Shown: positions 1-64,000 of the stretch, one piece after another
Layout: each line of letters opens with the position of its first letter
Position numbering within the stretch: position 1 is the stretch's first letter
NCBI GenBank assembly: GCA_049903315.1
Contig: JBNGBT010000005.1
Location: forward strand, 199,475 to 263,474
Direction of reading: 5' to 3'
DNA length: 64,000 nt
From: Candidatus Cloacimonadota bacterium
Lineage (GTDB): Bacteria > Cloacimonadota > Cloacimonadia > JGIOTU-2
Made by a program: the position numbers and the translations under genes
Notes under the pieces: generated by a model
What the model was told of the DNA's origin: nothing
Databases searched by the model: none
Seen by the model: only the letters and a program-made list of their open reading frames with translations

Positions 1-2
1 TT

Positions 3-1262
3 ATAGATGAAGTTGAATACCTAACTGAATTTCAAACAAGATATATTACTCAACTTATAAAAGATTCTGACGATACTTCAATTACATTTAAAGTAGGCAC
101 AAGATGCCTTCCAAAAACATTAAAAGTTGGAAATACAGATGAGATTTTGAAAGAATTTGATGACTACAGAAAAATTGTAATAACAGATGCGTTGAACGCT
201 GCACATAGCGGAACTAAAAGTCATTATAGTAATTTAATTAAAAATATACTTAATAAAAGATTACAAAAAAGTTCATATTTTAAAGGGAAGAGAATATGTG
301 ATATTGAACAATTGATTCCAAATATTAGTATTGAAAAAGAAGCAAGAGATATTGTGAGTGGAGGAACTAAGCATTGGATAAAATTTAAAAATGAAATGAC
401 GAAATCGAAAACAAAGAGGGAGATAAATAGTATAATTGATCATATAAAATATGATAAAAACCCATTAATTGAAAAATTAAATATGCTTTTAATATATAGA
501 GGTTATAGCCCTAAAAAAATAAAAAAATTGTATAAAGATTTTTTAGAAGATAAAAATAAAGAATATAAAAATTTGTATAATAAAAACGCTTTTAATCTTT
601 TAATACAACTCTATCATGATTATAGGAAAGATAAAAGATATGCTGGAATTGACACATACATATATTTATCTTCAGGAATAACGAGGATAGCTTTAGAATT
701 GTGTGGTGAAGCGCTAAACACTGCTTATGTATATGGATATAAAACAGAACATGAAAAATCTATTGACATACAACAACAAAGTTATAGTGCAAAAAAAATA
801 TCTTTAAAGCAATATGATGGAATAACAAAGATACCAAAATGGGGAATTAAAGTACAAAGCTTTATTAATCAGATAGGAACAATTTTTGATGAGATGCATA
901 GAGATATATATTTAGTTGAACCTGAGCCAACACATTTTGAAACTGATATATCAGATTTATCTGATAAAGCATGCAATATTTTTAATGCTGCATTAAGTTA
1001 CGAATATATACAAAAAAAACCATCAATGAAACCTAAGGAAAAAGGAAAAACAAAAAGAGAAGATTTTATTATAAATAGAATATTTGCCCCGCATTTTAAT
1101 ATATCTTATAAAATAAGAGGAAGAACTGTAATACCATCAGGGGAACTGGAAAAATTATTAATAGGCAATGAAGAAGAAAAAAATAAATCAAGAAAAAATA
1201 TTATAAAAATGAATACTAGAAGAGAAAGAGTTTTAGAAGATCAAAGCATATTAGAGATTTAA
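3..1262 (+). CDS. ORC/CDC6-like AAA+ ATPase, 5'-partial (begins before the window)
   Basis: The frame is open from position 3 and reads IDEVEYLTEFQTRYITQLIK...ITFKVGTR, a Walker-B-like hhDE followed by the Q..I..LIK...FKVG segment. It later has YAG..TY..LSSG..R..LELC. Very AT-rich DNA. The ORF track start at 147 is internal. Confidence 0.6.
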   Translation: MDEVEYLTEFQTRYITQLIKDSDDTSITFKVGTRCLPKTLKVGNTDEILKEFDDYRKIVITDALNAAHSGTKSHYSNLIKNILNKRLQKSSYFKGKRICDIEQLIPNISIEKEARDIVSGGTKHWIKFKNEMTKSKTKREINSIIDHIKYDKNPLIEKLNMLLIYRGYSPKKIKKLYKDFLEDKNKEYKNLYNKNAFNLLIQLYHDYRKDKRYAGIDTYIYLSSGITRIALELCGEALNTAYVYGYKTEHEKSIDIQQQSYSAKKISLKQYDGITKIPKWGIKVQSFINQIGTIFDEMHRDIYLVEPEPTHFETDISDLSDKACNIFNAALSYEYIQKKPSMKPKEKGKTKREDFIINRIFAPHFNISYKIRGRTVIPSGELEKLLIGNEEEKNKSRKNIIKMNTRRERVLEDQSILEI

Positions 1263-1275
1263 TAGTGGTGGAAAA

Positions 1276-2289
1276 ATGAAACTATACGAGAATTTTTCAA
1301 TAAAAAGATTTGATAAATACTTGGCAGATAAAAGAAATTGGGATTTTTTTATTACTTGTACTAGTTTTGAAGATAGAAGTATCTCAGTTTCAAAGCAGTT
1401 AAAATCTTATAGTAGCAAAATTGAGAATACAATAATTGTAAATTATCCTGAGCACGATAATAAAAATAAAAAAAAAAATAATACAAAAAAGATAATTAAA
1501 AATCTCAATGAAGTATCAAGAAACTTAATAATTTATGATACTAAGAGTGTGCTTGAACCATCGCTCGGCATCAAAGATTTTAAAGAATATATAAAAAAAA
1601 GATCAATAGAATTTAAAGAAAAAAAAATACTTTTAGATATAAGTGTATTTACTAAACCATATTTCTTTTTATTATTAAAAATATTAAAAGAAGACTATAA
1701 TGTAAATGTTGTGGATATCGTTTATACTGAAGTATTAAATTATAATACAAACGATCAAAGAAAAGATTTATTTTCCATTGGCATAAACAGAATTGAACCT
1801 ATACCGGGTTTCAATGGATCATATCAAAACGCAGAAGAAGCTTTGATTACTTTTATTGGATTTGAAGGAAATAGGTCATTACAAATATATCAACAAATTA
1901 GTCCTAAAATAATAGTAGTGGTTAACGGAATGCCTTCTTTCCAGCCAAGCTGGCATATTATGAGTATGAAAAGGAATATAGAATTTTTAAAAGAATCAAA
2001 AGGTTATAAAAATCTATTCTATACACCAACATATGATCCATTTGAAACAATTCGTGTATTAAAAAAAATTATAGATTTAATAATAATAGAAAATCCAAAA
2101 TTAAATATTACTATTGCACCACTTAGCACAAAACCAATTTCCTTGGGAATAGCATTATATTCATTGTATCATAAAAATATAAAAGTTATCTATCCCTACC
2201 CTATTAAATATAATACAGATTCATCAAAAGGAGAGAATAAATCATGGATATATCGAATTAATTTTAATACATTACAAGAAATTTATTAA
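1276..2289 (+). CDS. Hypothetical partner of the ATPase, probably tandem Rossmann-like domains
   Basis: 337 aa ORF 13 nt after the ATPase with a GGTGGA RBS. Motifs CTSFEDRS, LLDISVFTK, IPGFNG, FIGFEGNR, IAPLSTKP, VIYPYP. AT-rich like its neighbour. Confidence 0.55.
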   Translation: MKLYENFSIKRFDKYLADKRNWDFFITCTSFEDRSISVSKQLKSYSSKIENTIIVNYPEHDNKNKKKNNTKKIIKNLNEVSRNLIIYDTKSVLEPSLGIKDFKEYIKKRSIEFKEKKILLDISVFTKPYFFLLLKILKEDYNVNVVDIVYTEVLNYNTNDQRKDLFSIGINRIEPIPGFNGSYQNAEEALITFIGFEGNRSLQIYQQISPKIIVVVNGMPSFQPSWHIMSMKRNIEFLKESKGYKNLFYTPTYDPFETIRVLKKIIDLIIIENPKLNITIAPLSTKPISLGIALYSLYHKNIKVIYPYPIKYNTDSSKGENKSWIYRINFNTLQEIY

Positions 2290-2521
2290 TAACTTAATAA
2301 TTATTTATAATGAAATAAATTTTCAATATTTATATAAAAAATAAATAAGTTAATAGTTATGAGGATAAGTTTATTATGCTTATTTAATTTATTGATAATG
2401 CTGTCTGCTGAAGTTATAACTTTGTATAATTGACATTATCAAGATTGAAATAGATAAATGTACAATATCATTGTATATTGCTTAAACCTTATCCTAACTT
2501 ATGAGAGAGGTAAGGTGACGG

Positions 2522-3757
2522 TTACTCTTCCAATCCACCCTTCACAATATCCAAGATCCTCTGTGCGAGTGTGTGCTTTGAGTCCCTGCCTTTGAATTGT
2601 ACTTCGCCTTTAGCATTTATCACAAATATCTTATTATCATCGCTCTGGAAGCCGGAATCCGATTCTTTCACATCATTGGCAACGATATAGTCTGCCTGCA
2701 CCTGTTTCAGGCGTTCATAACTCTTTGCAATGAGCTGTTTCTCGTTCAATCCGTGCTCTGCCTTAAATGCAACAAGAATGGTGGCTGGTGAGAGTTTTTT
2801 CACCTTTTCAATAATTTTCTCGGTGGGGGAAAGCTCAATGCTGAATTTTTTGGATGAGGGAAGTTTGCCTTGTGCTTTTTTCTCCAATTTCCAGTCTGCA
2901 ACCGCAGCAGCGCTGATGAACACATCCACATTTTTCTCTTTGAGCTTAGAGGTAACGGCATCCAGCATTTCTTCGGTAGTTTCAACCGGAATATACTCAC
3001 AACCTGCAGGAGGAGTGAGTTTTGTGGGACCGCTTACCAAAATGCAGTGAGCTCCTCTGCGAACTGCATCCTTTGCCAGTGCAAAGCCCATTTTCCCGGA
3101 GCTCTTATTCGTAATGTAGCGAATGTCATCAATGTATTCAATCGTTGGTCCGGCAGTTACCAGCATAGTCATATCCTGCAAGTCCTTTTTGTAGAGTTTC
3201 TGAATGACCATTTCTACCATAGTGTCCACGCTGGCGATCTTTGCCTTGCCCTCTTCTCGTACCGGTTCGATTACATCGATGTTCGCTTTTTTCAGCTTCT
3301 CAATATTTTCCAAAATGAAGGGATTCTTATACATGCTCTCGTGCATGGCAGGCACGATCATCACAGGAATGCCAGAGCCGATGGCAGAGGTCACTGTAGA
3401 AAGCACAGGCGTATCGTCGATACCGCATGCGATTTTGCTGAGAGAATTGCCTGTTGCCGGAGCAATGAGCATAAGATCACAACTTTCTTCGTGTTCACCA
3501 GCCAGCCAGATGTGCTCGATTTTTCCGGTTAACTCGGTTGTTACTGGATTTCCAGTAGCCCACTCGAACATTGCAGGAGTCACGAGCTTCGTTGCTTCCT
3601 GGCTCATTACCACAAATACTTCTGCGCCGTGACGCATGATTTCACGTGCTAGGTCAACACTGCGCAGGCAGCCCACGCTTCCGGTTATGCCGAGGGCAAT
3701 GCGTTTGTCCTGCAGTTCCTGTTCTTTTGTACCTATTATATCTTTGCTTGGATGCAT
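2522..3757 (-). CDS. coaBC: Bifunctional phosphopantothenoylcysteine decarboxylase/synthetase, archaeal-type
   Basis: LGITGSVG, IAPATGNSLSKIACGIDD, PAMHESMY, LVTAGPTIEYIDDIRYITNKSSGKMG, AAAVAD, AFKAE, YIVAND. GAGGTG RBS. Confidence 0.95.
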   Translation of the reverse strand: MHPSKDIIGTKEQELQDKRIALGITGSVGCLRSVDLAREIMRHGAEVFVVMSQEATKLVTPAMFEWATGNPVTTELTGKIEHIWLAGEHEESCDLMLIAPATGNSLSKIACGIDDTPVLSTVTSAIGSGIPVMIVPAMHESMYKNPFILENIEKLKKANIDVIEPVREEGKAKIASVDTMVEMVIQKLYKKDLQDMTMLVTAGPTIEYIDDIRYITNKSSGKMGFALAKDAVRRGAHCILVSGPTKLTPPAGCEYIPVETTEEMLDAVTSKLKEKNVDVFISAAAVADWKLEKKAQGKLPSSKKFSIELSPTEKIIEKVKKLSPATILVAFKAEHGLNEKQLIAKSYERLKQVQADYIVANDVKESDSGFQSDDNKIFVINAKGEVQFKGRDSKHTLAQRILDIVKGGLEE

Positions 3758-4899
3758 GATAACACCTCTTTTATGTCATGGATAAATTCGTTTATTACTT
3801 TTTTTGTCACTGACGGACGGAGCACGATGCGCATGTGCTCGGTAAATAGCGAGATCGCCCAACCCTTGTCGCGCAGCGCTTCTGCAATGAGTACAATATT
3901 ATATTTCGTCGAGGTCACGCCCACGATGTTCATGGTCGGGGATTGGATCGGGCAGAGTTCATTGATCTTTGTAAGCTCGGAAATCAGGTGTTCGCGTACA
4001 TGCAGACATCGTTTGATGATGTCGTTGTAGCCCTCGTAACCGAGGTAGTTCAGCATTCCCCAGACCGCAACGACCGATGCGCCGGATCGGGAACTCACAA
4101 ACGTGGTTTGCGCAGTGTGTCCGCCGGAGAGATAGCTGACACACCATTCAATTTTCTTGGTCAGGTCCTTGTTTCTGAAAAGGATCCCGCCTGCAGGAAT
4201 AGGGCACATGCCCATTTTATGAGGATCGATAGTGATAGAGCTCACACCCGGGAGTGCGAAATCGAAATCCGCAACATCATAATTTAAATCCTTCATAAAG
4301 GGAATCACAAATCCGCCGAATGCCGCATCGATATGGAGGTAGAGTTTGTGCTTAATACACAGATCTGACATTTTGGAAATCGGGTCGATCACGCCAAGTT
4401 CGGTCGTGCCTGCGATGCCAACTATGCAGAATGTGTCGTCATCGATAGCTTTCTCTGTTTCTGTGATGTCCATCTGGCGTTGCTTGGTAACTCGAACTGT
4501 TTTTACAGTAAGATTTAAAATATTTGCACTTTTATACAATGAAAAATGTGCGGTTTCGGGCACGATTATAGTATGTTTGCCGGAAAGCTCGCGGTAAGCC
4601 CAGAGTGCAAGGAAATTGGCTTCTGTACCGCCTGTGACGATATTTCCGTAGGCATCTGGATTATGCAGCATTTTTCCCAGCATGCGAATGGATTCCTTTT
4701 CAAGTTTAACAACACCCGGGAAAAGATTGGAATCACCAATATTTCTATCAATAAAAGTAGAAAAAAGCTCTTGAGCGAATGTGTCGGGGTAGGTGCACAT
4801 GGTGCTGATCACATTGCCTTTTTTATATGATTTGTCGTGTTTGAGTGCGGAACGGATCAGTTCGAGCACTTCGTTTTTCGGAAGAGAAGATCTATTCAT
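3736..4899 (-). CDS. mfnA: PLP-dependent group II decarboxylase of the MfnA family (tyrosine/aspartate decarboxylase), probable beta-alanine supplier
   Basis: STMCTYP, NIGDSNLFPG, VTGGTEAN, AGTTELGVIDP, HIDAAFGG, SITIDPHKMG (PLP lysine). Alternative start at 4905. Confidence 0.88.
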   Translation of the reverse strand: MNRSSLPKNEVLELIRSALKHDKSYKKGNVISTMCTYPDTFAQELFSTFIDRNIGDSNLFPGVVKLEKESIRMLGKMLHNPDAYGNIVTGGTEANFLALWAYRELSGKHTIIVPETAHFSLYKSANILNLTVKTVRVTKQRQMDITETEKAIDDDTFCIVGIAGTTELGVIDPISKMSDLCIKHKLYLHIDAAFGGFVIPFMKDLNYDVADFDFALPGVSSITIDPHKMGMCPIPAGGILFRNKDLTKKIEWCVSYLSGGHTAQTTFVSSRSGASVVAVWGMLNYLGYEGYNDIIKRCLHVREHLISELTKINELCPIQSPTMNIVGVTSTKYNIVLIAEALRDKGWAISLFTEHMRIVLRPSVTKKVINEFIHDIKEVLSCIQAKI

Positions 4900-5650
4900 A
4901 TACATGTTCCTTATCCGGATAGGTTCCGTCTTTCACTTCTTTTTTGAATGCGCTCACGCTTTGGGAAATGATCTCAAAAAGATTTGCATAACTTTTTACA
5001 AATTTAGGATGAAAATCCGGATTCATGCCCAGCAGGTCGTTGATCACGAGCACCTGTCCATCGCAGTATCTGCCTGCGCCGATGCCGATTGTCGGGATAT
5101 CTATACTTTCTGTAATCTCTTTGCCGAGAATTTCCGGAATTGATTCCAGAACCAGTGTGAATGCGCCAGCCTGCTCGATCTCCTTGGCTTCTCTCAGTAA
5201 GCGGTCGTGATCTTTCTGTTTTCTGCCCACTACTTTAAAAGATTCGTAGGTTTGCGGCAGCAGCCCGATATGTCCCTGAACTGGTATGCTGTGTTCAAAC
5301 AGATAGGAGATTGTTTTCGGAAAATATCCTTCCAACTTGATCGCATCTGCTCCTGCATCGATAAATCGTTGAGCATTTTCCAGTGCAATTTCTTTGTCAG
5401 CGTAGGAATGGATCGGCATATCTCCAACAATAGGGAGTGAACCTGCCCCCTTTGATACTGCTTCCACATGATAGAGCATCTGTTCCATAGTAACATTTTT
5501 CGTGGTCGAATCACCTTGGAAAACCATACCGAGACTATCTCCAACGAGAATAAGGTCAATACCTACAGATGAAAATATCTTCGCCATCTGGAAATCATAG
5601 CAGGTAAGCATGACCAATTTTTCGGTTTTCTTAAATTTTTGAATATTCAT
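4892..5650 (-). CDS. panB: 3-methyl-2-oxobutanoate hydroxymethyltransferase
   Basis: MLTCYD, ILVGDSLGMV, GDMP, KLEG, GHIGLLPQ, PTIGIGAG..CDGQVLV..DLLG, PKFVK. Confidence 0.96.
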   Translation of the reverse strand: MNIQKFKKTEKLVMLTCYDFQMAKIFSSVGIDLILVGDSLGMVFQGDSTTKNVTMEQMLYHVEAVSKGAGSLPIVGDMPIHSYADKEIALENAQRFIDAGADAIKLEGYFPKTISYLFEHSIPVQGHIGLLPQTYESFKVVGRKQKDHDRLLREAKEIEQAGAFTLVLESIPEILGKEITESIDIPTIGIGAGRYCDGQVLVINDLLGMNPDFHPKFVKSYANLFEIISQSVSAFKKEVKDGTYPDKEHVYE

Positions 5651-5658
5651 AATTTTAG

Positions 5659-5717
5659 AATTACTAAACCCTAATTTCTAATGACTAATAAAATTTCAAA
5701 ATCCGAATGTCTAATGA
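5659..5717. repeat. Imperfect heptamer array, downstream arm of the four-helix-bundle element
   Basis: On the minus strand it reads TCATTAG ACATTCG GATTTTG AAATTTT ATTAG TCATTAG AAATTAG GGTTTAG. It contains CTAATTTCTAAT at 5671-5682. Confidence 0.65.
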
Positions 5718-5935
5718 TCATTCTTACAGATGCCTATTTTATGCTCAAAATCTTTCTTAGATTCAGCACAATCAGCTTCAGAATAGTTAGCACCAACACT
5801 TGTTCCAGCTTTCACTAGCTGAGTAATGAGAGGTAGTGTTATCGGATTCTGAGGAATTCTCTTTGCAAATTCGATGATATCTTCTCCGAATTTAGCTGTT
5901 CTCTCTAACAGATCATATCTCTTTTTATCAGTCAT
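5711..5935 (-). pseudogene. Truncated four-helix-bundle protein (23S rRNA intervening-sequence protein / bAvd-like family)
   Basis: YDLLERTAKF...QLVKAGTSVGANYSEADCAESKKDFEHKIGICK, then the frame runs into the repeat arm and stops. The usual KE..ET.YWL C-terminal half is missing (74 aa). Confidence 0.75.
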
Positions 5936-5984
5936 TTGTAATTTGGATTTTTATTAGAAATTAGAAATTTGTAATTTGGCATTG
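5933..5984. repeat. Imperfect heptamer array, upstream arm (inverted relative to 5659-5717)
   Basis: On the minus strand it reads AATGCCA AATTACA AATTTCT AATTTCT AATAAA AATCCA AATTACA. ATTAGAAATTAG at 5953-5964 is the exact reverse complement of 5671-5682. Confidence 0.65.
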
Positions 5985-5986
5985 TT

Positions 5987-6880
5987 TTAGTATCCATATT
6001 TCTCTAAAAATTTAATCGCATCATAGAGAAATTCATTATAGGGAACAGGAATATTATGTTTTTTTGCCAGCCGTATGATCGCACCGGTAATGTAGTCCAG
6101 CTCTGTCCTTTTGCCCTTTTTCACATCTTGATACATGGAAGAGTAATTCTTATATTGATGGAGTCGGTCTATAGTTTTGATGACCTTTTCTCTTTGAACA
6201 GGGTAGCCTTCTTTTTCTGCAACTGCAAGCACCTCATCTATCACTTTTACTACAAGAGTTCTTATTTCCGGTTTTGAGAGCATTCTTGAGCGGATCTGCA
6301 GCAGTGTGGTAAGAGGATTCACAAACGCGTTGATCGAAAGTTTGAGCCATTCTTCCTGTTTGATATCATCAGAAATACTCGTGTCGAAGGTGCTTTTAGA
6401 AAATATTGCATACACTTTTTCTGCAGATTTTGAATTCTCGAGCACAACTTTTCCCCATGAAGTGCGCACCTCGCCGGGACGTATGATCTCTGCGCCAATA
6501 CCTGTCACTGCGCGGATGATCTCATTGGGAAGGATGTCCGTTACTTCCTCTTTTATACCGATACCATTTTGTATGAGCATGAAAACAGTGTCGTTTTTCA
6601 CAATATTTTTGAGGTCTTCGAATACGGTTTTGACATCATATGCTTTCGTAGTAACGATCACAAGGGAATTCGCGGGAATCTTTTTTAATTCCCTTGTAGT
6701 GAGGACCTTACTCATAACTGTCTGGAAGCCGGACAAGAGAATTCCATTTTTTTGTATGACTTTAAAGTGATCTTTGTGGTGATGTTCCTTTTTCCCGACA
6801 AGCGTGACATCATACTCGCGTGAGATCACAGCTGCCAGGTAGGTGCCGATTGCACCGGCTCCGATTATAATGATATTCAT
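5987..6880 (-). CDS. panE: 2-dehydropantoate 2-reductase
   Basis: IIIGAGAIG, TTKAYD, IQNGIG, WLKLSINAFVNPLT, SSMYQDVKKGKRTELDYITG. Confidence 0.93.
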   Translation of the reverse strand: MNIIIIGAGAIGTYLAAVISREYDVTLVGKKEHHHKDHFKVIQKNGILLSGFQTVMSKVLTTRELKKIPANSLVIVTTKAYDVKTVFEDLKNIVKNDTVFMLIQNGIGIKEEVTDILPNEIIRAVTGIGAEIIRPGEVRTSWGKVVLENSKSAEKVYAIFSKSTFDTSISDDIKQEEWLKLSINAFVNPLTTLLQIRSRMLSKPEIRTLVVKVIDEVLAVAEKEGYPVQREKVIKTIDRLHQYKNYSSMYQDVKKGKRTELDYITGAIIRLAKKHNIPVPYNEFLYDAIKFLEKYGY

Positions 6881-7635
6881 GATAGCTCCCTCAAGCGCTG
6901 CAAAATGAACTGCAACGCTGATTTCAGATTTTGCTGATTATCAAAATTATCGCAGATTTTCTGTAATTTTTCAGTAGAATAATTCTTCATTCCTTTGATC
7001 TTTTCAGTCATAAGCGGAACTGTGCGCACAATATTATCCACAATTGTTATCTGCGCTTTCTGTGCAGTGCGGGAGAGGGGATTGAGGTCAACAGTGATGA
7101 CTTTCTTACCTGATGCCACCAGCGCTTCGGTACGGTCTCCGTCTTCAAGCGGCACGAATACAACATCCGCAATAAAAATACCTTTCTTTGAAACGATCCT
7201 GCGTTTACTTTGCAGTTCTTCGATCTGAACAGTCTCATCGTCTCCCACTCCAAGGATTTCATGAGCGCCATGCTCCTTCATGTGTTTTAAAAGTTCGTTC
7301 TCGCGTTCTTTTGTTCTGTAAAAAAGATTTATTTCAAGCGGTGTGTTTGCAGCTTTACCCAACTCGACGATCTCGTCAGGACAGAGCGAAGCTACATTTC
7401 CATTGAGAGAAAGTACCGGATGTTTTGCAAGGAGAAGCATTGCACAGGCAGCTTCAGTAGCTCGTTCCGCAAAGGATTGGGTTTTTTCTCCAATAAGATA
7501 ATCAAAGCACTCACCTCTGCCGTGAGCGATCAGACCGGCTTTTGCAACGAGCCCTTTATCAAAGCCATCAATGAGTTTTTCACGAATGTGCAGGGACTGT
7601 GCTCTGGGATGGGAATCGGGTACTTCAATTAACAT
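6877..7635 (-). CDS. 4-phosphopantoate--beta-alanine ligase (phosphopantothenate synthetase, archaeal PPS family)
   Basis: VPDSHPRAQSL..REK, AGLIAHGRGECFDYLIGEKT, PVLSLNGN, LEINLFYRT, ADVVFVPLEDGDRTEALV, DLNPLSRTA, TIVDNIVR. These are hallmark PPS motifs. Confidence 0.93.
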   Translation of the reverse strand: MLIEVPDSHPRAQSLHIREKLIDGFDKGLVAKAGLIAHGRGECFDYLIGEKTQSFAERATEAACAMLLLAKHPVLSLNGNVASLCPDEIVELGKAANTPLEINLFYRTKERENELLKHMKEHGAHEILGVGDDETVQIEELQSKRRIVSKKGIFIADVVFVPLEDGDRTEALVASGKKVITVDLNPLSRTAQKAQITIVDNIVRTVPLMTEKIKGMKNYSTEKLQKICDNFDNQQNLKSALQFILQRLRELS

Positions 7636-8527
7636 GGGGACCTCCTGTGCTGATGTCCGAAATATAGACCTTGCCGTATTCCTGAAGAATATTTCTCAAT
7701 TCGTGGGCTTTTTTTGTCGGCTGAATACTGAAAACACTTTCGCCAAACAAAGGCATACTGCAGAGAAATCCATTTCGTTCCATTTTTTTTATAATGTCTG
7801 AGACTTGTCCGGTTGCGACTTCGATCTTCTTCACAAACCACTGTGAGAGTTCAAGAAAGCGTTCTACTGAGGGATCTTTGAGCAAAGTATCTACGCAGTT
7901 TTTTCCGAATGTATGCACCTTATCCATCAAATTTTTATCAGAGAGGGCTTCCTTCGTTTGATAGGGACCGAAGTATAAGACAATCACTTTATAATCTTCA
8001 TCGAGCGGAATGGTTTCCACTTTTCCGATGCCTGGACCACCAAATGCAACCCTAATCTCCAATCCGCCAGCAATCTCTGCCATGACTGTGCCCAATCCGC
8101 CTTTGTTTTCTACATCAGCTATATGAGCAAGCTGAAAGCACTTTTCGTCAGAAATGTCTATATTGAAAATTTTTCTTAGAGCAAGTGCCAAACTTAATGC
8201 ACCGCTTCCGCTTGTTCCAAATCCCGCATTGAGAGGCATTTCCATTGTATGTTGAATGTTAATTATGTAGTTGTCTTTTATGTATTTATCAAAAAATTTA
8301 TCCAAAAGCCAGTGTGTCAGTTCTGCATCCGATCTTTCGCCATTAATGAAAACAGAAACTTCATTTTGAGATGAAGGATGCGCTTCGACTTGTGTGGTTG
8401 TTCCCCGCATCAAGTTCACGCCAGCGCCAAGAGAGCTGCTCTGCATCGGATCACTATCTATTTTTGAATAGAAAAATCCCGTAATATGATTCGGAGCCCA
8501 TGCAGAAGCGGTTTTTGTATTATGCAT
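7625..8527 (-). CDS. Pantoate kinase (GHMP kinase family, archaeal PoK)
   Basis: WAPNHITGFF, SSLGAGV, PLNAGFGTSGSGALS, AHIADVENKGGLGTV, GGLEIR...GPG, MPLFGESVF. Overlaps the PPS gene. Confidence 0.9.
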   Translation of the reverse strand: MHNTKTASAWAPNHITGFFYSKIDSDPMQSSSLGAGVNLMRGTTTQVEAHPSSQNEVSVFINGERSDAELTHWLLDKFFDKYIKDNYIINIQHTMEMPLNAGFGTSGSGALSLALALRKIFNIDISDEKCFQLAHIADVENKGGLGTVMAEIAGGLEIRVAFGGPGIGKVETIPLDEDYKVIVLYFGPYQTKEALSDKNLMDKVHTFGKNCVDTLLKDPSVERFLELSQWFVKKIEVATGQVSDIIKKMERNGFLCSMPLFGESVFSIQPTKKAHELRNILQEYGKVYISDISTGGPHVN

Positions 8528-8924
8528 CAGAATTTTCTTTTGTTTCTTTTACAAAATTTGAAGTAATATTTTTCAATTCTGTGAGTTTGTTCTTCAGGCG
8601 TTTCAATGCTCTTTTGCTTTCATAACTTTCCATGTCGATCTGCACATTTTCCTTAGTAGAAATATCCTCGACATTTCTCAGCGCTTTTTTCGCTCCCTTG
8701 ATCTTGAATTTCTTTTCGTAGAGCAGGTATTGGATCTTTTTCAGAAGTTCGATATCCTTTTGTGTGTAGCGTCTGTTCGAGCCTTCCTTGCGTTTTGGAT
8801 TGAGCTGCGGGAATTGAGTTTCCCAGAACCTGAGCACATGGGGTTTGACATCCAGAATATTACATACCTCGCTCATTGTGTAGTAATATTTTGTTTTTTG
8901 TAGAGTGATGCTTTTAATGGTCAT
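8520..8924 (-). CDS. MerR-family HTH transcriptional regulator
   Basis: KYYYTMSEVC..LDVKPHVLRFWETQFPQLNPKR...NRRYTQKDI..L..I..LLYEKKFKIKGAK. Confidence 0.9.
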   Translation of the reverse strand: MTIKSITLQKTKYYYTMSEVCNILDVKPHVLRFWETQFPQLNPKRKEGSNRRYTQKDIELLKKIQYLLYEKKFKIKGAKKALRNVEDISTKENVQIDMESYESKRALKRLKNKLTELKNITSNFVKETKENSDA

Positions 8925-10414
8925 TTTGCTCTTTTCATTACAAATAATGGTAAAATTATCGAAATTATTATGATCACAAAGCTGAACCAGAAACAGAGTG
9001 GTGCGAAGAGGTAGCCGATATTCACAAAAAAAGTTTTTCTATCTGATTCCTTCACGGTCAGTGTACTTGTGATATTTATTTTTTCATAGACATCCGTTTT
9101 GATAACAGTTTTTCCTTTGGGATTTACAATGTAGGAGATGCCTGTATTTGCTGCGCGGATAAGAGGAAGTCTGGTCTCTACTGCACGGATCATTGTGTTA
9201 TTTGCATGTTCATGGGGGAGCACAGTCTGTTTGAACCATGCATCGTTCGTGATGACCACAAGGACTTCCGCACCGATCTTGGCATATTTACGAGAAAGTT
9301 CAGGAAACACACCCTCAAAGCAGATCAAGAGAGAAAAATTCAGATTATCGATCTTGTATAGAGGATACTCTGTTCCAAACTCAAAATTCGCCTGTCCGAA
9401 CTGTAATTTCTCAAGAATAGGAAAGGTGCTGAGGAGAGGGATCCTCTCACCAAAAGGCACAAGCCGTATTTTATTATATTTCTCGTGAAAAACACCAGCA
9501 GTGTCTATCATGGTGGCACTGTTGTAAAATTTATATTTTGGATGATTTTTTACCATTTCAACTGCATAATCAGGGAAACCAGTGAGTACAGATATCTTGT
9601 TATCCAATGCATAATTTTGAAGACGCTTCCTGTATTTGGGCTCATGCAGAATATAGGTGGGAATTGCAGATTCAGGCAGGATCACGACATCTACATCATT
9701 TACCTGCGCCAGGATACGCACCTGGTTTTCATATTCATCGATCGTAGGAATGAGATTCTCTGGTTTCCACTTGTCTTCCTGCATAACATTAAGCTGTACG
9801 ATCCCGATCTTCAGATCAGAACTTTTTAGTTGTATTGTCTTATCGCGATAAATTCCGTAGCCAAACCAGAGCACAAAAATTATGAGAATAACAAGTAAAT
9901 TCCTGGATTTGCCAGAAAGCACTTTATAAAGCAGGACATTGATAAACAAAACAAGAAGAGATAATCCGTAAATACCGAGGAGATCGGCAGCTTGTATGAG
10001 AAGATAGTATTTTGAAAGAGAATATCCCACATTCAACCAGGGGAAGTTCAGAGAACCCAGCGTCATTACATATTCGAAGCCGACCAATATAATCGGGAAC
10101 ACCCACAAAAATATCTTAGGGAAGCTTTCATGCACTTTACGCAGGAAAACAGAGAGTATGGCAAAATACAAAGGAAGTGCAATGATGAGTCCGATGAAGG
10201 CGATCAACTTCACATTAAACACACCATATAATGTGATCAGTGTGACGAAAAGTCCAAAGAGAAATCCAAAAAGAAATGCTTGTTTCGGAGTTGATTTGAT
10301 GATAAAATAGAGGTAGGGTATAAATGCAAAAAAACAGAGGAATCCCACTCCAATATCAATGAAGGAAAGTCCAAATAACAGACCAGCCAAAAGAACAAGA
10401 ATTAAATTTTTCAT
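8921..10414 (-). CDS. lnt: Apolipoprotein N-acyltransferase
   Basis: Multiple TM segments, FPWLNVGY, VILPES, YNKIRLVPFGE, ICFE, ITNDAWF, RAVETR..LIRAANTGIS. Confidence 0.95.
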   Translation of the reverse strand: MKNLILVLLAGLLFGLSFIDIGVGFLCFFAFIPYLYFIIKSTPKQAFLFGFLFGLFVTLITLYGVFNVKLIAFIGLIIALPLYFAILSVFLRKVHESFPKIFLWVFPIILVGFEYVMTLGSLNFPWLNVGYSLSKYYLLIQAADLLGIYGLSLLVLFINVLLYKVLSGKSRNLLVILIIFVLWFGYGIYRDKTIQLKSSDLKIGIVQLNVMQEDKWKPENLIPTIDEYENQVRILAQVNDVDVVILPESAIPTYILHEPKYRKRLQNYALDNKISVLTGFPDYAVEMVKNHPKYKFYNSATMIDTAGVFHEKYNKIRLVPFGERIPLLSTFPILEKLQFGQANFEFGTEYPLYKIDNLNFSLLICFEGVFPELSRKYAKIGAEVLVVITNDAWFKQTVLPHEHANNTMIRAVETRLPLIRAANTGISYIVNPKGKTVIKTDVYEKINITSTLTVKESDRKTFFVNIGYLFAPLCFWFSFVIIIISIILPLFVMKRAK

Positions 10415-10506
10415 ACGCTCTTTTTATAAGATAAAATATTTTTTACAATTCGTGTTGTGCAATAGAATATTTGTAAAGTAATTCTTAAGAAAAAAAGTTT
10501 ATATGG

Positions 10507-11430
10507 CTAATTAGCAATCAGTTGGAGCACATGAAGCTTATTGCCTTCGAGTACGCCGATCGATGAACCAAAAGCGATGATTGCGGTCGGCTTGATGATG
10601 TTTGCTGCATCAGAAACCTTCCCTATAGGGCGAGGTTCAAAGGACATTCTCCGCGCAACATAGATAGTGGTTTTATCATCCAAATAATAATAAAAGTTTT
10701 TGGTCGAAGTGATATCGACAAGGGTGTTGGGAGGAATGATCTCATGAAGTAATCCGCCGAAACTATCAAAACAAAAGATAGTATTTTCACCGAGATCAGC
10801 AATATAGTTCACTTCGAGTGCAGTGCAGATCTTGTGTGGATGATCGAGATAGAATTTCCCGAATTTGAAGCGTATATCGTTCTTTTTGGTAAAGCAAAAA
10901 ACCTGGTTTGCAAAGCTGTCGTAAATCAGGAGTTCGCCTGTATCCTGAACTGCAATAAGTTCTGGTTCGGTCATTTCCATTGGAGTAAACGAATTCACAT
11001 ATTGCCCGAAATCATCAAACTGAACGACCACATTCGCGACATCATCGACCACGAAGACATTTCCAAAACTATCTACAGCAAAATCTGATATATGCACGAA
11101 TTGGCCTTTATCAAATCCAAACTCCCCGATACGCTGAAGGATTTTACCCTTTTCGTCAATGCGGTAGAGCACATTTTTAAGTTTATCCAGCGCGATGAAG
11201 GAGTTCGTGTAGTTGCAGTAGCGAATTTTTCTCGCTTGAACAGGAAGAAGAATCTGTGATTTATGTACAAATCCACCGGGAAGGGGTTTTGTGTCGGAAA
11301 TCGTCATGCTTGAGCAGGAAATAATGCCAAAGATCAGTAACAAGATAAATGTTTTTTGTATATAAAGATTTAAAAAAGCATTATTCTTAATCTTAACCAG
11401 TTTATGTTTTTGAGTTATTATATTATGCAT
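10507..11430 (-). CDS. NHL-repeat/beta-propeller protein, possible lipoprotein (start uncertain)
   Basis: GEFGFDKGQF...DFAVDSFGNVFVVD NHL-like blades. Hydrophobic stretch ending IISC resembles a lipobox. Confidence 0.6.
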   Translation of the reverse strand: MHNIITQKHKLVKIKNNAFLNLYIQKTFILLLIFGIISCSSMTISDTKPLPGGFVHKSQILLPVQARKIRYCNYTNSFIALDKLKNVLYRIDEKGKILQRIGEFGFDKGQFVHISDFAVDSFGNVFVVDDVANVVVQFDDFGQYVNSFTPMEMTEPELIAVQDTGELLIYDSFANQVFCFTKKNDIRFKFGKFYLDHPHKICTALEVNYIADLGENTIFCFDSFGGLLHEIIPPNTLVDITSTKNFYYYLDDKTTIYVARRMSFEPRPIGKVSDAANIIKPTAIIAFGSSIGVLEGNKLHVLQLIAN

Positions 11431-11454
11431 CTTACGATTTTATTTACTGTTCAT

Positions 11455-11515
11455 TTCTCTGAGTTCTCTGCTTGCCTGGGCGAAGTGCCACGAAGACCGG
11501 TGTGCTCTGTGGTTT
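11455..11515. repeat. Degenerate CTCTGnG repeat arm with a nested CTTGCC...CGAAG unit
   Basis: TTCTCTGAGTTCTCTG-CTTGCCTGGGCGAAGTGCCACGAAGACCGG-TGTGCTCTGTGGTT, between recJ and the NHL gene. Confidence 0.45.
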
Positions 11516-11546
11516 CATATTCACTGATTTCATTTATTAAGACGTA

Positions 11547-13259
11547 TTATTGTGATGGACGAATGTCCTTTAATTTGCCCTGTATTTTTGAAATATTCTG
11601 CCAGTTATTTTCCTCGAGAGAGTATGCAATATCAATGCGGGAACCCTTTTTCAGGAAGGGTACGAGATCGCCCATATTGAATCCGATGAGATCGAGTGTT
11701 TTTTCATTCTGCAGCGCTTTTATTTTGAGATGATTCATGCCGACGGTGTAGGGATAGCCTACGACCATCACATTCGAGCTCATAAAGATGGGATTCATAT
11801 TTTTCGGTCCGAAAGGTGCGAACATTTTGAGCCATTTTATAAGTTCATCATCTATTTGCTGGAGATTAAGTTCGTCAACCACGCTTACTTGCGGCTGTAT
11901 TTCCTGTTCAGAAAGAATTTCTCTAGCATATTCATTGAGTTTCTCATCGAGTATATCAATATATTCGGGCAGGATTGTGAGTCCGGCAGCGTATTTATGA
12001 CCACCAAAACTGATGAGGTAATCCTCGAAATGGGTAAGACATTCAAAGATATTGAAATTATGAATACTCCGCCCGGAGCCGCTTCCTTCACCTTCTGAGA
12101 GAGTTATCAGGATGGTTGGCCGGTTATATTTTTCCACAATTTTTGAAGCGACAATGCCGATAACACCCGGATGCCAGTCTTCTGCAGCAAGAGTAATGAA
12201 ATAGGTGTTATTCATGTCCGGATATTTTGATTCTATCATATCACAGGCAGTTTTGAATGTATCCTGATCGATCTTCTGGCGTTTGAAATTCTCTGAATCA
12301 ATAGAGAGTGCGAGGTTCTTTGCAGTTTCGGGGGTTGTGGCAGTCATGAGTTCCACAGCTCTGTCCGCACTTCCCATTCTGCCTGCTGCATTGATACGCG
12401 GGGCAAGTTTGAATACGATATCACTGGACTTGAGCACCACTTTTTTCAAACCGGATAGATTGAGCAGGTAATTGATGCCCATATTTTTTCTTTTCTCAAG
12501 GCGGTCTATACCAAGCCGTGCAATGATCCGGTTCTCGCCTGTGAGAGGAACTATGTCTGCAATCGTGCCCAATCCTGCAAGGTCGCAATATCCTTCAACT
12601 GCTTCATGACCATCTCTCCCTGCTTTGATAAATATCGCAGTGAGTACTTTGAGTGCGATGCCTGCACCGGAAAGCTCGGAATAGGGATAGGTTGAATCCT
12701 TCAATTTTGGGTCGATTATCGCGTATGCTTCCGGTATCACTTCTTTTGGAGTATGATGGTCCGTCACGATCACATCAATGCCATAAGTATTCAAATCAGC
12801 GATTTCATCCACTGCATTAATGCCGCAGTCCACAGTAATAATGATCTGTGCCTGCATGGATTCTATTGCTTTGTTGCCTGTAAGAGATAGCCCGTAACCC
12901 TCGATCATTCTATTCGGTATGTAGAAATCCACATTTGCACCGAGTTCACGCAGACCCATCAGGAGGATCGATGTCGCGGTGGTGCCATCCACGTCATAAT
13001 CCCCATAAATGATTATCTTTTCTTTGTTCTCGACTGCGCGGATAATGCGTTCTACTGCTTTATCCATATCTTTGAAAAGAAATGGATTATGCAGATCTTG
13101 ACTGGAGGGGCTAAAAAATATCTCAGCTTTTTCCGGGGTGTCTATTCCATGCAGGGCAAGTAATTTCGCAATAACTGGAGGGCAGCTAAGCTTTGTTGAA
13201 AGCTCATCCAGCACCTGTTGATCAACGAAGATTTCCTCTTTGATCCATTTTTTTCTCAT
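11547..13259 (-). CDS. recJ: Single-stranded-DNA-specific exonuclease RecJ
   Basis: YGDYDVDG, PNR..EGYG, TVDCG, TDHH, GTIADIVPL..ENR, PRINAAGR, GSGRS, FGGHKYAAG, PFGPKN. Start moved to ATG 13259 (GGAG RBS) because the longer ORF overlaps rnpB. Confidence 0.96.
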   Translation of the reverse strand: MRKKWIKEEIFVDQQVLDELSTKLSCPPVIAKLLALHGIDTPEKAEIFFSPSSQDLHNPFLFKDMDKAVERIIRAVENKEKIIIYGDYDVDGTTATSILLMGLRELGANVDFYIPNRMIEGYGLSLTGNKAIESMQAQIIITVDCGINAVDEIADLNTYGIDVIVTDHHTPKEVIPEAYAIIDPKLKDSTYPYSELSGAGIALKVLTAIFIKAGRDGHEAVEGYCDLAGLGTIADIVPLTGENRIIARLGIDRLEKRKNMGINYLLNLSGLKKVVLKSSDIVFKLAPRINAAGRMGSADRAVELMTATTPETAKNLALSIDSENFKRQKIDQDTFKTACDMIESKYPDMNNTYFITLAAEDWHPGVIGIVASKIVEKYNRPTILITLSEGEGSGSGRSIHNFNIFECLTHFEDYLISFGGHKYAAGLTILPEYIDILDEKLNEYAREILSEQEIQPQVSVVDELNLQQIDDELIKWLKMFAPFGPKNMNPIFMSSNVMVVGYPYTVGMNHLKIKALQNEKTLDLIGFNMGDLVPFLKKGSRIDIAYSLEENNWQNISKIQGKLKDIRPSQ

Positions 13260-13282
13260 CGATTCTCCAAACCAAATATGCA

Positions 13283-13692
13283 GAAGATAATAATAAGCCG
13301 AATTCTGTTTCCCGAAGTACAAGTTCGGGACGACGATCATTTATCTATCTCAGACTTCACAGCACTTTTCTGAAGAAAAGCTCACAGTCCTTTCTGTGAC
13401 TGAGTTCGGCGGTCTACCCGAGAGTATGACGAATGGAGCATTTCGTATCCGTCCACTGACGGATTCCTCTTCTATTTGACCTTGCACCAATAAGGTTTTC
13501 CAAGCTGCCAATGTCACCACCGGCACTGGTGGTCTCTTTCACCACCTTTTCACCCTTACCCCGACAAGTCGGGACGGTTTATTTTCTGTGGCACTCTCTT
13601 TCCATCACTGGAACTACGTGTTACGTAGTATTGTGCTCCTGGTGTTCGGACTTTCCTTCTCCCAAAAGGGAGGCGATCGTCTAATTATCTTC
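13283..13692 (-). ncRNA. rnpB: RNase P RNA, bacterial type A
   Basis: The minus strand has GAAGAUAAU...GAAGGAAAGUCCGAAC...AGUGCCACAGAAAAUAAACCG...GUAAGGGUGAAAAGGUGGUG...GCAAGGUCAAAUAG...AGAUAAAUGAUCG...ACAGAAUUCGGCUUA...UUAUCUUC, with complementary ends (P1). Confidence 0.95.
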
Positions 13693-13696
13693 AGCA

Positions 13697-14401
13697 CTAT
13701 TTAGGTGCAATTAATATTCTTGAACAATTTTCGCATGTTATGATCTTGTCATTATTAGAAACTTCAACCATAATCTGCGGGCGGACACGAAAATGACAGC
13801 CGGTGCACGTGCCTTTGCTTAAGGTCACTACTGCTTTTCCCTGTCCATGCTTGATAAGTCGCTGATACCTGCGGAAGAGAAGGTCGGGGATTTCTTTTGA
13901 TAATTTTAATTTTTCAGCTTCCAGTGCATCGACCTTTTTTTGAAGTTCAGCAACCTGCTTATCGATCTTTGCTTTTTCCACTTCAAAGATCTTTTGATCC
14001 TTTTGAAAAAGTTCTTCAAATTTCTTTTTTTCTTCTCTGAGAACAGACTCTTCTTCCATGAATTCAATAAGCTGTTCTTCGATGTCTGCATTTTTTTCTT
14101 TTCGATGAGTGATCTCTGCGTTAAGGGCTTTGTATTCCTTGTTCGTTTTGACAGAAAGCAACTGATTCTCGTACTTATTAATATCCTGATTATTGGATGT
14201 GATGTCAAGCTCCAGTTTTTTCTGCTGCATAAGGTTTTGCTCGAGCCGCTGCGTGATATTCTTCACAGACTCCTGTTCGGAACTGTATTTTTCTTCCAGC
14301 TCTTGCACGACCTTTGGCAAACGCTTGATCTCTTTCGTATTTCGCAGGATCTTATCATCAAGCTCCTGCAGATTTTGTAAAATCTTGATCTCTTTAAGCA
14401 T
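13697..14401 (-). CDS. Coiled-coil protein with C-terminal C4 zinc ribbon (DUF164/CT398-like)
   Basis: LQELD..I, VKTNKEYKALNAEI, long coiled coil, CTGCHF...CENCSRIL. Start at ATG 14401 with GGAG RBS. Sits directly upstream of rnpB. Confidence 0.88.
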   Translation of the reverse strand: MLKEIKILQNLQELDDKILRNTKEIKRLPKVVQELEEKYSSEQESVKNITQRLEQNLMQQKKLELDITSNNQDINKYENQLLSVKTNKEYKALNAEITHRKEKNADIEEQLIEFMEEESVLREEKKKFEELFQKDQKIFEVEKAKIDKQVAELQKKVDALEAEKLKLSKEIPDLLFRRYQRLIKHGQGKAVVTLSKGTCTGCHFRVRPQIMVEVSNNDKIITCENCSRILIAPK

Positions 14402-14642
14402 GTCTGACTCCAAAAGAATTGTGAAAATATATGATAACAAAAAAGGCACTTATGTTTTCCATAAATGCCTTGTAATATATGTTTTGTGGTGCTATTGTTT
14501 TACACAATCTTGTAAAGCCCATTTTCGTTGGACTCTCATGTTTTTTTCCCGCTGCACATATAATATATTTTTCCATAAACGTAGGAGTAAGAATGCTGGC
14601 TTGTGTAAATTATTGTCAAATTTTTAAGGATTCATAGGCAAT

Positions 14643-14696
14643 CCTCTCCCTTTTATTCCCTCTTCCCGACTTGTCGGGGAGAGGGCTAGGGTGAGG
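14643..14696. repeat. REP-like palindromic element overlapping the stop of the upstream gene
   Basis: CCTCTCCC...CCCTCTTCCCGACTTGTCGGGGAGAGGGCTAGGGTGAGG, nested inverted repeats. Confidence 0.55.
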
Positions 14697-16098
14697 TTAT
14701 CTTCACAACCTTCCCAACATATGTATTTTCGCCTTTAATCTTGATCAAATAAACACCCGCTCCAACTTCTTTCCCATGCATATCTTTCCCATCCCATTCA
14801 ACTTTATTCATTTGTAATTTTAAATTTTGAATTTTTAATTCTCTTATGAGCTGCCCTTTGATATTAAAAATATCTAATGTCACTCTAGAAGATTTATCTA
14901 AATTAAATGATATTTTAGTTCCTTGATCAAAGGGATTTGGTGAGTTATGAATATTTATAATGTCGGTTGGAATAATTTGATTATTTTCATCAACTGCAAC
15001 CTGCCCAGTGCAATCTGTTTTTGTAAGCATGATATAATCATCCCAATTCATTTCATACTCCCCAGCACAAATAAAATGATTATTATTAATTCCCAAACAT
15101 TTATCTCCTCTTCCACTATTGCCATTTAAGTTAGACACCCACAAACTGTCACCATTGCAACTATAAGCATATAAGTTTCCTCTACCGTATCCAATAATAT
15201 ATAGTGAATCGCAAACCATACTTCTAAAACCATAATCATAAGATGAACCAAATTCACTTAATATAAAAATAACATCCCCATAATTTGTAAGCTTTATGAG
15301 TACGCCATATATTGTTTTATTATCAGGTCTAAAATATCCAGAAACAAAAATTTCTTCATATATATTTTCTATTACACAAAAACCTTCATCAAAATTTCCA
15401 TACCCATCAAAGGTACGTGACCATAAAGAATCCCCAATTGAGTTAACTTTTAAAGCAAAAATATCAGATCCATTACCGCTAGTATAACCTGTGGCAGCAT
15501 AACCTCCGTCAGAGGTTTTAGTTATTGATTGGACACTGCCATTTCCACTGCCACTTAAATAATAAGTATATTCCCAAAGGATTTCAGCATTTTGAGTAAT
15601 TTTTCTCATTGCAGGTAAACCATTCATTCTTCCTGCAAGGATTATATTTCCATCATGAGTCAAATCCATAGAATGAATATACAAATCCTGTCCATCAACC
15701 ACCCATTCCCGATTCCCTTCAGAATCCCTTTTTATCAATGCAGTACCTCCCCACAAAGAATACACAGCAGATAAAAAACCACCGTCCTCTGTTTGCACAA
15801 AAGCAGAGGATTCCGATTCCTCGATCCAGCTTATCGTGTCCTTTTTTGCCCAGAGGAAGTTGCCGAGACTATCTGTTTTCATCAAATAACCCCATTGGAC
15901 TTCTGTCCAGTCATCAAAGTAATAGTAGAAGCCATTTACTGCAAAACCACCATCATTGCAAACGACAACATCTTCTACATAGTAATCTCCATCACCAAAA
16001 GGTTCATAGGTCTTTGCCCATGTATCTGTGGCTGAGAGCTGAATGGAGAATGTGAACAATAAAATGATAAAAAAAATGATATAATTTTTATAATTCAT
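14686..16098 (-). CDS. Secreted beta-propeller-repeat protein with FlgD-Ig/T9SS-like C-terminal domain
   Basis: Signal peptide, repeated T.DGG...G / KTDSLGN.LW blades, C-terminal SPNPF...IFNIKGQLIR...WDGKD..G..V..GVY. Confidence 0.8.
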   Translation of the reverse strand: MNYKNYIIFFIILLFTFSIQLSATDTWAKTYEPFGDGDYYVEDVVVCNDGGFAVNGFYYYFDDWTEVQWGYLMKTDSLGNFLWAKKDTISWIEESESSAFVQTEDGGFLSAVYSLWGGTALIKRDSEGNREWVVDGQDLYIHSMDLTHDGNIILAGRMNGLPAMRKITQNAEILWEYTYYLSGSGNGSVQSITKTSDGGYAATGYTSGNGSDIFALKVNSIGDSLWSRTFDGYGNFDEGFCVIENIYEEIFVSGYFRPDNKTIYGVLIKLTNYGDVIFILSEFGSSYDYGFRSMVCDSLYIIGYGRGNLYAYSCNGDSLWVSNLNGNSGRGDKCLGINNNHFICAGEYEMNWDDYIMLTKTDCTGQVAVDENNQIIPTDIINIHNSPNPFDQGTKISFNLDKSSRVTLDIFNIKGQLIRELKIQNLKLQMNKVEWDGKDMHGKEVGAGVYLIKIKGENTYVGKVVKITSP

Positions 16099-16135
16099 GG
16101 TTACCTCCTTAACTAAATAGGTTTTTCATAATTCT

Positions 16136-17287
16136 TTATGATTTTGATGGATCATGTTCCTGGATAAGCATTTTGCCGAGGAAACTTTTCTTGAGGGAAA
16201 CTGCATGTTCGGGGCAAATTTCTATACAGCACATGCAGAGGATACATTTTTGCGGATCAAGTTTTGGCGCAAGATCATTTTCTTCGAGAGTAAGAGCTTT
16301 GCCGGGGCAGAATTTCACACATGCCTTACACTGCACACATTTCACGGGTTCGAAGTAGGGGATCGTCCAGAAGAAATGTTTGAAAAATCCCTTTAAAGGT
16401 ACTGAAAGGAGGTTGAGTATCCTGTTTTTTCTTTTACTTGCCTGGATGTTGCAATGGGGGAGTTTATAATTTTCTTCAAAATCCCCGGCGAATTCAAATT
16501 CATTATAATGTAATCCTTCTCTCTCAGCAGCTATTCGAGTAGTCGGTATTTTTTCTGGTTTATATCCCATGACTTTGCTCGCAAAAAAGTCGAGTGCTAT
16601 TGCATTTTTGCTGCCGAGTACAATATCAAATTTTTTCACATCACCTGTCGAAGGTCCGTCTCCATCCATGCCGATTATACCATCTATCAGATTGAAGGCA
16701 ACCTTGTCCTTTATGATTTCATAAATATCAGCGACGAATTCTGCGAATTTCTTAGGATTCGGTGCAAGCCGGTGCAAGTTGGATTTTGCCAGCCCGGGGA
16801 TAATACCGTAGAAATTCTTAATCGCTCCCGTAAAAAGTGTGTACATGTGAGTCTTGAGTTTTGCGAGGTTGATTATCGCTTCTGCATCGATAAATGCCTT
16901 ATTCACCGTGTATTTTGCGTTCATGTTATAGGTATAAATTCCATTTTTGACTGGATTTATTAGCGTAATTCCATAGAGTTTTGCAAGACTCTCCATACCG
17001 GTCAATTGATATGCCCTCATTGCATTTACTGTACCTCCGGGATTGTCCATAAGAGCTATCTTTATTTTGTGATCTTTGAGTATTTCAATCACTCCTGCAA
17101 CAAGATTCGGATGGGTTGTGATTGCTCTATCCGGCGGGTACGCACCGAGCAGATTGGGTTTCAGAAGTACTGTTGAAAGTGATTTCAAGGTTGGATAGAA
17201 TTCGGTTTCAGTAAAGATGGTATCAAGAGCATTTTTGATCATTGTGATGTCATAAGTTGAACATTTTTTTGCAATTACTTTGTACAT
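16136..17287 (-). CDS. DUF362 domain protein with C-terminal 2x[4Fe-4S] ferredoxin
   Basis: VLLKPNLL, TTHP, INLAKLKTH, TGAIKN.YG, DGIIGMDGDGP, CVQCKACVKFCP and CILCMCCIEICP. Confidence 0.88.
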   Translation of the reverse strand: MYKVIAKKCSTYDITMIKNALDTIFTETEFYPTLKSLSTVLLKPNLLGAYPPDRAITTHPNLVAGVIEILKDHKIKIALMDNPGGTVNAMRAYQLTGMESLAKLYGITLINPVKNGIYTYNMNAKYTVNKAFIDAEAIINLAKLKTHMYTLFTGAIKNFYGIIPGLAKSNLHRLAPNPKKFAEFVADIYEIIKDKVAFNLIDGIIGMDGDGPSTGDVKKFDIVLGSKNAIALDFFASKVMGYKPEKIPTTRIAAEREGLHYNEFEFAGDFEENYKLPHCNIQASKRKNRILNLLSVPLKGFFKHFFWTIPYFEPVKCVQCKACVKFCPGKALTLEENDLAPKLDPQKCILCMCCIEICPEHAVSLKKSFLGKMLIQEHDPSKS

Positions 17288-17295
17288 ATGAGTCC

Positions 17296-18561
17296 TTAGC
17301 TTTTTATAAAATTCGGGTAGAAAATTCCACCGCTTGGTACAATGTAGCAGGAGAATTCCTCACCTTCTTTGTTTCTCACAAATTCGAGAGCTTCTTCCAC
17401 AGATTCAGCAGGAATAAAATGCACTGCTTTTACGAGTTCGGGATCCATAGAGCTGATAACAAGAATATCAGCCTGCTTCAATAATCTGCCTGTGGCGAAA
17501 GCGCGATGTCCTCCGATCTGAATATCTTTTTGATCAACTTTGAAGAGATCATCGACTGTATTGGCTTTTCGCAGTTGTTTTTCCATTTCATCCTGTCCCA
17601 TATTTTCCCTGCTTTCCGTAACTAATATAACGGTACCCCCCTCTTTAACGAGGTCTATTGTGCTGTTTAATGCCTTCTGCGATTGATAAAAATTTATATC
17701 CTTGGGATAACCGCCTACTGATACTATCACTGCATCAGCCTTTTCCGAGAATTTTACAGAATTGTTTTCATTGAAGAATTTTACTCCTTCATAAAAGGCA
17801 TCATTGAGTGAACCTGCAAAGCATTGAACGAGTTTTTTTTCATGATTAAGAATAGACTGTACAGTAAAATCGATTCCTACCTTTGCTGCTGCTTCAGTCA
17901 TTTCAAGGTGTATTTTATTGCCTTCCAGATTTCCAAGAGCAGCGTAATGATGAATAATGTTTGAGTGATTGTGACGTACGGTTTCATACCCGGAAATTCC
18001 CGGCAGAACTGATTTTCTTCCTCCGCCGAAACCTGCAAAGTAATGGGGACTTATCACACCTATTGTGATAATAAAATCAGCTTCTGCGACACGTTTATTT
18101 ACATACAACTCATTCCCGGAAGCCAACGCGCCGAGATGAACAAGGTCGACAGCCCTGCAATCATGATTTGCTATGGAGAAGTTATCGACAACCCAATTTC
18201 CGTAATGATAGCGCATTTCCGATTCCGTCATTTTTCTGTGTGTGCCGTTTGCGACCTGGATGTGAATCGCGCTTTGAGGAATTCCATAGGAGATGAGTTC
18301 CTGAAGTATTGTTTTCAGGAGAATCGCAAAAGGAGCAGGACGGGTAATATCACTAACTATAATAACAATGTTTTGAGGTTGCTTGCTTTTTATCAGCTCG
18401 CGTAGAGAAGGAGAAGCAATAGGGGATTCAATTTTTTCGCGAATGAGTTCTGCAGGATTATTGTGCGCATCAACATGCTTCATCTCAAGAATTCCCAGTA
18501 CATTCCTGTCTGGTATTTCGAATGTTTTATAGCCTTTGCCGTATTTCAGTTTAATTTCCAT
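17296..18561 (-). CDS. larA: LarA-family nickel-pincer-dependent racemase/epimerase
   Basis: VSDITRP, ANGTHR, PHYFAGFGGGRKS, GGYPKDINFYQSQK, IGGH. Substrate not certain. Confidence 0.82.
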   Translation of the reverse strand: MEIKLKYGKGYKTFEIPDRNVLGILEMKHVDAHNNPAELIREKIESPIASPSLRELIKSKQPQNIVIIVSDITRPAPFAILLKTILQELISYGIPQSAIHIQVANGTHRKMTESEMRYHYGNWVVDNFSIANHDCRAVDLVHLGALASGNELYVNKRVAEADFIITIGVISPHYFAGFGGGRKSVLPGISGYETVRHNHSNIIHHYAALGNLEGNKIHLEMTEAAAKVGIDFTVQSILNHEKKLVQCFAGSLNDAFYEGVKFFNENNSVKFSEKADAVIVSVGGYPKDINFYQSQKALNSTIDLVKEGGTVILVTESRENMGQDEMEKQLRKANTVDDLFKVDQKDIQIGGHRAFATGRLLKQADILVISSMDPELVKAVHFIPAESVEEALEFVRNKEGEEFSCYIVPSGGIFYPNFIKS

Positions 18562-18567
18562 ATTTTA

Positions 18568-21252
18568 TTAATGTGCATCAAACCAGCTCTTACCATAACC
18601 GATATCTACCTTGATTGGTACAATACCTACATATTCGTCGGGGAGCACATTCTCCATCTCTTTTTTGATTAAATTTTTATAAAAATCAATCTTGTCTTTT
18701 TTTATCTCAAATACCAATTCATCATGTACCTGGATGATCATCATAATCTCATCTGTTTTATGAGAAATCTTATCATAAAGTGCATTCATTGCGATTTTTA
18801 TCATGTCTGCTGCAGTGCCTTGAATTGGCATATTTATTGCCATGCGTTCTTCGTTTGACTGCACATTTCTGTTCCGGCTGTTAATGCCCGGCAGGTATCT
18901 GCGTCTGTTAAAAATGGTCTTAACATATCCTTTATCATGAGCGAATTTTTTTGTGGATTCAAGGTAGTTATATACTCCTCTGTAAAAGGAAAAGTAATTA
19001 TCAATAAATTCCTGAGCTTCTGATCGTGAAATACGGAGATCTTCTGATAATGAGAAAGCTCCCATGCCGTAAATGATTCCGAAATTTATCACTTTTGCCT
19101 GTCTTCTTTGGTCCGGCGTAACTGCTTTTTCATTAATTCCGAAAATAGTTGCAGCAGTTTGTGAATGAATATCTCCACCCTTTTTAAAATTCTCGATCAT
19201 CTGTTCATCTTTTGAGAGCATGGCAACAATCCGGAGTTCTATTTGTGAATAGTCTGCAGATAGGATGAGATGGTCATCTTTTTGAGCGATAAATCCTTTT
19301 CTCATTTCTCTGCCAATCTCAGTACGGATCGGTATATTCTGTAGATTTGGATTTGAACTTGAGAGTCGTCCTGTTGCAGTCACAGTCTGATTAAATGAAG
19401 AATGAATGCGGTGCGTTCTTGAATTTATGAGTTTGGGAAACGCATCGATATATGTGGACTGCAATTTTTTCAACTGCCTGTAATCAATGATATCCTGTGC
19501 GATTTCATATGTTCTGCTAAGTTTCGTAAGCACCTCAATATCAGTGGAATAGCCTGTTTTTGTTTTCTTGATTATTGGCAGATCCATTTTGTCAAACAGT
19601 ACTTCGGCAAGTTGTGAAGGGGAATCAATATTGAACTGTTCACCTGTTTTGAAATAGATTGTATCTTTCAGTTCCTCGGTTTTATGCTGAAGTTCATTTG
19701 ATATCTTTCTGAAAAGCGGAAGGTCGATGTAAATACCGTTTCTTTCCATTTGTGCAAGAGCTTTGACCAAAGGCATTTCTATCTCGTAGAATAGTTTTGA
19801 GAGTTCAGCTTTATCGATTTGGGATTTAAGTTTTTCCCAGAGCAGGAAGGTGATGTATGCATCCTCTGCAGCATATTCAGCAGCTTTCTCTATTTCAGCT
19901 TCTCCAAACTGGATTTGATTTTTTCCTTTCCCGATTATATCTGTAATGGGTATCATTTTGTGTTGGAGAAATTTCATGCTTACTTCATTGAGGTTGTGGC
20001 GGTGCTCTTCCGGCGCAAGCACATACGAACCGATCAACGTATCAAAATAAAGATTATTTACCTCAATCCCTTCATTCTGGAAAACCATATAATCATATTT
20101 AACATTGTGCCCTATAAATTTCTTTAAAGGATCTTCCAAAATTGGTTTTAATTCATATAAAACTTTCTCTTTATTGAGTTGTTTTCCAAAAATATGTTCT
20201 ACAGGAATGTAAAACGATTTTTCATCACTCGCACAAAATGAGATGCCCACGATACGGGCTTCAATTGGATTGCGCGAGTCGGTTTCGAGATCAACAGCAA
20301 TATAGGATGAACTCTTCAACAAGGTTAATAATGCCGAGAAAGATTTCTCATTATCCACGATCTCGTAAGAAAATTCTTTTTTCTCAGGCTGCTCGATATC
20401 ACCCTCAAAATATTTCATAAAGGCATACATTTCGTAGTGTACACAGAAATCCCTCAAGGACTCAGTAAATATATCAGGTACTTTCATAGAATCTATAGAA
20501 AGTTCGATGGGAACATGTTTATCAAGAATGACGAGTTCTTTTGAAAGCCGTCCCTGATCAGCAAATTCTGTGAGTGTAGTTTTTATTTTTTCAGAAGTTA
20601 TCTCGCCTGCATGGCTGAGTATACTTTCCAGATCGCCATAATCTTTGATGAGCTTTGCGGCGGTTTTCGGTCCTACTTTTGGAATTCCCGGAACATTATC
20701 TGAAGAATCTCCGGCAAGTGCAAGAAGGTCAGTAATTTTTTCGGGAGGAACATCAAATTTCTCTTCAACCTCTTTTATGCCGATAAATTTGTCTTTTGCA
20801 GGTTCGTATAATTTCACATGTTCATTCACAAGCTGGTACAGATCTTTATCAGAAGACACAATAACAATATCGTGTTCATCCTCATAACGATTTGTCAGAG
20901 TGGCAATTATGTCGTCTGCTTCATAACCTGGTTTGGAGAGCTTCGCAATATGTGAAAGTGTGACCATGTCAATGATGGGTTCAAGCTGTTCGACAAGGTC
21001 TTCAGGCATTTTATCCCGTGTTGCTTTGTATTCTTTGTATACTTTATGACGGAAAGTGGGTTCCTTTTCATCAAAAGTAATTGCAAAATACTCAGGTTCA
21101 AATCGCTCAAAAAGGGAGATGATCGTTCGCAGAAAACCGAAGATCGCACTTGTGTTTTCTCCCCTGGAATTGATGAGCGGACGGTTCTTGAATGCAAAAT
21201 AAGAACGATATATTATAGCTGAGCCGTCAATGACATATATTGATTTTTTCAT
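18568..21252 (-). CDS. polA: DNA polymerase I (5'-3' exonuclease, intact 3'-5' exonuclease motifs, polymerase)
   Basis: IDGSAIIYRSYFA, GYEADD, GDSSDNVPG, VDLETD, HNVKYD, YAAEDA, TGRLSSSNPNLQNIP, ADYSQIELR, KVINFGIIYG, QVHDELVFE. Confidence 0.98.
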   Translation of the reverse strand: MKKSIYVIDGSAIIYRSYFAFKNRPLINSRGENTSAIFGFLRTIISLFERFEPEYFAITFDEKEPTFRHKVYKEYKATRDKMPEDLVEQLEPIIDMVTLSHIAKLSKPGYEADDIIATLTNRYEDEHDIVIVSSDKDLYQLVNEHVKLYEPAKDKFIGIKEVEEKFDVPPEKITDLLALAGDSSDNVPGIPKVGPKTAAKLIKDYGDLESILSHAGEITSEKIKTTLTEFADQGRLSKELVILDKHVPIELSIDSMKVPDIFTESLRDFCVHYEMYAFMKYFEGDIEQPEKKEFSYEIVDNEKSFSALLTLLKSSSYIAVDLETDSRNPIEARIVGISFCASDEKSFYIPVEHIFGKQLNKEKVLYELKPILEDPLKKFIGHNVKYDYMVFQNEGIEVNNLYFDTLIGSYVLAPEEHRHNLNEVSMKFLQHKMIPITDIIGKGKNQIQFGEAEIEKAAEYAAEDAYITFLLWEKLKSQIDKAELSKLFYEIEMPLVKALAQMERNGIYIDLPLFRKISNELQHKTEELKDTIYFKTGEQFNIDSPSQLAEVLFDKMDLPIIKKTKTGYSTDIEVLTKLSRTYEIAQDIIDYRQLKKLQSTYIDAFPKLINSRTHRIHSSFNQTVTATGRLSSSNPNLQNIPIRTEIGREMRKGFIAQKDDHLILSADYSQIELRIVAMLSKDEQMIENFKKGGDIHSQTAATIFGINEKAVTPDQRRQAKVINFGIIYGMGAFSLSEDLRISRSEAQEFIDNYFSFYRGVYNYLESTKKFAHDKGYVKTIFNRRRYLPGINSRNRNVQSNEERMAINMPIQGTAADMIKIAMNALYDKISHKTDEIMMIIQVHDELVFEIKKDKIDFYKNLIKKEMENVLPDEYVGIVPIKVDIGYGKSWFDAH

Positions 21253-21339
21253 ACGAACATTTCCAGTATCCGCTGTGTAAGTGTCAATAATAATATTGAC
21301 AAAAATTGATCAAATGAAAAGACATCATATTAATATATT

Positions 21340-22461
21340 ATGTTAATAAAAAAATATTTATTTATAATTTTACTGATTTTATTCAGCGCTTCACTTTGTG
21401 CAAAAGAGTATGGCGTTTCATATCTGAACTCCTCTCGCAGAGACCATTTACCGATCATGGTAATAGAGGGAAGGGATTATCTGAACCTGTATGATCTCGA
21501 ACGTATCTTTGACGGATCTATCAAGGTAGATCAGAAATCACAAACAATAAGCTCTGTCATTTTTGATAAAAAGTGTGAGTTTTCTTTTTTTAATAACTGG
21601 GTGCATTTTGGAAACCACAGCTACAACCTGCATAATGACATTCAGGTCGTGAATGGTTTCTTTTATGTGCCGGTATATTTTTTACATCTTTGTGCTGATA
21701 AGTTTTTTCCTGATGAAGTCATTTTGGACGATGGAAATGTGATTATAAATTTTGCTTCGATGGAAAAATATCTGATAAAAACTATTGTACTCGATCCGGG
21801 ACATGGAGGAAAAGATCCCGGTGCAGTGGGAAGAATACTTGGCCTTCAGGAAAAAGATATTGTGCTTAATATTGCAAAAAAAGTTAAGGCATTGCTCGAG
21901 AAAGATCTTGATGTGAAAGTACTTCTCACTCGGCATGATGACAGGTTTGTTTCGCTTGGCGATAGAACGGATTTTGCCAATGACAATCAAGCTGATATTT
22001 TTGTAAGCATTCACTGCAACGCAGCATATAATACTAAAGCAAATGGTTCTGAAGTATATTATCTGTCTACAGCTCAAACCCATGAGGCGCGTGCAGTCGA
22101 GGCAATGGAGAATGAGGTGATCAAATTTGAAGATCAGGAAAGTATCTCCCGTTACACAGATCTTGATTTCATTCTTTATGATATGCGTCAAACTGAGTAT
22201 CTCAACGAGAGCAGTGAACTTTCTGATATGTGCCAGAAGCAGCTGGTAAATACTCTTTCAACAAAAAATAATGGAGTTCGTCAGGCAAATTTCTATGTGC
22301 TTCGCGGTGCTTTCATGCCTGCGGTACTTGTCGAAGTTGCATATCTTTCTAATAAATATGAAGAAAAAAAACTTCTTTCCAAAGATTTTCAGGAAAAAGC
22401 TGCAAAAGCAATATATACGAGCATAAAGCAGTTTAAAGATAAATACGATAAGATGAATTAA
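21340..22461 (+). CDS. N-acetylmuramoyl-L-alanine amidase (Amidase_3, AmiC-like)
   Basis: Signal peptide, IVLDPGHGGKDPGA, EKDIVL, TRHDDRFVSLGDRT, FVSIHCNA, FYVLRGAFMPAVLVEV. Confidence 0.93.
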   Translation: MLIKKYLFIILLILFSASLCAKEYGVSYLNSSRRDHLPIMVIEGRDYLNLYDLERIFDGSIKVDQKSQTISSVIFDKKCEFSFFNNWVHFGNHSYNLHNDIQVVNGFFYVPVYFLHLCADKFFPDEVILDDGNVIINFASMEKYLIKTIVLDPGHGGKDPGAVGRILGLQEKDIVLNIAKKVKALLEKDLDVKVLLTRHDDRFVSLGDRTDFANDNQADIFVSIHCNAAYNTKANGSEVYYLSTAQTHEARAVEAMENEVIKFEDQESISRYTDLDFILYDMRQTEYLNESSELSDMCQKQLVNTLSTKNNGVRQANFYVLRGAFMPAVLVEVAYLSNKYEEKKLLSKDFQEKAAKAIYTSIKQFKDKYDKMN

Positions 22462-22479
22462 ATTTTTGAGGTGAATAAA

Positions 22480-24072
22480 ATGAAAAAGATAATTCTGATT
22501 GTTATAATAAGTTTTTTTATTCTCACCTGTAATGTTTCTGCCAAGTCGATGTTCGCCATCGGCAATATGTACGGAGCACCCACTACAGTCATTCTCTCTT
22601 ATGATATGCAACTCGAAGGAATTCAAAAACAAGAGATCTTGAACATTCCCAATCACGGCACCGGTGCATATGATATGTCTATAGAACCATATAATGAACT
22701 CTTGTTTATCTCCTATAGGAATAGTAATGTTGTAGAAGTGGTATATGCGCCATTACTTACAAGTTGGGGATTTGCAGAGCTCGGAGAAATCACAAATCCT
22801 GCAAGTATTAAATACAATTATGGAACAAATACTCTGTTTGCTCTTGAAAGGAATACAAACAAGCTTTATCCATATACTTGGTATTATCAGGATACAACTT
22901 TTACTTATGCGAATCATTTTGCTCCTCATTATACTGAGCTTGAAAACATAGTAAGTGCGCAGGACATGGCTTTTGATGAAGATAATAATTTGCTCTATGT
23001 GGCTGACAGCACACAAAAATTAATCCATTATTATGCAGTTTATGATATGTACGATATCAAGAACGAAATATTATATTCCGATAGTATTGAAGTCGATCAG
23101 AAACCAACCTCCATTGCAGTCGAAGACGGGAAATATCTCTACATTGCAAATAATTCATATGGTTCCAAAATTCTTCAATATGATCTCAAATCCTTAACAC
23201 TACGCTCTTATGAGCTTTCTGCTGATAGTTATGTTATGAAATTAGCTGTTGATCAATTCACAGGAAATGTCTTTGCATCATTGAGTACTACATCAGGTAT
23301 AAATAAAATCCTTGTGCTTGATGACATTCTTGAAGAACTCTACATTCTTGAAGATGAGGAGATAGTGTGGCCATCTGGAATATGTGTTCCTGATCAGGAT
23401 ATTGGGTATAATCCCTTCGATGTTCAGAAGGATGATGGAGTTTTCACATGGATTTCTCCAAATAAAATAATGAGGTATACTATTTCATATCAAAATTTAC
23501 TTAATTACCAGTTAGATGATGTGCTCATCACAGACTGGCTTCCTTCAGATCAGCATGTGTCGATGCACGATGTGAGCACTGGCGGTGTATATGATCAGCA
23601 GGAGCATCTTATTACCTGGGAGGTTGGGTCTTTGCCTGCTGGCGGAGATGAAGAAGAAGTCTGGGTAGAAGTACGTGTAAGTTCCGGCATCCAAACTCCT
23701 GATACATTGACCAATTACTGTACAATTGGGAATGATGAGGTGACCACAACCACGTACGTGCAAACTCTTGTACGAAGTAAAACTCCGATCACTCAATCCT
23801 ATTTTGATCCGAATCCCTTTTGTCCCAGTATACCTACCGATGCAGGTTTCGCACATTTGAATTTTACGCACAAAGATTCTCCAATAACGCTCGTTAAAAT
23901 TTTTGATATGTCTGGTGAATTAGTACTTGAGACAAAGAATTGGAACTCCACAGAAGTATTTTGGGGCGGGAGGAATCAATCCGGAAAATACGTAGCAAAC
24001 GGCGTTTATTTTATGATAGTTATGAATGAAGCCAAAGAGAAAGCACTTATTAAAATTGCAGTGCTCAGGTAA
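22480..24072 (+). CDS. Secreted beta-propeller + DUF11 + FlgD-Ig-like C-terminal domain protein
   Basis: Signal peptide MKKIIL (GAGGTG RBS), propeller-like repeats, YTISYQN...ITDWLP...GGVYD...ITWEVGSL (DUF11), PNPF...IFDMSGELV...WGGRNQSGKYVANGVY...KIAVLR. Confidence 0.75.
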   Translation: MKKIILIVIISFFILTCNVSAKSMFAIGNMYGAPTTVILSYDMQLEGIQKQEILNIPNHGTGAYDMSIEPYNELLFISYRNSNVVEVVYAPLLTSWGFAELGEITNPASIKYNYGTNTLFALERNTNKLYPYTWYYQDTTFTYANHFAPHYTELENIVSAQDMAFDEDNNLLYVADSTQKLIHYYAVYDMYDIKNEILYSDSIEVDQKPTSIAVEDGKYLYIANNSYGSKILQYDLKSLTLRSYELSADSYVMKLAVDQFTGNVFASLSTTSGINKILVLDDILEELYILEDEEIVWPSGICVPDQDIGYNPFDVQKDDGVFTWISPNKIMRYTISYQNLLNYQLDDVLITDWLPSDQHVSMHDVSTGGVYDQQEHLITWEVGSLPAGGDEEEVWVEVRVSSGIQTPDTLTNYCTIGNDEVTTTTYVQTLVRSKTPITQSYFDPNPFCPSIPTDAGFAHLNFTHKDSPITLVKIFDMSGELVLETKNWNSTEVFWGGRNQSGKYVANGVYFMIVMNEAKEKALIKIAVLR

Positions 24073-24128
24073 TATTATGATAAATTTGACAGAATTATTG
24101 AAATAGAAAAGGTCATTAAGAGGTTTAT

Positions 24129-24791
24129 ATGAAATTTTTTAAAATAATTATGGTGGGATTGCTCTTAACAATGTTATCAATATCATTGTATGCACAAGCA
24201 TCTGATTCACTTCTTATGAAACTTGATGAAAACAACTATAAGATTGATATCATCAACATTGATGTTGCAAATAAAGAGATCACTTTTCCTGCAGAGTTCA
24301 ATATGAATAGAGGAGTGATCGAAACAATCCTTGTTGGTCCTCAAGGAAGATTACACGAAACGATATTAAAAACTGATGCTCTTCCATCATACATCCAGAC
24401 CTCACTTCTTCTGTTGGGTTTGGAATGTGGGCAAAACATGGAACTCGGCAACTATGACACAATGCCGGAAGGTGACTCTCTCTTTGTATATGCGATCTGG
24501 ACTGATACCTTGGGCATCTCACATGAGGAACCGATCGAGCGGTTGGTGTGGAATGTTCCCGAAAATCATGAAATGGTGAAAACATATTGGATATTCCTTG
24601 GCTCAAAGATAGTGAATGGACAATTCATTGCTGAGCTGGATCAAAACATCATAAGAACATATCATGATCCTTTTGCGATCATCCATAGTTCGCTTCCCAC
24701 AATTACGGATGATACATTCTATGAAGCAAACAGAAATATCGTTCCTGAAAACGGGACGAAAGCAATAATAAAAATAAAAGCATTACACTAA
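24129..24791 (+). CDS. YdjY-like domain protein, exported
   Basis: Signal peptide; NMNRGVIE.ILVGPQGRLHETIL.TDA.PS.IQ.SLLLLGL...P.GD...V...W...WIFLGS. Confidence 0.65.
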   Translation: MKFFKIIMVGLLLTMLSISLYAQASDSLLMKLDENNYKIDIINIDVANKEITFPAEFNMNRGVIETILVGPQGRLHETILKTDALPSYIQTSLLLLGLECGQNMELGNYDTMPEGDSLFVYAIWTDTLGISHEEPIERLVWNVPENHEMVKTYWIFLGSKIVNGQFIAELDQNIIRTYHDPFAIIHSSLPTITDDTFYEANRNIVPENGTKAIIKIKALH

Positions 24792-24807
24792 TTTTTGGAG
24801 GATATAC

Positions 24808-25911
24808 ATGAAAAAGCTATTAATTACTTTATTAATTTTAACAACCTTTGTTACTTACGGGTATGCAAAAGTTGATCTCTCGTTAACACATGAAATGGAG
24901 CATTCCATCAAGATAGGACTGCAATGGCTTGTGGAGCAGCAGGAAGATAACGGCAGCTGGCAGTTTTATCCTGCGATCACTGCACTTGCAGTAATTGCAA
25001 TTGTCAACAGCAATCCGAATATAAGCTACCAGTTCGAACCCGTTGCAAAAGGACTTGGCTTCATTGCAAGTTGCGCAAAACCGAACGGAGCTATTTATGG
25101 CGATGACATGCCCAATTACAATACTTCGATCTGTTTGATGGCACTCAAAGAAGCAAATGATCCCCAGTATTATGAACTTATTGATAAGGGGGAGAAGTAC
25201 CTGCTGGGTTTACAAATCGATGAAGAGGAAGGTTTCACAACAGACAGTTTATATTACGGAGGAGTTGGGTATGGCGGTGATGAACGTCCCGATCTTTCTA
25301 ACCTGCAATGGGCTCTGGAAGCGATGCTTGAGCGCGAACCGGTTTCTTCAGATGAACTTGAGATCAATAAAAAAGAAATGACTAATGTCGAAGAAAAGAA
25401 GATATTTTTTGATAAAGCAATAATTTTCCTTCAGCGCTGCCAGAACCTTGAAGAATACAATCCTGAATCCTATTCAGAAAACGATGGGGGATTTATGTAT
25501 GAACCCGGTATCAGCAAAGCCGGCGGTGCGACATCCTATGGAAATATGACGTATGCCGGACTGAAAAGCATGATCTATGCAAAGCTGGATAAAAACGATC
25601 CCCGTGTGCAGGCAGCATATGATTGGATCAGTAATCATTTTATAGTCGAAACAAATCCCGTACTTGGAAATCAGGGGCTTTTTTATTATTACCTCATGAT
25701 GGCAAAAGCACTCACAGCGTACGATACAGATATTATTGTTGGTGATGACGGTGTCGAACATGACTGGAGATATGAACTTGCAAACCAGCTTATAAAAATT
25801 CAGAATGAAGAGGGCTGGTGGCAGAATGAGAATGGAAGATGGTGGGAAAATAATAAAGTCCTCGTTACGACTTATTGCCTTATTGGGCTTGAGGAAATTC
25901 TTAAAGGATAA
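24808..25911 (+). CDS. Exported prenyltransferase/squalene-oxidase-repeat (alpha/alpha)6 barrel protein
   Basis: GLQWLVEQQEDNGSW, GGVGYGGDERPDLSNLQWALEA, FLQRCQN, DGGFMY, SYGNMTYAGLKS, DPRVQAAYDWI, QNEEGWW. No DXDD cyclase motif seen. Confidence 0.8.
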   Translation: MKKLLITLLILTTFVTYGYAKVDLSLTHEMEHSIKIGLQWLVEQQEDNGSWQFYPAITALAVIAIVNSNPNISYQFEPVAKGLGFIASCAKPNGAIYGDDMPNYNTSICLMALKEANDPQYYELIDKGEKYLLGLQIDEEEGFTTDSLYYGGVGYGGDERPDLSNLQWALEAMLEREPVSSDELEINKKEMTNVEEKKIFFDKAIIFLQRCQNLEEYNPESYSENDGGFMYEPGISKAGGATSYGNMTYAGLKSMIYAKLDKNDPRVQAAYDWISNHFIVETNPVLGNQGLFYYYLMMAKALTAYDTDIIVGDDGVEHDWRYELANQLIKIQNEEGWWQNENGRWWENNKVLVTTYCLIGLEEILKG

Positions 25912-26219
25912 GCGATGTCGGCTTCATTCTATTCGCTCAGAAAGTATGTATTAGTATTTGATAACTTTCTTAAATATTATATACATTATATTTTTGAGAT
26001 GCAATTTATAAACCGATTCGTTTATTTTTCTTTACAAAATTATTGCACAAAATATAAACCATACATTGATTCATGTAGCATTGAAACTTGTTCGATTTCG
26101 AGATAAAAATGAAAAATTTAAATTGTACAAAAAGTAAATTGTCTAAATTAGGCACAATTTTGAATACTACTTTCTTAAATAGTTTTATAATTTATTAATC
26201 AAAATTAATGGAGAACAGG

Positions 26220-29009
26220 ATGAAAAAACAACTACTTTTTTTTGTTCTAATTTTGCTATTTTCCAGTACGCTCCTTGCTGATGTCGACAGCCTGGCGATC
26301 ATAGATCCCGTTGAAGGATTTCCAGCAGTAATTGAGCCCGAGATCCTCGATACAATGATGATCTCATTCCAGGTGTACGATGAATTCGGAGGTTTCGTAA
26401 CCGGACTGACAATTGATGATTTTATGGTAAAATTCGGTGACGAGTACTGCGAAAAAGTAACACTAGTTGAAGCAGCAAATGTTTATACAATGGAACTTGT
26501 GCCCTATGAACATGTTGTCGAGGGACTCTATAATATTACACTTACCTATGATGATGGATTGAAATTATCTGTTTCAACCATACTGGAATATGGAACTTTG
26601 TATACATATAGCCCCTTGATCGAAAACGGATTACTCTGGTTGAAGTATTATAGAAATGCTGATGGTTCATGGAACTGGAGTTCGCAATACCACAACCTTG
26701 GTGTCACCGCACTCTGTCTTCAAGCATTTCTCGGAAGAGGTTATGATGTAGAAGATCCCTTACATGGACAAGTTGTGGAAGATGCCATCAACTTTATACT
26801 AGCAAATCAGTGGAGTGGACCTTTCTATACCTATTCAAGTCATCTTATGTATGAGAACTGCATGGCGATCGTCGCACTGACCTCAGCTTTAAAAACAACA
26901 CTTCCTGGAGATCTTGATACTCTTATTACTAATGCTCTGCCTGCCGCTCTTGCCTACATCACTGATCCAGTTGATACAACATGGAGTAGGGTTAGCTGGC
27001 GCTACAACAGTGGTTATACAAGCCAGGACGGCGGTGATATGTCTGTAAATCAGTGGACTTATCTCGCAATTGAAGGAATGGAATATACCGAAAAAGACAT
27101 TTGGAATAAGATCTATAATTATATGGATTATCACAAAGCAACGAATGGCACAGCAGCGTGGCTGGGTTATCAGGAACCAAACACCCGTCCCCGCGGTAAC
27201 ACAATGGCAGCGATATGGGGCTTGAACCTTGCAGCGAATCATGGAATTGGTGCAGCAACACCTTTAGCTGAAAAATGCTATTCTTATGTAACTAGTGGTT
27301 ATACTGTTTCATCCCTGATTAGTGCAGCGAGTTTGCATAGTCAATGTGTCTATTCCGGTGCTGGATATTATTACTATATTTATGAATTTGCAAAAGCTTT
27401 TGCACTCGGTGGAAAAACTCAAATTCATGGAGAAAATTGGTATAATACCCTTTATTCACGAATCAATGGTCAGCACTGGGTAGATGCTGCAAATGATTAC
27501 TATTACTGGAGAACCGGCTGGACAGATCCTACTAATTATTATATTGACTGGGCAGGACTTGGCGATCATGGGAATACGGCTCTGGCATTGCTTGCTCTTG
27601 AAGTCGGAACGGTTCCTGATGACAGCAGGATTTCAGTGAAACTTCACGGTGCCAGAGATGATGAACTACATCTCATCGTGTATGACGGTGATGGAAAATT
27701 TGCAGGCGTAAATGAGTACGGTGTTTGGGTCACAGAGATACCTAATTCACAATGGATCTCTACGGGCGCAGTACAGGAATTGAGTATAGATCTTGCAATG
27801 GCTGCAAATCTTACAGTTGAGATCTCCAATACCGGCAATGATTCTACTGGTTATGAGATCATCATGCAATCCTATGTGGGCGATAATATGACGAGTGAGT
27901 TTACTCATACTGGCGTTGTTCAAGCTCAACAAATATTGGGAACCAGTGTAACTATTAATGCTATCGGTGGACTGACGATCTACACTTCTCCTCCTGAAGA
28001 ATTCCCTAACATGATGCTCTCAATTGATTCTAAAACCTTTGACGCATATTCACCTGGCCAGGGACTCTATTTTAATTTCGATATTATGGAAATTGGCGGA
28101 GCTAAATCTTTGTATGATATTGATATTTATGCAGATAATCTTGTTGATAGTTATGGCAATATTGTTCCTTCAGATAGTATATTGATCAATCCTACCTTAA
28201 TTGATTCAATCTCAGCATCAGGTCAAGAGACTGTCTATTGTGTTATTAATGTGCCGATGGATATCATAATGGCAAATACCTACAGCGGTAAGATCTATGC
28301 AGAAGCGAGCGGAATTGGAAGGAAAAGCATCAGTCTTTACCTCGCTCCTGATTCACTCGTTCTCGATGTAGTGGACAATACCGGCGGATTTCCTGCTTCT
28401 GGCGGCTCAACTGTCAGATATACAATACACTATGGGAATCCTCTTACAACTACATTGTACGGTGTTGACATCTTCGATCAACTTCCTGATACATCCTATA
28501 TGATCTTTAAGGACTGCTCGGGCAGTGGTGTTTATGATACGGATAATCATCTTGTATACTGGCATCTCGATGAGCTTCAGGCTGGAGAGATCGATCAGCA
28601 GGCATGGGTCGAAGTAACTGTAAATCCGAATCTTGCTGATACGACAACTGTGATGAATAATGTGTCACTCTCAAGCGACTTGCCAACACTCTATGCAAGC
28701 ATCGCGACCAGTCTCACACCAATGTCTACGATCGATGAACCGTACTTTAGACCTAATCCATTTAATCCGGAATTATATACCGGTGAAACATTTCCAAATT
28801 TTGATGATCCAACTTCTCCTCTCACCAAACTGAGAATTTATGACTCGGCAGGTGAGCTTGTAAAAGAAGCTCAAGATGTCAGCAGCATATCATTGCTGTG
28901 GGATGGTAAAAATGAATACGGCGACTATGTTGCAAATGGTGTTTATTTTATCATCGTTGAAAATCAAGCTGGCGAGAAACAGATCGTTAAAGTAGCGATA
29001 TTACGCTAG
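26220..29009 (+). CDS. Secreted multidomain protein: prenyltransferase-like barrel + Ig-like + DUF11 + FlgD-Ig-like C-terminal domain
   Basis: Signal peptide; IENGLLWL...NADGSW, AINFILANQ, WRY...GDMSVNQW, YYYYIYEFAKA; DUF11 YTIHYGN...DQLP; PNPFNP...WDGKNEYGDYVANGVY...KVAILR. Confidence 0.75.
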   Translation: MKKQLLFFVLILLFSSTLLADVDSLAIIDPVEGFPAVIEPEILDTMMISFQVYDEFGGFVTGLTIDDFMVKFGDEYCEKVTLVEAANVYTMELVPYEHVVEGLYNITLTYDDGLKLSVSTILEYGTLYTYSPLIENGLLWLKYYRNADGSWNWSSQYHNLGVTALCLQAFLGRGYDVEDPLHGQVVEDAINFILANQWSGPFYTYSSHLMYENCMAIVALTSALKTTLPGDLDTLITNALPAALAYITDPVDTTWSRVSWRYNSGYTSQDGGDMSVNQWTYLAIEGMEYTEKDIWNKIYNYMDYHKATNGTAAWLGYQEPNTRPRGNTMAAIWGLNLAANHGIGAATPLAEKCYSYVTSGYTVSSLISAASLHSQCVYSGAGYYYYIYEFAKAFALGGKTQIHGENWYNTLYSRINGQHWVDAANDYYYWRTGWTDPTNYYIDWAGLGDHGNTALALLALEVGTVPDDSRISVKLHGARDDELHLIVYDGDGKFAGVNEYGVWVTEIPNSQWISTGAVQELSIDLAMAANLTVEISNTGNDSTGYEIIMQSYVGDNMTSEFTHTGVVQAQQILGTSVTINAIGGLTIYTSPPEEFPNMMLSIDSKTFDAYSPGQGLYFNFDIMEIGGAKSLYDIDIYADNLVDSYGNIVPSDSILINPTLIDSISASGQETVYCVINVPMDIIMANTYSGKIYAEASGIGRKSISLYLAPDSLVLDVVDNTGGFPASGGSTVRYTIHYGNPLTTTLYGVDIFDQLPDTSYMIFKDCSGSGVYDTDNHLVYWHLDELQAGEIDQQAWVEVTVNPNLADTTTVMNNVSLSSDLPTLYASIATSLTPMSTIDEPYFRPNPFNPELYTGETFPNFDDPTSPLTKLRIYDSAGELVKEAQDVSSISLLWDGKNEYGDYVANGVYFIIVENQAGEKQIVKVAILR

Positions 29010-29025
29010 GAAAGGAGATAACAAA

Positions 29026-29982
29026 ATGAGAACATATAAAATAATCAAAACATTACTTTCTTTCGTGGCAATACTTGGGTTGTTCACCTCCTTTGCATTT
29101 GCAGAAGAAGATCTTTCTGGTGGACAGGGTGGTGCATTCCTGAGAATTCCAGTTGGTGCTCGTCCAGCTGGTCTGGGAAATGCCTTTACTGCTATTGCCG
29201 ATGACGGCTCTGCTCCTTTCTACAATCCCGCAGGTCTCTGCCAGATAACGGGCACTCGTCTTGGTGCAATGTACAATATCATGAGTCTGGACAGGATGAA
29301 CTACCAGGCATCGATCATTGTGGGCAGTAAGCGTGATGCAGCTCTGGCAGTTACCTTTAACAGTTTTGGCGTGGGAGATATCATTGAAGTGCTCCCCGGT
29401 CAAGGTCCCAGCGGTAATACCTTTAGTGCCACTGATATGGCTCTTGGTATTTCTGCAGGCGGAAAGATCATTCCTTTGCTGAGCGTAGGCGCAGGAGCTA
29501 AGTATGTCACGCAGTCTATTGATGAGAATAAGGCAACAGGTTTTGTCTTTGATCTCGGTGCATTGGTTGCTTCTCCTGTTTCAAGCGGACTGATAAAACA
29601 GATACGTGCCGGTGCAAGCTTGATGAACTTCGGCGGAAAAATGAAATGGGATACTGATTCTGATCATGAAGATACAATACTTCCTATGCTGAGAATTGGT
29701 GCTTCTGCAGATCTTCAACTCACCTCCTTTGATGTGATCGGAACTGCGGAAATATCTCAATCACTTGGACGCGAAGGCGATCAGAAAAATGATTTCAAAC
29801 TGCATCTTGGCGTTGAAGGATGGCTTGCAAATCTGTTTGCAGTGCGTGCCGGTCTTGATGGAGAAGATTTCACAATGGGCGCTTCTATCATGTTTGGTGA
29901 TTTCCGATTCGACTATGCCTACATAACCGATTATCTTGATGAAGGTGCGACTCACAAACTTGCAATTGACTTAGGATTCTAA
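29026..29982 (+). CDS. PorV/PorQ-family outer-membrane beta-barrel
   Basis: GGAFLRIPVGARPAGLGNAFTAIADD.SA.FYNPAGL, amphipathic strands, DYAY...THKLAIDLGF with terminal Phe. Confidence 0.85.
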   Translation: MRTYKIIKTLLSFVAILGLFTSFAFAEEDLSGGQGGAFLRIPVGARPAGLGNAFTAIADDGSAPFYNPAGLCQITGTRLGAMYNIMSLDRMNYQASIIVGSKRDAALAVTFNSFGVGDIIEVLPGQGPSGNTFSATDMALGISAGGKIIPLLSVGAGAKYVTQSIDENKATGFVFDLGALVASPVSSGLIKQIRAGASLMNFGGKMKWDTDSDHEDTILPMLRIGASADLQLTSFDVIGTAEISQSLGREGDQKNDFKLHLGVEGWLANLFAVRAGLDGEDFTMGASIMFGDFRFDYAYITDYLDEGATHKLAIDLGF

Positions 29983-30004
29983 GCGAAGAAAGAAAAACTA
30001 TATT

Positions 30005-30046
30005 AACGGCTTTGTCCTGATTATTCGGGATGAAGCCGTTTTTCTT
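30005..30046 (+). terminator. Probable rho-independent terminator after the PorV-like gene
   Basis: AACGGCTTTGTCC...GGATGAAGCCGTT followed by a T-run. Confidence 0.7.
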
Positions 30047-30214
30047 TATATTTAGAAATAGTTAAAATATCTAGTACATCAAGGCTGTATTTAAGGGGAT
30101 TAAATAAAGTATTAGTAATGAGCACGACTTCGAATGATTAATCGTGATTTCGGTGTGTCAGTCTTTTTATCAGGGCGTATTGTAAGAAGCCCGACGTTTT
30201 CCGCTTTGCTAAAA

Positions 30215-30463
30215 TTAGAAGTGTCTCCTTGCGAATTCTCTACCTGATCCTGATTTCAGATATTTTTCAAAGGCAATTGCTTTCTCTTTAGAATGAAATG
30301 TGAAAAAATTCTGAATGGTCCAAGGTTTGAATTTTGCAATATGTGGACATCCTCCTGAATTATGTTTATGTAAACGAGTTTGTATATTTTCTGTGAATCC
30401 AGTATAATTCTTTGTTAGATCTTTCTCACTTTGGAGGATATAGACATAGTGAAAAGTATTCAT
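30215..30463 (-). CDS. Small standalone GIY-YIG nuclease family protein
   Basis: HYVYILQS.....YTGFTENIQTRL.KHNSG......KFKPW...F.SKEKA.AFEKYLKSGSGREF. Confidence 0.88.
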   Translation of the reverse strand: MNTFHYVYILQSEKDLTKNYTGFTENIQTRLHKHNSGGCPHIAKFKPWTIQNFFTFHSKEKAIAFEKYLKSGSGREFARRHF

Positions 30464-30547
30464 AATGACGTGCCAGGTCGTAGTCTTGGAGCAAAAATAA
30501 ACAGTAGATTAAAGTTATGATACCGCCTTCATTTCATTACGGCGTGT

Positions 30548-30935
<388 letters not shown>

Positions 30936-31178
30936 TATGTATCTGTCAAAAAGCGTATTATGTAAAAATAATATAGAACAAGAAAAATTATCGTCAAGAT
31001 TGGATGTAAAGAAAACTGTGATATTGTTTATCATACACATTCGTTACGAAATCAGTATCCATTACATTTCGCCTTGCTAAAGAGGGTTTTCGTAATGAAA
31101 ATCTATAATAATATATTCAATTTTTTTTCGTTTTTTTCGCTTGCCACGGCGTAGTGTGAAACAGGGTCCGTTGCTTTA

Positions 31179-32024
31179 TTATTCTGATCTCATCAACACA
31201 AGCGATCCCACAGGAATGCCAATGTGACCAGCTATCACTTCGCATTTTACTCTGAGAAGGAAAAATATCTCCCGTTCTTCGTCGGAAAGTCCTTCATAAT
31301 TTCCTTGACCCTTGCTTATGACCATGTCGGCTTTTAGAAACAACTCATTGAATTCACTACTGCATTTTGAGAGAATTGTGCCCGGAACTGCTGAACCGGA
31401 GGACACGATCTTAGCAAACTTATCTATACCAGCCCGTTTTGCATCCACTTCGACAACATCATTTATAACGGGCCTGCCGCGCACACCAAAATACACTTTT
31501 TTACCAGCAAGCTGTTCGATGAGCAATCGGTCAAATACTGACTCGCCGGCATTGTCCCCAATATAGAGTATTGTTTCAGATTCATCAAACCTTTTTCTGA
31601 ATATTTCGTAATCATTAATAGTGAGTTCTTTATGAATGATTGCTTCAATTTCAGCAGGAATATCTACAGTATGATGGATCGCAAAGTCGATGACATTTCC
31701 TGCAATTGCCATTTTAATTGCAGTGAATAGGGGATCGCTGCTTTCTGCAATAAGCTGTTCGCAAAAAGGAACGAGTTGTAGTGCTTCATCGGTGTTCTGG
31801 TTTTTCATTTGCTTATAAGGGTCGTCTATACCAGTTACTTCCCGGATTTTTCCATAAATGAATTCTCCAATTTCAGCAGAGGTTTTATCTAAGGATATTT
31901 CAGGAAAGAGTGAGCCGACTGCATCTATGACGGATTTTATTACTTTCGGATCATCGGTGAACAATCTTGCTGCACGGAGGGCTTGTTGTATATAGCAGGG
32001 GAAGCATTCAAAATAGGTTTTCAT
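31179..32024 (-). CDS. ARMT1-like/DUF89 damage-control phosphatase
   Basis: ECFPC, DDPYKQMK, AIAGNVIDF, GDNAGESVFD, PVINDV, ISKGQGNYEGL, LRVKC. Confidence 0.9.
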   Translation of the reverse strand: MKTYFECFPCYIQQALRAARLFTDDPKVIKSVIDAVGSLFPEISLDKTSAEIGEFIYGKIREVTGIDDPYKQMKNQNTDEALQLVPFCEQLIAESSDPLFTAIKMAIAGNVIDFAIHHTVDIPAEIEAIIHKELTINDYEIFRKRFDESETILYIGDNAGESVFDRLLIEQLAGKKVYFGVRGRPVINDVVEVDAKRAGIDKFAKIVSSGSAVPGTILSKCSSEFNELFLKADMVISKGQGNYEGLSDEEREIFFLLRVKCEVIAGHIGIPVGSLVLMRSE

Positions 32025-32041
32025 TTAATCCTTTCAAGATC

Positions 32042-32063
32042 TGTCAGGGAATGGTCCCTGACA
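32042..32063. repeat. Perfect 9-bp hairpin (REP-like or terminator)
   Basis: TGTCAGGGA ATGG TCCCTGACA, intergenic. Confidence 0.5.
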
Positions 32064-32094
32064 ACTCGGTTTAAAAAATTAACAAATTCATTGC

Positions 32095-32313
32095 TTATAA
32101 GTTATTATCAATCGAGCCATCTGGAAGCATGTTATCAGGATGATAGTGCCCGGATTCTTCCATTTCATAGCGCACACATTTTGACCAATCACCTTTACAG
32201 TAATTCACTATCCATTTTTCATCAAGTTTTCCAGCTTCATAATAGTATTTCATAGGACATACAGGATACCATTTGCATTGAATTATTTCGGATATTTTAT
32301 CATTAGCATTCAT
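32095..32313 (-). CDS. Small Cys-rich conserved protein (four Cys, possible metal-binding)
   Basis: CKWYPVCP...YCKGDWSKCVRY...HPDNMLPDG. TTGACA upstream at 32354-32349. Confidence 0.7.
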   Translation of the reverse strand: MNANDKISEIIQCKWYPVCPMKYYYEAGKLDEKWIVNYCKGDWSKCVRYEMEESGHYHPDNMLPDGSIDNNL

Positions 32314-32430
32314 TATTTTATAAACAGTAAATTGGAGAAGAATTTATTTGTCAAAAAAAGTTTGAAAGTTTGAAAGTTTTATGATTTTTCATTGGAATTG
32401 ACCTTGCTTAAAGTAGAGAAGAACACTCTA

Positions 32431-32459
32431 AAAAGGGAATGGCTTTTTGCACCATTCCC
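32431..32459 (-). terminator. Probable terminator after the disulfide oxidoreductase gene
   Basis: The minus strand reads GGGAATGG TGCAAAAAG CCATTCCC TTTT. Confidence 0.65.
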
Positions 32460-32475
32460 AGATTAATAGTATAGA

Positions 32476-33846
32476 TTAGCAGTTTTCTTTGTTATTTTTA
32501 ATATTCTCAATTGCGTTTTCTGCAGCTTTAATAAGCAGATATTTTGTTGGCGCTGTTGTGAGGAGAGGGTGTGTGCCTACCTGGAATGAGATAAGTTCAT
32601 AAACTGTCACCGCTTTTTGAATTGCAAGACTGATCGTATTGATCATTTCACCAACCGATTTTCCTCCGAGTATCTCACCACCGATTATTTCACCATTTTC
32701 AGGCGATACAATAAGCTTCACGATGAGATTTTTTGCACCTGGCAATTTCCCGGGGTGTCTGTCTACATCCTGTGCTTTTCCGATCACGAACTGCACATTC
32801 GCATCCAAAGCAGTCTGCTCGATCGCACCAGCTGATGCAAAGACTATACCATTGATTTCTGTAGAAAAGACAGAGAGTGTTCCGGCAAAATGCCTGAGAA
32901 GTTTGATGCAGAAAAGATTGTTGCCCAGTACTCGTGCTTCTGCTGTCGCAGTTGAAGCGAGCATGATATTATCGGTTCGTCCAGTGATAAAGCCGATAGT
33001 TTGCGAGCAGTCGCCAACTGCATAAACATCTTTCACAGAAGTACGTAAATAGTTATCCACACGTATTGTACCACGGTCGTTTATTTCAATTCCTGCTTCT
33101 TGTGCAAGTTCGCAGTTCGGCACATAACCTATTGAGCAGATAACCAGATCGGCTTCAATAGTCTTACCATTGGAAAGAAGAACACTTTTTACTTTTCCAT
33201 TTTCTCCAATGATCTCTTCTGCTTTTTGCCCTGTGTAGAGATGAACGCCGGCATCTTTTACGATTTCGTCAGCTTTCTCTGCAAAATCTACTGAGAATGC
33301 TCGGTATAGACAATGGGGCTCAGCTTCGATAAGGGAAACGGTCTTATCCTGATGTTTTGCAAGCTGTTCTGAAAGTTCTACACCAATAAAGCCAGCTCCT
33401 ATGACGACAATATTCTTAACAGCATCGGTTTTCTTTTTCAAGCTGTCGATATAGGTATAACTTTTTTTGATATATTCGACACCTTCGAGATCATATCCCT
33501 TGATAAATTTGGGAATAAGTGGACTGGAACCGGTTGCAAATACCAATTTTTCATAACCAATTTCTTTGCTTGATTCGGTAACGAGAAATTTTTCTTCAGT
33601 ATGTATTTTTGTTACTGTATCGACTAAAACTTCTCCACCTACATCGATGAACTGTTTTGGACCCATCTTATTTTGGTCGATATTTTCCAGATCATGAAAG
33701 ATATATGGGATTCCACATGGGACGAGTCCTTTTTCCTCTTTTTTGATCATCAGAAATGTTTTTTCCGGATGTCTTTTCTTTGCAGTAACACCTGTGATGA
33801 TTCCTGATGGACCTCCACCAATAATGATAACATCATACTTTTTCAT
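32476..33846 (-). CDS. FAD-dependent pyridine nucleotide-disulfide oxidoreductase (CoA-disulfide reductase/NADH oxidase-like)
   Basis: IIGGGPSG, single redox Cys in PCGIPY, FATGS, VIGAGFIGVE, TSVKDVYAVGDC, GTHPLL. Confidence 0.88.
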   Translation of the reverse strand: MKKYDVIIIGGGPSGIITGVTAKKRHPEKTFLMIKKEEKGLVPCGIPYIFHDLENIDQNKMGPKQFIDVGGEVLVDTVTKIHTEEKFLVTESSKEIGYEKLVFATGSSPLIPKFIKGYDLEGVEYIKKSYTYIDSLKKKTDAVKNIVVIGAGFIGVELSEQLAKHQDKTVSLIEAEPHCLYRAFSVDFAEKADEIVKDAGVHLYTGQKAEEIIGENGKVKSVLLSNGKTIEADLVICSIGYVPNCELAQEAGIEINDRGTIRVDNYLRTSVKDVYAVGDCSQTIGFITGRTDNIMLASTATAEARVLGNNLFCIKLLRHFAGTLSVFSTEINGIVFASAGAIEQTALDANVQFVIGKAQDVDRHPGKLPGAKNLIVKLIVSPENGEIIGGEILGGKSVGEMINTISLAIQKAVTVYELISFQVGTHPLLTTAPTKYLLIKAAENAIENIKNNKENC

Positions 33847-34043
33847 TTTCAAATCCTTTCTTTATTGAGACTTTTTGTTTTATTTGTTTAGGTTAAAAAT
33901 TTCTTGTGAAATGTTGCTACACAGATAAAGTAAAGAATTGATTGTCAAATTATATACCAATGTAGTAAGTAAAAATTTTATATTCCCCAAATCATACGAA
34001 TTAAAAGTATGATCTAACGGGTTTTTCTGGTATATTAAAAGAT

Positions 34044-34607
34044 TTATTGAACTGCTTTCATGAGGTTCCGTAATGTGATAAAATTCTTCACGGAGGTTTC
34101 ATAAAAGTGTTGATTATATAATAGCAATGCAGGATGGGAAAGAGGAAAGATCGTCATACTTTCAATGATATATGATTTTGCTATGACATCAGAGAATTCC
34201 TTCCTTGAGAATTGATGAAGATCATATTTTTCAAAAAGATATTTTGTTGAATAAAAGCCCAAAGGAACGATGATAGCAGGTTGAACAGCTTCAATTTCTT
34301 GATCTAAATAGTATGAACATGCTTTGATCTCTCTTTGCTTTGGTCTACGGTTTTTTGGAAGCGTACATTTGATGAGGTTGGTCAAATATAAATCATCTTC
34401 ATTGATATTAGATTCCTTCAGAAGTGCATGCAGAATGTTACCGGAAGGTCCAATGAACATTCTGTTTTCCATGTCTTCCAATTCTCCAGGAGCTTGAGCA
34501 ATAAGCATTACATTGGCTTTGCGATTGCCTTCGCCTGTGAGTGCGTGTGTTCTTGTTTCATTTAGAGAACATCGAGCGCACCTTTGAAGCTCTTCATGTG
34601 TAAACAT
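34044..34607 (-). CDS. Uracil-DNA glycosylase, family 4-like
   Basis: CARCSL..TR, IAQAPG..ED...MFIGPSG, TNLIKC..PKNRRP..EI.AC, IVPLG, HPA. Confidence 0.85.
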   Translation of the reverse strand: MFTHEELQRCARCSLNETRTHALTGEGNRKANVMLIAQAPGELEDMENRMFIGPSGNILHALLKESNINEDDLYLTNLIKCTLPKNRRPKQREIKACSYYLDQEIEAVQPAIIVPLGFYSTKYLFEKYDLHQFSRKEFSDVIAKSYIIESMTIFPLSHPALLLYNQHFYETSVKNFITLRNLMKAVQ

Positions 34608-34639
34608 GATCCTATTTTGGTAAGCAGATTACTTATTGA

Positions 34640-35029
34640 TCAGAACAAAAGATGAGTCCTCTCTTCACCTTTGTTCCATTCTTTTTCAATATTTTCGACA
34701 TTTTCGGAAATTTTATTTATGCCCACATCAATATTATCATCCTTAATGACTATGCACACAAACTTCTTTTTTATACGTTTGATGTTTGGTCCGAAAACCT
34801 TGGATACAACGACAGTCACGTTCTCTTTCAAAAGCAATGAGCTGATCCCTTTTGCTTTTTTAGGATCTGCATGTACGTCCTCTTCTTCATCAACGGAGTT
34901 TTCGATCCTTTTTACAAAAGAAACATGATTTTCATCAAGTTCATAGATGTCATAATAATGAGCATCACCAAAATGCCTTCCTATCAATGTTTTCCCATCA
35001 TCTGTGGCAAAGGCGACGTTGAGTTTCAT
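34640..35029 (-). CDS. NifB/NifX-family (dinitrogenase FeMo-cofactor biosynthesis domain) protein
   Basis: VAFATDDG...RHFGDAHYY.IY, HADPKKA, FGPN. Confidence 0.8.
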   Translation of the reverse strand: MKLNVAFATDDGKTLIGRHFGDAHYYDIYELDENHVSFVKRIENSVDEEEDVHADPKKAKGISSLLLKENVTVVVSKVFGPNIKRIKKKFVCIVIKDDNIDVGINKISENVENIEKEWNKGEERTHLLF

Positions 35030-35034
35030 GTAAC

Positions 35035-35364
35035 TTACAACTCACCTTTTTTATAGGCATCATACGCTTGTTTGGCTGTCATTGAACCTGCACCAGTAAT
35101 AATTTTAATATTACCTTTTTGCAGAGCTGTAGCAGCATTTCCACCCGGTCCATTGCCGGTAATGAGGATATCGGGTTTTTGTTCGAATAGTTTTTGTGCT
35201 GTTCGTGGACCCGCGCCATGTGCTACTTCATTGATATCAGTGTTGTCAACTGATGTGAGTTCATCTTTTTCTTCATCATAAATAAGAAAATAATCTGTTC
35301 TTCCAAATCTGGAATCCATAGGGGAGTCCCATTCTTTTCCTTTTGTAGTAAATGCGATTTTCAT
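35035..35364 (-). CDS. NifB/NifX-family protein
   Basis: KIAFT...DSRFGRTDYF, AHGAGPRTAQ, ITGNGPGGNA. Confidence 0.85.
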   Translation of the reverse strand: MKIAFTTKGKEWDSPMDSRFGRTDYFLIYDEEKDELTSVDNTDINEVAHGAGPRTAQKLFEQKPDILITGNGPGGNAATALQKGNIKIITGAGSMTAKQAYDAYKKGEL

Positions 35365-35387
35365 TTTATCTCCATTTTATTTTTTTT

Positions 35388-35540
35388 GGCTCACGAATTT
35401 TCACGGATGCACACGGATTTATTTTTACATTTAAATCTTATCGGCATTTTCATAAACAATATATTCATTTCTTTATCCTTTATATCAGCGAATATCTGTG
35501 AGCAATTATTTTTTTTGGCTCACGGATTTTCACAGATATA
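35388..35540. repeat. CACGGAT/CACAGAT decamer-periodic repeat cluster, downstream of the GxxExxY gene
   Basis: GGCTCACGAATTTTCACGGATGCACACGGATTT (35388-35420), reversed unit ATCAGCGAATATCTGTGAGC (35484-35503), GGCTCACGGATTTTCACAGAT (35517-35537). Confidence 0.75.
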
Positions 35541-35551
35541 TATTACAAATA

Positions 35552-35965
35552 TCAAATTTTATTTTCAGTGTTAGTCCGAGAATTTTTATATTTTTTCAAT
35601 TCATTATCATAAATTTTTCTTTTGAATTCAGGTTTTTCTCCGAAATTAAGTAAAAGCCCAACCTCGATATTTGTTGCAGTAAGATACGAAAGAAGTTGTG
35701 CTTCGTCCTGTTTTGTTAATGTTTTAATAGCTTTTAATTCAAGAATGATCTTATCCTCAACAAGAATATCTGCATAGTATTCGCCAACAATTTCATTGTC
35801 ATACATTACGTTAATTGGAAATTGATTCTTACAGTCCAGACTTATTTTATTCAATTCGATCATCATTGCATTTTCATACACTTTTTCAAGGAATCCGTAT
35901 CCAAGAGTGTTATATACATTATAAAAAGCTTGAATGATTTTTGAACTAAGTTCTTTATATTTCAT
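35552..35965 (-). CDS. GxxExxY protein (PD-(D/E)XK-like family)
   Basis: VYNTLGYGFLEKVYENA, EYYADILVEDKIILELKA, AQLLSYL.AT...VGLLLNFG. Confidence 0.92.
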   Translation of the reverse strand: MKYKELSSKIIQAFYNVYNTLGYGFLEKVYENAMMIELNKISLDCKNQFPINVMYDNEIVGEYYADILVEDKIILELKAIKTLTKQDEAQLLSYLTATNIEVGLLLNFGEKPEFKRKIYDNELKKYKNSRTNTENKI

Positions 35966-36115
35966 GTTATAGCTCACTGGTTTACGCAGATAAACATGGT
36001 TTAGAATTATAAAGCTTTTTTATTGTTGTCATTTCTAATAATATATATATATTTTTTACGATGTATCTGAGAACTGAAACATTTTACTGAAAATATTTTT
36101 TTTAAATAAGGAATA

Positions 36116-36147
36116 AAATCTGTGTTCATCAGTGAAAATCCGTGAGC
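36116..36147. repeat. Inverted arm of the GxxExxY-flanking repeat; encodes the last codons of the ATPase gene
   Basis: AAATCTGTGTTCATCAGTGAAAATCCGTGAGC; its reverse complement matches 35389-35420 at 28/32 positions. Confidence 0.75.
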
Positions 36148-37010
36148 TTGATTATCTTCTTCCAACTATCTCTTAAAATAATTTTCAAGGTTTCGGAATT
36201 GCTTTCAATAATTGTTTTTCCATCAGTCATTGCGGCAGTAAAGCTCTCATCGTAAGGAAGATTTGAAATATGATCTATCGAATTTTTCTCACAAAAATCG
36301 CGAATTTTCTCTGCGATTTCAATATTTATATCATACTTGTTTATAATGCAGCCTGCAGGCAATTTGAAATTTTGAATGAGTTCAAACACTCTCTGCATAT
36401 CATGAAATCCCGAAAGTGTGGGCTCTGTTACAAGTATTACGTAATTAGCTCCAGATAGTGAAGATACGACTGGGCACCCGATGCCGGGAGAACCATCCAC
36501 AAGAATAATATCTTTCCCGGTTTCCTGAGCAATATTCTTTGCTTCCTTTTTGACTTTTGCGACCAACTTTCCGGAATTATCAGCACCAATACCGAGTTTG
36601 GCGTGTACCATTTTGGTTTCACTTTTAATTTTTGAAATATACCATTTGCCGACATTTTGCTCTACCATTTGTATTGCTTTCAAGGGACAGATCTCAGCAC
36701 AATAAGCACATCCTTCGCAATCAAGATTAATTATATTGTAATAATCATCAATTTTTTTAACCGCATCAAATCTGCACACCTGCTGACATTTTCCGCATTT
36801 CATGCAGAGGTTTTGATCGATAACTGCTTTGAAGCCTGAATAGAAATCTTCTGCGTGTGAAAAATCCGGCTGAAGAAGAAGGTGCATATCAGCTGCATCG
36901 ACATCACAATCCGCGATGATGGCATTTTTTCCTGCAAGCATTGCAAATGCAGCAGTGATAGAGGTTTTACCTGTTCCACCCTTTCCGGATATAATAACTA
37001 TTTCTTTCAT
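36129..37010 (-). CDS. MinD-superfamily P-loop ATPase with inserted ferredoxin domain (COG1149-like)
   Basis: ISGKGGTGKT, DCDVDAAD, CMKCGKCQQVC, CEGCAYCAEICP, NSGKLV, DGSPGIGCPV, VTEPT. ATGA overlap with its paralogue. Confidence 0.9.
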   Translation of the reverse strand: MKEIVIISGKGGTGKTSITAAFAMLAGKNAIIADCDVDAADMHLLLQPDFSHAEDFYSGFKAVIDQNLCMKCGKCQQVCRFDAVKKIDDYYNIINLDCEGCAYCAEICPLKAIQMVEQNVGKWYISKIKSETKMVHAKLGIGADNSGKLVAKVKKEAKNIAQETGKDIILVDGSPGIGCPVVSSLSGANYVILVTEPTLSGFHDMQRVFELIQNFKLPAGCIINKYDINIEIAEKIRDFCEKNSIDHISNLPYDESFTAAMTDGKTIIESNSETLKIILRDSWKKIIKLTDFH

Positions 37011-37867
37011 GACAGCACCTCGCACACTTTGAGATTCTTTATAATAGTATTGAATGCAGAACGTACCTCTGGAATTGCTTCTGAGAGCAGTTCACCCTTT
37101 GCATAAGCTATTGCAGCTTTTTTCATATTAGGAATTTTACCGAGGAGAGGGATACGTTCTTTTTCACAATAACGTATCACATCATCGTTTCCAATACCAT
37201 AGCGGTTTATAACTACCCCAAAATCCTTTTTCAATTCTCTCATAACCTCCACTGCGAGCGTGAGATCATGCAACCCAAAAGGGGTGGGCTCTGTTATTAA
37301 AATGATATAATCCGCATCCTTTGTTGCTTCGATAACCGGACATGAAGTTCCCGGAGGTGCATCAAAAATTCGCAGTATTTCAGGGGGAAATTTCGTGTCC
37401 ACATACTCGATTGTCTGCGAGATCAAAGGAACTGCCTGCTCTTCACCGACATTGAGTTTTCCTTCAACAAAATGAAGCTCATTATCTTCAAATTCAGTGA
37501 TCTTTCCTACTTCATACGATTTCATAGGGAGCGCATTCTTGGGACATAACTCAGAACACGCATAGCAGCTATGACAGAGTTGATTGAAAACCAGCACTTC
37601 TTCCCATAATTTAATGACTGCATTGAATTTGCACACGCGCTGGCAGTTACCGCAGAGTATGCACTTATCTTTGTCCCATTCCGAGATCATCTTAAAAACT
37701 TTTTTCTCCTGAACCTTTTTTCCTTTTATGAAAAATCCTGAGTTGGGTTCCTCGACATCAAGGTCTGTGAGAATGACAGAACAATTCTGGGAAAGCATAA
37801 ATGCAAGATTCGTTGCGAGAGTTGTTTTTCCCGTACCGCCCTTTCCGCTTGCAATTGCAATTTTCAT
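37007..37867 (-). CDS. MinD-superfamily P-loop ATPase with inserted ferredoxin domain (COG1149-like)
   Basis: IASGKGGTGKTT, DLDVEEPN, CILCGNCQRVC, CHSCYACSELCP, DAPPGTSCPV, TEPTPFGLHDL. Confidence 0.9.
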   Translation of the reverse strand: MKIAIASGKGGTGKTTLATNLAFMLSQNCSVILTDLDVEEPNSGFFIKGKKVQEKKVFKMISEWDKDKCILCGNCQRVCKFNAVIKLWEEVLVFNQLCHSCYACSELCPKNALPMKSYEVGKITEFEDNELHFVEGKLNVGEEQAVPLISQTIEYVDTKFPPEILRIFDAPPGTSCPVIEATKDADYIILITEPTPFGLHDLTLAVEVMRELKKDFGVVINRYGIGNDDVIRYCEKERIPLLGKIPNMKKAAIAYAKGELLSEAIPEVRSAFNTIIKNLKVCEVLS

Positions 37868-37880
37868 ATATTCACCTTAT

Positions 37881-38258
37881 CTATTTTGTGCGTTCGAATA
37901 TTTCGAAGTTGTTACCAAATTTATCCTGAATGAAAACAAGTGAGTGAGGTTCTTTTTCAACTATTGTTAAAGGATAATTCATCATTTTTACTTTTTGGAT
38001 AAAAGCTTTTCTGTCATCGACTTCGATACATAGATGAGAGTAATTGTTTCTCGAGGGGAGCTTTGTGATAAATATTTCGAAAATATCGGCTCCGTTGGTA
38101 AGTCTTGTCACAGGTACTTCTTCATAGAAACCAAATAATTGCTGATTGAGCTGCTTGGTAAGAGTAAATTCTTTTTCGATAGTCAGTCCGAGTATATTTT
38201 GGTAAAAATTCTTGATTTCAGAAGGATCTTTTATTGTGAGTCCAACGTGTTTTATCAT
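37881..38258 (-). CDS. VOC/glyoxalase-family protein
   Basis: HVGLTI...FYQNILGL, HLCIEV, FIQDKFGNNFE. Confidence 0.8.
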   Translation of the reverse strand: MIKHVGLTIKDPSEIKNFYQNILGLTIEKEFTLTKQLNQQLFGFYEEVPVTRLTNGADIFEIFITKLPSRNNYSHLCIEVDDRKAFIQKVKMMNYPLTIVEKEPHSLVFIQDKFGNNFEIFERTK

Positions 38259-39439
38259 TTTGCACCTCGCCCATGAAAATATTCTTCCATCCGATCGAAT
38301 GCAGTATTGATCATGTCTTCATCAACGCAGAAAGATAAGCGCAGATGACTTTCTCCGGTTGGACCAAAAGCAATTCCCGGAGTTGTAGACACTTTTGCTT
38401 TTTGCAGTAGATTTACACAGAAATCTATAGAATCATTGCCTGCATCGACCAGTATTTTGGGGAACATCAAATATGAGCCGGTTGGTTTTACATAGGAAAA
38501 AACATCGTCGAGACGGTCGAGTCGGTCGCACAGAAGATCACGTGCGGATTTATAATGAGTTCGGAATTCATCGACGCAATCCTGAGATCCTTTCAACGCT
38601 TCGAGAGCTGCATATTGTGAAATCACAGGCGCGCAGATCGCAAAAGGTATATGTGCTTTTTTTATTTGAGGGATCAACTCTTCATTTGCATGAAGATAGC
38701 CGATCCGCCAGCCGGTCATTGCGTAGGTTTTTGTGAAAGTATAACAGGAAATGACATTATTGTGCACTTCCGGGATCGATGCAATACTGAAGTGTCTATG
38801 ACCATCATACACAAAATATTCGTATGCTTCGTCAGTAATGATCACAAGATTGTTTTCGATAGCGATTTTGGCAATTTCTCTTAATGTCTTTTCTGGAAAT
38901 ATTGTTCCTGTTGGATTGTTTGGACTGCAGAAGAGTATTGCTTTTGTTTTCGGAGTAATCGCTTTTTTGATGTCGTCAATATGAAGTGCGAACTCATCCT
39001 CTTCATGAAGCGGAACGAAAACAGGTTTTCCTGATGCAAGTAATACCTGTCGCACATGAGTGGAATAGGTAGGGGAAGGAACAATTACTTCATCACCGGG
39101 ATCGATACAGGCCATTACTGCGGAAGCAATGCCCTCGATTGCCCCAACAGTCACTAATATCTGGTTTGGATTCGCATCAATATTGTTATCTCTATTCAGT
39201 TTTTTTACAATTTCTTTTCTGAGTTCAAGCAGTCCGTCACTTGGAGAATATCCTCCAACCAGTCCTTTTTCGATCGCTTCAATTGCAGCTTTATTGATAT
39301 GTTCAGGAGTTCCTGATGTTGGTTTTGCCCAGGAGAGAAATGCCACATCCTCGAGTTGTTTTGAAAGACGCGTCATTTCATGGATGGCAGATTTGCTGAT
39401 CGAACTTACGCGTTTTGAGGTTAGACTTTTTCTATTCAC
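38255..39439 (-). CDS. PLP-dependent aminotransferase class I/II
   Basis: Y.PSDGLLELR, SPNNPTG, DEAYE, TFTKTYAMTGWRIGY, PGIAFG..GE.HLRLSF. Confidence 0.92.
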   Translation of the reverse strand: MNRKSLTSKRVSSISKSAIHEMTRLSKQLEDVAFLSWAKPTSGTPEHINKAAIEAIEKGLVGGYSPSDGLLELRKEIVKKLNRDNNIDANPNQILVTVGAIEGIASAVMACIDPGDEVIVPSPTYSTHVRQVLLASGKPVFVPLHEEDEFALHIDDIKKAITPKTKAILFCSPNNPTGTIFPEKTLREIAKIAIENNLVIITDEAYEYFVYDGHRHFSIASIPEVHNNVISCYTFTKTYAMTGWRIGYLHANEELIPQIKKAHIPFAICAPVISQYAALEALKGSQDCVDEFRTHYKSARDLLCDRLDRLDDVFSYVKPTGSYLMFPKILVDAGNDSIDFCVNLLQKAKVSTTPGIAFGPTGESHLRLSFCVDEDMINTAFDRMEEYFHGRGAK

Positions 39440-39467
39440 AGGTGTTCCTTTTCTGAAAAATTTTCTA

Positions 39468-40109
39468 TTATTGTATTTCTATTACTTTTCCTGCTCCACC
39501 TTCAATATATTTTTCGGCATAGCGCTTTTTTATCTCTTTGATATGCTCTGTACAGTGGGTAGGACACACAAGCGTGAGTGGCTCGAGTAACTCATATTCT
39601 GTGAATCCATGAAATCCACCAATAATAGCATAAGGTTCTCCGAATTGTCGTGCTGTTTCCAGAATGAGTCCTATTCCCGGATGTGAGCATCCAACAATGA
39701 TCACCAATCCTTTAGATGTTTTCACGATCAATGACTGCTCAATGTTATCAAGTTCACCAGTGGAATAAATGCCTTCACTCAGTTCCATCGGTTTATCAAC
39801 AGATATGAGGTGTTTTACATTATGAATTCCACGAACTGATGGGGGAATATAGAGCGTCACATCCTTATTATTCGAGAGAAATGAAGATAATCCGCCGATA
39901 TGATCGTAGTGATTATGTGAGATAAAGACCTCATCAATTTCAGCAGGTTCGATGTGCAGTTTTTCCATGTTTGATAAGAGAACATTTCCATTGTCACCAG
40001 TATCAAAAAGAATTTTTTTCTCATTAACTTCGATGAGGGCTGCGAATCCCCATGATGCTTGTAGAGCAGGATCGTAAGCAGTATTATCAAAAATAATAGT
40101 AATTTTCAT
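39468..40109 (-). CDS. MBL-fold metallo-hydrolase (COG1237-like)
   Basis: ITIIFDN, WGFAALIE, LFDTG, SHNHYDHIGG, EQSL, GCSHPG, GGFH, PTHCT. Confidence 0.88.
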   Translation of the reverse strand: MKITIIFDNTAYDPALQASWGFAALIEVNEKKILFDTGDNGNVLLSNMEKLHIEPAEIDEVFISHNHYDHIGGLSSFLSNNKDVTLYIPPSVRGIHNVKHLISVDKPMELSEGIYSTGELDNIEQSLIVKTSKGLVIIVGCSHPGIGLILETARQFGEPYAIIGGFHGFTEYELLEPLTLVCPTHCTEHIKEIKKRYAEKYIEGGAGKVIEIQ

Positions 40110-40126
40110 AAGTATAATTAACAGAT

Positions 40127-40492
40127 TTAATGACAATTTCCGTGTCCCGGTCCTTTACCTTCGCCGTGCTCACACAAGCTGTCACCTTCAGCGAGTGTGC
40201 CTTTGATGTATTCATCAATAACACAGTCGATATCTCCCTGTACACCGATGATCCAGTCCATATCATAGGTTTGAAAAAGCTGTTGAGCTCTGTTTCCCAT
40301 GCCGCCTGCTATGATTGTTTTACAACCGAGCTCATGAAAATAATTAGGCAGCACATTAGGTGCATGTCCGGGATTTGGGAGTATTTCTTTTTTTTTGATG
40401 GCTCCATTTTCGATATCTACAAGTGTAAATTCAGGGCATCGTCCGAAATGTTGTGCAACATTCCCATTTTCTGATGAGATCACTATTCGCAT
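40127..40492 (-). CDS. NifB/NifX-family protein with Cys/His-containing tail
   Basis: VAQHFGRCPEF, NPGH.P, IAGGMG.RA, LCEHGEGKGPGHGNCH. Confidence 0.88.
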   Translation of the reverse strand: MRIVISSENGNVAQHFGRCPEFTLVDIENGAIKKKEILPNPGHAPNVLPNYFHELGCKTIIAGGMGNRAQQLFQTYDMDWIIGVQGDIDCVIDEYIKGTLAEGDSLCEHGEGKGPGHGNCH

Positions 40493-40514
40493 TGCTTCTC
40501 CTAAAATTTATTTG

Positions 40515-40709
40515 TTATTCTCTTGTCATTTTTGCGCCGCATTTAGGGCATGTTTTGTTAAGGCAAGGTACACCCTGGGCGTGAGGTTCTTTGTAACCGC
40601 ATGAAGGGCATATGCAAGATCCACCCGGACCTGCAAAGTTACCTCCCTGTCCTCGACCTTGCCCTTGTCCTCCGCCCATTCCTTTGCCTTGACCGTTTCC
40701 TCTTGGCAT
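40515..40709 (-). CDS. Small Gly-rich protein with Cys-rich zinc-ribbon-like module
   Basis: MPRGNGQG...GPGGSCICPSCG.KEPH..GVPC...CPKCGAKM. AAGGAG RBS. Confidence 0.78.
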   Translation of the reverse strand: MPRGNGQGKGMGGGQGQGRGQGGNFAGPGGSCICPSCGYKEPHAQGVPCLNKTCPKCGAKMTRE

Positions 40710-40710
40710 G

Positions 40711-41007
40711 TTATTCTCCTTTCTCAGTGTCAATCACTGAATAGGTGCTTTCTATTTCGGCAGATGATTTTCTTTCATCTGTGATCTGTTTTGTTTTGAA
40801 TCGACTGACTAAAGCATTCACTGTTCGTCGTGAAATGCTATCCGGTTTACGAAGATCATTTACGATCGCACCAACCATTGGGATGACGAGAGTGCGCCAT
40901 ACCGAGACGCTTCCATCTTTTTTTGTGAATGCGCCAAAGCAGCCACCGCGTCTTCGACCTGTGCCGGGACCGCGTCCTTCCGGACCTGTGCCGTTTCTTC
41001 TTGGCAT
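40711..41007 (-). CDS. Hypothetical protein with DUF5320-like N-terminus
   Basis: MPRRNGTGPEGRGPGTGRRRGGC. AGGAG RBS. Confidence 0.65.
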   Translation of the reverse strand: MPRRNGTGPEGRGPGTGRRRGGCFGAFTKKDGSVSVWRTLVIPMVGAIVNDLRKPDSISRRTVNALVSRFKTKQITDERKSSAEIESTYSVIDTEKGE

Positions 41008-41025
41008 AAAAACTCCTACTTTTTT

Positions 41026-41078
41026 ACCACAGAGGACACAGAGGTTTTTTTACTAAATTTCTCTGTGCTCTCTGTAGT
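41026..41078. repeat. Inverted CACAGAG repeat pair with no cargo gene
   Basis: ACCACAGAGGACACAGAG ... CTCTGTGCTCTCTGTAGT. Confidence 0.6.
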
Positions 41079-41099
41079 TTTTATTCATAATTATGATTA

Positions 41100-41453
41100 C
41101 TATTTCTCTGCAGCTCTGATCTCTTTGAGTCGAGCTTCGATGTGCTTCATGTTTTCTTTCAGCATGTTGAGTTCGTTCTCAAGATAATCTCTCTCATTTT
41201 CTGCTTGAGCAGATTGGGGATAGGGTGCATAGGAAACTGGATAGGCGGGTGCAAAACCTCTACCATATCCTCTTCCGCGTCCGAAACCGCGATTATATCC
41301 AAGTCCCATTCCTCGACCGAATCCACGGTCATAGTAACCTCTTGCGCCAGCCGCATTCATGTAACCGGGTCTGTCATTACCTGCACAAAAACCAGCAGCT
41401 CTTCCTGTCATTGGTCCTACACCATTAGGACCTGTTCTGTCTCCACGTGGCAT
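41100..41453 (-). CDS. DUF5320-family Gly/Arg-rich protein
   Basis: MPRGDRTGPNGVGPMTGRAAGFC, GRG repeats, C-terminal coiled coil. AAGGAGG RBS. Confidence 0.85.
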   Translation of the reverse strand: MPRGDRTGPNGVGPMTGRAAGFCAGNDRPGYMNAAGARGYYDRGFGRGMGLGYNRGFGRGRGYGRGFAPAYPVSYAPYPQSAQAENERDYLENELNMLKENMKHIEARLKEIRAAEK

Positions 41454-41481
41454 TGTATGCCTCCTTGTATTTAATATTTTT

Positions 41482-41620
41482 AACCACAAAAAACACGAAA
41501 AAAACGAAAATTAACATAAAAAATTTTTTCGTAATGATCGTATTTGATTCAATTACATTACATATTCTTCTACATAGATTTGTAATATTTATTTCGTGTC
41601 CTTTCGTGACTTTATTGGTT
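41482..41620. repeat. Inverted CACGAAA/TTTCGTG repeat pair with no cargo gene
   Basis: AACCACAAAAAACACGAAAAAAACGAAAA (41482-41510) ... TTTCGTGTCCTTTCGTGACTTTATTGGTT (41592-41620). Confidence 0.55.
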
Positions 41621-41630
41621 TTAATAATTT

Positions 41631-42083
41631 TCATCTGCCTGGACCAAATCTTCCGCGATTGCGACCTTTACCACCCTGGTAATACATATTTAGGTTTTCA
41701 AGGTCATCATCATTGCATTCGGGACATTTTTCCGGAGCTTGTCTCGAGTAGTTGGAGAGTGAGCCGCAACTTCTGCATCGAACCACATGATTCAGAAATT
41801 GGAAGTCACCACCACCGATTGATATTTCTTTCCCGTCAATGATCCCGGAAGCGATCTTTTTTCGTGCTTGATCGATGAGTCGGGTAAAGGTCGGACGGGA
41901 AATTCCCATCTTTTCTGCAGCATCTTTGTGCTCGAGTCCTTCGTAATCAGCAAGACGGAGTGCTTCGTATTCATCGACTGAAAGATCGACTACATCCAGT
42001 AAACGTGCGGGGATACCCACAGGTTTGAATCTGCTGCAAATTGGCGGCTTACTTACGCGCCTGATCTTTCTTGGTCGTGGCAT
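41631..42083 (-). CDS. DUF134 (UPF0251) HTH protein with C-terminal zinc ribbon
   Basis: MPRPRKIRRV..PP...FKPVG, DEYEALRLADYEGL...AA.KMGISRPTF, CRSCG...CPEC. Confidence 0.9.
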   Translation of the reverse strand: MPRPRKIRRVSKPPICSRFKPVGIPARLLDVVDLSVDEYEALRLADYEGLEHKDAAEKMGISRPTFTRLIDQARKKIASGIIDGKEISIGGGDFQFLNHVVRCRSCGSLSNYSRQAPEKCPECNDDDLENLNMYYQGGKGRNRGRFGPGR

Positions 42084-42099
42084 TTCTTTTTCCTTATTA

Positions 42100-42142
42100 T
42101 GAACTTATGTTCAAAACTTAAGCATACCAATCGGATTGTCAA
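42100..42142 (-). promoter_or_regulatory. Sigma70-like promoter with a palindromic operator upstream of DUF134
   Basis: TTGACA (42142-42137), TAAGTT after a 16-nt spacer, then TGAAC-N4-GTTCA (42100-42113). Confidence 0.55.
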
Positions 42143-42158
42143 ATAAAATATGAAAATA

Positions 42159-42194
42159 TAAAAAACCGAAGACGATAATGCCATTATCGCCTTC
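42159..42194 (-). terminator. Probable terminator after the mrp operon
   Basis: The minus strand reads GAAGGCGATAATG G CATTATCGTCTTC GGTTTTTT. Confidence 0.6.
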
Positions 42195-42220
42195 ATGTTC
42201 ATCATAAATAATTGAATCAA

Positions 42221-42607
42221 TTATTTACATTCCACGTTCAATAATTCTTTGCCCTCTGCATCATTATATACAAAGGTGACTGCTACTTTGTTTTTCCTGA
42301 ATAAAGCAAAATCCTTGGAGGTTTTGTAATGATTGAGAAGTTGTGTTTTCATATTATTCAGGTTTTCTTCGTTAAGTGCATTCGGATCAACCTTGAGCAT
42401 AGTGTAGGTATAGATCATACTCATATCCTGTCCTGCACCCACGTGGTCAAGGCGAACATTTTCCGCAACGATCTTCGGGCACTCCTTCGTCATCTCTTCA
42501 CACAATTCTACCAGTTCTTCCTGTGTCATACGATCTGGTTTACGGAAAAGAAAATAAAGTACCACAGCGATAATAACTACAGCTGCTACGATGATTGCTA
42601 TTAACAT
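42221..42607 (-). CDS. Hypothetical membrane-anchored protein
   Basis: N-terminal TM helix and AAGGA RBS. No family recognised. Confidence 0.65.
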   Translation of the reverse strand: MLIAIIVAAVVIIAVVLYFLFRKPDRMTQEELVELCEEMTKECPKIVAENVRLDHVGAGQDMSMIYTYTMLKVDPNALNEENLNNMKTQLLNHYKTSKDFALFRKNKVAVTFVYNDAEGKELLNVECK

Positions 42608-42636
42608 GGTTTTCCTTTCTAAAAATATTTTTATTA

Positions 42637-43458
42637 TTACAGCTTCATCAAAATATTATCAGCAACTTCACTGAATCGCTTGCCTGCTTCAGTATCTGCA
42701 TTTTCACCAATAAACGGTTTGCCAGTGTCGCCAGACTGAACAACTTTCACATCAAAAGGAATTCGTCCAAGAAGGTCAATATTGAAATCTTTCAATGCTT
42801 TTTCGCCGCTTCCAGCTTTGAACAATTCGATATGCTGTCCGCAGTGGGGACACAAGATCTCAGTCATATTTTCCACAATGCCGAGTACTGGAATTTCTAA
42901 TTTCTTTGCAAAATTGATTGCTTTTCGAACATCGAGATATGCAATTTCCTGGGGGGTGGATACAATGACTACTCCTGTAATGTTTTTGAGAATTTGTATG
43001 ACGCTCAGCGGTTCGTCGCCTGTTCCCGGAGGACAGTCAACAATTAAATAATCTAGTGCAGGCCATTCAATATCTTCCATGAACTGCTTAATAAGATTCA
43101 TCTTCATAGGTCCACGCCAGATGACCGGAGCGTCCGGATCCTGAAGCAAAGATGCGATGGAGAGCACTACAAGGTTATCGGTTACCTGCACCGGAGCAGG
43201 GGATTGTCCTTCATGATGCATTAATTTTTTATCTTCGGTTCCTGTCATTTTTACGACTGAGGGACCGTGAATATCCGTATCGAGAATACCGACCTTGTTT
43301 CCTTTTTCTGCAAGTGTGTATGCAAGGTTGACTGCAATTGTGCTTTTCCCAACTCCGCCCTTGCCACTCATGACCACGATTGTATGTTTGATGTTTTTCA
43401 AATTCTTTTCATACAATTCCTTCTTCTTTTCCTGTTGATCCTGTTGGACATCTGTCAT
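42637..43458 (-). CDS. mrp: Mrp/NBP35 (ApbC) Fe-S cluster carrier ATPase
   Basis: MSGKGGVGKST, DTDIHGPS, PVIWRGPMK, DCPPGTGDE, STPQ, ENM...CPHCG. Confidence 0.93.
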   Translation of the reverse strand: MTDVQQDQQEKKKELYEKNLKNIKHTIVVMSGKGGVGKSTIAVNLAYTLAEKGNKVGILDTDIHGPSVVKMTGTEDKKLMHHEGQSPAPVQVTDNLVVLSIASLLQDPDAPVIWRGPMKMNLIKQFMEDIEWPALDYLIVDCPPGTGDEPLSVIQILKNITGVVIVSTPQEIAYLDVRKAINFAKKLEIPVLGIVENMTEILCPHCGQHIELFKAGSGEKALKDFNIDLLGRIPFDVKVVQSGDTGKPFIGENADTEAGKRFSEVADNILMKL

Positions 43459-43609
43459 TTCAATCTCCTGATTTTATTCATTTTATACATACAAGGTATG
43501 GGATAAATCGAATTGTCAAATTAAAAGCAAGAATTTTTTATTATCTCTGATAAATTGACAGAATCGAGTCTCCATATGAAATATATACAGTACATAATTA
43601 GGAGAAACA

Positions 43610-44152
43610 ATGAAAAAAATAATAATGCTTTGCGTTATCTTATTTTGCACATATACTCTTCTCGCAGATGAACCTCCTGAAGAAGAACCACAAAAATATA
43701 CTCTTGATCAAGCACACGAAATATTTGCAGTTGATTTCTTTAATAGGACATGGGACTTCCTTGATAAATCGGAAAGAATATACGAAGAAAATGAAGTTAT
43801 GCTCAATCTTGCTCATGCATCACTCATGCACTGGTCGATCATAGGAGAGCCCATAAACATGCAGCGCGGAGAGTGGATGGTCGCACATGTGTACACGATT
43901 CTCGAAAGAGGAGAACCAGCGCTTCATCATGCACAGAACTGCCTTAATATTACAGAGAAATTCGGCTTTGATGATTTCGATCTCGCCTTTGCATATGAAG
44001 AGTATGCACGCGCGCTTGCTTTGAATGACAAGGATAATTGGAAAGAATATTATGATCTGGCAAAGGGTGCAGGTGAACTTATAGCTGAAAAGGGCGATCG
44101 GGAATATTTCCTTCAAGTTCTCGATGAAGGACCTTGGTTTGGAAAGAGATAA
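43610..44152 (+). CDS. Conserved hypothetical exported helical protein
   Basis: Signal peptide; H..FAV..FN.TW..L.K, AHAS..HW, RGEW...VY..L, FDLAFAYE..ARA. AGGAG RBS and upstream TTGACA. Confidence 0.7.
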   Translation: MKKIIMLCVILFCTYTLLADEPPEEEPQKYTLDQAHEIFAVDFFNRTWDFLDKSERIYEENEVMLNLAHASLMHWSIIGEPINMQRGEWMVAHVYTILERGEPALHHAQNCLNITEKFGFDDFDLAFAYEEYARALALNDKDNWKEYYDLAKGAGELIAEKGDREYFLQVLDEGPWFGKR

Positions 44153-44165
44153 GAAATAATAATAG

Positions 44166-45212
44166 ATGAAACAAAAAGACTTTAAACTCACACATCACGT
44201 TCGGGCTGCCGGCTGAGCTGGTAAAGTAAGTCCGGCGGACTTAAAAAAGATTATGCATGGGATCGAGTGGCAAAAAAATGCTCGTACCTTAGTAAGCTTT
44301 GAAGAAAATGATGATGCAGGGGTATATCAAGTTTCTGATGATGTGGCATTGGTTCAAACTGTCGATTTTATCACTCCGGTTGTTGATGATCCCTATACAT
44401 TCGGGCAGATTGCAGCAGTTAATAGTCTCAGTGATATTTTTGCTATGGGTGCCCAGGTTCATACAGTTATGAACCTCGTAATGTATGATTCCTGCAATGT
44501 CAAACAAGAAATGCTCAATGATATTCTGCGCGGGGGACTTGATAAGATCACAGAAGCAGGGGGCATTGTTCTTGGTGGTCATACGATCGAAGATATTGAG
44601 ATGAAGTATGGTCTTTCCGTAACCGGTTTGGTTCATCCAAATAAGTATGTGCGAAATAACACAGCCCAACCTGGAGATAGATTAATTCTTACAAAACCAC
44701 TTGGCATGGGAGTAATTACCACTGCACTGAAAGCGGGAAAAGCTCCGCAAAAAGCAATTGAAAAAGCAATCTTCCACATGACCTTTCTGAATAAGACTGC
44801 TTCGGAAATAGCTGTTGAAATTGGAGCGCATGCAATGACAGATGTAACCGGTTTTGGTCTGCTGGGACACCTCTATGAGATGACCCATGAAGGAGTATCA
44901 ATTGAGATAGAGCATAAAGCAATACCGATCATAGAAGAAGCACATGCATTGGCAGAATTGGGAACATTTCCCGGTGGTTCAAAACGAAATATGAAGTATT
45001 ATTCCCAATTTGTTGCATTCGCTGATCCTTCCATATCTGAAGGAGAAAAATTGCTTCTGTATGATGCTCAAACATCAGGTGGACTACTCATTGCAGTTGC
45101 GCAAGAAGAAGCTGATACATTGCTTGAATCATTAAAAGGTGCAGGTATCGAATGGTGTGCTGAGATAGGGAAAGTTTACGAAAATAAAATCAGGGAAATT
45201 TCCATCACATAA
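44166..45212 (+). CDS. selD: Selenophosphate synthetase, selenocysteine-containing (TGA at 44214-44216 = Sec17)
   Basis: ATG 44166 reads MKQKDFKLTHHVRAAG-U-AGKVSP in frame with DDAGVY, QTVDFITPVVDDPY.FG, NSLSDIFAMG, GGHT, LTKPLG, TDVTGFGLLGH, DAQTSGGLL. Confidence 0.93.
44227..44243 (+). promoter_or_regulatory. Candidate bacterial SECIS hairpin
   Basis: TAAGTCC GGC GGACTTA perfect stem beginning 11 nt after the in-frame TGA, with G in the loop. Confidence 0.7.
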
Positions 45213-45275
45213 ATAATTTGACAGAGGAAACTCCTTTTTATTAATTCATAATTAATCTATTAATCGGAGGATAGT

Positions 45276-48200
45276 ATGAAGCGATTAATTGTGATTATTG
45301 GAATTTTTTTACTACCGGTTATGCTCTTTTCAGCACAACTCAAACCCACAACTACACCCTCAAAATATCTGGATATCACAAAAGTACTTGAATCGGGGAA
45401 CTATAGTTTGCGTGTTTCAAATTATGGAGTAATTGGCTCTGGAGACGATATTGCACCTCAATATCCCTCTCTGGAATATCCCAAAGGATCGGGAATTGAT
45501 TTTCTATATATCGGAGCATTATGGTTCAGCGCTTGTAAACAAAGAAGAAATGATTACGGTCAAATGCTTTGGTGGGAGAGTGCAACACATGAAATAACTA
45601 CAGTCGTTCCGACTGAATTCGGGAAAGTAATAGATACCCTTACTACAACTGGATATGAAGGAGATGATGACTACTATGAGCTCCTTCCCGCATATAATCC
45701 GCTCGAACATGTGCTTGGAACACAATACTATATGTACAATCCCAAAGATACAGTGATGAGGTATTTTTATAAAGAGGGGCTGCCAAATATTGATGATGAC
45801 CAGGATGGCTTGATCGATGAAGATCCGGCTGGGAAGAAAGGTTTTCCTATATATTGTTACCCGCAAGATACCATCCAATGTTTTACACTAGGATTTGATG
45901 ATGATGGGGATGGGATTATCGATGAAGACGGCGGATATTTTGGTTTTGAGAATATGAGATCATATTTCTATGATTACAGCCCTTTTGGAACTCAGGGGCA
46001 ACGAGTGGTTGGATCTACGTACTATTCTCAAGATCATACACCATTAAATATTGCAGTTTCACAAGAACTTTTTTCCTGGCCCTATGAAGCAATTGACAAC
46101 ATTGCATTATTAAAAACTGTGATTTGGAATATGAATCCAGTTGATACATTATTTGATTTTGCAGTAGGTTATTATATGGATTGTGATATTGGTCCTCAAT
46201 ACTATCCTTCATCCAGTAGGGACTATGATGATATCAGTTCATATAACGAACAATATAATTTTGCATACGCATATGATGCAGACGGAGATGGAGGATTAAC
46301 ACAGGGATATATTGCGACAAAGGTCTTTCCTATACATGATTCAGCAAATTATTCCTGCTGGAGCTGGGATGTAGGAGCTGGTCCACAGGATGATTGGTGG
46401 CATGAAAAATATTGGGTCATGACACATAATGCTAATCCTTTAACCACGCAATTTCAATCTCTTATAGAAGATCCAAATGCCCAGATAAACGATCCTTGTG
46501 ATACGCGATTTTATTATGGTATATATGGAGATCAACAAGGGTACCCAAATCCGACAGCTCAAAGCTACAATATTGAGCCTGGTGATTCGTTGGTTTTTTA
46601 TTCTGCAATATTTCTTGGAGATTCAATAAGTGCATTAGAAGAAACTGCTGAAATTTTAGATCAATTTGCTAGTACCGGTTTTAATCATTTATTTCTTGAT
46701 AGCTATACACCGGATCTTTTCTTCTCAGAGTATGTTCAGGGATCGGATGTAAATATGGCGCTGGAAATTTATAATTCCACAACAGCACTCGTCGACCTTT
46801 CTGATTATAGGATCGTTCATGCTCTTAAAGGTACTGGCTGGAAGTATTATCATGAGTTTCCCCAAGGAGCTGTAATAGAGCCAAAAGATGTGTGGGTGCT
46901 CACAACAGACCATGCATGCGATAGTCTGAAGAACGTTGCAGATGAAGTGCTTGCATATTACAGCGCAGCGCATTTCTGGGGAGATGATGCGCGTGGATTG
47001 CAGAAACGTAGTCATGATGGCAGTTCATGGTCTTTGATCGATGTAATAGGAGAACCGGATAACGATCCGGGATATGGCTGGAATGTTGCAGGCATATCAG
47101 ATGCAACTAAACATCATACGCTTGTAAGAAAAGATTCAATATTTCACGGAAATACAGATTGGGAGACTTCGGCAGGAACAAATACTGAAAATTCTGAATG
47201 GGATGTATATCCGGAAGATACCTTTCAGTATCTTGGCTGGCATAATAAAGGTGGTGAGGTACCAGAAACCTATATCACAACAAGTCAAGGGGATATCGAT
47301 TCGTGCCGAGTAGGTTCCGCAATTACGTTCAAATTCTCAAGCACACCAGAAGCAGAATATTACAAATATCGGCTTGTTTATTACAAAAGTTACATTACTG
47401 ATACGCTCCATATCGCTCCACATGGTGATCCAATTCACACCATGGTATGGCGTTCAACCAAGGACTATGACAAGCCGGATGAGGTGCTTCTGAAATCTCA
47501 TTATAATGATAATCCATTTGAAAAACCACTCTTACGGTTAAATGAAAAATATGCTGATGGCAGGTATGAAGTAACTCAGATCCAGGTCAAAGCGGTAAAT
47601 TATTATGGTCTTGAAGATTCAACCTGTGCTGAAATGTGTTTCTTTGTCAGAGATTATTTCGAACCAGATACTGCACCCTTTATGGCATCTATGAATCAGG
47701 ATTTGCCAGATAGTCTAAGAAATTTTTCGTTGAATATTTTACCCTATGTTTATTTACTTGGAGAAAATCATTATTTAACATATCAAATCCATGAACATTT
47801 TGATCCACTGGCAATACCTGAGATATTTGTTAATGATGAATTTCATTTCGGTAATCCATTTTATATGGATATAAACGAAGAGTTATCAGCAATATGGTCG
47901 GATGATTTTGAGATTCATCTTTGGTGGAGTTATCTTGGTGAGTTTGAGTTTGACTATGGTAAAGGAAGATATCCTGAACACAAACCATATTACTACGATG
48001 AAAATCTTGATGAATATGTGCATTATTACTGCGAAGTTGATTATATGGATATACAACTCGATGGAGGAGTAAACGGTTTACCAGTGATAGGTGATATTAT
48101 TAATGATTCTATACGAAGTGATGAGTGGATGAGAGTACCAATAGAGAATCCTCGGGAGTGTGTCTTAACTGGTTTATCTTCCGGTCAGCATACTTTCAGT

Positions 48201-49520
48201 GTACGAGCTGTGGATGCACAGGGAGCAGTAGATCCAACACCCGAGGAATTAATCTTTACCTTTCATGAACCTCTTGATGCAAATAATTATGATAACATCC
48301 TCGTGATCGATGATACACAGAATCAAATTATCTTTGCAGTGGAGGATTCGGTAAATAAATTCTATGCTGAATTAATGGAAGGATGTAGTTCTACAGTCGA
48401 TTGGATAGATCTTCGTGATGATTATTACTCAAATATTGCTGTACTCAATGAACAGATAAGAGATGAGCTTATGACTCATTATTTCGCTCCATCCGATTTA
48501 CAAAATTATAAAATGATCCTCTGGTATGCGAATGATCCCAAGAGTTTTTATACTGATCTTACAGAAGTGCATTTAATAGCGCATTATGATGCTTTAACAT
48601 ATTATCTTGAACAAAAAGGAAGTCTTGTGTTCACCGGAACAGCGAGGATAAGTGATAAAAGCACCTATTATTATCATAATTATCCTCATGATAAAAAATA
48701 TATATTTCTGAGAGAATATGCTGGACTTGCAGATACCCTTTCTGAGTTGTCTCAATCATTGGATTTGGATAACTGGTTTTGGGGAACTCCGACTGTAGAA
48801 AATTCAATGTTTGCTGGTGCTCAAGGAGTAAATGATTTTGGTAATTTCGGGCAATTTAATCTCAATCAACATTTATACAAATTTCCGACTGGTGCTTTCT
48901 TTCCTGAGTACTGGATATTCTCAACAAATCCATTAGGTAAGATAGGTAATGTTACTTTGTTAAATCCTCTCAAGGCAGATACAATTTTTACCTGTATTAC
49001 TGACACCATGGATATTCATCAGCAGTTTGCTGGAGCGCCGGTTGGCACAAAATATGTAAAAGAACCAAATGAGACAGGCGCTGTATATGTGCTTGGATTT
49101 CCGCTTTATTATATGCAGCTGGATGATGCAAAGGCATTTATGGATAGAGTATATACCGAAGTTGATTCCCTCTTCTCGGATGATACTACGCATATTCATG
49201 AACATCCGAGAATCGATGTATTAAGCTATCCAAATCCTGCAACTCCAAAATTATTCACTCATTTCTTTTCTGTACATTTTGAACATATGGATTCATTTGA
49301 AAATGCAAAATTGAAAATCTATAATGTCCGAGGGCAGCATATAAAAACAGTACATATTGAGGATAAAGACTGTAGCAAAACCAAACAGGGTCTTACCTTG
49401 ATTCTGCCCTGGGACCTGAGAGATGAACGTGGCAAAGAAGTGTCCAACGGCGTGTATTTATACCGCGTTGAGACTAAAGGTGTGGATTCTGCTATAGATA
49501 AAATGGTAATCTTAAGATAA
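45276..49520 (+). CDS. Large secreted multidomain protein with lamin-tail domain and FlgD-Ig/T9SS-like C-terminal domain
   Basis: Signal peptide, acidic DDDxDGxIDED repeats, DLFFSEYVQGS...ALEIYN...HTLVRK (LTD), YPNP...IYNVRGQ...WDLRDERG.EVSNGVYLY. Confidence 0.8.
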   Translation: MKRLIVIIGIFLLPVMLFSAQLKPTTTPSKYLDITKVLESGNYSLRVSNYGVIGSGDDIAPQYPSLEYPKGSGIDFLYIGALWFSACKQRRNDYGQMLWWESATHEITTVVPTEFGKVIDTLTTTGYEGDDDYYELLPAYNPLEHVLGTQYYMYNPKDTVMRYFYKEGLPNIDDDQDGLIDEDPAGKKGFPIYCYPQDTIQCFTLGFDDDGDGIIDEDGGYFGFENMRSYFYDYSPFGTQGQRVVGSTYYSQDHTPLNIAVSQELFSWPYEAIDNIALLKTVIWNMNPVDTLFDFAVGYYMDCDIGPQYYPSSSRDYDDISSYNEQYNFAYAYDADGDGGLTQGYIATKVFPIHDSANYSCWSWDVGAGPQDDWWHEKYWVMTHNANPLTTQFQSLIEDPNAQINDPCDTRFYYGIYGDQQGYPNPTAQSYNIEPGDSLVFYSAIFLGDSISALEETAEILDQFASTGFNHLFLDSYTPDLFFSEYVQGSDVNMALEIYNSTTALVDLSDYRIVHALKGTGWKYYHEFPQGAVIEPKDVWVLTTDHACDSLKNVADEVLAYYSAAHFWGDDARGLQKRSHDGSSWSLIDVIGEPDNDPGYGWNVAGISDATKHHTLVRKDSIFHGNTDWETSAGTNTENSEWDVYPEDTFQYLGWHNKGGEVPETYITTSQGDIDSCRVGSAITFKFSSTPEAEYYKYRLVYYKSYITDTLHIAPHGDPIHTMVWRSTKDYDKPDEVLLKSHYNDNPFEKPLLRLNEKYADGRYEVTQIQVKAVNYYGLEDSTCAEMCFFVRDYFEPDTAPFMASMNQDLPDSLRNFSLNILPYVYLLGENHYLTYQIHEHFDPLAIPEIFVNDEFHFGNPFYMDINEELSAIWSDDFEIHLWWSYLGEFEFDYGKGRYPEHKPYYYDENLDEYVHYYCEVDYMDIQLDGGVNGLPVIGDIINDSIRSDEWMRVPIENPRECVLTGLSSGQHTFSVRAVDAQGAVDPTPEELIFTFHEPLDANNYDNILVIDDTQNQIIFAVEDSVNKFYAELMEGCSSTVDWIDLRDDYYSNIAVLNEQIRDELMTHYFAPSDLQNYKMILWYANDPKSFYTDLTEVHLIAHYDALTYYLEQKGSLVFTGTARISDKSTYYYHNYPHDKKYIFLREYAGLADTLSELSQSLDLDNWFWGTPTVENSMFAGAQGVNDFGNFGQFNLNQHLYKFPTGAFFPEYWIFSTNPLGKIGNVTLLNPLKADTIFTCITDTMDIHQQFAGAPVGTKYVKEPNETGAVYVLGFPLYYMQLDDAKAFMDRVYTEVDSLFSDDTTHIHEHPRIDVLSYPNPATPKLFTHFFSVHFEHMDSFENAKLKIYNVRGQHIKTVHIEDKDCSKTKQGLTLILPWDLRDERGKEVSNGVYLYRVETKGVDSAIDKMVILR

Positions 49521-49703
49521 TTTATTTCGAATCCCAGGCGCAGCGAGGATTGGATATATTCTTTCTTAAACATCTGCTCATCGTTACTTCACTCTTTAGG
49601 GGTCGGAGTTGATGATTTTATATATATCCTCAAAACTTGACAACGCAACCCGTCCCTTTGCTTTTCTCTTACTTTACGTATATTATGTGAATTACGTACC
49701 AAA

Positions 49704-49779
49704 GCCACCATAGCTCAGTTGGTAGAGCAACTGATTCGTAATTAGTAGGTCGTGGGTTCAAATCCCGCTGGTGGCTCCA
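49704..49779 (+). tRNA. tRNA-Thr (CGT)
   Basis: GCCACCA TAGCTCAGTTGGTAGAGC A ACTGA TTCGTAA TTAGT AGGTC GTGGGTTCAAATCCCGC TGGTGGC TCCA, a cloverleaf with encoded CCA. Confidence 0.96.
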
Positions 49780-49790
49780 TTTGATTTTTC

Positions 49791-52700
49791 ATGAGTAATT
49801 ATAAAAAAGTATTAAGAGCATTCAGAAATAGATATGTTCTCAACTCCCTGCTTGAGAATGCACTGTACCTGATTGCGAGCCTGGCACTATTTTTTCTTGT
49901 TTTTTCATTTTTGACGAATCATCTGACAACATCCTTTGAATATTACGATGCACTGAAAACATGGTCATTAGCTTCAAAGATTTTTACAGGGATTCTTCTC
50001 ATACTTTTTATCATCAGATTTCTTTTGAACTTTCCTGGTATAAAGAAAATAGCCCAGACAATCTCAGAACACAACCCAAAGGATAATGAGATCATTTTAT
50101 CAGCGCATGAGTTCGAAGAGAGCGCGGATCTCTCTCATTACTCAAAGGAAATACTCGATAAAGCAATAGGGGATGCAGATCATCGTGCATCGGAACTGAA
50201 TTATTCAACAATTTTTCCTTCATCAAATCTCAAGAAAAGTTTTCAATCAGTTCTTTTTGCATTTATCGCATGTGTCCTCGTATTGTTAATAAATCCGATA
50301 CTACTGCCCACCTCTACACAAGTAATAATGCATCCAACATCCTTTGCACCGCATTATGATTCTTATATTCTTGTTGAGCCGGGGAACACAAAAATTCTCA
50401 AGGGAAGCACTCTTCCGATTATTATAAAAAATTATTATCCCGAATTGTCCTATGAGATACACATAGAGCAGCAGAAACGCTGGAAAACAGTAAACCTGTC
50501 TTCATCTACTCATATGTTGTATAATGTTACTGACAGCCTTCATTATGTGATCTCGAATGAATATGCTCAAACTGACACATTTACTATTAAGGTGCTTGAA
50601 AAACCTATAATTAAGAATCTGCAGATACGATATGACTATCCTTCATACACAGAGCTGAAAGATAGGACTGAAAATGATATTGCTGGTAAGATTATTGCAA
50701 TCAAGGGGACAGAAATTACTGAAGAACTTCTTGTGAATAACGAACTCACTGAGTACAGGATCGTTTTTTCTGACGGAAGTACTCAGGAACTTAAGAAGAT
50801 TGGGGATTTCGTCTATAGAACGGGATTTACGGTTGAAAAAAGCGGAAGTTATCATTTTTATTTGAAAGATATTCTCGGAAATACAAATAACATAATAGAA
50901 CAAACAATTATTGCCGAGGAGGATCTTCCCCCAAAAATTCAAATTATGCTTCCAGCGAGGGATAAGATACTCGCACAAAATATGCAGGAACAGATCGATT
51001 TTACTGCTTCGGACGATTTTGGAGTGCGGAAGATTGAGATCCTCTATAAGAAAAATGACGGCGATTATATCTCAAAGACAGTGCTCGATACTACAGGAAT
51101 TACCACTCTGACAGCAAGTTATAATTTTGATGTAGCAGATCAGAATCTCTTACCCGGGGATGTGATATTCTACTATTTAAAGGTGTTTGATAACTGTACA
51201 ATTCCAGAAGCCCATGAAGCCAAATCAAAAATATACCTGTTAAAATTTCCTTCAATAGAAGAGCTCTACGAGGAAATTCAAAAACAGCAGACAGGCAATA
51301 TGGATGAGATGAGGGAATCATTGGATGAATCACGAAAAAATAAGGAAAAATTCGATGAATTAAGAAGAAAATACCTCAAGAACGAGGAAATGGACTGGCA
51401 GCAGAAAGAGGACTTGAAAGAAGTATTAAAGAAACAGAAAGAGCTCTCCAAGAAAGCAGAAGAAACTGCAAAGGAATATGAAAATTTTGTAAATGAACTG
51501 GAGAAAAATAAAGCGGTTGCACAGGAAACACTGGAGAAATTGAGACAAATCCAGGAACTCATGAAGGAAATTTCATCCCCTGAGCTTGAAGAAGCAATGA
51601 AAGAACTACAAAAGCAGATGGAGAAGATCTCGCCGGAACAGATGAAAAATGCCCTCGATAAATTCCAATTCTCACAGGAGGAATTCAACAAAAAGCTGCA
51701 ACAGACATTAGATTTATTAAAAAGTATCCAACTCGAGCAAAAATTGCAAAAAGCATTGCAGCAGGCAGAGGAACTGGAAAAACTGCAGAAGGAACTCAAC
51801 GAGCAGACGTCCAACCGAATAGACAAAAACCAGGAATTGAATGATCTTGCTTCATCGCAGTCCGACATTCAAGAAAAATATGAATCACTCAAAGAAGAGC
51901 TTGAAAAACTCGCAAAAGAACTTGCCGAGAACAAGGAAAAAAATGCGGCAAATGAACTGGAGAAAGGGCTTCAGCAGGCAGGTCAAAATAAATTGGGTGA
52001 AGTAATGCAAAGTGCTGCACAACAGCTCCGTCTTGACGACAAGCAGGCGAAAAAGAAGCAACCAGAAATACTCGTCGGGCTTTCAGAACTCAGGAATTCA
52101 ATTTACATGGCGCAGATGAAGATGCAGGCTTCGCTCATGACAGAATTTCAAAAATTGTTGAAAAAAACCCTTAATGAAATGCTCTACTTCTCTAAAAAGC
52201 AGGAAAGATTTCTTGATAAAACTTATAGTACATATGATATTCTTGATGAAGAGATCAGTATGTACGAAGGGGTGAAAAATTCCGTGAACACGCTTTTCAG
52301 CGATCCTATGATCATATTGATGATGGACCCAAAATTCTTTCCACATTCTGCGATCGCACTCAATCGGTTTGAAGGTATGTTCGAGAAGATCTCGGAGAAC
52401 AGTCATTATAATATTCAAAAAGATAAGGAAGAAATATATCAGGCAATGAATCTTATGATCATTGACCTCCTACTCTCCAAGAGCAGGCAGCCACAGGGTT
52501 CCGGCGGAAGTATGCAGCAGCTTTTACAACAGCTTCAGCAGATGTCTCAAGGACAGCAATCAATCAATATGCTCGCACAGGCAATACTTGAACAAATGCT
52601 GAGTCAACAGCAGCAGGGATTAGGAATGACTCCTCAACAGCGGGAAATGGCAGAAAGAATTGCAGGCAACGAACAGCAAATCAAAGAAAATTTTGAACGA

Positions 52701-53066
52701 ATGCTGCGGGATTATCCAGAAGCAGAGAAACTTCTTGGCAACATGGATGGATTGAAAAATGACCTTAAAGAAGTAGTAGAAAAGCTGCAGCAGGGGATCA
52801 TTGATGAACAGGTCATCCGCCAGCAAAACAATATTCTGTCACGAATGCTTGATGCCCAACGCTCGATACACGAAAGGGATTACAGTAAGAAAAGAGAGTC
52901 CGAAACACCAAATGAACAGCAGTGGGATGTCCCGGATAATCTCATCATTGATACCACGAACATGGAAGTGAGAGATATCCTGAGGTATATTAACGAAAAT
53001 TATCCTGAAGAATACCATCGCCTGATCAAAGAATATTTGGAAAAAATACAGCATGAAAATAATTAA
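49791..53066 (+). CDS. DUF4175-family membrane protein with long coiled coils
   Basis: Three N-terminal TMs, YPSYT, D.PP.I....P, A.DDFGV, L.PGD...Y.L.V.DN, FPS.EE, Q/E-rich coiled coils, RMLDAQRS...RD...KRES. Confidence 0.8.
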   Translation: MSNYKKVLRAFRNRYVLNSLLENALYLIASLALFFLVFSFLTNHLTTSFEYYDALKTWSLASKIFTGILLILFIIRFLLNFPGIKKIAQTISEHNPKDNEIILSAHEFEESADLSHYSKEILDKAIGDADHRASELNYSTIFPSSNLKKSFQSVLFAFIACVLVLLINPILLPTSTQVIMHPTSFAPHYDSYILVEPGNTKILKGSTLPIIIKNYYPELSYEIHIEQQKRWKTVNLSSSTHMLYNVTDSLHYVISNEYAQTDTFTIKVLEKPIIKNLQIRYDYPSYTELKDRTENDIAGKIIAIKGTEITEELLVNNELTEYRIVFSDGSTQELKKIGDFVYRTGFTVEKSGSYHFYLKDILGNTNNIIEQTIIAEEDLPPKIQIMLPARDKILAQNMQEQIDFTASDDFGVRKIEILYKKNDGDYISKTVLDTTGITTLTASYNFDVADQNLLPGDVIFYYLKVFDNCTIPEAHEAKSKIYLLKFPSIEELYEEIQKQQTGNMDEMRESLDESRKNKEKFDELRRKYLKNEEMDWQQKEDLKEVLKKQKELSKKAEETAKEYENFVNELEKNKAVAQETLEKLRQIQELMKEISSPELEEAMKELQKQMEKISPEQMKNALDKFQFSQEEFNKKLQQTLDLLKSIQLEQKLQKALQQAEELEKLQKELNEQTSNRIDKNQELNDLASSQSDIQEKYESLKEELEKLAKELAENKEKNAANELEKGLQQAGQNKLGEVMQSAAQQLRLDDKQAKKKQPEILVGLSELRNSIYMAQMKMQASLMTEFQKLLKKTLNEMLYFSKKQERFLDKTYSTYDILDEEISMYEGVKNSVNTLFSDPMIILMMDPKFFPHSAIALNRFEGMFEKISENSHYNIQKDKEEIYQAMNLMIIDLLLSKSRQPQGSGGSMQQLLQQLQQMSQGQQSINMLAQAILEQMLSQQQQGLGMTPQQREMAERIAGNEQQIKENFERMLRDYPEAEKLLGNMDGLKNDLKEVVEKLQQGIIDEQVIRQQNNILSRMLDAQRSIHERDYSKKRESETPNEQQWDVPDNLIIDTTNMEVRDILRYINENYPEEYHRLIKEYLEKIQHENN

Positions 53067-54831
53067 TATTTTTGTAATTATAGTTTTTTGTATTGTAATT
53101 TTTACACCATCATTATACGCAGTTGATGATCAGGCAGTGCTTCAGTTAAAGCTTCGCGAAGCATTGAATTTCGAGCAGCAGGGGAACAGTGTTGAAGCCG
53201 AGAGATTATATAAACAGTTACTTGAGAATTTTCCCCATAACAGGCAAGTAAGCAGCAGGTTAATATATATGTATATGAGGACAAATAATCTTGATTCTCT
53301 GGAGAAATTTCTTGAAGATGAGAAAGATTATCTTGCCAGTAATTATTATGAGATCATACGCATTGAATTACTTATCAAAAAAAATCAGCTTGATGAAGCC
53401 AGGAAAATCGTGGAAGAACTTCTCCGGGAAGCAAAGGTCAATATTTCTACTCTCAGACAGGTCGCACAGGTATATCAAAGATATCACCTTTATGATGACG
53501 CGGTTGAGCTGTATTTGAAAGCACGAAAAGAATCAAATAACTCAATTATATTCGCACAAGAGCTCGCTGCTGTGTATCAGTTGCAGGAAAGATCACACGA
53601 TGCGATGAATGAGTATTTGAATATTCTAGATGACAAGACATATAATAATGTTCGTTATCGGCTGGAAAAGCTTGAACTTTCTAATGAAGAAATAATTGTT
53701 GCATTAGAAGAGAGATTTAAACAAGAATCAAGTATAGAGTTGCAGGAACTCATCGGTGAATTCTACATACTTTCAGGTCAGTATCAACGAGCTTTTGAGA
53801 CGTATGTCACTCTTGGAAATGATGCATTGATAAAACTCACGACAATTGCAGAAAAGCAAGAATTGTACGACCTTGCCATTCAATGTCTTTCTGCAGTTCT
53901 CATTGTAACAGAGGATATACAGACAATACTTTATCTGGAGAATAAAATAGGGGAGCTGTATTATAAGCTATCTGATCATGCGAAAGCTTATGAGTACTAC
54001 ATAAAAGTCATTGATCTCTTTCAGAATACAAAAGCTTCGTTGCCGCCAATGTTGATCTTTACCGCATATAAAAATCTTGCATACATCGAACTGTTTGAGT
54101 ATCAAAATTCTGTTCAGGCACAAGAATATTTGGAAAAAGCTCTTAATTATACAGGCGCATCATCGGAAAAGGCAGACCTTTCCATCTTGCTGTCACAGTG
54201 CTATTTGCGACAAGGAAATTATCAACAAAGCGAAGACATATTAAATCAAGTCATTGAGAACAGGCTCTACACCACAGAGATGAAAGAAAGAGCAAAGCTA
54301 AAGCAGGTAGAAACTGCGCTTCTGAAAGGAGATTTTTCTTATGCAGATTCTCTTTCCTTAGAATTCTTTGCTCATGACTACGAATCAACCTCTATAAATG
54401 ATGTGGCAGCAATGTATAGGACGATACAGAAAGAGCTCAATCTAAAAAAAGCTGATGATGAAGTGAGAAATACAGCGCTCTCGTTTTTGAGAGATATGTA
54501 TTTTAAAAAGAATGGATCATTAATTGAAGATATTGAGCGGTTGTCTGCTGCACTTCAGGATTCGACAGTTATTTCTTATTTAACATTACAAGTTGCTGAT
54601 CATTATTACGATTTGGGAGAGTCTGCCCTGGCCGTAGAGCTTTATAAAGAAATACTCAATACTGAAGATAGTCCATACAAGGAATATGTGTATTATATGA
54701 TAGCAAATTCCCTCAGCCAGCTTGATCTGAATGAAGATGCCCTGATATATTATACAGATTATTTACTCGAGTTTCCACAAGGAACTTTTGCACCTGAAAT
54801 TCGTTTGAGAATGAAAAAATTAAATTCCTAA
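53053..54831 (+). CDS. Exported tetratricopeptide-repeat protein
   Basis: Signal peptide, repeated TPR-like helices, C-terminal Y...LLEFPQG.FAPEIR. Confidence 0.8.
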   Translation: MKIINIFVIIVFCIVIFTPSLYAVDDQAVLQLKLREALNFEQQGNSVEAERLYKQLLENFPHNRQVSSRLIYMYMRTNNLDSLEKFLEDEKDYLASNYYEIIRIELLIKKNQLDEARKIVEELLREAKVNISTLRQVAQVYQRYHLYDDAVELYLKARKESNNSIIFAQELAAVYQLQERSHDAMNEYLNILDDKTYNNVRYRLEKLELSNEEIIVALEERFKQESSIELQELIGEFYILSGQYQRAFETYVTLGNDALIKLTTIAEKQELYDLAIQCLSAVLIVTEDIQTILYLENKIGELYYKLSDHAKAYEYYIKVIDLFQNTKASLPPMLIFTAYKNLAYIELFEYQNSVQAQEYLEKALNYTGASSEKADLSILLSQCYLRQGNYQQSEDILNQVIENRLYTTEMKERAKLKQVETALLKGDFSYADSLSLEFFAHDYESTSINDVAAMYRTIQKELNLKKADDEVRNTALSFLRDMYFKKNGSLIEDIERLSAALQDSTVISYLTLQVADHYYDLGESALAVELYKEILNTEDSPYKEYVYYMIANSLSQLDLNEDALIYYTDYLLEFPQGTFAPEIRLRMKKLNS

Positions 54832-54924
54832 ACTTATTTCTGGACAAAGAATATAAATGATAGCTCTAAATACACCAGCATAGTATACTAAATTATATCA
54901 ATAATTTTTAGTTCAGGAGAACTC

Positions 54925-55122
54925 ATGAAAGATAAAAAAAAGACAAAAACAAAATTTTGGAAAACCCTTTCCTTCTTCATACTTATTTTTTTGGGCATCA
55001 AACTGGTCGGTAAGTTTATCAAGGAGCATGTTATCAAATATAAAGTTGGTACCATAGATGACTTCCAGGAAGATGATGAGATAGAAATCTCGGAAGAAGA
55101 TAAGCAAGAAGATCAACAATAA
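54925..55122 (+). CDS. Small hypothetical membrane protein
   Basis: CAGGAG RBS, one TM segment, acidic tail. Confidence 0.55.
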   Translation: MKDKKKTKTKFWKTLSFFILIFLGIKLVGKFIKEHVIKYKVGTIDDFQEDDEIEISEEDKQEDQQ

Positions 55123-55211
55123 TCTAAATTAGAGTATAAAGAAGCAAATTTTCTTTTTCACTTTATATCAACATATGCAATTCTCAGAACTTTTGAAACT
55201 CAGGAGGTCTG

Positions 55212-57995
55212 GTGGCTAAAAAAAGAAATGCAGTACAACAAGAACTAAGGTTTGATGAACTCTTTCTCAACAACGTTTTTGATGCAATTCAAGATGGCAT
55301 CAGTGTATTAAATCCTGACTTAACCATTATCCATACTAATAAAATTATGGAAAAAATGTATGCTCCTCACATGCCGTTAAAAGGGAAAAAATGTTTTGAA
55401 GTATATCAAGAAAGAAAATCAATGTGTCCATGGTGTCCTTCAAACAAAACCCTCCTTGATGGCAAGCGACACACAGAGATTGTGCCTTATCCTTCTGAAA
55501 ACAATCCGATAGGGTGGATAGAATTATCTTCATATCCAATGTTTGATAAAAGCGGCAAAGTCGCAGGTGTAATAGAAAATGTGAAGGATATCACAGACAG
55601 AAAATATGCTGAGGAAGTTGAGAAAGCATTGTATAATATTTCTCAAGCGGTGAATACCGTTGAAAATTCCTATGACTTATATGACAAAATCAGGGAATAT
55701 CTTGGAAGAATCATAGATACATCAAACTTTTTTATCGGCTTGTATGATGAAAAAGAGGATATACTTACAATACCATATAATGTTGATGAAAAGGATGAAT
55801 TTATACAACTATCTTATTATAAAGATAAAAAAGGAGATATCCCGATTATTCCTTTGAAGAAAACAATAACAGCACATGTTATTCGCACTGGCGAGTCACT
55901 CCTTGCAACGAATGCAGAATTACAGAAAATGCAAAAATCTGGTGCAGTTGAAGGTCTTGGAACATTACCTGAGATCTGGCTCGGTGTCCCTCTGAAGATC
56001 AACGATAAGGTCATTGGTGCGATTGTCGTACAAAACTATAATGACTCTGCAACATATACGGAAAGAGAGAAAAACATTCTTTCCAATGTAGCCAATCAGA
56101 TCGCACTTTCTCTACAGAAAAAACAAGCTTACAGCGCAGTACGTGATAGTGAAGAGAAATATCGAAAACTTCTAAAAAATTCGAACGACGTACTTGTAAT
56201 TATTGATAAGGATGCCCGGGAAATATTTGTCAGCGAATCAGTTGAAAAACTCACAGGATTCTCGGTTGAGGAATTCATCGGGACAAAAGGTTTTGAGCAT
56301 ATTCATCCAGATGATGTGCAGAGCATGAAAGAAAATCTTTATAAACTTATTGAACATCCTAAAGAGCAGGTTCGTGCCGAATACCGTCATCGTCATAAGG
56401 ATGGTTCATGGCTCTATCTGGAAGCTATTGGGACAAACTATTTTGATGACCCTTTGATTAATGGCATAGTCCTTAATGTGAGAGATATATCAGAGCGAAG
56501 AAAAGCAGATGAAGCACTTCGGAAAAGCGAAGAAAAATATCGTACTATCGTATCATCAATGGGGGATTTGATACTCTTGCATGATAAAGATAACAGGTAC
56601 ACAGAAGTACATTGCAAACCAGATTATCCTCTTTATATAAAACCTGAAGCATTCATTGGTAAAAAGGTTAGCGATACTATGCCAGGTCATGTAGCCAAGA
56701 AATTTGAAGAACTTGCAAAAGAGGTTCGGAAAACCGGTGAAACAAGACAAATGGAATATTCGCTGGTTATAGACAATAAAGAAATGTGGTTTGTAGGCAC
56801 TTTGAATCTTTATACTGATAAAGAAGGTATTGTATTTGATATAAGAGAAATCACTCCACGCAAGCAGGTACAAAAAATCCAGAAAACACTGTATAATATT
56901 TCACATGCGGTAAATACGGTTGAGAACATACAGGATTTATATTGGAAAATAAGAGAATATCTTGGCGAGGTTATTGATACAAAGAATTTTTATGTAGTGT
57001 TATATGATGAGAAAACAAATACAATATCTCTTCCTTTTGATGTTGATGAGATGGATAACTTTGACACTTTTCCGGTTGGTAAAACGCTCACTTCTTATGT
57101 GATAAAAACCGGAGAACCTCTTTTCGCTTCCAAAAAAATCCAGGATGAACTTGCACGGCAAGGTAAGATTGAAATCATCGGTTCGCGTTCAGAAATTTGG
57201 GTCGGTATTCCGCTTAAATCTGACGGAAAAGTTATTGGTGCTTTAGCAGTTCAAAGTTATGATAATCCTCATCTGTATACAGAAAAAGATATTGATATTT
57301 TGACCTTCATTTCAGAAGAAATCGTACATGCAATTCAGCACAAACAAGCAGATGAAATACTCAAAAAAGAGCTTAAGGAAAAGAAGGTCCTTTTAAGAGA
57401 AATACATCATAGAGTAAAAAATAACCTACAGACAATATCCGGACTTCTGCAGCTTCAGCAATACAAGATTAAAACAAAAGAAGATGCTATCAAAGGATTT
57501 GAAGTAAGCCAAGACAGAATTCTTGCAATGGCAAAAGCATACGAAACATTGCTCGAGTCTAAGTATATGTCCGATGTCGGAATTGGAGAGTATATCAAGT
57601 CCATTGCAGAACAGCTTAAGGGAAACTACGATATACATAATAAAGTTGAATATAAGTTTTCTCTTGATGAGGTTATTATTGATACAGATAGATTAGGCAA
57701 GATCGGGCTTATCATAAATGAAATTATTACAAATGCAATGAAATATGCATTCCTGGATAAAAAGAAGGGTAAGATCAAAATTACCCTGAAGAATGTTAAA
57801 GAAAATTTTCAAATATGTATTTCGGACAATGGCAGTGGTATTCCAAAAGAGGTGGAAGTTCATAATCCGGTTACACTTGGCTTATCTCTTGTTGAAATGC
57901 TGGTTACTGAACTTGAGGGAACACTTACGATAAAAAAAGATAAAGGAGCGTGCTTCAATATAGTATTGCCAAAAGAACGAGAACGAGGATTCTGA
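55212..57995 (+). CDS. Cytoplasmic PAS/GAF sensor histidine kinase (HisKA_2 type)
   Basis: PAS-GAF-PAS-PAS-GAF, then LREIHHRVKNNLQ, NEIITNAMKYAF, ISDNGSG, TLGLSLV. AGGAGG RBS before GTG. Confidence 0.92.
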   Translation: MAKKRNAVQQELRFDELFLNNVFDAIQDGISVLNPDLTIIHTNKIMEKMYAPHMPLKGKKCFEVYQERKSMCPWCPSNKTLLDGKRHTEIVPYPSENNPIGWIELSSYPMFDKSGKVAGVIENVKDITDRKYAEEVEKALYNISQAVNTVENSYDLYDKIREYLGRIIDTSNFFIGLYDEKEDILTIPYNVDEKDEFIQLSYYKDKKGDIPIIPLKKTITAHVIRTGESLLATNAELQKMQKSGAVEGLGTLPEIWLGVPLKINDKVIGAIVVQNYNDSATYTEREKNILSNVANQIALSLQKKQAYSAVRDSEEKYRKLLKNSNDVLVIIDKDAREIFVSESVEKLTGFSVEEFIGTKGFEHIHPDDVQSMKENLYKLIEHPKEQVRAEYRHRHKDGSWLYLEAIGTNYFDDPLINGIVLNVRDISERRKADEALRKSEEKYRTIVSSMGDLILLHDKDNRYTEVHCKPDYPLYIKPEAFIGKKVSDTMPGHVAKKFEELAKEVRKTGETRQMEYSLVIDNKEMWFVGTLNLYTDKEGIVFDIREITPRKQVQKIQKTLYNISHAVNTVENIQDLYWKIREYLGEVIDTKNFYVVLYDEKTNTISLPFDVDEMDNFDTFPVGKTLTSYVIKTGEPLFASKKIQDELARQGKIEIIGSRSEIWVGIPLKSDGKVIGALAVQSYDNPHLYTEKDIDILTFISEEIVHAIQHKQADEILKKELKEKKVLLREIHHRVKNNLQTISGLLQLQQYKIKTKEDAIKGFEVSQDRILAMAKAYETLLESKYMSDVGIGEYIKSIAEQLKGNYDIHNKVEYKFSLDEVIIDTDRLGKIGLIINEIITNAMKYAFLDKKKGKIKITLKNVKENFQICISDNGSGIPKEVEVHNPVTLGLSLVEMLVTELEGTLTIKKDKGACFNIVLPKERERGF

Positions 57996-58122
57996 TTAGG
58001 GATAGATTTTTCTTCTTCTGTTTGCATTGTTTTACCAAGTCAAAATCTGTATGACTCCCATCAATTTGAAATGCTAAAAACAATTTACAGACCATAAAAA
58101 TATCAGGCATATAAAAAAAAAT

Positions 58123-58158
58123 TTGACAAAATTATTAAGTAGTAAATAAAAGTACTAC
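58123..58158 (+). promoter_or_regulatory. Promoter with inverted-repeat operator upstream of the TrmB-like gene
   Basis: TTGACA at 58123-58128; GTAGTA-N8-TACTAC at 58139-58158 straddling the probable -10. Confidence 0.5.
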
Positions 58159-58165
58159 CAAAAAC

Positions 58166-59026
58166 ATGGAGTGCTCATTGGAAAAGAACATTATCAATAG
58201 TTTACAGAATAGTGGCTTCAAAGAGAGCGAAGCTGAAATATATCTTTTGCTTCTTGAAGAACCGAATATAACGGGTTATCGCATATCAAAGTTGTTAAAA
58301 AAAACAAAGCCCTCGATATATAAAACTCTTGAAGTCCTGCAGAAGAAAGGACTCGTCCTTGCAAATCAAACAGAAAATGCCCAGGTATTTACTGCTGTAC
58401 CTATACAAGAATATTTCAATCAAAAAGAAAAAGAGCTCAAACTCAAACGTGCTGAGATCGCTGAAGCTCTTAAAAATATCAGACCAGGTCCCATTAAATC
58501 CGGTCTTTTCCCATTTGAAAGACTCGATCAGTTCATCACAAAAGCGGTAGAGATAATAAGAAAGGCGGAGAGAGTAATTCTTGTTGCTTGTTGTAGTATT
58601 CCTTACCAGGAAATCACAGAAGAACTCGAAGGGGCAGCATCGAGAGGAGTAAAGGTTCTGATAGAAAGTCCTTCTCCTCATCCTGAAGTACAGGGATGTG
58701 AGTTTGCATTTCATCAAACCAGCAAAAACAGTGGTGATTTTGAAATAAACTGGCTCGAGATCTTTGTTGATGCCCGTGAATATGTGTTATCACTTACTTC
58801 TAAGGATGGACACCAATTATTCAGATCTATCTGGTGTAATGAGCAATATCTTTCACAACTGACTTTTAACTCCAACCTTGGCTCATTTATTCTCACAAAG
58901 GTTCGGCAACTACTCAAAGAAGATCACACTTCTGATGAGATAACCGGTATTGTAAATACTATGGTTAAAACATACTATCAAGGCATCGAAGTAAATAAAA
59001 TAAAAAAACGAATGGAGGTCTCATGA
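58166..59026 (+). CDS. TrmB-family transcriptional regulator
   Basis: L...GF.ESEA.IY..LL...ITGY.ISK......SIY..L..L.KKG.V, then a PLD-like effector domain (I.KAE..I, AA.RGVKV). Confidence 0.82.
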   Translation: MECSLEKNIINSLQNSGFKESEAEIYLLLLEEPNITGYRISKLLKKTKPSIYKTLEVLQKKGLVLANQTENAQVFTAVPIQEYFNQKEKELKLKRAEIAEALKNIRPGPIKSGLFPFERLDQFITKAVEIIRKAERVILVACCSIPYQEITEELEGAASRGVKVLIESPSPHPEVQGCEFAFHQTSKNSGDFEINWLEIFVDAREYVLSLTSKDGHQLFRSIWCNEQYLSQLTFNSNLGSFILTKVRQLLKEDHTSDEITGIVNTMVKTYYQGIEVNKIKKRMEVS

Positions 59027-60114
59027 AAAAAGGAACATTATTATTACTCGTACTGAGCATAGGGGTGAGTTGTTATGCTCAGAATTTATTGAATGGACCG
59101 GAGGATATGATCTACTATCCTGCAACAGGCTGCTTTTATGTTTCAAACTGGGCAGGGAACAACATTATTTGTATTGATCAGGACGAAAATCAGACATTAT
59201 TCAAATCAAATGTATCGCACGCTCATGGAATGATGCGCTTCGGAGATACACTCGTTGTCGCAACCAATAGTTATATTAAGAAGATCGATCTGCAAAGTTC
59301 TGTGACGTTGCAATCATACTACGTAACCGGTGCATATCGATTGGGGCATCTCACTGTTGATACTTCGGGTATTATCTATGCTTCAGATTGGGATAGAAAT
59401 AAGATATTCACCCTTGATCCATCCACTGGACAGTCAACAACACTTGCAAGCAACCTCCCAACACCTGTGGGTATTTCCTATGATGCTGATAATTCACGCT
59501 TGATCCTTTGCTGTATGGACGATTATGCTCCAGTGAGAGCAGTTGATATTTCAACTGGAGAAGTATCTGAAATTGGCTATCCTAATCTTGGCTCACTCGA
59601 TGCCATCACTGAAGATGATGATGGGAACTACTATATTTCTGTATGGTCGCAAAGTGCTGTATACAAATTTGATCATGATTTTCTCAATACTCCCGAACTG
59701 ATCTCATCAGGTCACAATGGACCTTCCGGTCTGGAATTTTATTCAGAATTAAATTCTATTGGCGTTAGCAATTACAACACGAATTCAGTATCTATAATGC
59801 CTCTTGGAACCGCAATTGATGATCCGATTTCAGGGAGCAACCTGTCTTGTATATCATATCCGAATCCTTTTCAGCAATGTGTAAATATTTCATTTAATGC
59901 TTCTTCAGTACAATCTCGATTTGAGAGGGGAGCTGTTTATAACGTAAAGGGACAGCACATAATAGAGTTGCAATTAATGAGGAATGAAAATACTTTTACA
60001 ACGACCTGGGATGGTCTTAATGCACAGGGAAACACAGTAGCACCAGGGATTTATATGTTCATTACTGGAGATGATAAGAGCAAAATCGTTCATAAATTCC
60101 AATTGATAAAATAA
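59023..60114 (+). CDS. Secreted SMP-30/beta-propeller protein with FlgD-Ig/T9SS-like C-terminal domain
   Basis: Signal peptide, LNGPE, YVSNW, LDAI..D.DGNYYIS.W, YPNPF...VYNVKGQ...WDGLN..G..VAPGIY. Confidence 0.8.
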   Translation: MKKGTLLLLVLSIGVSCYAQNLLNGPEDMIYYPATGCFYVSNWAGNNIICIDQDENQTLFKSNVSHAHGMMRFGDTLVVATNSYIKKIDLQSSVTLQSYYVTGAYRLGHLTVDTSGIIYASDWDRNKIFTLDPSTGQSTTLASNLPTPVGISYDADNSRLILCCMDDYAPVRAVDISTGEVSEIGYPNLGSLDAITEDDDGNYYISVWSQSAVYKFDHDFLNTPELISSGHNGPSGLEFYSELNSIGVSNYNTNSVSIMPLGTAIDDPISGSNLSCISYPNPFQQCVNISFNASSVQSRFERGAVYNVKGQHIIELQLMRNENTFTTTWDGLNAQGNTVAPGIYMFITGDDKSKIVHKFQLIK

Positions 60115-60159
60115 AAAATATCACAAATTAATTGACAACATTTCACACGTGTACACTAA

Positions 60160-60177
60160 ATTACACATATGTGTAAT
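60160..60177. promoter_or_regulatory. Perfect 18-bp palindrome, probable TetR operator
   Basis: ATTACACATATGTGTAAT, about 30 nt upstream of the TetR start and downstream of TTGACA (60132-60137). Confidence 0.7.
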
Positions 60178-60206
60178 AAAAACACGGACGTAAAATCGGA
60201 GTAAGT

Positions 60207-60827
60207 ATGAATAGAAAAGAAAGAGAAATGCTCAGAAGAAAGAACGAGATCATCGAAGCAGCGCGAATCCTCTTCTCTGAAAAGGGGATCGAAGAAGTCA
60301 CGATGGATGAAATCGCGAAACGGGCTGAATTTACCAGGAGAACACTGTACTCGTATTTTCAAAGCAAGATAGATCTGGTAGTAGAAGTTGTTCTGAAAGC
60401 ATTTTCTCTAGCTGCTGATAATTTTCTGTCAATTCGCTCTTTAAGCTGTAATCCTTATGAAAAATTGGTAGAACTGGCTAAGGTTTATCTCCAATTCTTT
60501 AAGGATAATCCAATTTATTACTCTTTACTTCAACAATGCGATCTGGCTATTCATAATGATAGGGATAAACTGAGTCCAGGTGTGCTCCAAGACATTGAAG
60601 CTGATCCTCTTGATATCGATTCGATTGCAAAGGAATGCTTCGAAGAGGGAGTTCATGATGGAACTTTCTATGAAGATGTTCGACCGGACTTGGCAGCAAC
60701 ATTTTTTTTCAAATCACTGTATGGTATTGTACATCAGTATGTTTTACATCCGCAATTTCCGGAAGATGATTTTTATAAGGAATTGCATTATTTATTACGA
60801 GGTTTAACAAAACAGACGGAGGTCTAA
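60207..60827 (+). CDS. TetR/AcrR-family transcriptional regulator
   Basis: RKNEIIEAARILFSEKG.EEVTMDEIAKRAEFTRRTLYSYFQSK. Confidence 0.93.
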   Translation: MNRKEREMLRRKNEIIEAARILFSEKGIEEVTMDEIAKRAEFTRRTLYSYFQSKIDLVVEVVLKAFSLAADNFLSIRSLSCNPYEKLVELAKVYLQFFKDNPIYYSLLQQCDLAIHNDRDKLSPGVLQDIEADPLDIDSIAKECFEEGVHDGTFYEDVRPDLAATFFFKSLYGIVHQYVLHPQFPEDDFYKELHYLLRGLTKQTEV

Positions 60828-61450
60828 TGAAGAAGTTACTAATTATTGGAGTAGCAATAGTAATACTGCTCTTGGGGTCAATTCAGCTTTTTGCTGATGA
60901 TGTGAAAGCGTTGGTGGTAGTTCCATACTTGTTTGGAGCTAACAGTTTTTTGAGCATAGAAAAATTGCATGAAATGGGCTGGGAAATCACTACAACGGGT
61001 TTGACAAATACTGTCCAGCCCTGTTTCTGGGGAGATCCATTATCAGTTGATTTCCTGGTATCTGAGGTCACTAACATTACTGATTATGATTGCCTGATCC
61101 TTTGTCCTGCCCAATCCTATGCCAGTCCTTCCAGTGCGTATAGCACGATCCTCAATTCGACTGCAGCGATGGACTTATTTGTCAATGCGAACGCCAACGG
61201 TCTGGTTATCTTCGCCACCTGTGCCGGCGTGCGTTGTCTTGCTGCTGCGGATATCATTAATGGTGTGAACATCACAGGAAAAGATTACTATATCAATGAA
61301 TATACTGCAGCTGGTGCAAATTTTCTCGGTTCGGGGATTCCGGCAGTCATCGATGGTAATATCGTCACGTCAACCCGCGGTCAGTACTACTGGCAGCAAA
61401 ACATCGAAGCGATCAGGACAGCAATGGAAAACCTGATCAGTTCACGCTAG
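60827..61450 (+). CDS. Exported DJ-1/PfpI-family protein
   Basis: Signal peptide, DYDCLIL.P, IFATCAG..CLAAAD.I.G..ITG, VIDGNIVTS. Confidence 0.8.
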   Translation: MKKLLIIGVAIVILLLGSIQLFADDVKALVVVPYLFGANSFLSIEKLHEMGWEITTTGLTNTVQPCFWGDPLSVDFLVSEVTNITDYDCLILCPAQSYASPSSAYSTILNSTAAMDLFVNANANGLVIFATCAGVRCLAAADIINGVNITGKDYYINEYTAAGANFLGSGIPAVIDGNIVTSTRGQYYWQQNIEAIRTAMENLISSR

Positions 61451-61460
61451 GGGAGGAATC

Positions 61461-63881
61461 ATGAAAAAAATAATATTACTTACAATATTTCTTCTTTTAC
61501 TGTGCAGTACTGCTTTTGCTGACTTTCATCCTTTATGGTCACAAACGTATGGCGGAATTTCTGCAGACGGTGCCAAAGCGATCATCGAGGCAAACGATGG
61601 CGGTCTTATTATTGCTGGATATACTTATTCAGACAGCTATGGATATCAGGATATGTATGTGTTGAAAATTGATGATAACGGCAACGAAGTTTGGAGCAAT
61701 CATTTTGGTGGTTCAAATTTCGATGCGGCATTCTCAATATGCAAAACAATAGATGAAGACGGGTACATTCTACTCGGAAATACGGCTTCTTTTGGGGAAG
61801 GTTCAAAAGATATTTATGCGGTGAAAATAAGCAACACCGGGGCTGAGGATTGGTCTAAAACGTATGGTGGAACTGGCGTGGATATGGGGAGAGGAATAAC
61901 TCGAACATCGGATGATGCATACGTGATTTGCGGGTACACAGAATCCTTTGGCGCTGGTGAAGATGATATGTATGTACTCAAGATCGATGCAAATGGTGAC
62001 ACACTATGGACGAAAACAGTCGGCACTTCACATTCTGAAACTGCTGAGAATGTGATCGAAACATCGGACGGTCATTACCTTGTAGTCGGATCAACAGGTA
62101 TATATGATACTCCGGGCGTGACTACAGGAAACAACAGGGATATCTATCTTGTAAAAATGGATGCCTCGGGCAACGTGACCGATGAAGGCATCTACTGGGT
62201 CATGACATCCGGGCAAGGCAGCTATGATGACGGATTCGATGTGTGCGAAACTCCTGACGGAGGATTCGTCTTGATAGGGGGATGTACGCAGGAATCTGTG
62301 GAAGTCATGGATGTCGCATTGATCAAAACTAATGAGAATCTGGGAATGGAATGGAAAAATCATCTCGAAGTACCGGAATGTGCCTTCTATGATTTCGCGA
62401 AATCCCTCGTATATTGTCCGCTCGACAATACCTATCTTATTTGCGGATCAGCAGAATATCCCGATTTCTCGACCGATCTGTTCATCATGAAAGTGGATGA
62501 TGAAGGAAATATGCTGTGGACACAGACATATGGTGGAGCCGGCAATCAGAGTGGCTTTGATATTCTTGTCAGCAGTACAGGCTATTGCTATGTGGTCGGG
62601 CAGGCATATCTCTATGGAGGTGGCGGCTATAATGTATGGCTCTTAAAATTCATCGAACTCTCTGCGGATTTCGAAGCAACACCGAATTCGGGACACGCTT
62701 CACTTGAAGCCGAGTTCAGCAATTTTGTTCTCGGAGATGTTGATTCCTTTGAATGGGATCTTGATGGTGATGGCACGATAGATAGTTTTGAGCCAACACC
62801 ATCGTGGACGTATGCTGACACTGGATATTACGATGTGAGCTTAACTGTGACTGCGGACACATTTTCTCTAACAGAACTCAAAGAGGATTATATCCGCGTA
62901 TTTGACGGACAAAGTTCACTCGAGTTCGAATCCGGTAACAGCAGGGTGACGTGTTCGTCAGAATATTATCCGGGCATGATAGGGGAGTTCACTGTCGAAG
63001 CATGGATATATCCGACAGATTACGGTATTGATCCCTTCTTTGGCTTTGGAAGGATCTTTGAGAGATATTCCATCCTTGTGTATTTATCGAACCAGTTTCC
63101 CACACTCACTGTTCATAGTCTTGTTGCCCAGATCCAGGATGCGAGTAATGCGAATCTGTTCTTTGCTTCAGAGGATAATTCGATCAACCTGCATGAATGG
63201 CAGCATATAGCTGTGACGTATGATGGAATCAATGAGGTTGCACTCTATATTAATGGTGTGAATAAGCTTTCCTATCAATCCGGCGTATTGTCCGGAGCAA
63301 TTAAAGAAAATGAAGAGTATGATATGCTTATAGGGAACAGCACTGATTTTGCGAAATCATTTTTCGGAAAAATAGATGAAGTGCGCATCTGGAATGTATG
63401 CAGAACTGAAGTAGAAATACAGTCATGTATGCACAATTATTTACATGGGTATGAAACCGGTTTGATCAGCTATTTAACCTTAAATGATGGCTATGGCAAT
63501 GATGCCTTTGATGAAGCTGTCGGACAAAATGCCCTGATAACCGCTCCGTATTGGACTCAGGGTTATCCTCTCGATCCTGTGAGTATTGATCCCGGCATTG
63601 AACCTGAAAAATTTACGCTTTCAGTGTATCCAAATCCAGCGTGCAATACGATCCATTTTTCTTTTTCTGCGAAAAGTACAGAATGCACAGAGATCAACAT
63701 ATACAATATACTCGGACAAAAAGTGAATACGTTGCAGGATGAAAAAGATACACAAACTCCCGGGCTAATGACCTGGAATTGTACGGATTTCAAAGGCAAC
63801 AAACTGGCAAACGGCATCTATTTTTGTGAACTGGTACAACAAGAACATAAAAAGATAAAACAATTGCTCCTTCTGAGATAA
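61461..63881 (+). CDS. Secreted beta-propeller + PKD + LamG + FlgD-Ig/T9SS-like C-terminal domain protein
   Basis: W.KTYGG/D.Y.LKID..G repeats, ADFEATP.SG...WDLDGDG.ID...GYYDVSLTV (PKD), FTVEAWIYP...WQHIAVTYDG...GKIDEVRIWN (LamG), YPNP...IYNILGQ. Confidence 0.85.
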   Translation: MKKIILLTIFLLLLCSTAFADFHPLWSQTYGGISADGAKAIIEANDGGLIIAGYTYSDSYGYQDMYVLKIDDNGNEVWSNHFGGSNFDAAFSICKTIDEDGYILLGNTASFGEGSKDIYAVKISNTGAEDWSKTYGGTGVDMGRGITRTSDDAYVICGYTESFGAGEDDMYVLKIDANGDTLWTKTVGTSHSETAENVIETSDGHYLVVGSTGIYDTPGVTTGNNRDIYLVKMDASGNVTDEGIYWVMTSGQGSYDDGFDVCETPDGGFVLIGGCTQESVEVMDVALIKTNENLGMEWKNHLEVPECAFYDFAKSLVYCPLDNTYLICGSAEYPDFSTDLFIMKVDDEGNMLWTQTYGGAGNQSGFDILVSSTGYCYVVGQAYLYGGGGYNVWLLKFIELSADFEATPNSGHASLEAEFSNFVLGDVDSFEWDLDGDGTIDSFEPTPSWTYADTGYYDVSLTVTADTFSLTELKEDYIRVFDGQSSLEFESGNSRVTCSSEYYPGMIGEFTVEAWIYPTDYGIDPFFGFGRIFERYSILVYLSNQFPTLTVHSLVAQIQDASNANLFFASEDNSINLHEWQHIAVTYDGINEVALYINGVNKLSYQSGVLSGAIKENEEYDMLIGNSTDFAKSFFGKIDEVRIWNVCRTEVEIQSCMHNYLHGYETGLISYLTLNDGYGNDAFDEAVGQNALITAPYWTQGYPLDPVSIDPGIEPEKFTLSVYPNPACNTIHFSFSAKSTECTEINIYNILGQKVNTLQDEKDTQTPGLMTWNCTDFKGNKLANGIYFCELVQQEHKKIKQLLLLR

Positions 63882-63901
63882 ACGAGCTGTGTGCTACCCA
63901 A

Positions 63902-63938
63902 GCGGCGAATGGCAGAGATGTTCTTCGCCGTTTTTTTT
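63902..63938 (+). terminator. Probable rho-independent terminator
   Basis: GCGGCGAA...TTCGCCGT followed by a long T-run. Confidence 0.7.
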
Positions 63939-63946
63939 ATTACCTA

Positions 63947-63976
63947 CTCGTTCCTAAGCCCAAGCTTGGGCACGCA
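63947..63976. repeat. Degenerate REP-like palindrome
   Basis: CTCGTTCCTAAGCCCAAGCTTGGGCACGCA, an imperfect hairpin at the window edge. Confidence 0.4.
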
Positions 63977-64000
63977 ATTATGGTATCCGAGCCGTCATGG

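Follow-up and report, generated by a model that had tools for sequence, protein, structure and literature searches.

The order of phosphorylation and condensation in phosphopantothenate synthesis has been proposed as a marker that divides archaea from bacteria. In the route of Thermococcus kodakarensis (TK2141, TK1686; PDB 6jbc, 3wdk) pantoate is phosphorylated first and the product is then ligated to beta-alanine, which comes from a PLP decarboxylase and not from PanD. A bacterial occurrence was described by Thomes and Lescure (2020), in whose paper, in the parts available, sponge-symbiont Entoporibacteria have an archaeal pantoate kinase (PoK) and phosphopantothenate synthetase (PPS) without PanC or PanK (PMC7883664). 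The same parts state that a bacterial dephospho-CoA kinase is kept and propose horizontal transfer; the archaeal label is given there to PoK and PPS alone, KPHMT and CoaBC being E. coli-like and KPR not found, and gene order and donor do not figure in the analysis (PMC7883664). A preliminary description of the present locus had claimed novelty for the archaeal route in a bacterium. This was overstated, since PoK and PPS had been published for Entoporibacteria, as far as those parts of the 2020 paper go, and the pair was also found in Sediminispirochaeta, which has a PoK-PPS-PanB-MfnA-CoaBC cluster among the best 80 of 571 loci. These comparison loci were picked by PPS similarity, which biases the sampling, and contain no Poribacteria locus. 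The novelty of an archaeal CoA route in a bacterium is moderate.

The window, i.e. the whole stretch of 64,000 nucleotides that was analysed, is from a genome of the marine Ca. Celaenobacter (Cloacimonadota). It is probable, at roughly 0.85, that it encodes a working archaeal-type front end of CoA synthesis, and that an archaeon of Bathyarchaeia-like descent supplied the six-gene operon whole and ready-made, the ancestor of the genus taking it up immediately behind its native merR. The basis of this reading is the genes themselves, their family membership and conserved residues, the missing bacterial route, the distribution, the synteny and the phylogeny.

The six genes are all found on the minus strand at positions 2522-8527, directly after native lnt-merR in the ORF list (Table 1), and both ORF coordinates and family scores bear out the first account of co-oriented, mostly overlapping CoA genes. 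By ORF coordinates the overlaps are 22 nt between CoaBC and the MfnA-type gene, 14 nt between the latter and PanB, 4 nt between PanE and PPS and 11 nt between PPS and PoK, with a further 8 nt shared by PoK and merR and 4 nt by merR and lnt. The length of the PanE-PanB spacer, judged by match coordinates, varies from about 98 to 543 nt across genus members; an Rfam search of the spacer gave no match, and promoter-like sites are not commoner in it than in shuffled sequence. The GC content is 0.431 for the cluster and 0.385 for the genome, and the GC3 of CoaBC (0.498) exceeds the maximum of 0.466 among the 33 other ORFs of the window.

Table 1. Features of the window, with family scores and, where given, model cut-offs in bits.
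Feature	Position	Strand	Remarks
Bifunctional CoaBC	2522..3757	-	411 aa; TIGR00521 373 (cut-off 220); last gene of the putatively acquired block
MfnA-type PLP decarboxylase	3736..4905	-	389 aa; TIGR03812 431.5 (equivalog cut-off 299.4)
Ketopantoate hydroxymethyltransferase PanB	4892..5650	-	252 aa; TIGR00222 273 (cut-off 208), PF02548 315
PanE-PanB spacer	5651..5986		336 nt; sole gap in cluster
Ketopantoate reductase PanE	5987..6880	-	297 aa; TIGR00745 221 (cut-off 141)
Phosphopantothenate synthetase (PPS), 4-phosphopantoate--beta-alanine ligase	6877..7635	-	252 aa
Pantoate kinase (PoK)	7625..8527	-	GHMP family, 300 aa; first gene of the putatively acquired block
MerR-family regulator, native	8520..8924	-	PF13411 76; marks the insertion boundary
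Apolipoprotein N-acyltransferase Lnt, native, upstream neighbour	8921..10414	-	TIGR00546 310
Class A RNase P RNA	13279-13692		
PolA	18568-21252		
tmRNA	30583-30935		

In the proposed pathway 2-oxoisovalerate would be converted to pantoate by PanB and PanE and the pantoate phosphorylated by PoK, after which PPS would join 4-phosphopantoate to beta-alanine formed from aspartate by the MfnA-type decarboxylase. CoaBC would take 4'-phosphopantothenate to 4'-phosphopantetheine, and CoA would be completed by the host's own bacterial CoaD and CoaE, whose genes lie in other parts of the genome, so that free pantothenate would not be formed at any step. The genome, which is 96.4% complete, gave no match for panC or coaX. 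Its sole match for coaA is below threshold and lies in a uridine-kinase-family protein, and its sole match for panD, also below threshold, lies in an FAD/Fe-S oxidoreductase; nor did the searches of the genome reveal a second way to make phosphopantothenate or beta-alanine. With the genes present and panC, coaX, coaA and panD missing from the genome, the original proposal of an archaeal PoK/PPS route in a bacterium stands. Bacterial-type CoaD (193.7 bits, G000:C22:116797-117258) and CoaE (156 bits, G000:C3:55230-55769) are both located outside the cluster, and the CoA pathway is a mosaic with these native enzymes rather than wholly archaeal.

The distribution within the phylum is narrow. Among 201 Cloacimonadota genomes PPS was found in nine, all nine belonging to Ca. 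Celaenobacter, while panC (174/201) and coaX (178/201) were each found in none of these nine. Cluster genes are present in 11 of 11 genomes of the genus, which are also the only genomes within the order with a PanE match above the TIGR00745 cut-off, and the arrangement merR-PoK-PPS-PanE-PanB-MfnA-CoaBC is complete in the window and in five more genus genomes. Ca. Celaenobacter alone has the six genes behind merR; lnt-merR itself is kept in the examined sister genera without the cluster, and so, on contigs that extend far enough, is the whole RecJ-propeller-Lnt-MerR block. Four sister genera have CoaD and CoaE only, with PanB, PanC, CoaBC and PPS absent and no clear CoaX.

The native route may have been lost before the archaeal gain, an order that the RpoB+RpoC tree favours: the four route-less genera surround the genus there, and g4, g7 and g8, which have the bacterial route, fall outside. 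It can tentatively be proposed that the entire route to 4'-phosphopantetheine first disappeared from the lineage, which then became self-sufficient again in a single step through the uptake of one complete archaeal six-gene operon. Equally tentatively, it would have depended on outside CoA precursors before the gain, as a lineage whose four sister genera are still pathway-less. The alternative, that the archaeal operon displaced a working bacterial route and the sister genera lost theirs independently without any pathway-free stage, is given some room by the host-block tree (RecJ, propeller, Lnt, MerR), in which the deep branching is not settled, and by the moderate support (88/95, not starred) for the RpoB+RpoC clade joining the genus to the pathway-less genera. 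It is nevertheless doubtful, because it requires at least one gain and at least three losses where the RpoB+RpoC topology needs one of each, and because a clade of the genus with g4, a group named after the tree was seen, is rejected (p-AU 0.018).

The same gene order, PoK-PPS-PanE-PanB-MfnA-CoaBC on one strand, is found in at least seven Bathyarchaeia loci (L028, L047, L067, L070, L084, L086, L090) among the best 80 of 571 by PPS similarity. The seven show 31-60% identity per protein to the window and, for five of the six proteins, rank first or nearly first in identity, with 52-58% for PanB, 49-60% for CoaBC, 46-49% for MfnA, 37-40% for PoK and 31-36% for PanE; PPS is 53-59% identical in these loci against 61-63% in Desulfurococcaceae. 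MerR had no match in the archaeal loci of this sample. The shared order indicates that the operon was taken over whole, not put together in the bacterium as had first been supposed.

In the concatenated cluster tree (29 rows, 1920 columns) the genus belongs to a 13-row clade (SH-aLRT 98, starred) with seven Bathyarchaeota, two Sediminispirochaeta and one Thermoplasmata. The Bathyarchaeota of the sample make up a clade by themselves (99, starred), with the genus beside it and not inside, on a long stem branch (0.87). The nesting inside archaea that had been predicted was recovered for CoaBC, where the genus falls inside a Bathyarchaeota/Nitrososphaerota clade (95, starred), but not for PoK and PPS, whose single-gene trees are polytomies. 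In the PanB tree the genus groups with Bathyarchaeota PanB (99, starred), and in both the CoaBC and PanB trees it is apart from the native Cloacimonadota proteins.

Outside the genus, the proteins nearest to its CoaBC are P0135 (62% identity) and P0136 (59%), which form a clade with it (100, starred), while none of the 401 Bathyarchaeia genomes sampled exceeds 54%; the direct donor is therefore unsampled and may not be an archaeon. Such a pattern, together with similar clusters in other bacteria such as that of Sediminispirochaeta, would agree with a passage of the operon from an archaeon to a bacterium X and from there to Ca. Celaenobacter. This indirect passage is unlikely, however, as Sediminispirochaeta lacks PanE and does not group with the genus but with other Bathyarchaeota (L095, L093) in the PPS and PanB trees (SH 89-91), and P0135 and P0136 may equally be archaeal.

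PanE, PanB, the MfnA-type enzyme and CoaBC all score above their family cut-offs (Table 1). So does PPS (NF041123, 312 bits against 300; NF010324, 366 against 227; PF02006, 248 bits), which aligns over its full length to solved structures (PDB 3wdk, 277 bits, E 1e-81; 4mb0, 271 bits) and contains HGRGECFD and LEDGDRTE, the most conserved motifs of the PPS family. PoK is below the equivalog cut-offs of NF041122 (175 bits against 500) and NF040725 (143 against 380), which are lineage-specific pantoate-kinase models of Thermoplasmata and methanogen types. These two are still its best families, with a lead of more than 100 bits over the next, mevalonate kinase (31.6 bits). Residues 9-298 align with 5-294 of T. 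kodakarensis PoK (PDB 6jbc, E 1e-44), the next structure being a diphosphomevalonate decarboxylase (E 0.0026). Ser104, Glu134, Arg155 and Thr186 of TK2141, which we take to be catalytic or pantoate-binding residues, have roles that were reportedly worked out by Tomita et al. in 2012. Three of the equivalents are kept (S106, R159, T191), while D138 replaces E at the equivalent of Glu134. The D143 equivalent is T, likewise in 36 of 56 other PoKs, and position 100 is N/S, where all 56 archaeal and spirochaete PoKs have G.

The structures that best match the MfnA-type enzyme are PDB 3f9t (245 bits) and 6jy1, the latter named 'L-tyrosine/L-aspartate decarboxylase'. From its place in the operon, and with PanD missing from the genome, the enzyme is predicted to be an aspartate decarboxylase that supplies beta-alanine; this substrate, the other enzyme activities and the expression of the cluster are deduced from sequence. 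PoK or the MfnA-type enzyme might instead have another role, on a different GHMP substrate or in tyrosine decarboxylation, with CoA precursors imported, and the low equivalog scores and lineage-specific changes of PoK as well as the action of MfnA enzymes on tyrosine (the depositors' molecule name for 6jy1) could be taken in that sense. Such a role is improbable given that the six genes are retained, with tight overlaps, in each of the six genomes that were read across the full cluster, that the PoK positions matching the T. kodakarensis catalytic and pantoate-binding residues are conserved, and that the genome offers no other route to phosphopantothenate or beta-alanine that could be found.

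The surroundings are bacterial. Contiguity with lnt, class A RNase P RNA, tmRNA and PolA was confirmed as first described, RecJ was found in the window by family profile search, proteins with type IX secretion (T9SS) sorting domains are encoded, and Lnt occurs in 23 of 23 genomes of the order (46-94% identity). An artefact of assembly or binning, in which a piece of archaeal sequence became attached to a bacterial contig, might be suspected from the GC content above the genome mean and the archaeal best database relatives of the cluster, but it can be dismissed for practical purposes: the contig is 263 kb long, merR is tied to PoK by gene overlap, five other species-level genomes show the same six-gene arrangement behind merR, cluster genes recur throughout the genus, the within-genus cluster phylogeny equals the host phylogeny with G202 basal in each, and two independent Logan contigs (34,124 and 49,183 bp), based on sequencing runs of two studies, match 2016-12000 and 1494-12000 with zero differences and cross both junctions. 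A chimeric join at the cluster edge, for which 8400-9000 had been marked as the region to check, is ruled out by the recurrence in the genus and these junction-spanning contigs.

The Ca. Celaenobacter locus represents a clean and datable exception to the proposed marker, confined to one genus and a single insertion point and with a donor-type operon still visible in Bathyarchaeia, and suggests that an essential cofactor pathway can pass between domains as one unit, plugging into native downstream enzymes. If loss did come first, the transfer of an operon between domains would have rescued a cofactor auxotroph and not displaced analogous enzymes. That the sister genera keep CoaD and CoaE alone suggests that some of the marine Cloacimonadota need phosphopantetheine, or a precursor like it, from outside, which bears on their cultivation and ecology. 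Automated annotation that seeks only PanC and PanK would mis-score Ca. Celaenobacter as a pantothenate auxotroph.

Compared with the PanB-PanC-CoaX-CoaBC route of other Cloacimonadota, the end product and the use of CoaD and CoaE are the same, but the native CoaBC and PanB are placed elsewhere in the trees. The Bathyarchaeia cluster is identical in gene order and strand and differs in that start and stop codons overlap in the Ca. Celaenobacter copy, which is also fused to the lnt-merR unit of its host. As in Entoporibacteria, to the extent described in the available parts of that paper, PoK and PPS are present, PanC, CoaX and CoaA are absent and bacterial CoaD and CoaE are kept; the difference lies in all six genes, including PanE, MfnA and CoaBC, being present in a Bathyarchaeia-type operon. 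With T. kodakarensis the locus shares the two enzyme families, with full-length matches, the order of the reactions and the source of beta-alanine. It differs from that system by its bacterial host, the collection of six genes in one operon, the bacterial CoaD and CoaE, and a PoK with D at the E134 equivalent and N/S at G100.

Six minus-strand ORFs, in an assembly of 2.96 Mb (71 contigs, 96.4% complete, 0.33% contaminated; the window is G000:C55:199475-263474), match CoaBC, an MfnA-type decarboxylase, PanB, PanE, phosphopantothenate synthetase (PPS) and pantoate kinase (PoK). Five of the six proteins pass the curated NCBIfam cut-offs. The exception is PoK: its two top-scoring families, at 175 and 143 bits, are both pantoate-kinase equivalogs, with strict, lineage-specific cut-offs that it does not reach. 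Over its full length PoK aligns with the structure of the Thermococcus kodakarensis pantoate kinase (6jbc, E 1e-44), the next-best structure being a diphosphomevalonate decarboxylase (E 0.0026). PPS scores 277 bits against 3wdk. For the decarboxylase the score is about 245 bits, both with MfnA of M. jannaschii and with entries that bear the name 'L-tyrosine/L-aspartate decarboxylase'. Of 74 PoKs that were aligned, 56 come from outside the window's genus (Ca. Celaenobacter). In the genus, the equivalents of S104, R155 and T186 of the T. kodakarensis enzyme TK2141 are retained, the E134 position is D, and the D143 position is T, as it is in 36 of the 56 non-genus sequences. The roles of these residues are those reportedly assigned by Tomita et al. 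2012. One change is specific to the genus, N or S at a site that is G in all 56 others. Scanning 2200-10800 for promoters and terminators gave no signal: there are 23 promoter sites where shuffled sequence predicts 20.4, and 6 terminator sites where it predicts 7.1.

The preliminary description had found no panC, panD, coaA or coaX in the window, and the genome-wide search agrees with this. Searches for PanC (PF02569) and CoaX (PF03309) gave zero matches in the genome. The sole match to the CoaA model is a 210-aa protein of the PRK/uridine-kinase family (42.9 bits, cut-off 235) and the sole match to the PanD model is a sub-threshold stretch within a 651-aa FAD/4Fe-4S oxidoreductase. A search for type II PanK (PF03630) gave no match, but carries no weight, its control having matched in no genome. 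The genome does encode bacterial CoaD and CoaE, as do 21/23 genomes of the order sample, which covers 8 genera. The pathway is therefore a mosaic, in which archaeal-type enzymes lead to 4'-phosphopantetheine and native bacterial ones complete CoA.

The contiguity of the cluster with bacterial genes, as first described, was confirmed: it is surrounded by lnt, RecJ, class A RNase P RNA, tmRNA, PolA and proteins with T9SS tails. PoK and a MerR-family gene share 8 nt, and the latter gene shares 4 nt with lnt. The block RecJ-propeller-Lnt-MerR is kept in four sister genera (g2, g3, g4 and g5), and in a fifth, g6, the contig holds Lnt-MerR only. Directly after merR the six cluster genes follow in the window and in five more genomes of its genus, while the genes in this place vary from one sister genus to another; the insertion is therefore placed at a synteny break. 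The whole stretch is present in 13 sequencing runs from four studies. A Logan contig of 34,124 bp from run X1 covers 2016-12000 and one of 49,183 bp from run X8 covers 1494-12000, both with zero differences, so that each spans the two junctions of the cluster; these runs may include the source sample. A chimeric assembly join is thereby excluded, the arrangement also being the same in the five other genus genomes. Run X4 gave short pieces only. In run X12 the contigs are interrupted within merR, where alternative 60-mers occur in pairs, a sign that strain variants co-exist there.

A low-GC island (about 25%) adjoins CoaBC and looks like a restriction/defence island. In G062 the genes from beyond the island come directly after CoaBC, and the island is thus strain-specific. 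The longest RecJ frame shares its first 62 nt with the RNase P RNA gene, both lying on one strand, and the RecJ model match starts only at residue 54, so that the true start of RecJ is probably further downstream. Three long ORFs elsewhere in the window have little or no family assignment.

Positions of the features, in window coordinates unless a locus is named
Feature	Locus	Position	Remark
Six-gene cluster	window	2522-8527	minus strand
Low-GC island	window	1-2500	
Low-GC island, continued	L144	11042-15475	~5.2 kb upstream
Vsr endonuclease, C-5 cytosine methylase, unknown protein, PRTase-CE protein			island content
ORC/CDC6-like protein	window	147-1262	island
Unknown protein	window	1276-2289	337 aa, island
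Contig break in run X12	window	8637-8727	inside merR
RecJ, longest frame	window	11547-13340	
RNase P RNA gene	window	13279-13692	
ORF	window	26208-29009	933 aa, without Pfam family at E 1e-5
ORF	window	45276-49520	1414 aa, lamin-tail domain only
ORF	window	49791-53066	1091 aa, without Pfam family at E 1e-5
Sediminispirochaeta locus	L048	9051-14028	
Sediminispirochaeta locus	L052	2678-7670	
Sediminispirochaeta locus	L040	8075-9753	

The closest named locus is that of Candidatus Celaenobacter antarcticus, with a PPS 87% identical and an identical gene order. PPS matches within the genus are 75-96% identical; the next ones, from Desulfurococcaceae and further archaea, reach only 61-63%. The best 80 of 571 PPS loci, taken from one-genome-per-species contigs, are by title 76 archaeal, one Celaenobacter and three Sediminispirochaeta. 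When the six window proteins were compared with these 80 loci, the order and strand PoK-PPS-PanE-PanB-MfnA-CoaBC was found in seven Bathyarchaeia loci, and PoK-PPS-PanB-CoaBC in Nitrososphaerota loci. A quick-search tree of the six concatenated proteins (29 rows, 1920 columns; support by SH-aLRT only) placed the genus (100), on a stem of length 0.87, within a 13-row clade (98) together with seven Bathyarchaeota, which form their own clade (99), two Sediminispirochaeta and one Thermoplasmata; the branching inside the 13-row clade was not settled. Nesting inside the archaea, which the preliminary description had expected for PoK, PPS, MfnA and CoaBC, was recovered for CoaBC, where the genus lies inside a 33-row archaeal clade (95) with the native Cloacimonadota CoaBC outside on a branch of 1.8. 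In the PanB tree the genus joins Bathyarchaeota in a 16-row clade (99) apart from native PanB. The single-gene trees of PoK and PPS are polytomies around the genus, without conflict. Desulfurococcaceae were rejected as the sister in PPS, a 21-row Thermoproteota clade (97) excluding the genus. The GC content is 0.431 in the cluster and 0.385 in the genome, and GC3 reaches 0.498 in CoaBC and 0.513 in MfnA, the maximum of the 33 other window ORFs being 0.466. Because the Bathyarchaeia loci share the gene order, and trees and composition agree, the operon was acquired whole and not, as first proposed, assembled in the bacterium. No Bathyarchaeia CoaBC above 54% identity was found among 401 genomes of the class. 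The closest CoaBC outside the genus, P0135 and P0136 (62% and 59% identical), fall in the same clade as the genus and mark either a donor that has not been sampled or another lineage on the receiving side. The direct donor is unsampled.

In a phylum sample of 201 genomes from 61 genera, nine of them from the window's genus, PPS was found in 9/201, all nine being those of the genus, panC in 174/201 and coaX in 178/201, both in 0/9 of the genus. Within the order, CoaBC and PanB are each present in 11/11 genus genomes and in g4, g7 and g8, the genera with the bacterial route, and PanE is above cut-off in the window's genus only. A further PanB-like gene (L115, G054:C90; L112, G065:C9) has a 321-aa frame matching model positions 2-235 only and forms its own clade (100), apart from native and archaeal-type PanB; one genus genome thus has two PanB-family genes. 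Neither CoaBC nor PanB was found in the nine genomes of g2, g3, g5 and g6, nor were PanC and PPS, and CoaX gave a single weak match (G022, E 8.3e-7). Six of these nine genomes (G022, G030, G041, G204, G081 and G093) are 92-99% complete and retain CoaD and CoaE. Keeping these two without PanB, PanC, CoaBC and PPS suggests that the four genera depend on outside sources of 4'-phosphopantetheine or of a precursor like it.

The cluster is present in G202, which branches first among the genus members sampled, and within the genus the PoK and host trees show matching branching; the cluster was thus gained once, in the ancestor of the genus. The host-block tree (RecJ, propeller, Lnt and MerR) did not resolve the deep branching. 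A careful search with RpoB and RpoC (14 genomes, 2656 columns) joined the genus with g2, g3, g5 and g6 (UFBoot 88, SH-aLRT 95) and left g4, g7 and g8 outside. A clade of the genus and g4 was rejected (p-AU 0.018), the group having been named after the tree was seen. Given this topology, the pattern is accounted for if the native route was lost once and the operon gained once thereafter. Direct displacement of the native route by the operon would require several independent losses, the genus being joined with genera that have no pathway. Tree support is moderate, and the probability that the native route was lost before the pathway was regained through the operon is accordingly put at about 0.45-0.6.

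An inter-domain operon transfer supplying an essential pathway is well supported. Three loci in Sediminispirochaeta MAGs carry PoK-PPS(-PanB-MfnA-CoaBC), without PanE, flanked by spirochaete genes (Borrelia P83/100, class A PBP, sigma-70 factor). PPS was found in 5/301 sampled Spirochaetota, and one of the Sediminispirochaeta genomes showed no panC. For both PPS and PanB, the Sediminispirochaeta sequences lie with other Bathyarchaeota (L095 and L093; SH 89-91), which points to a separate acquisition.

Among 17 papers that name pantoate kinase, phosphopantothenate synthetase and bacteria, titles and abstract beginnings gave no published report of PoK/PPS in bacteria other than Thomes and Lescure 2020 (PMC7883664). 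The same paper was the sole one found to combine 4-phosphopantoate, horizontal gene transfer and bacteria. No literature linking Cloacimonadota with pantoate was found. The main texts of two Celaenobacter papers (PMC8542988, PMC12590816) do not mention pantothenate or coenzyme A; the latter paper reports that this clade has ether-lipid genes of archaeal type. The novelty implied at first is therefore moderate, this kind of transfer being already known from a publication and present also in Sediminispirochaeta; the whole-operon donor match stands, and together with the apparent rescue from auxotrophy it is worth following up. The published case is that of the Entoporibacteria, described as having PoK/PPS with a bacterial DPCK and no KPR (PMC7883664); the cluster in the window includes PanE.
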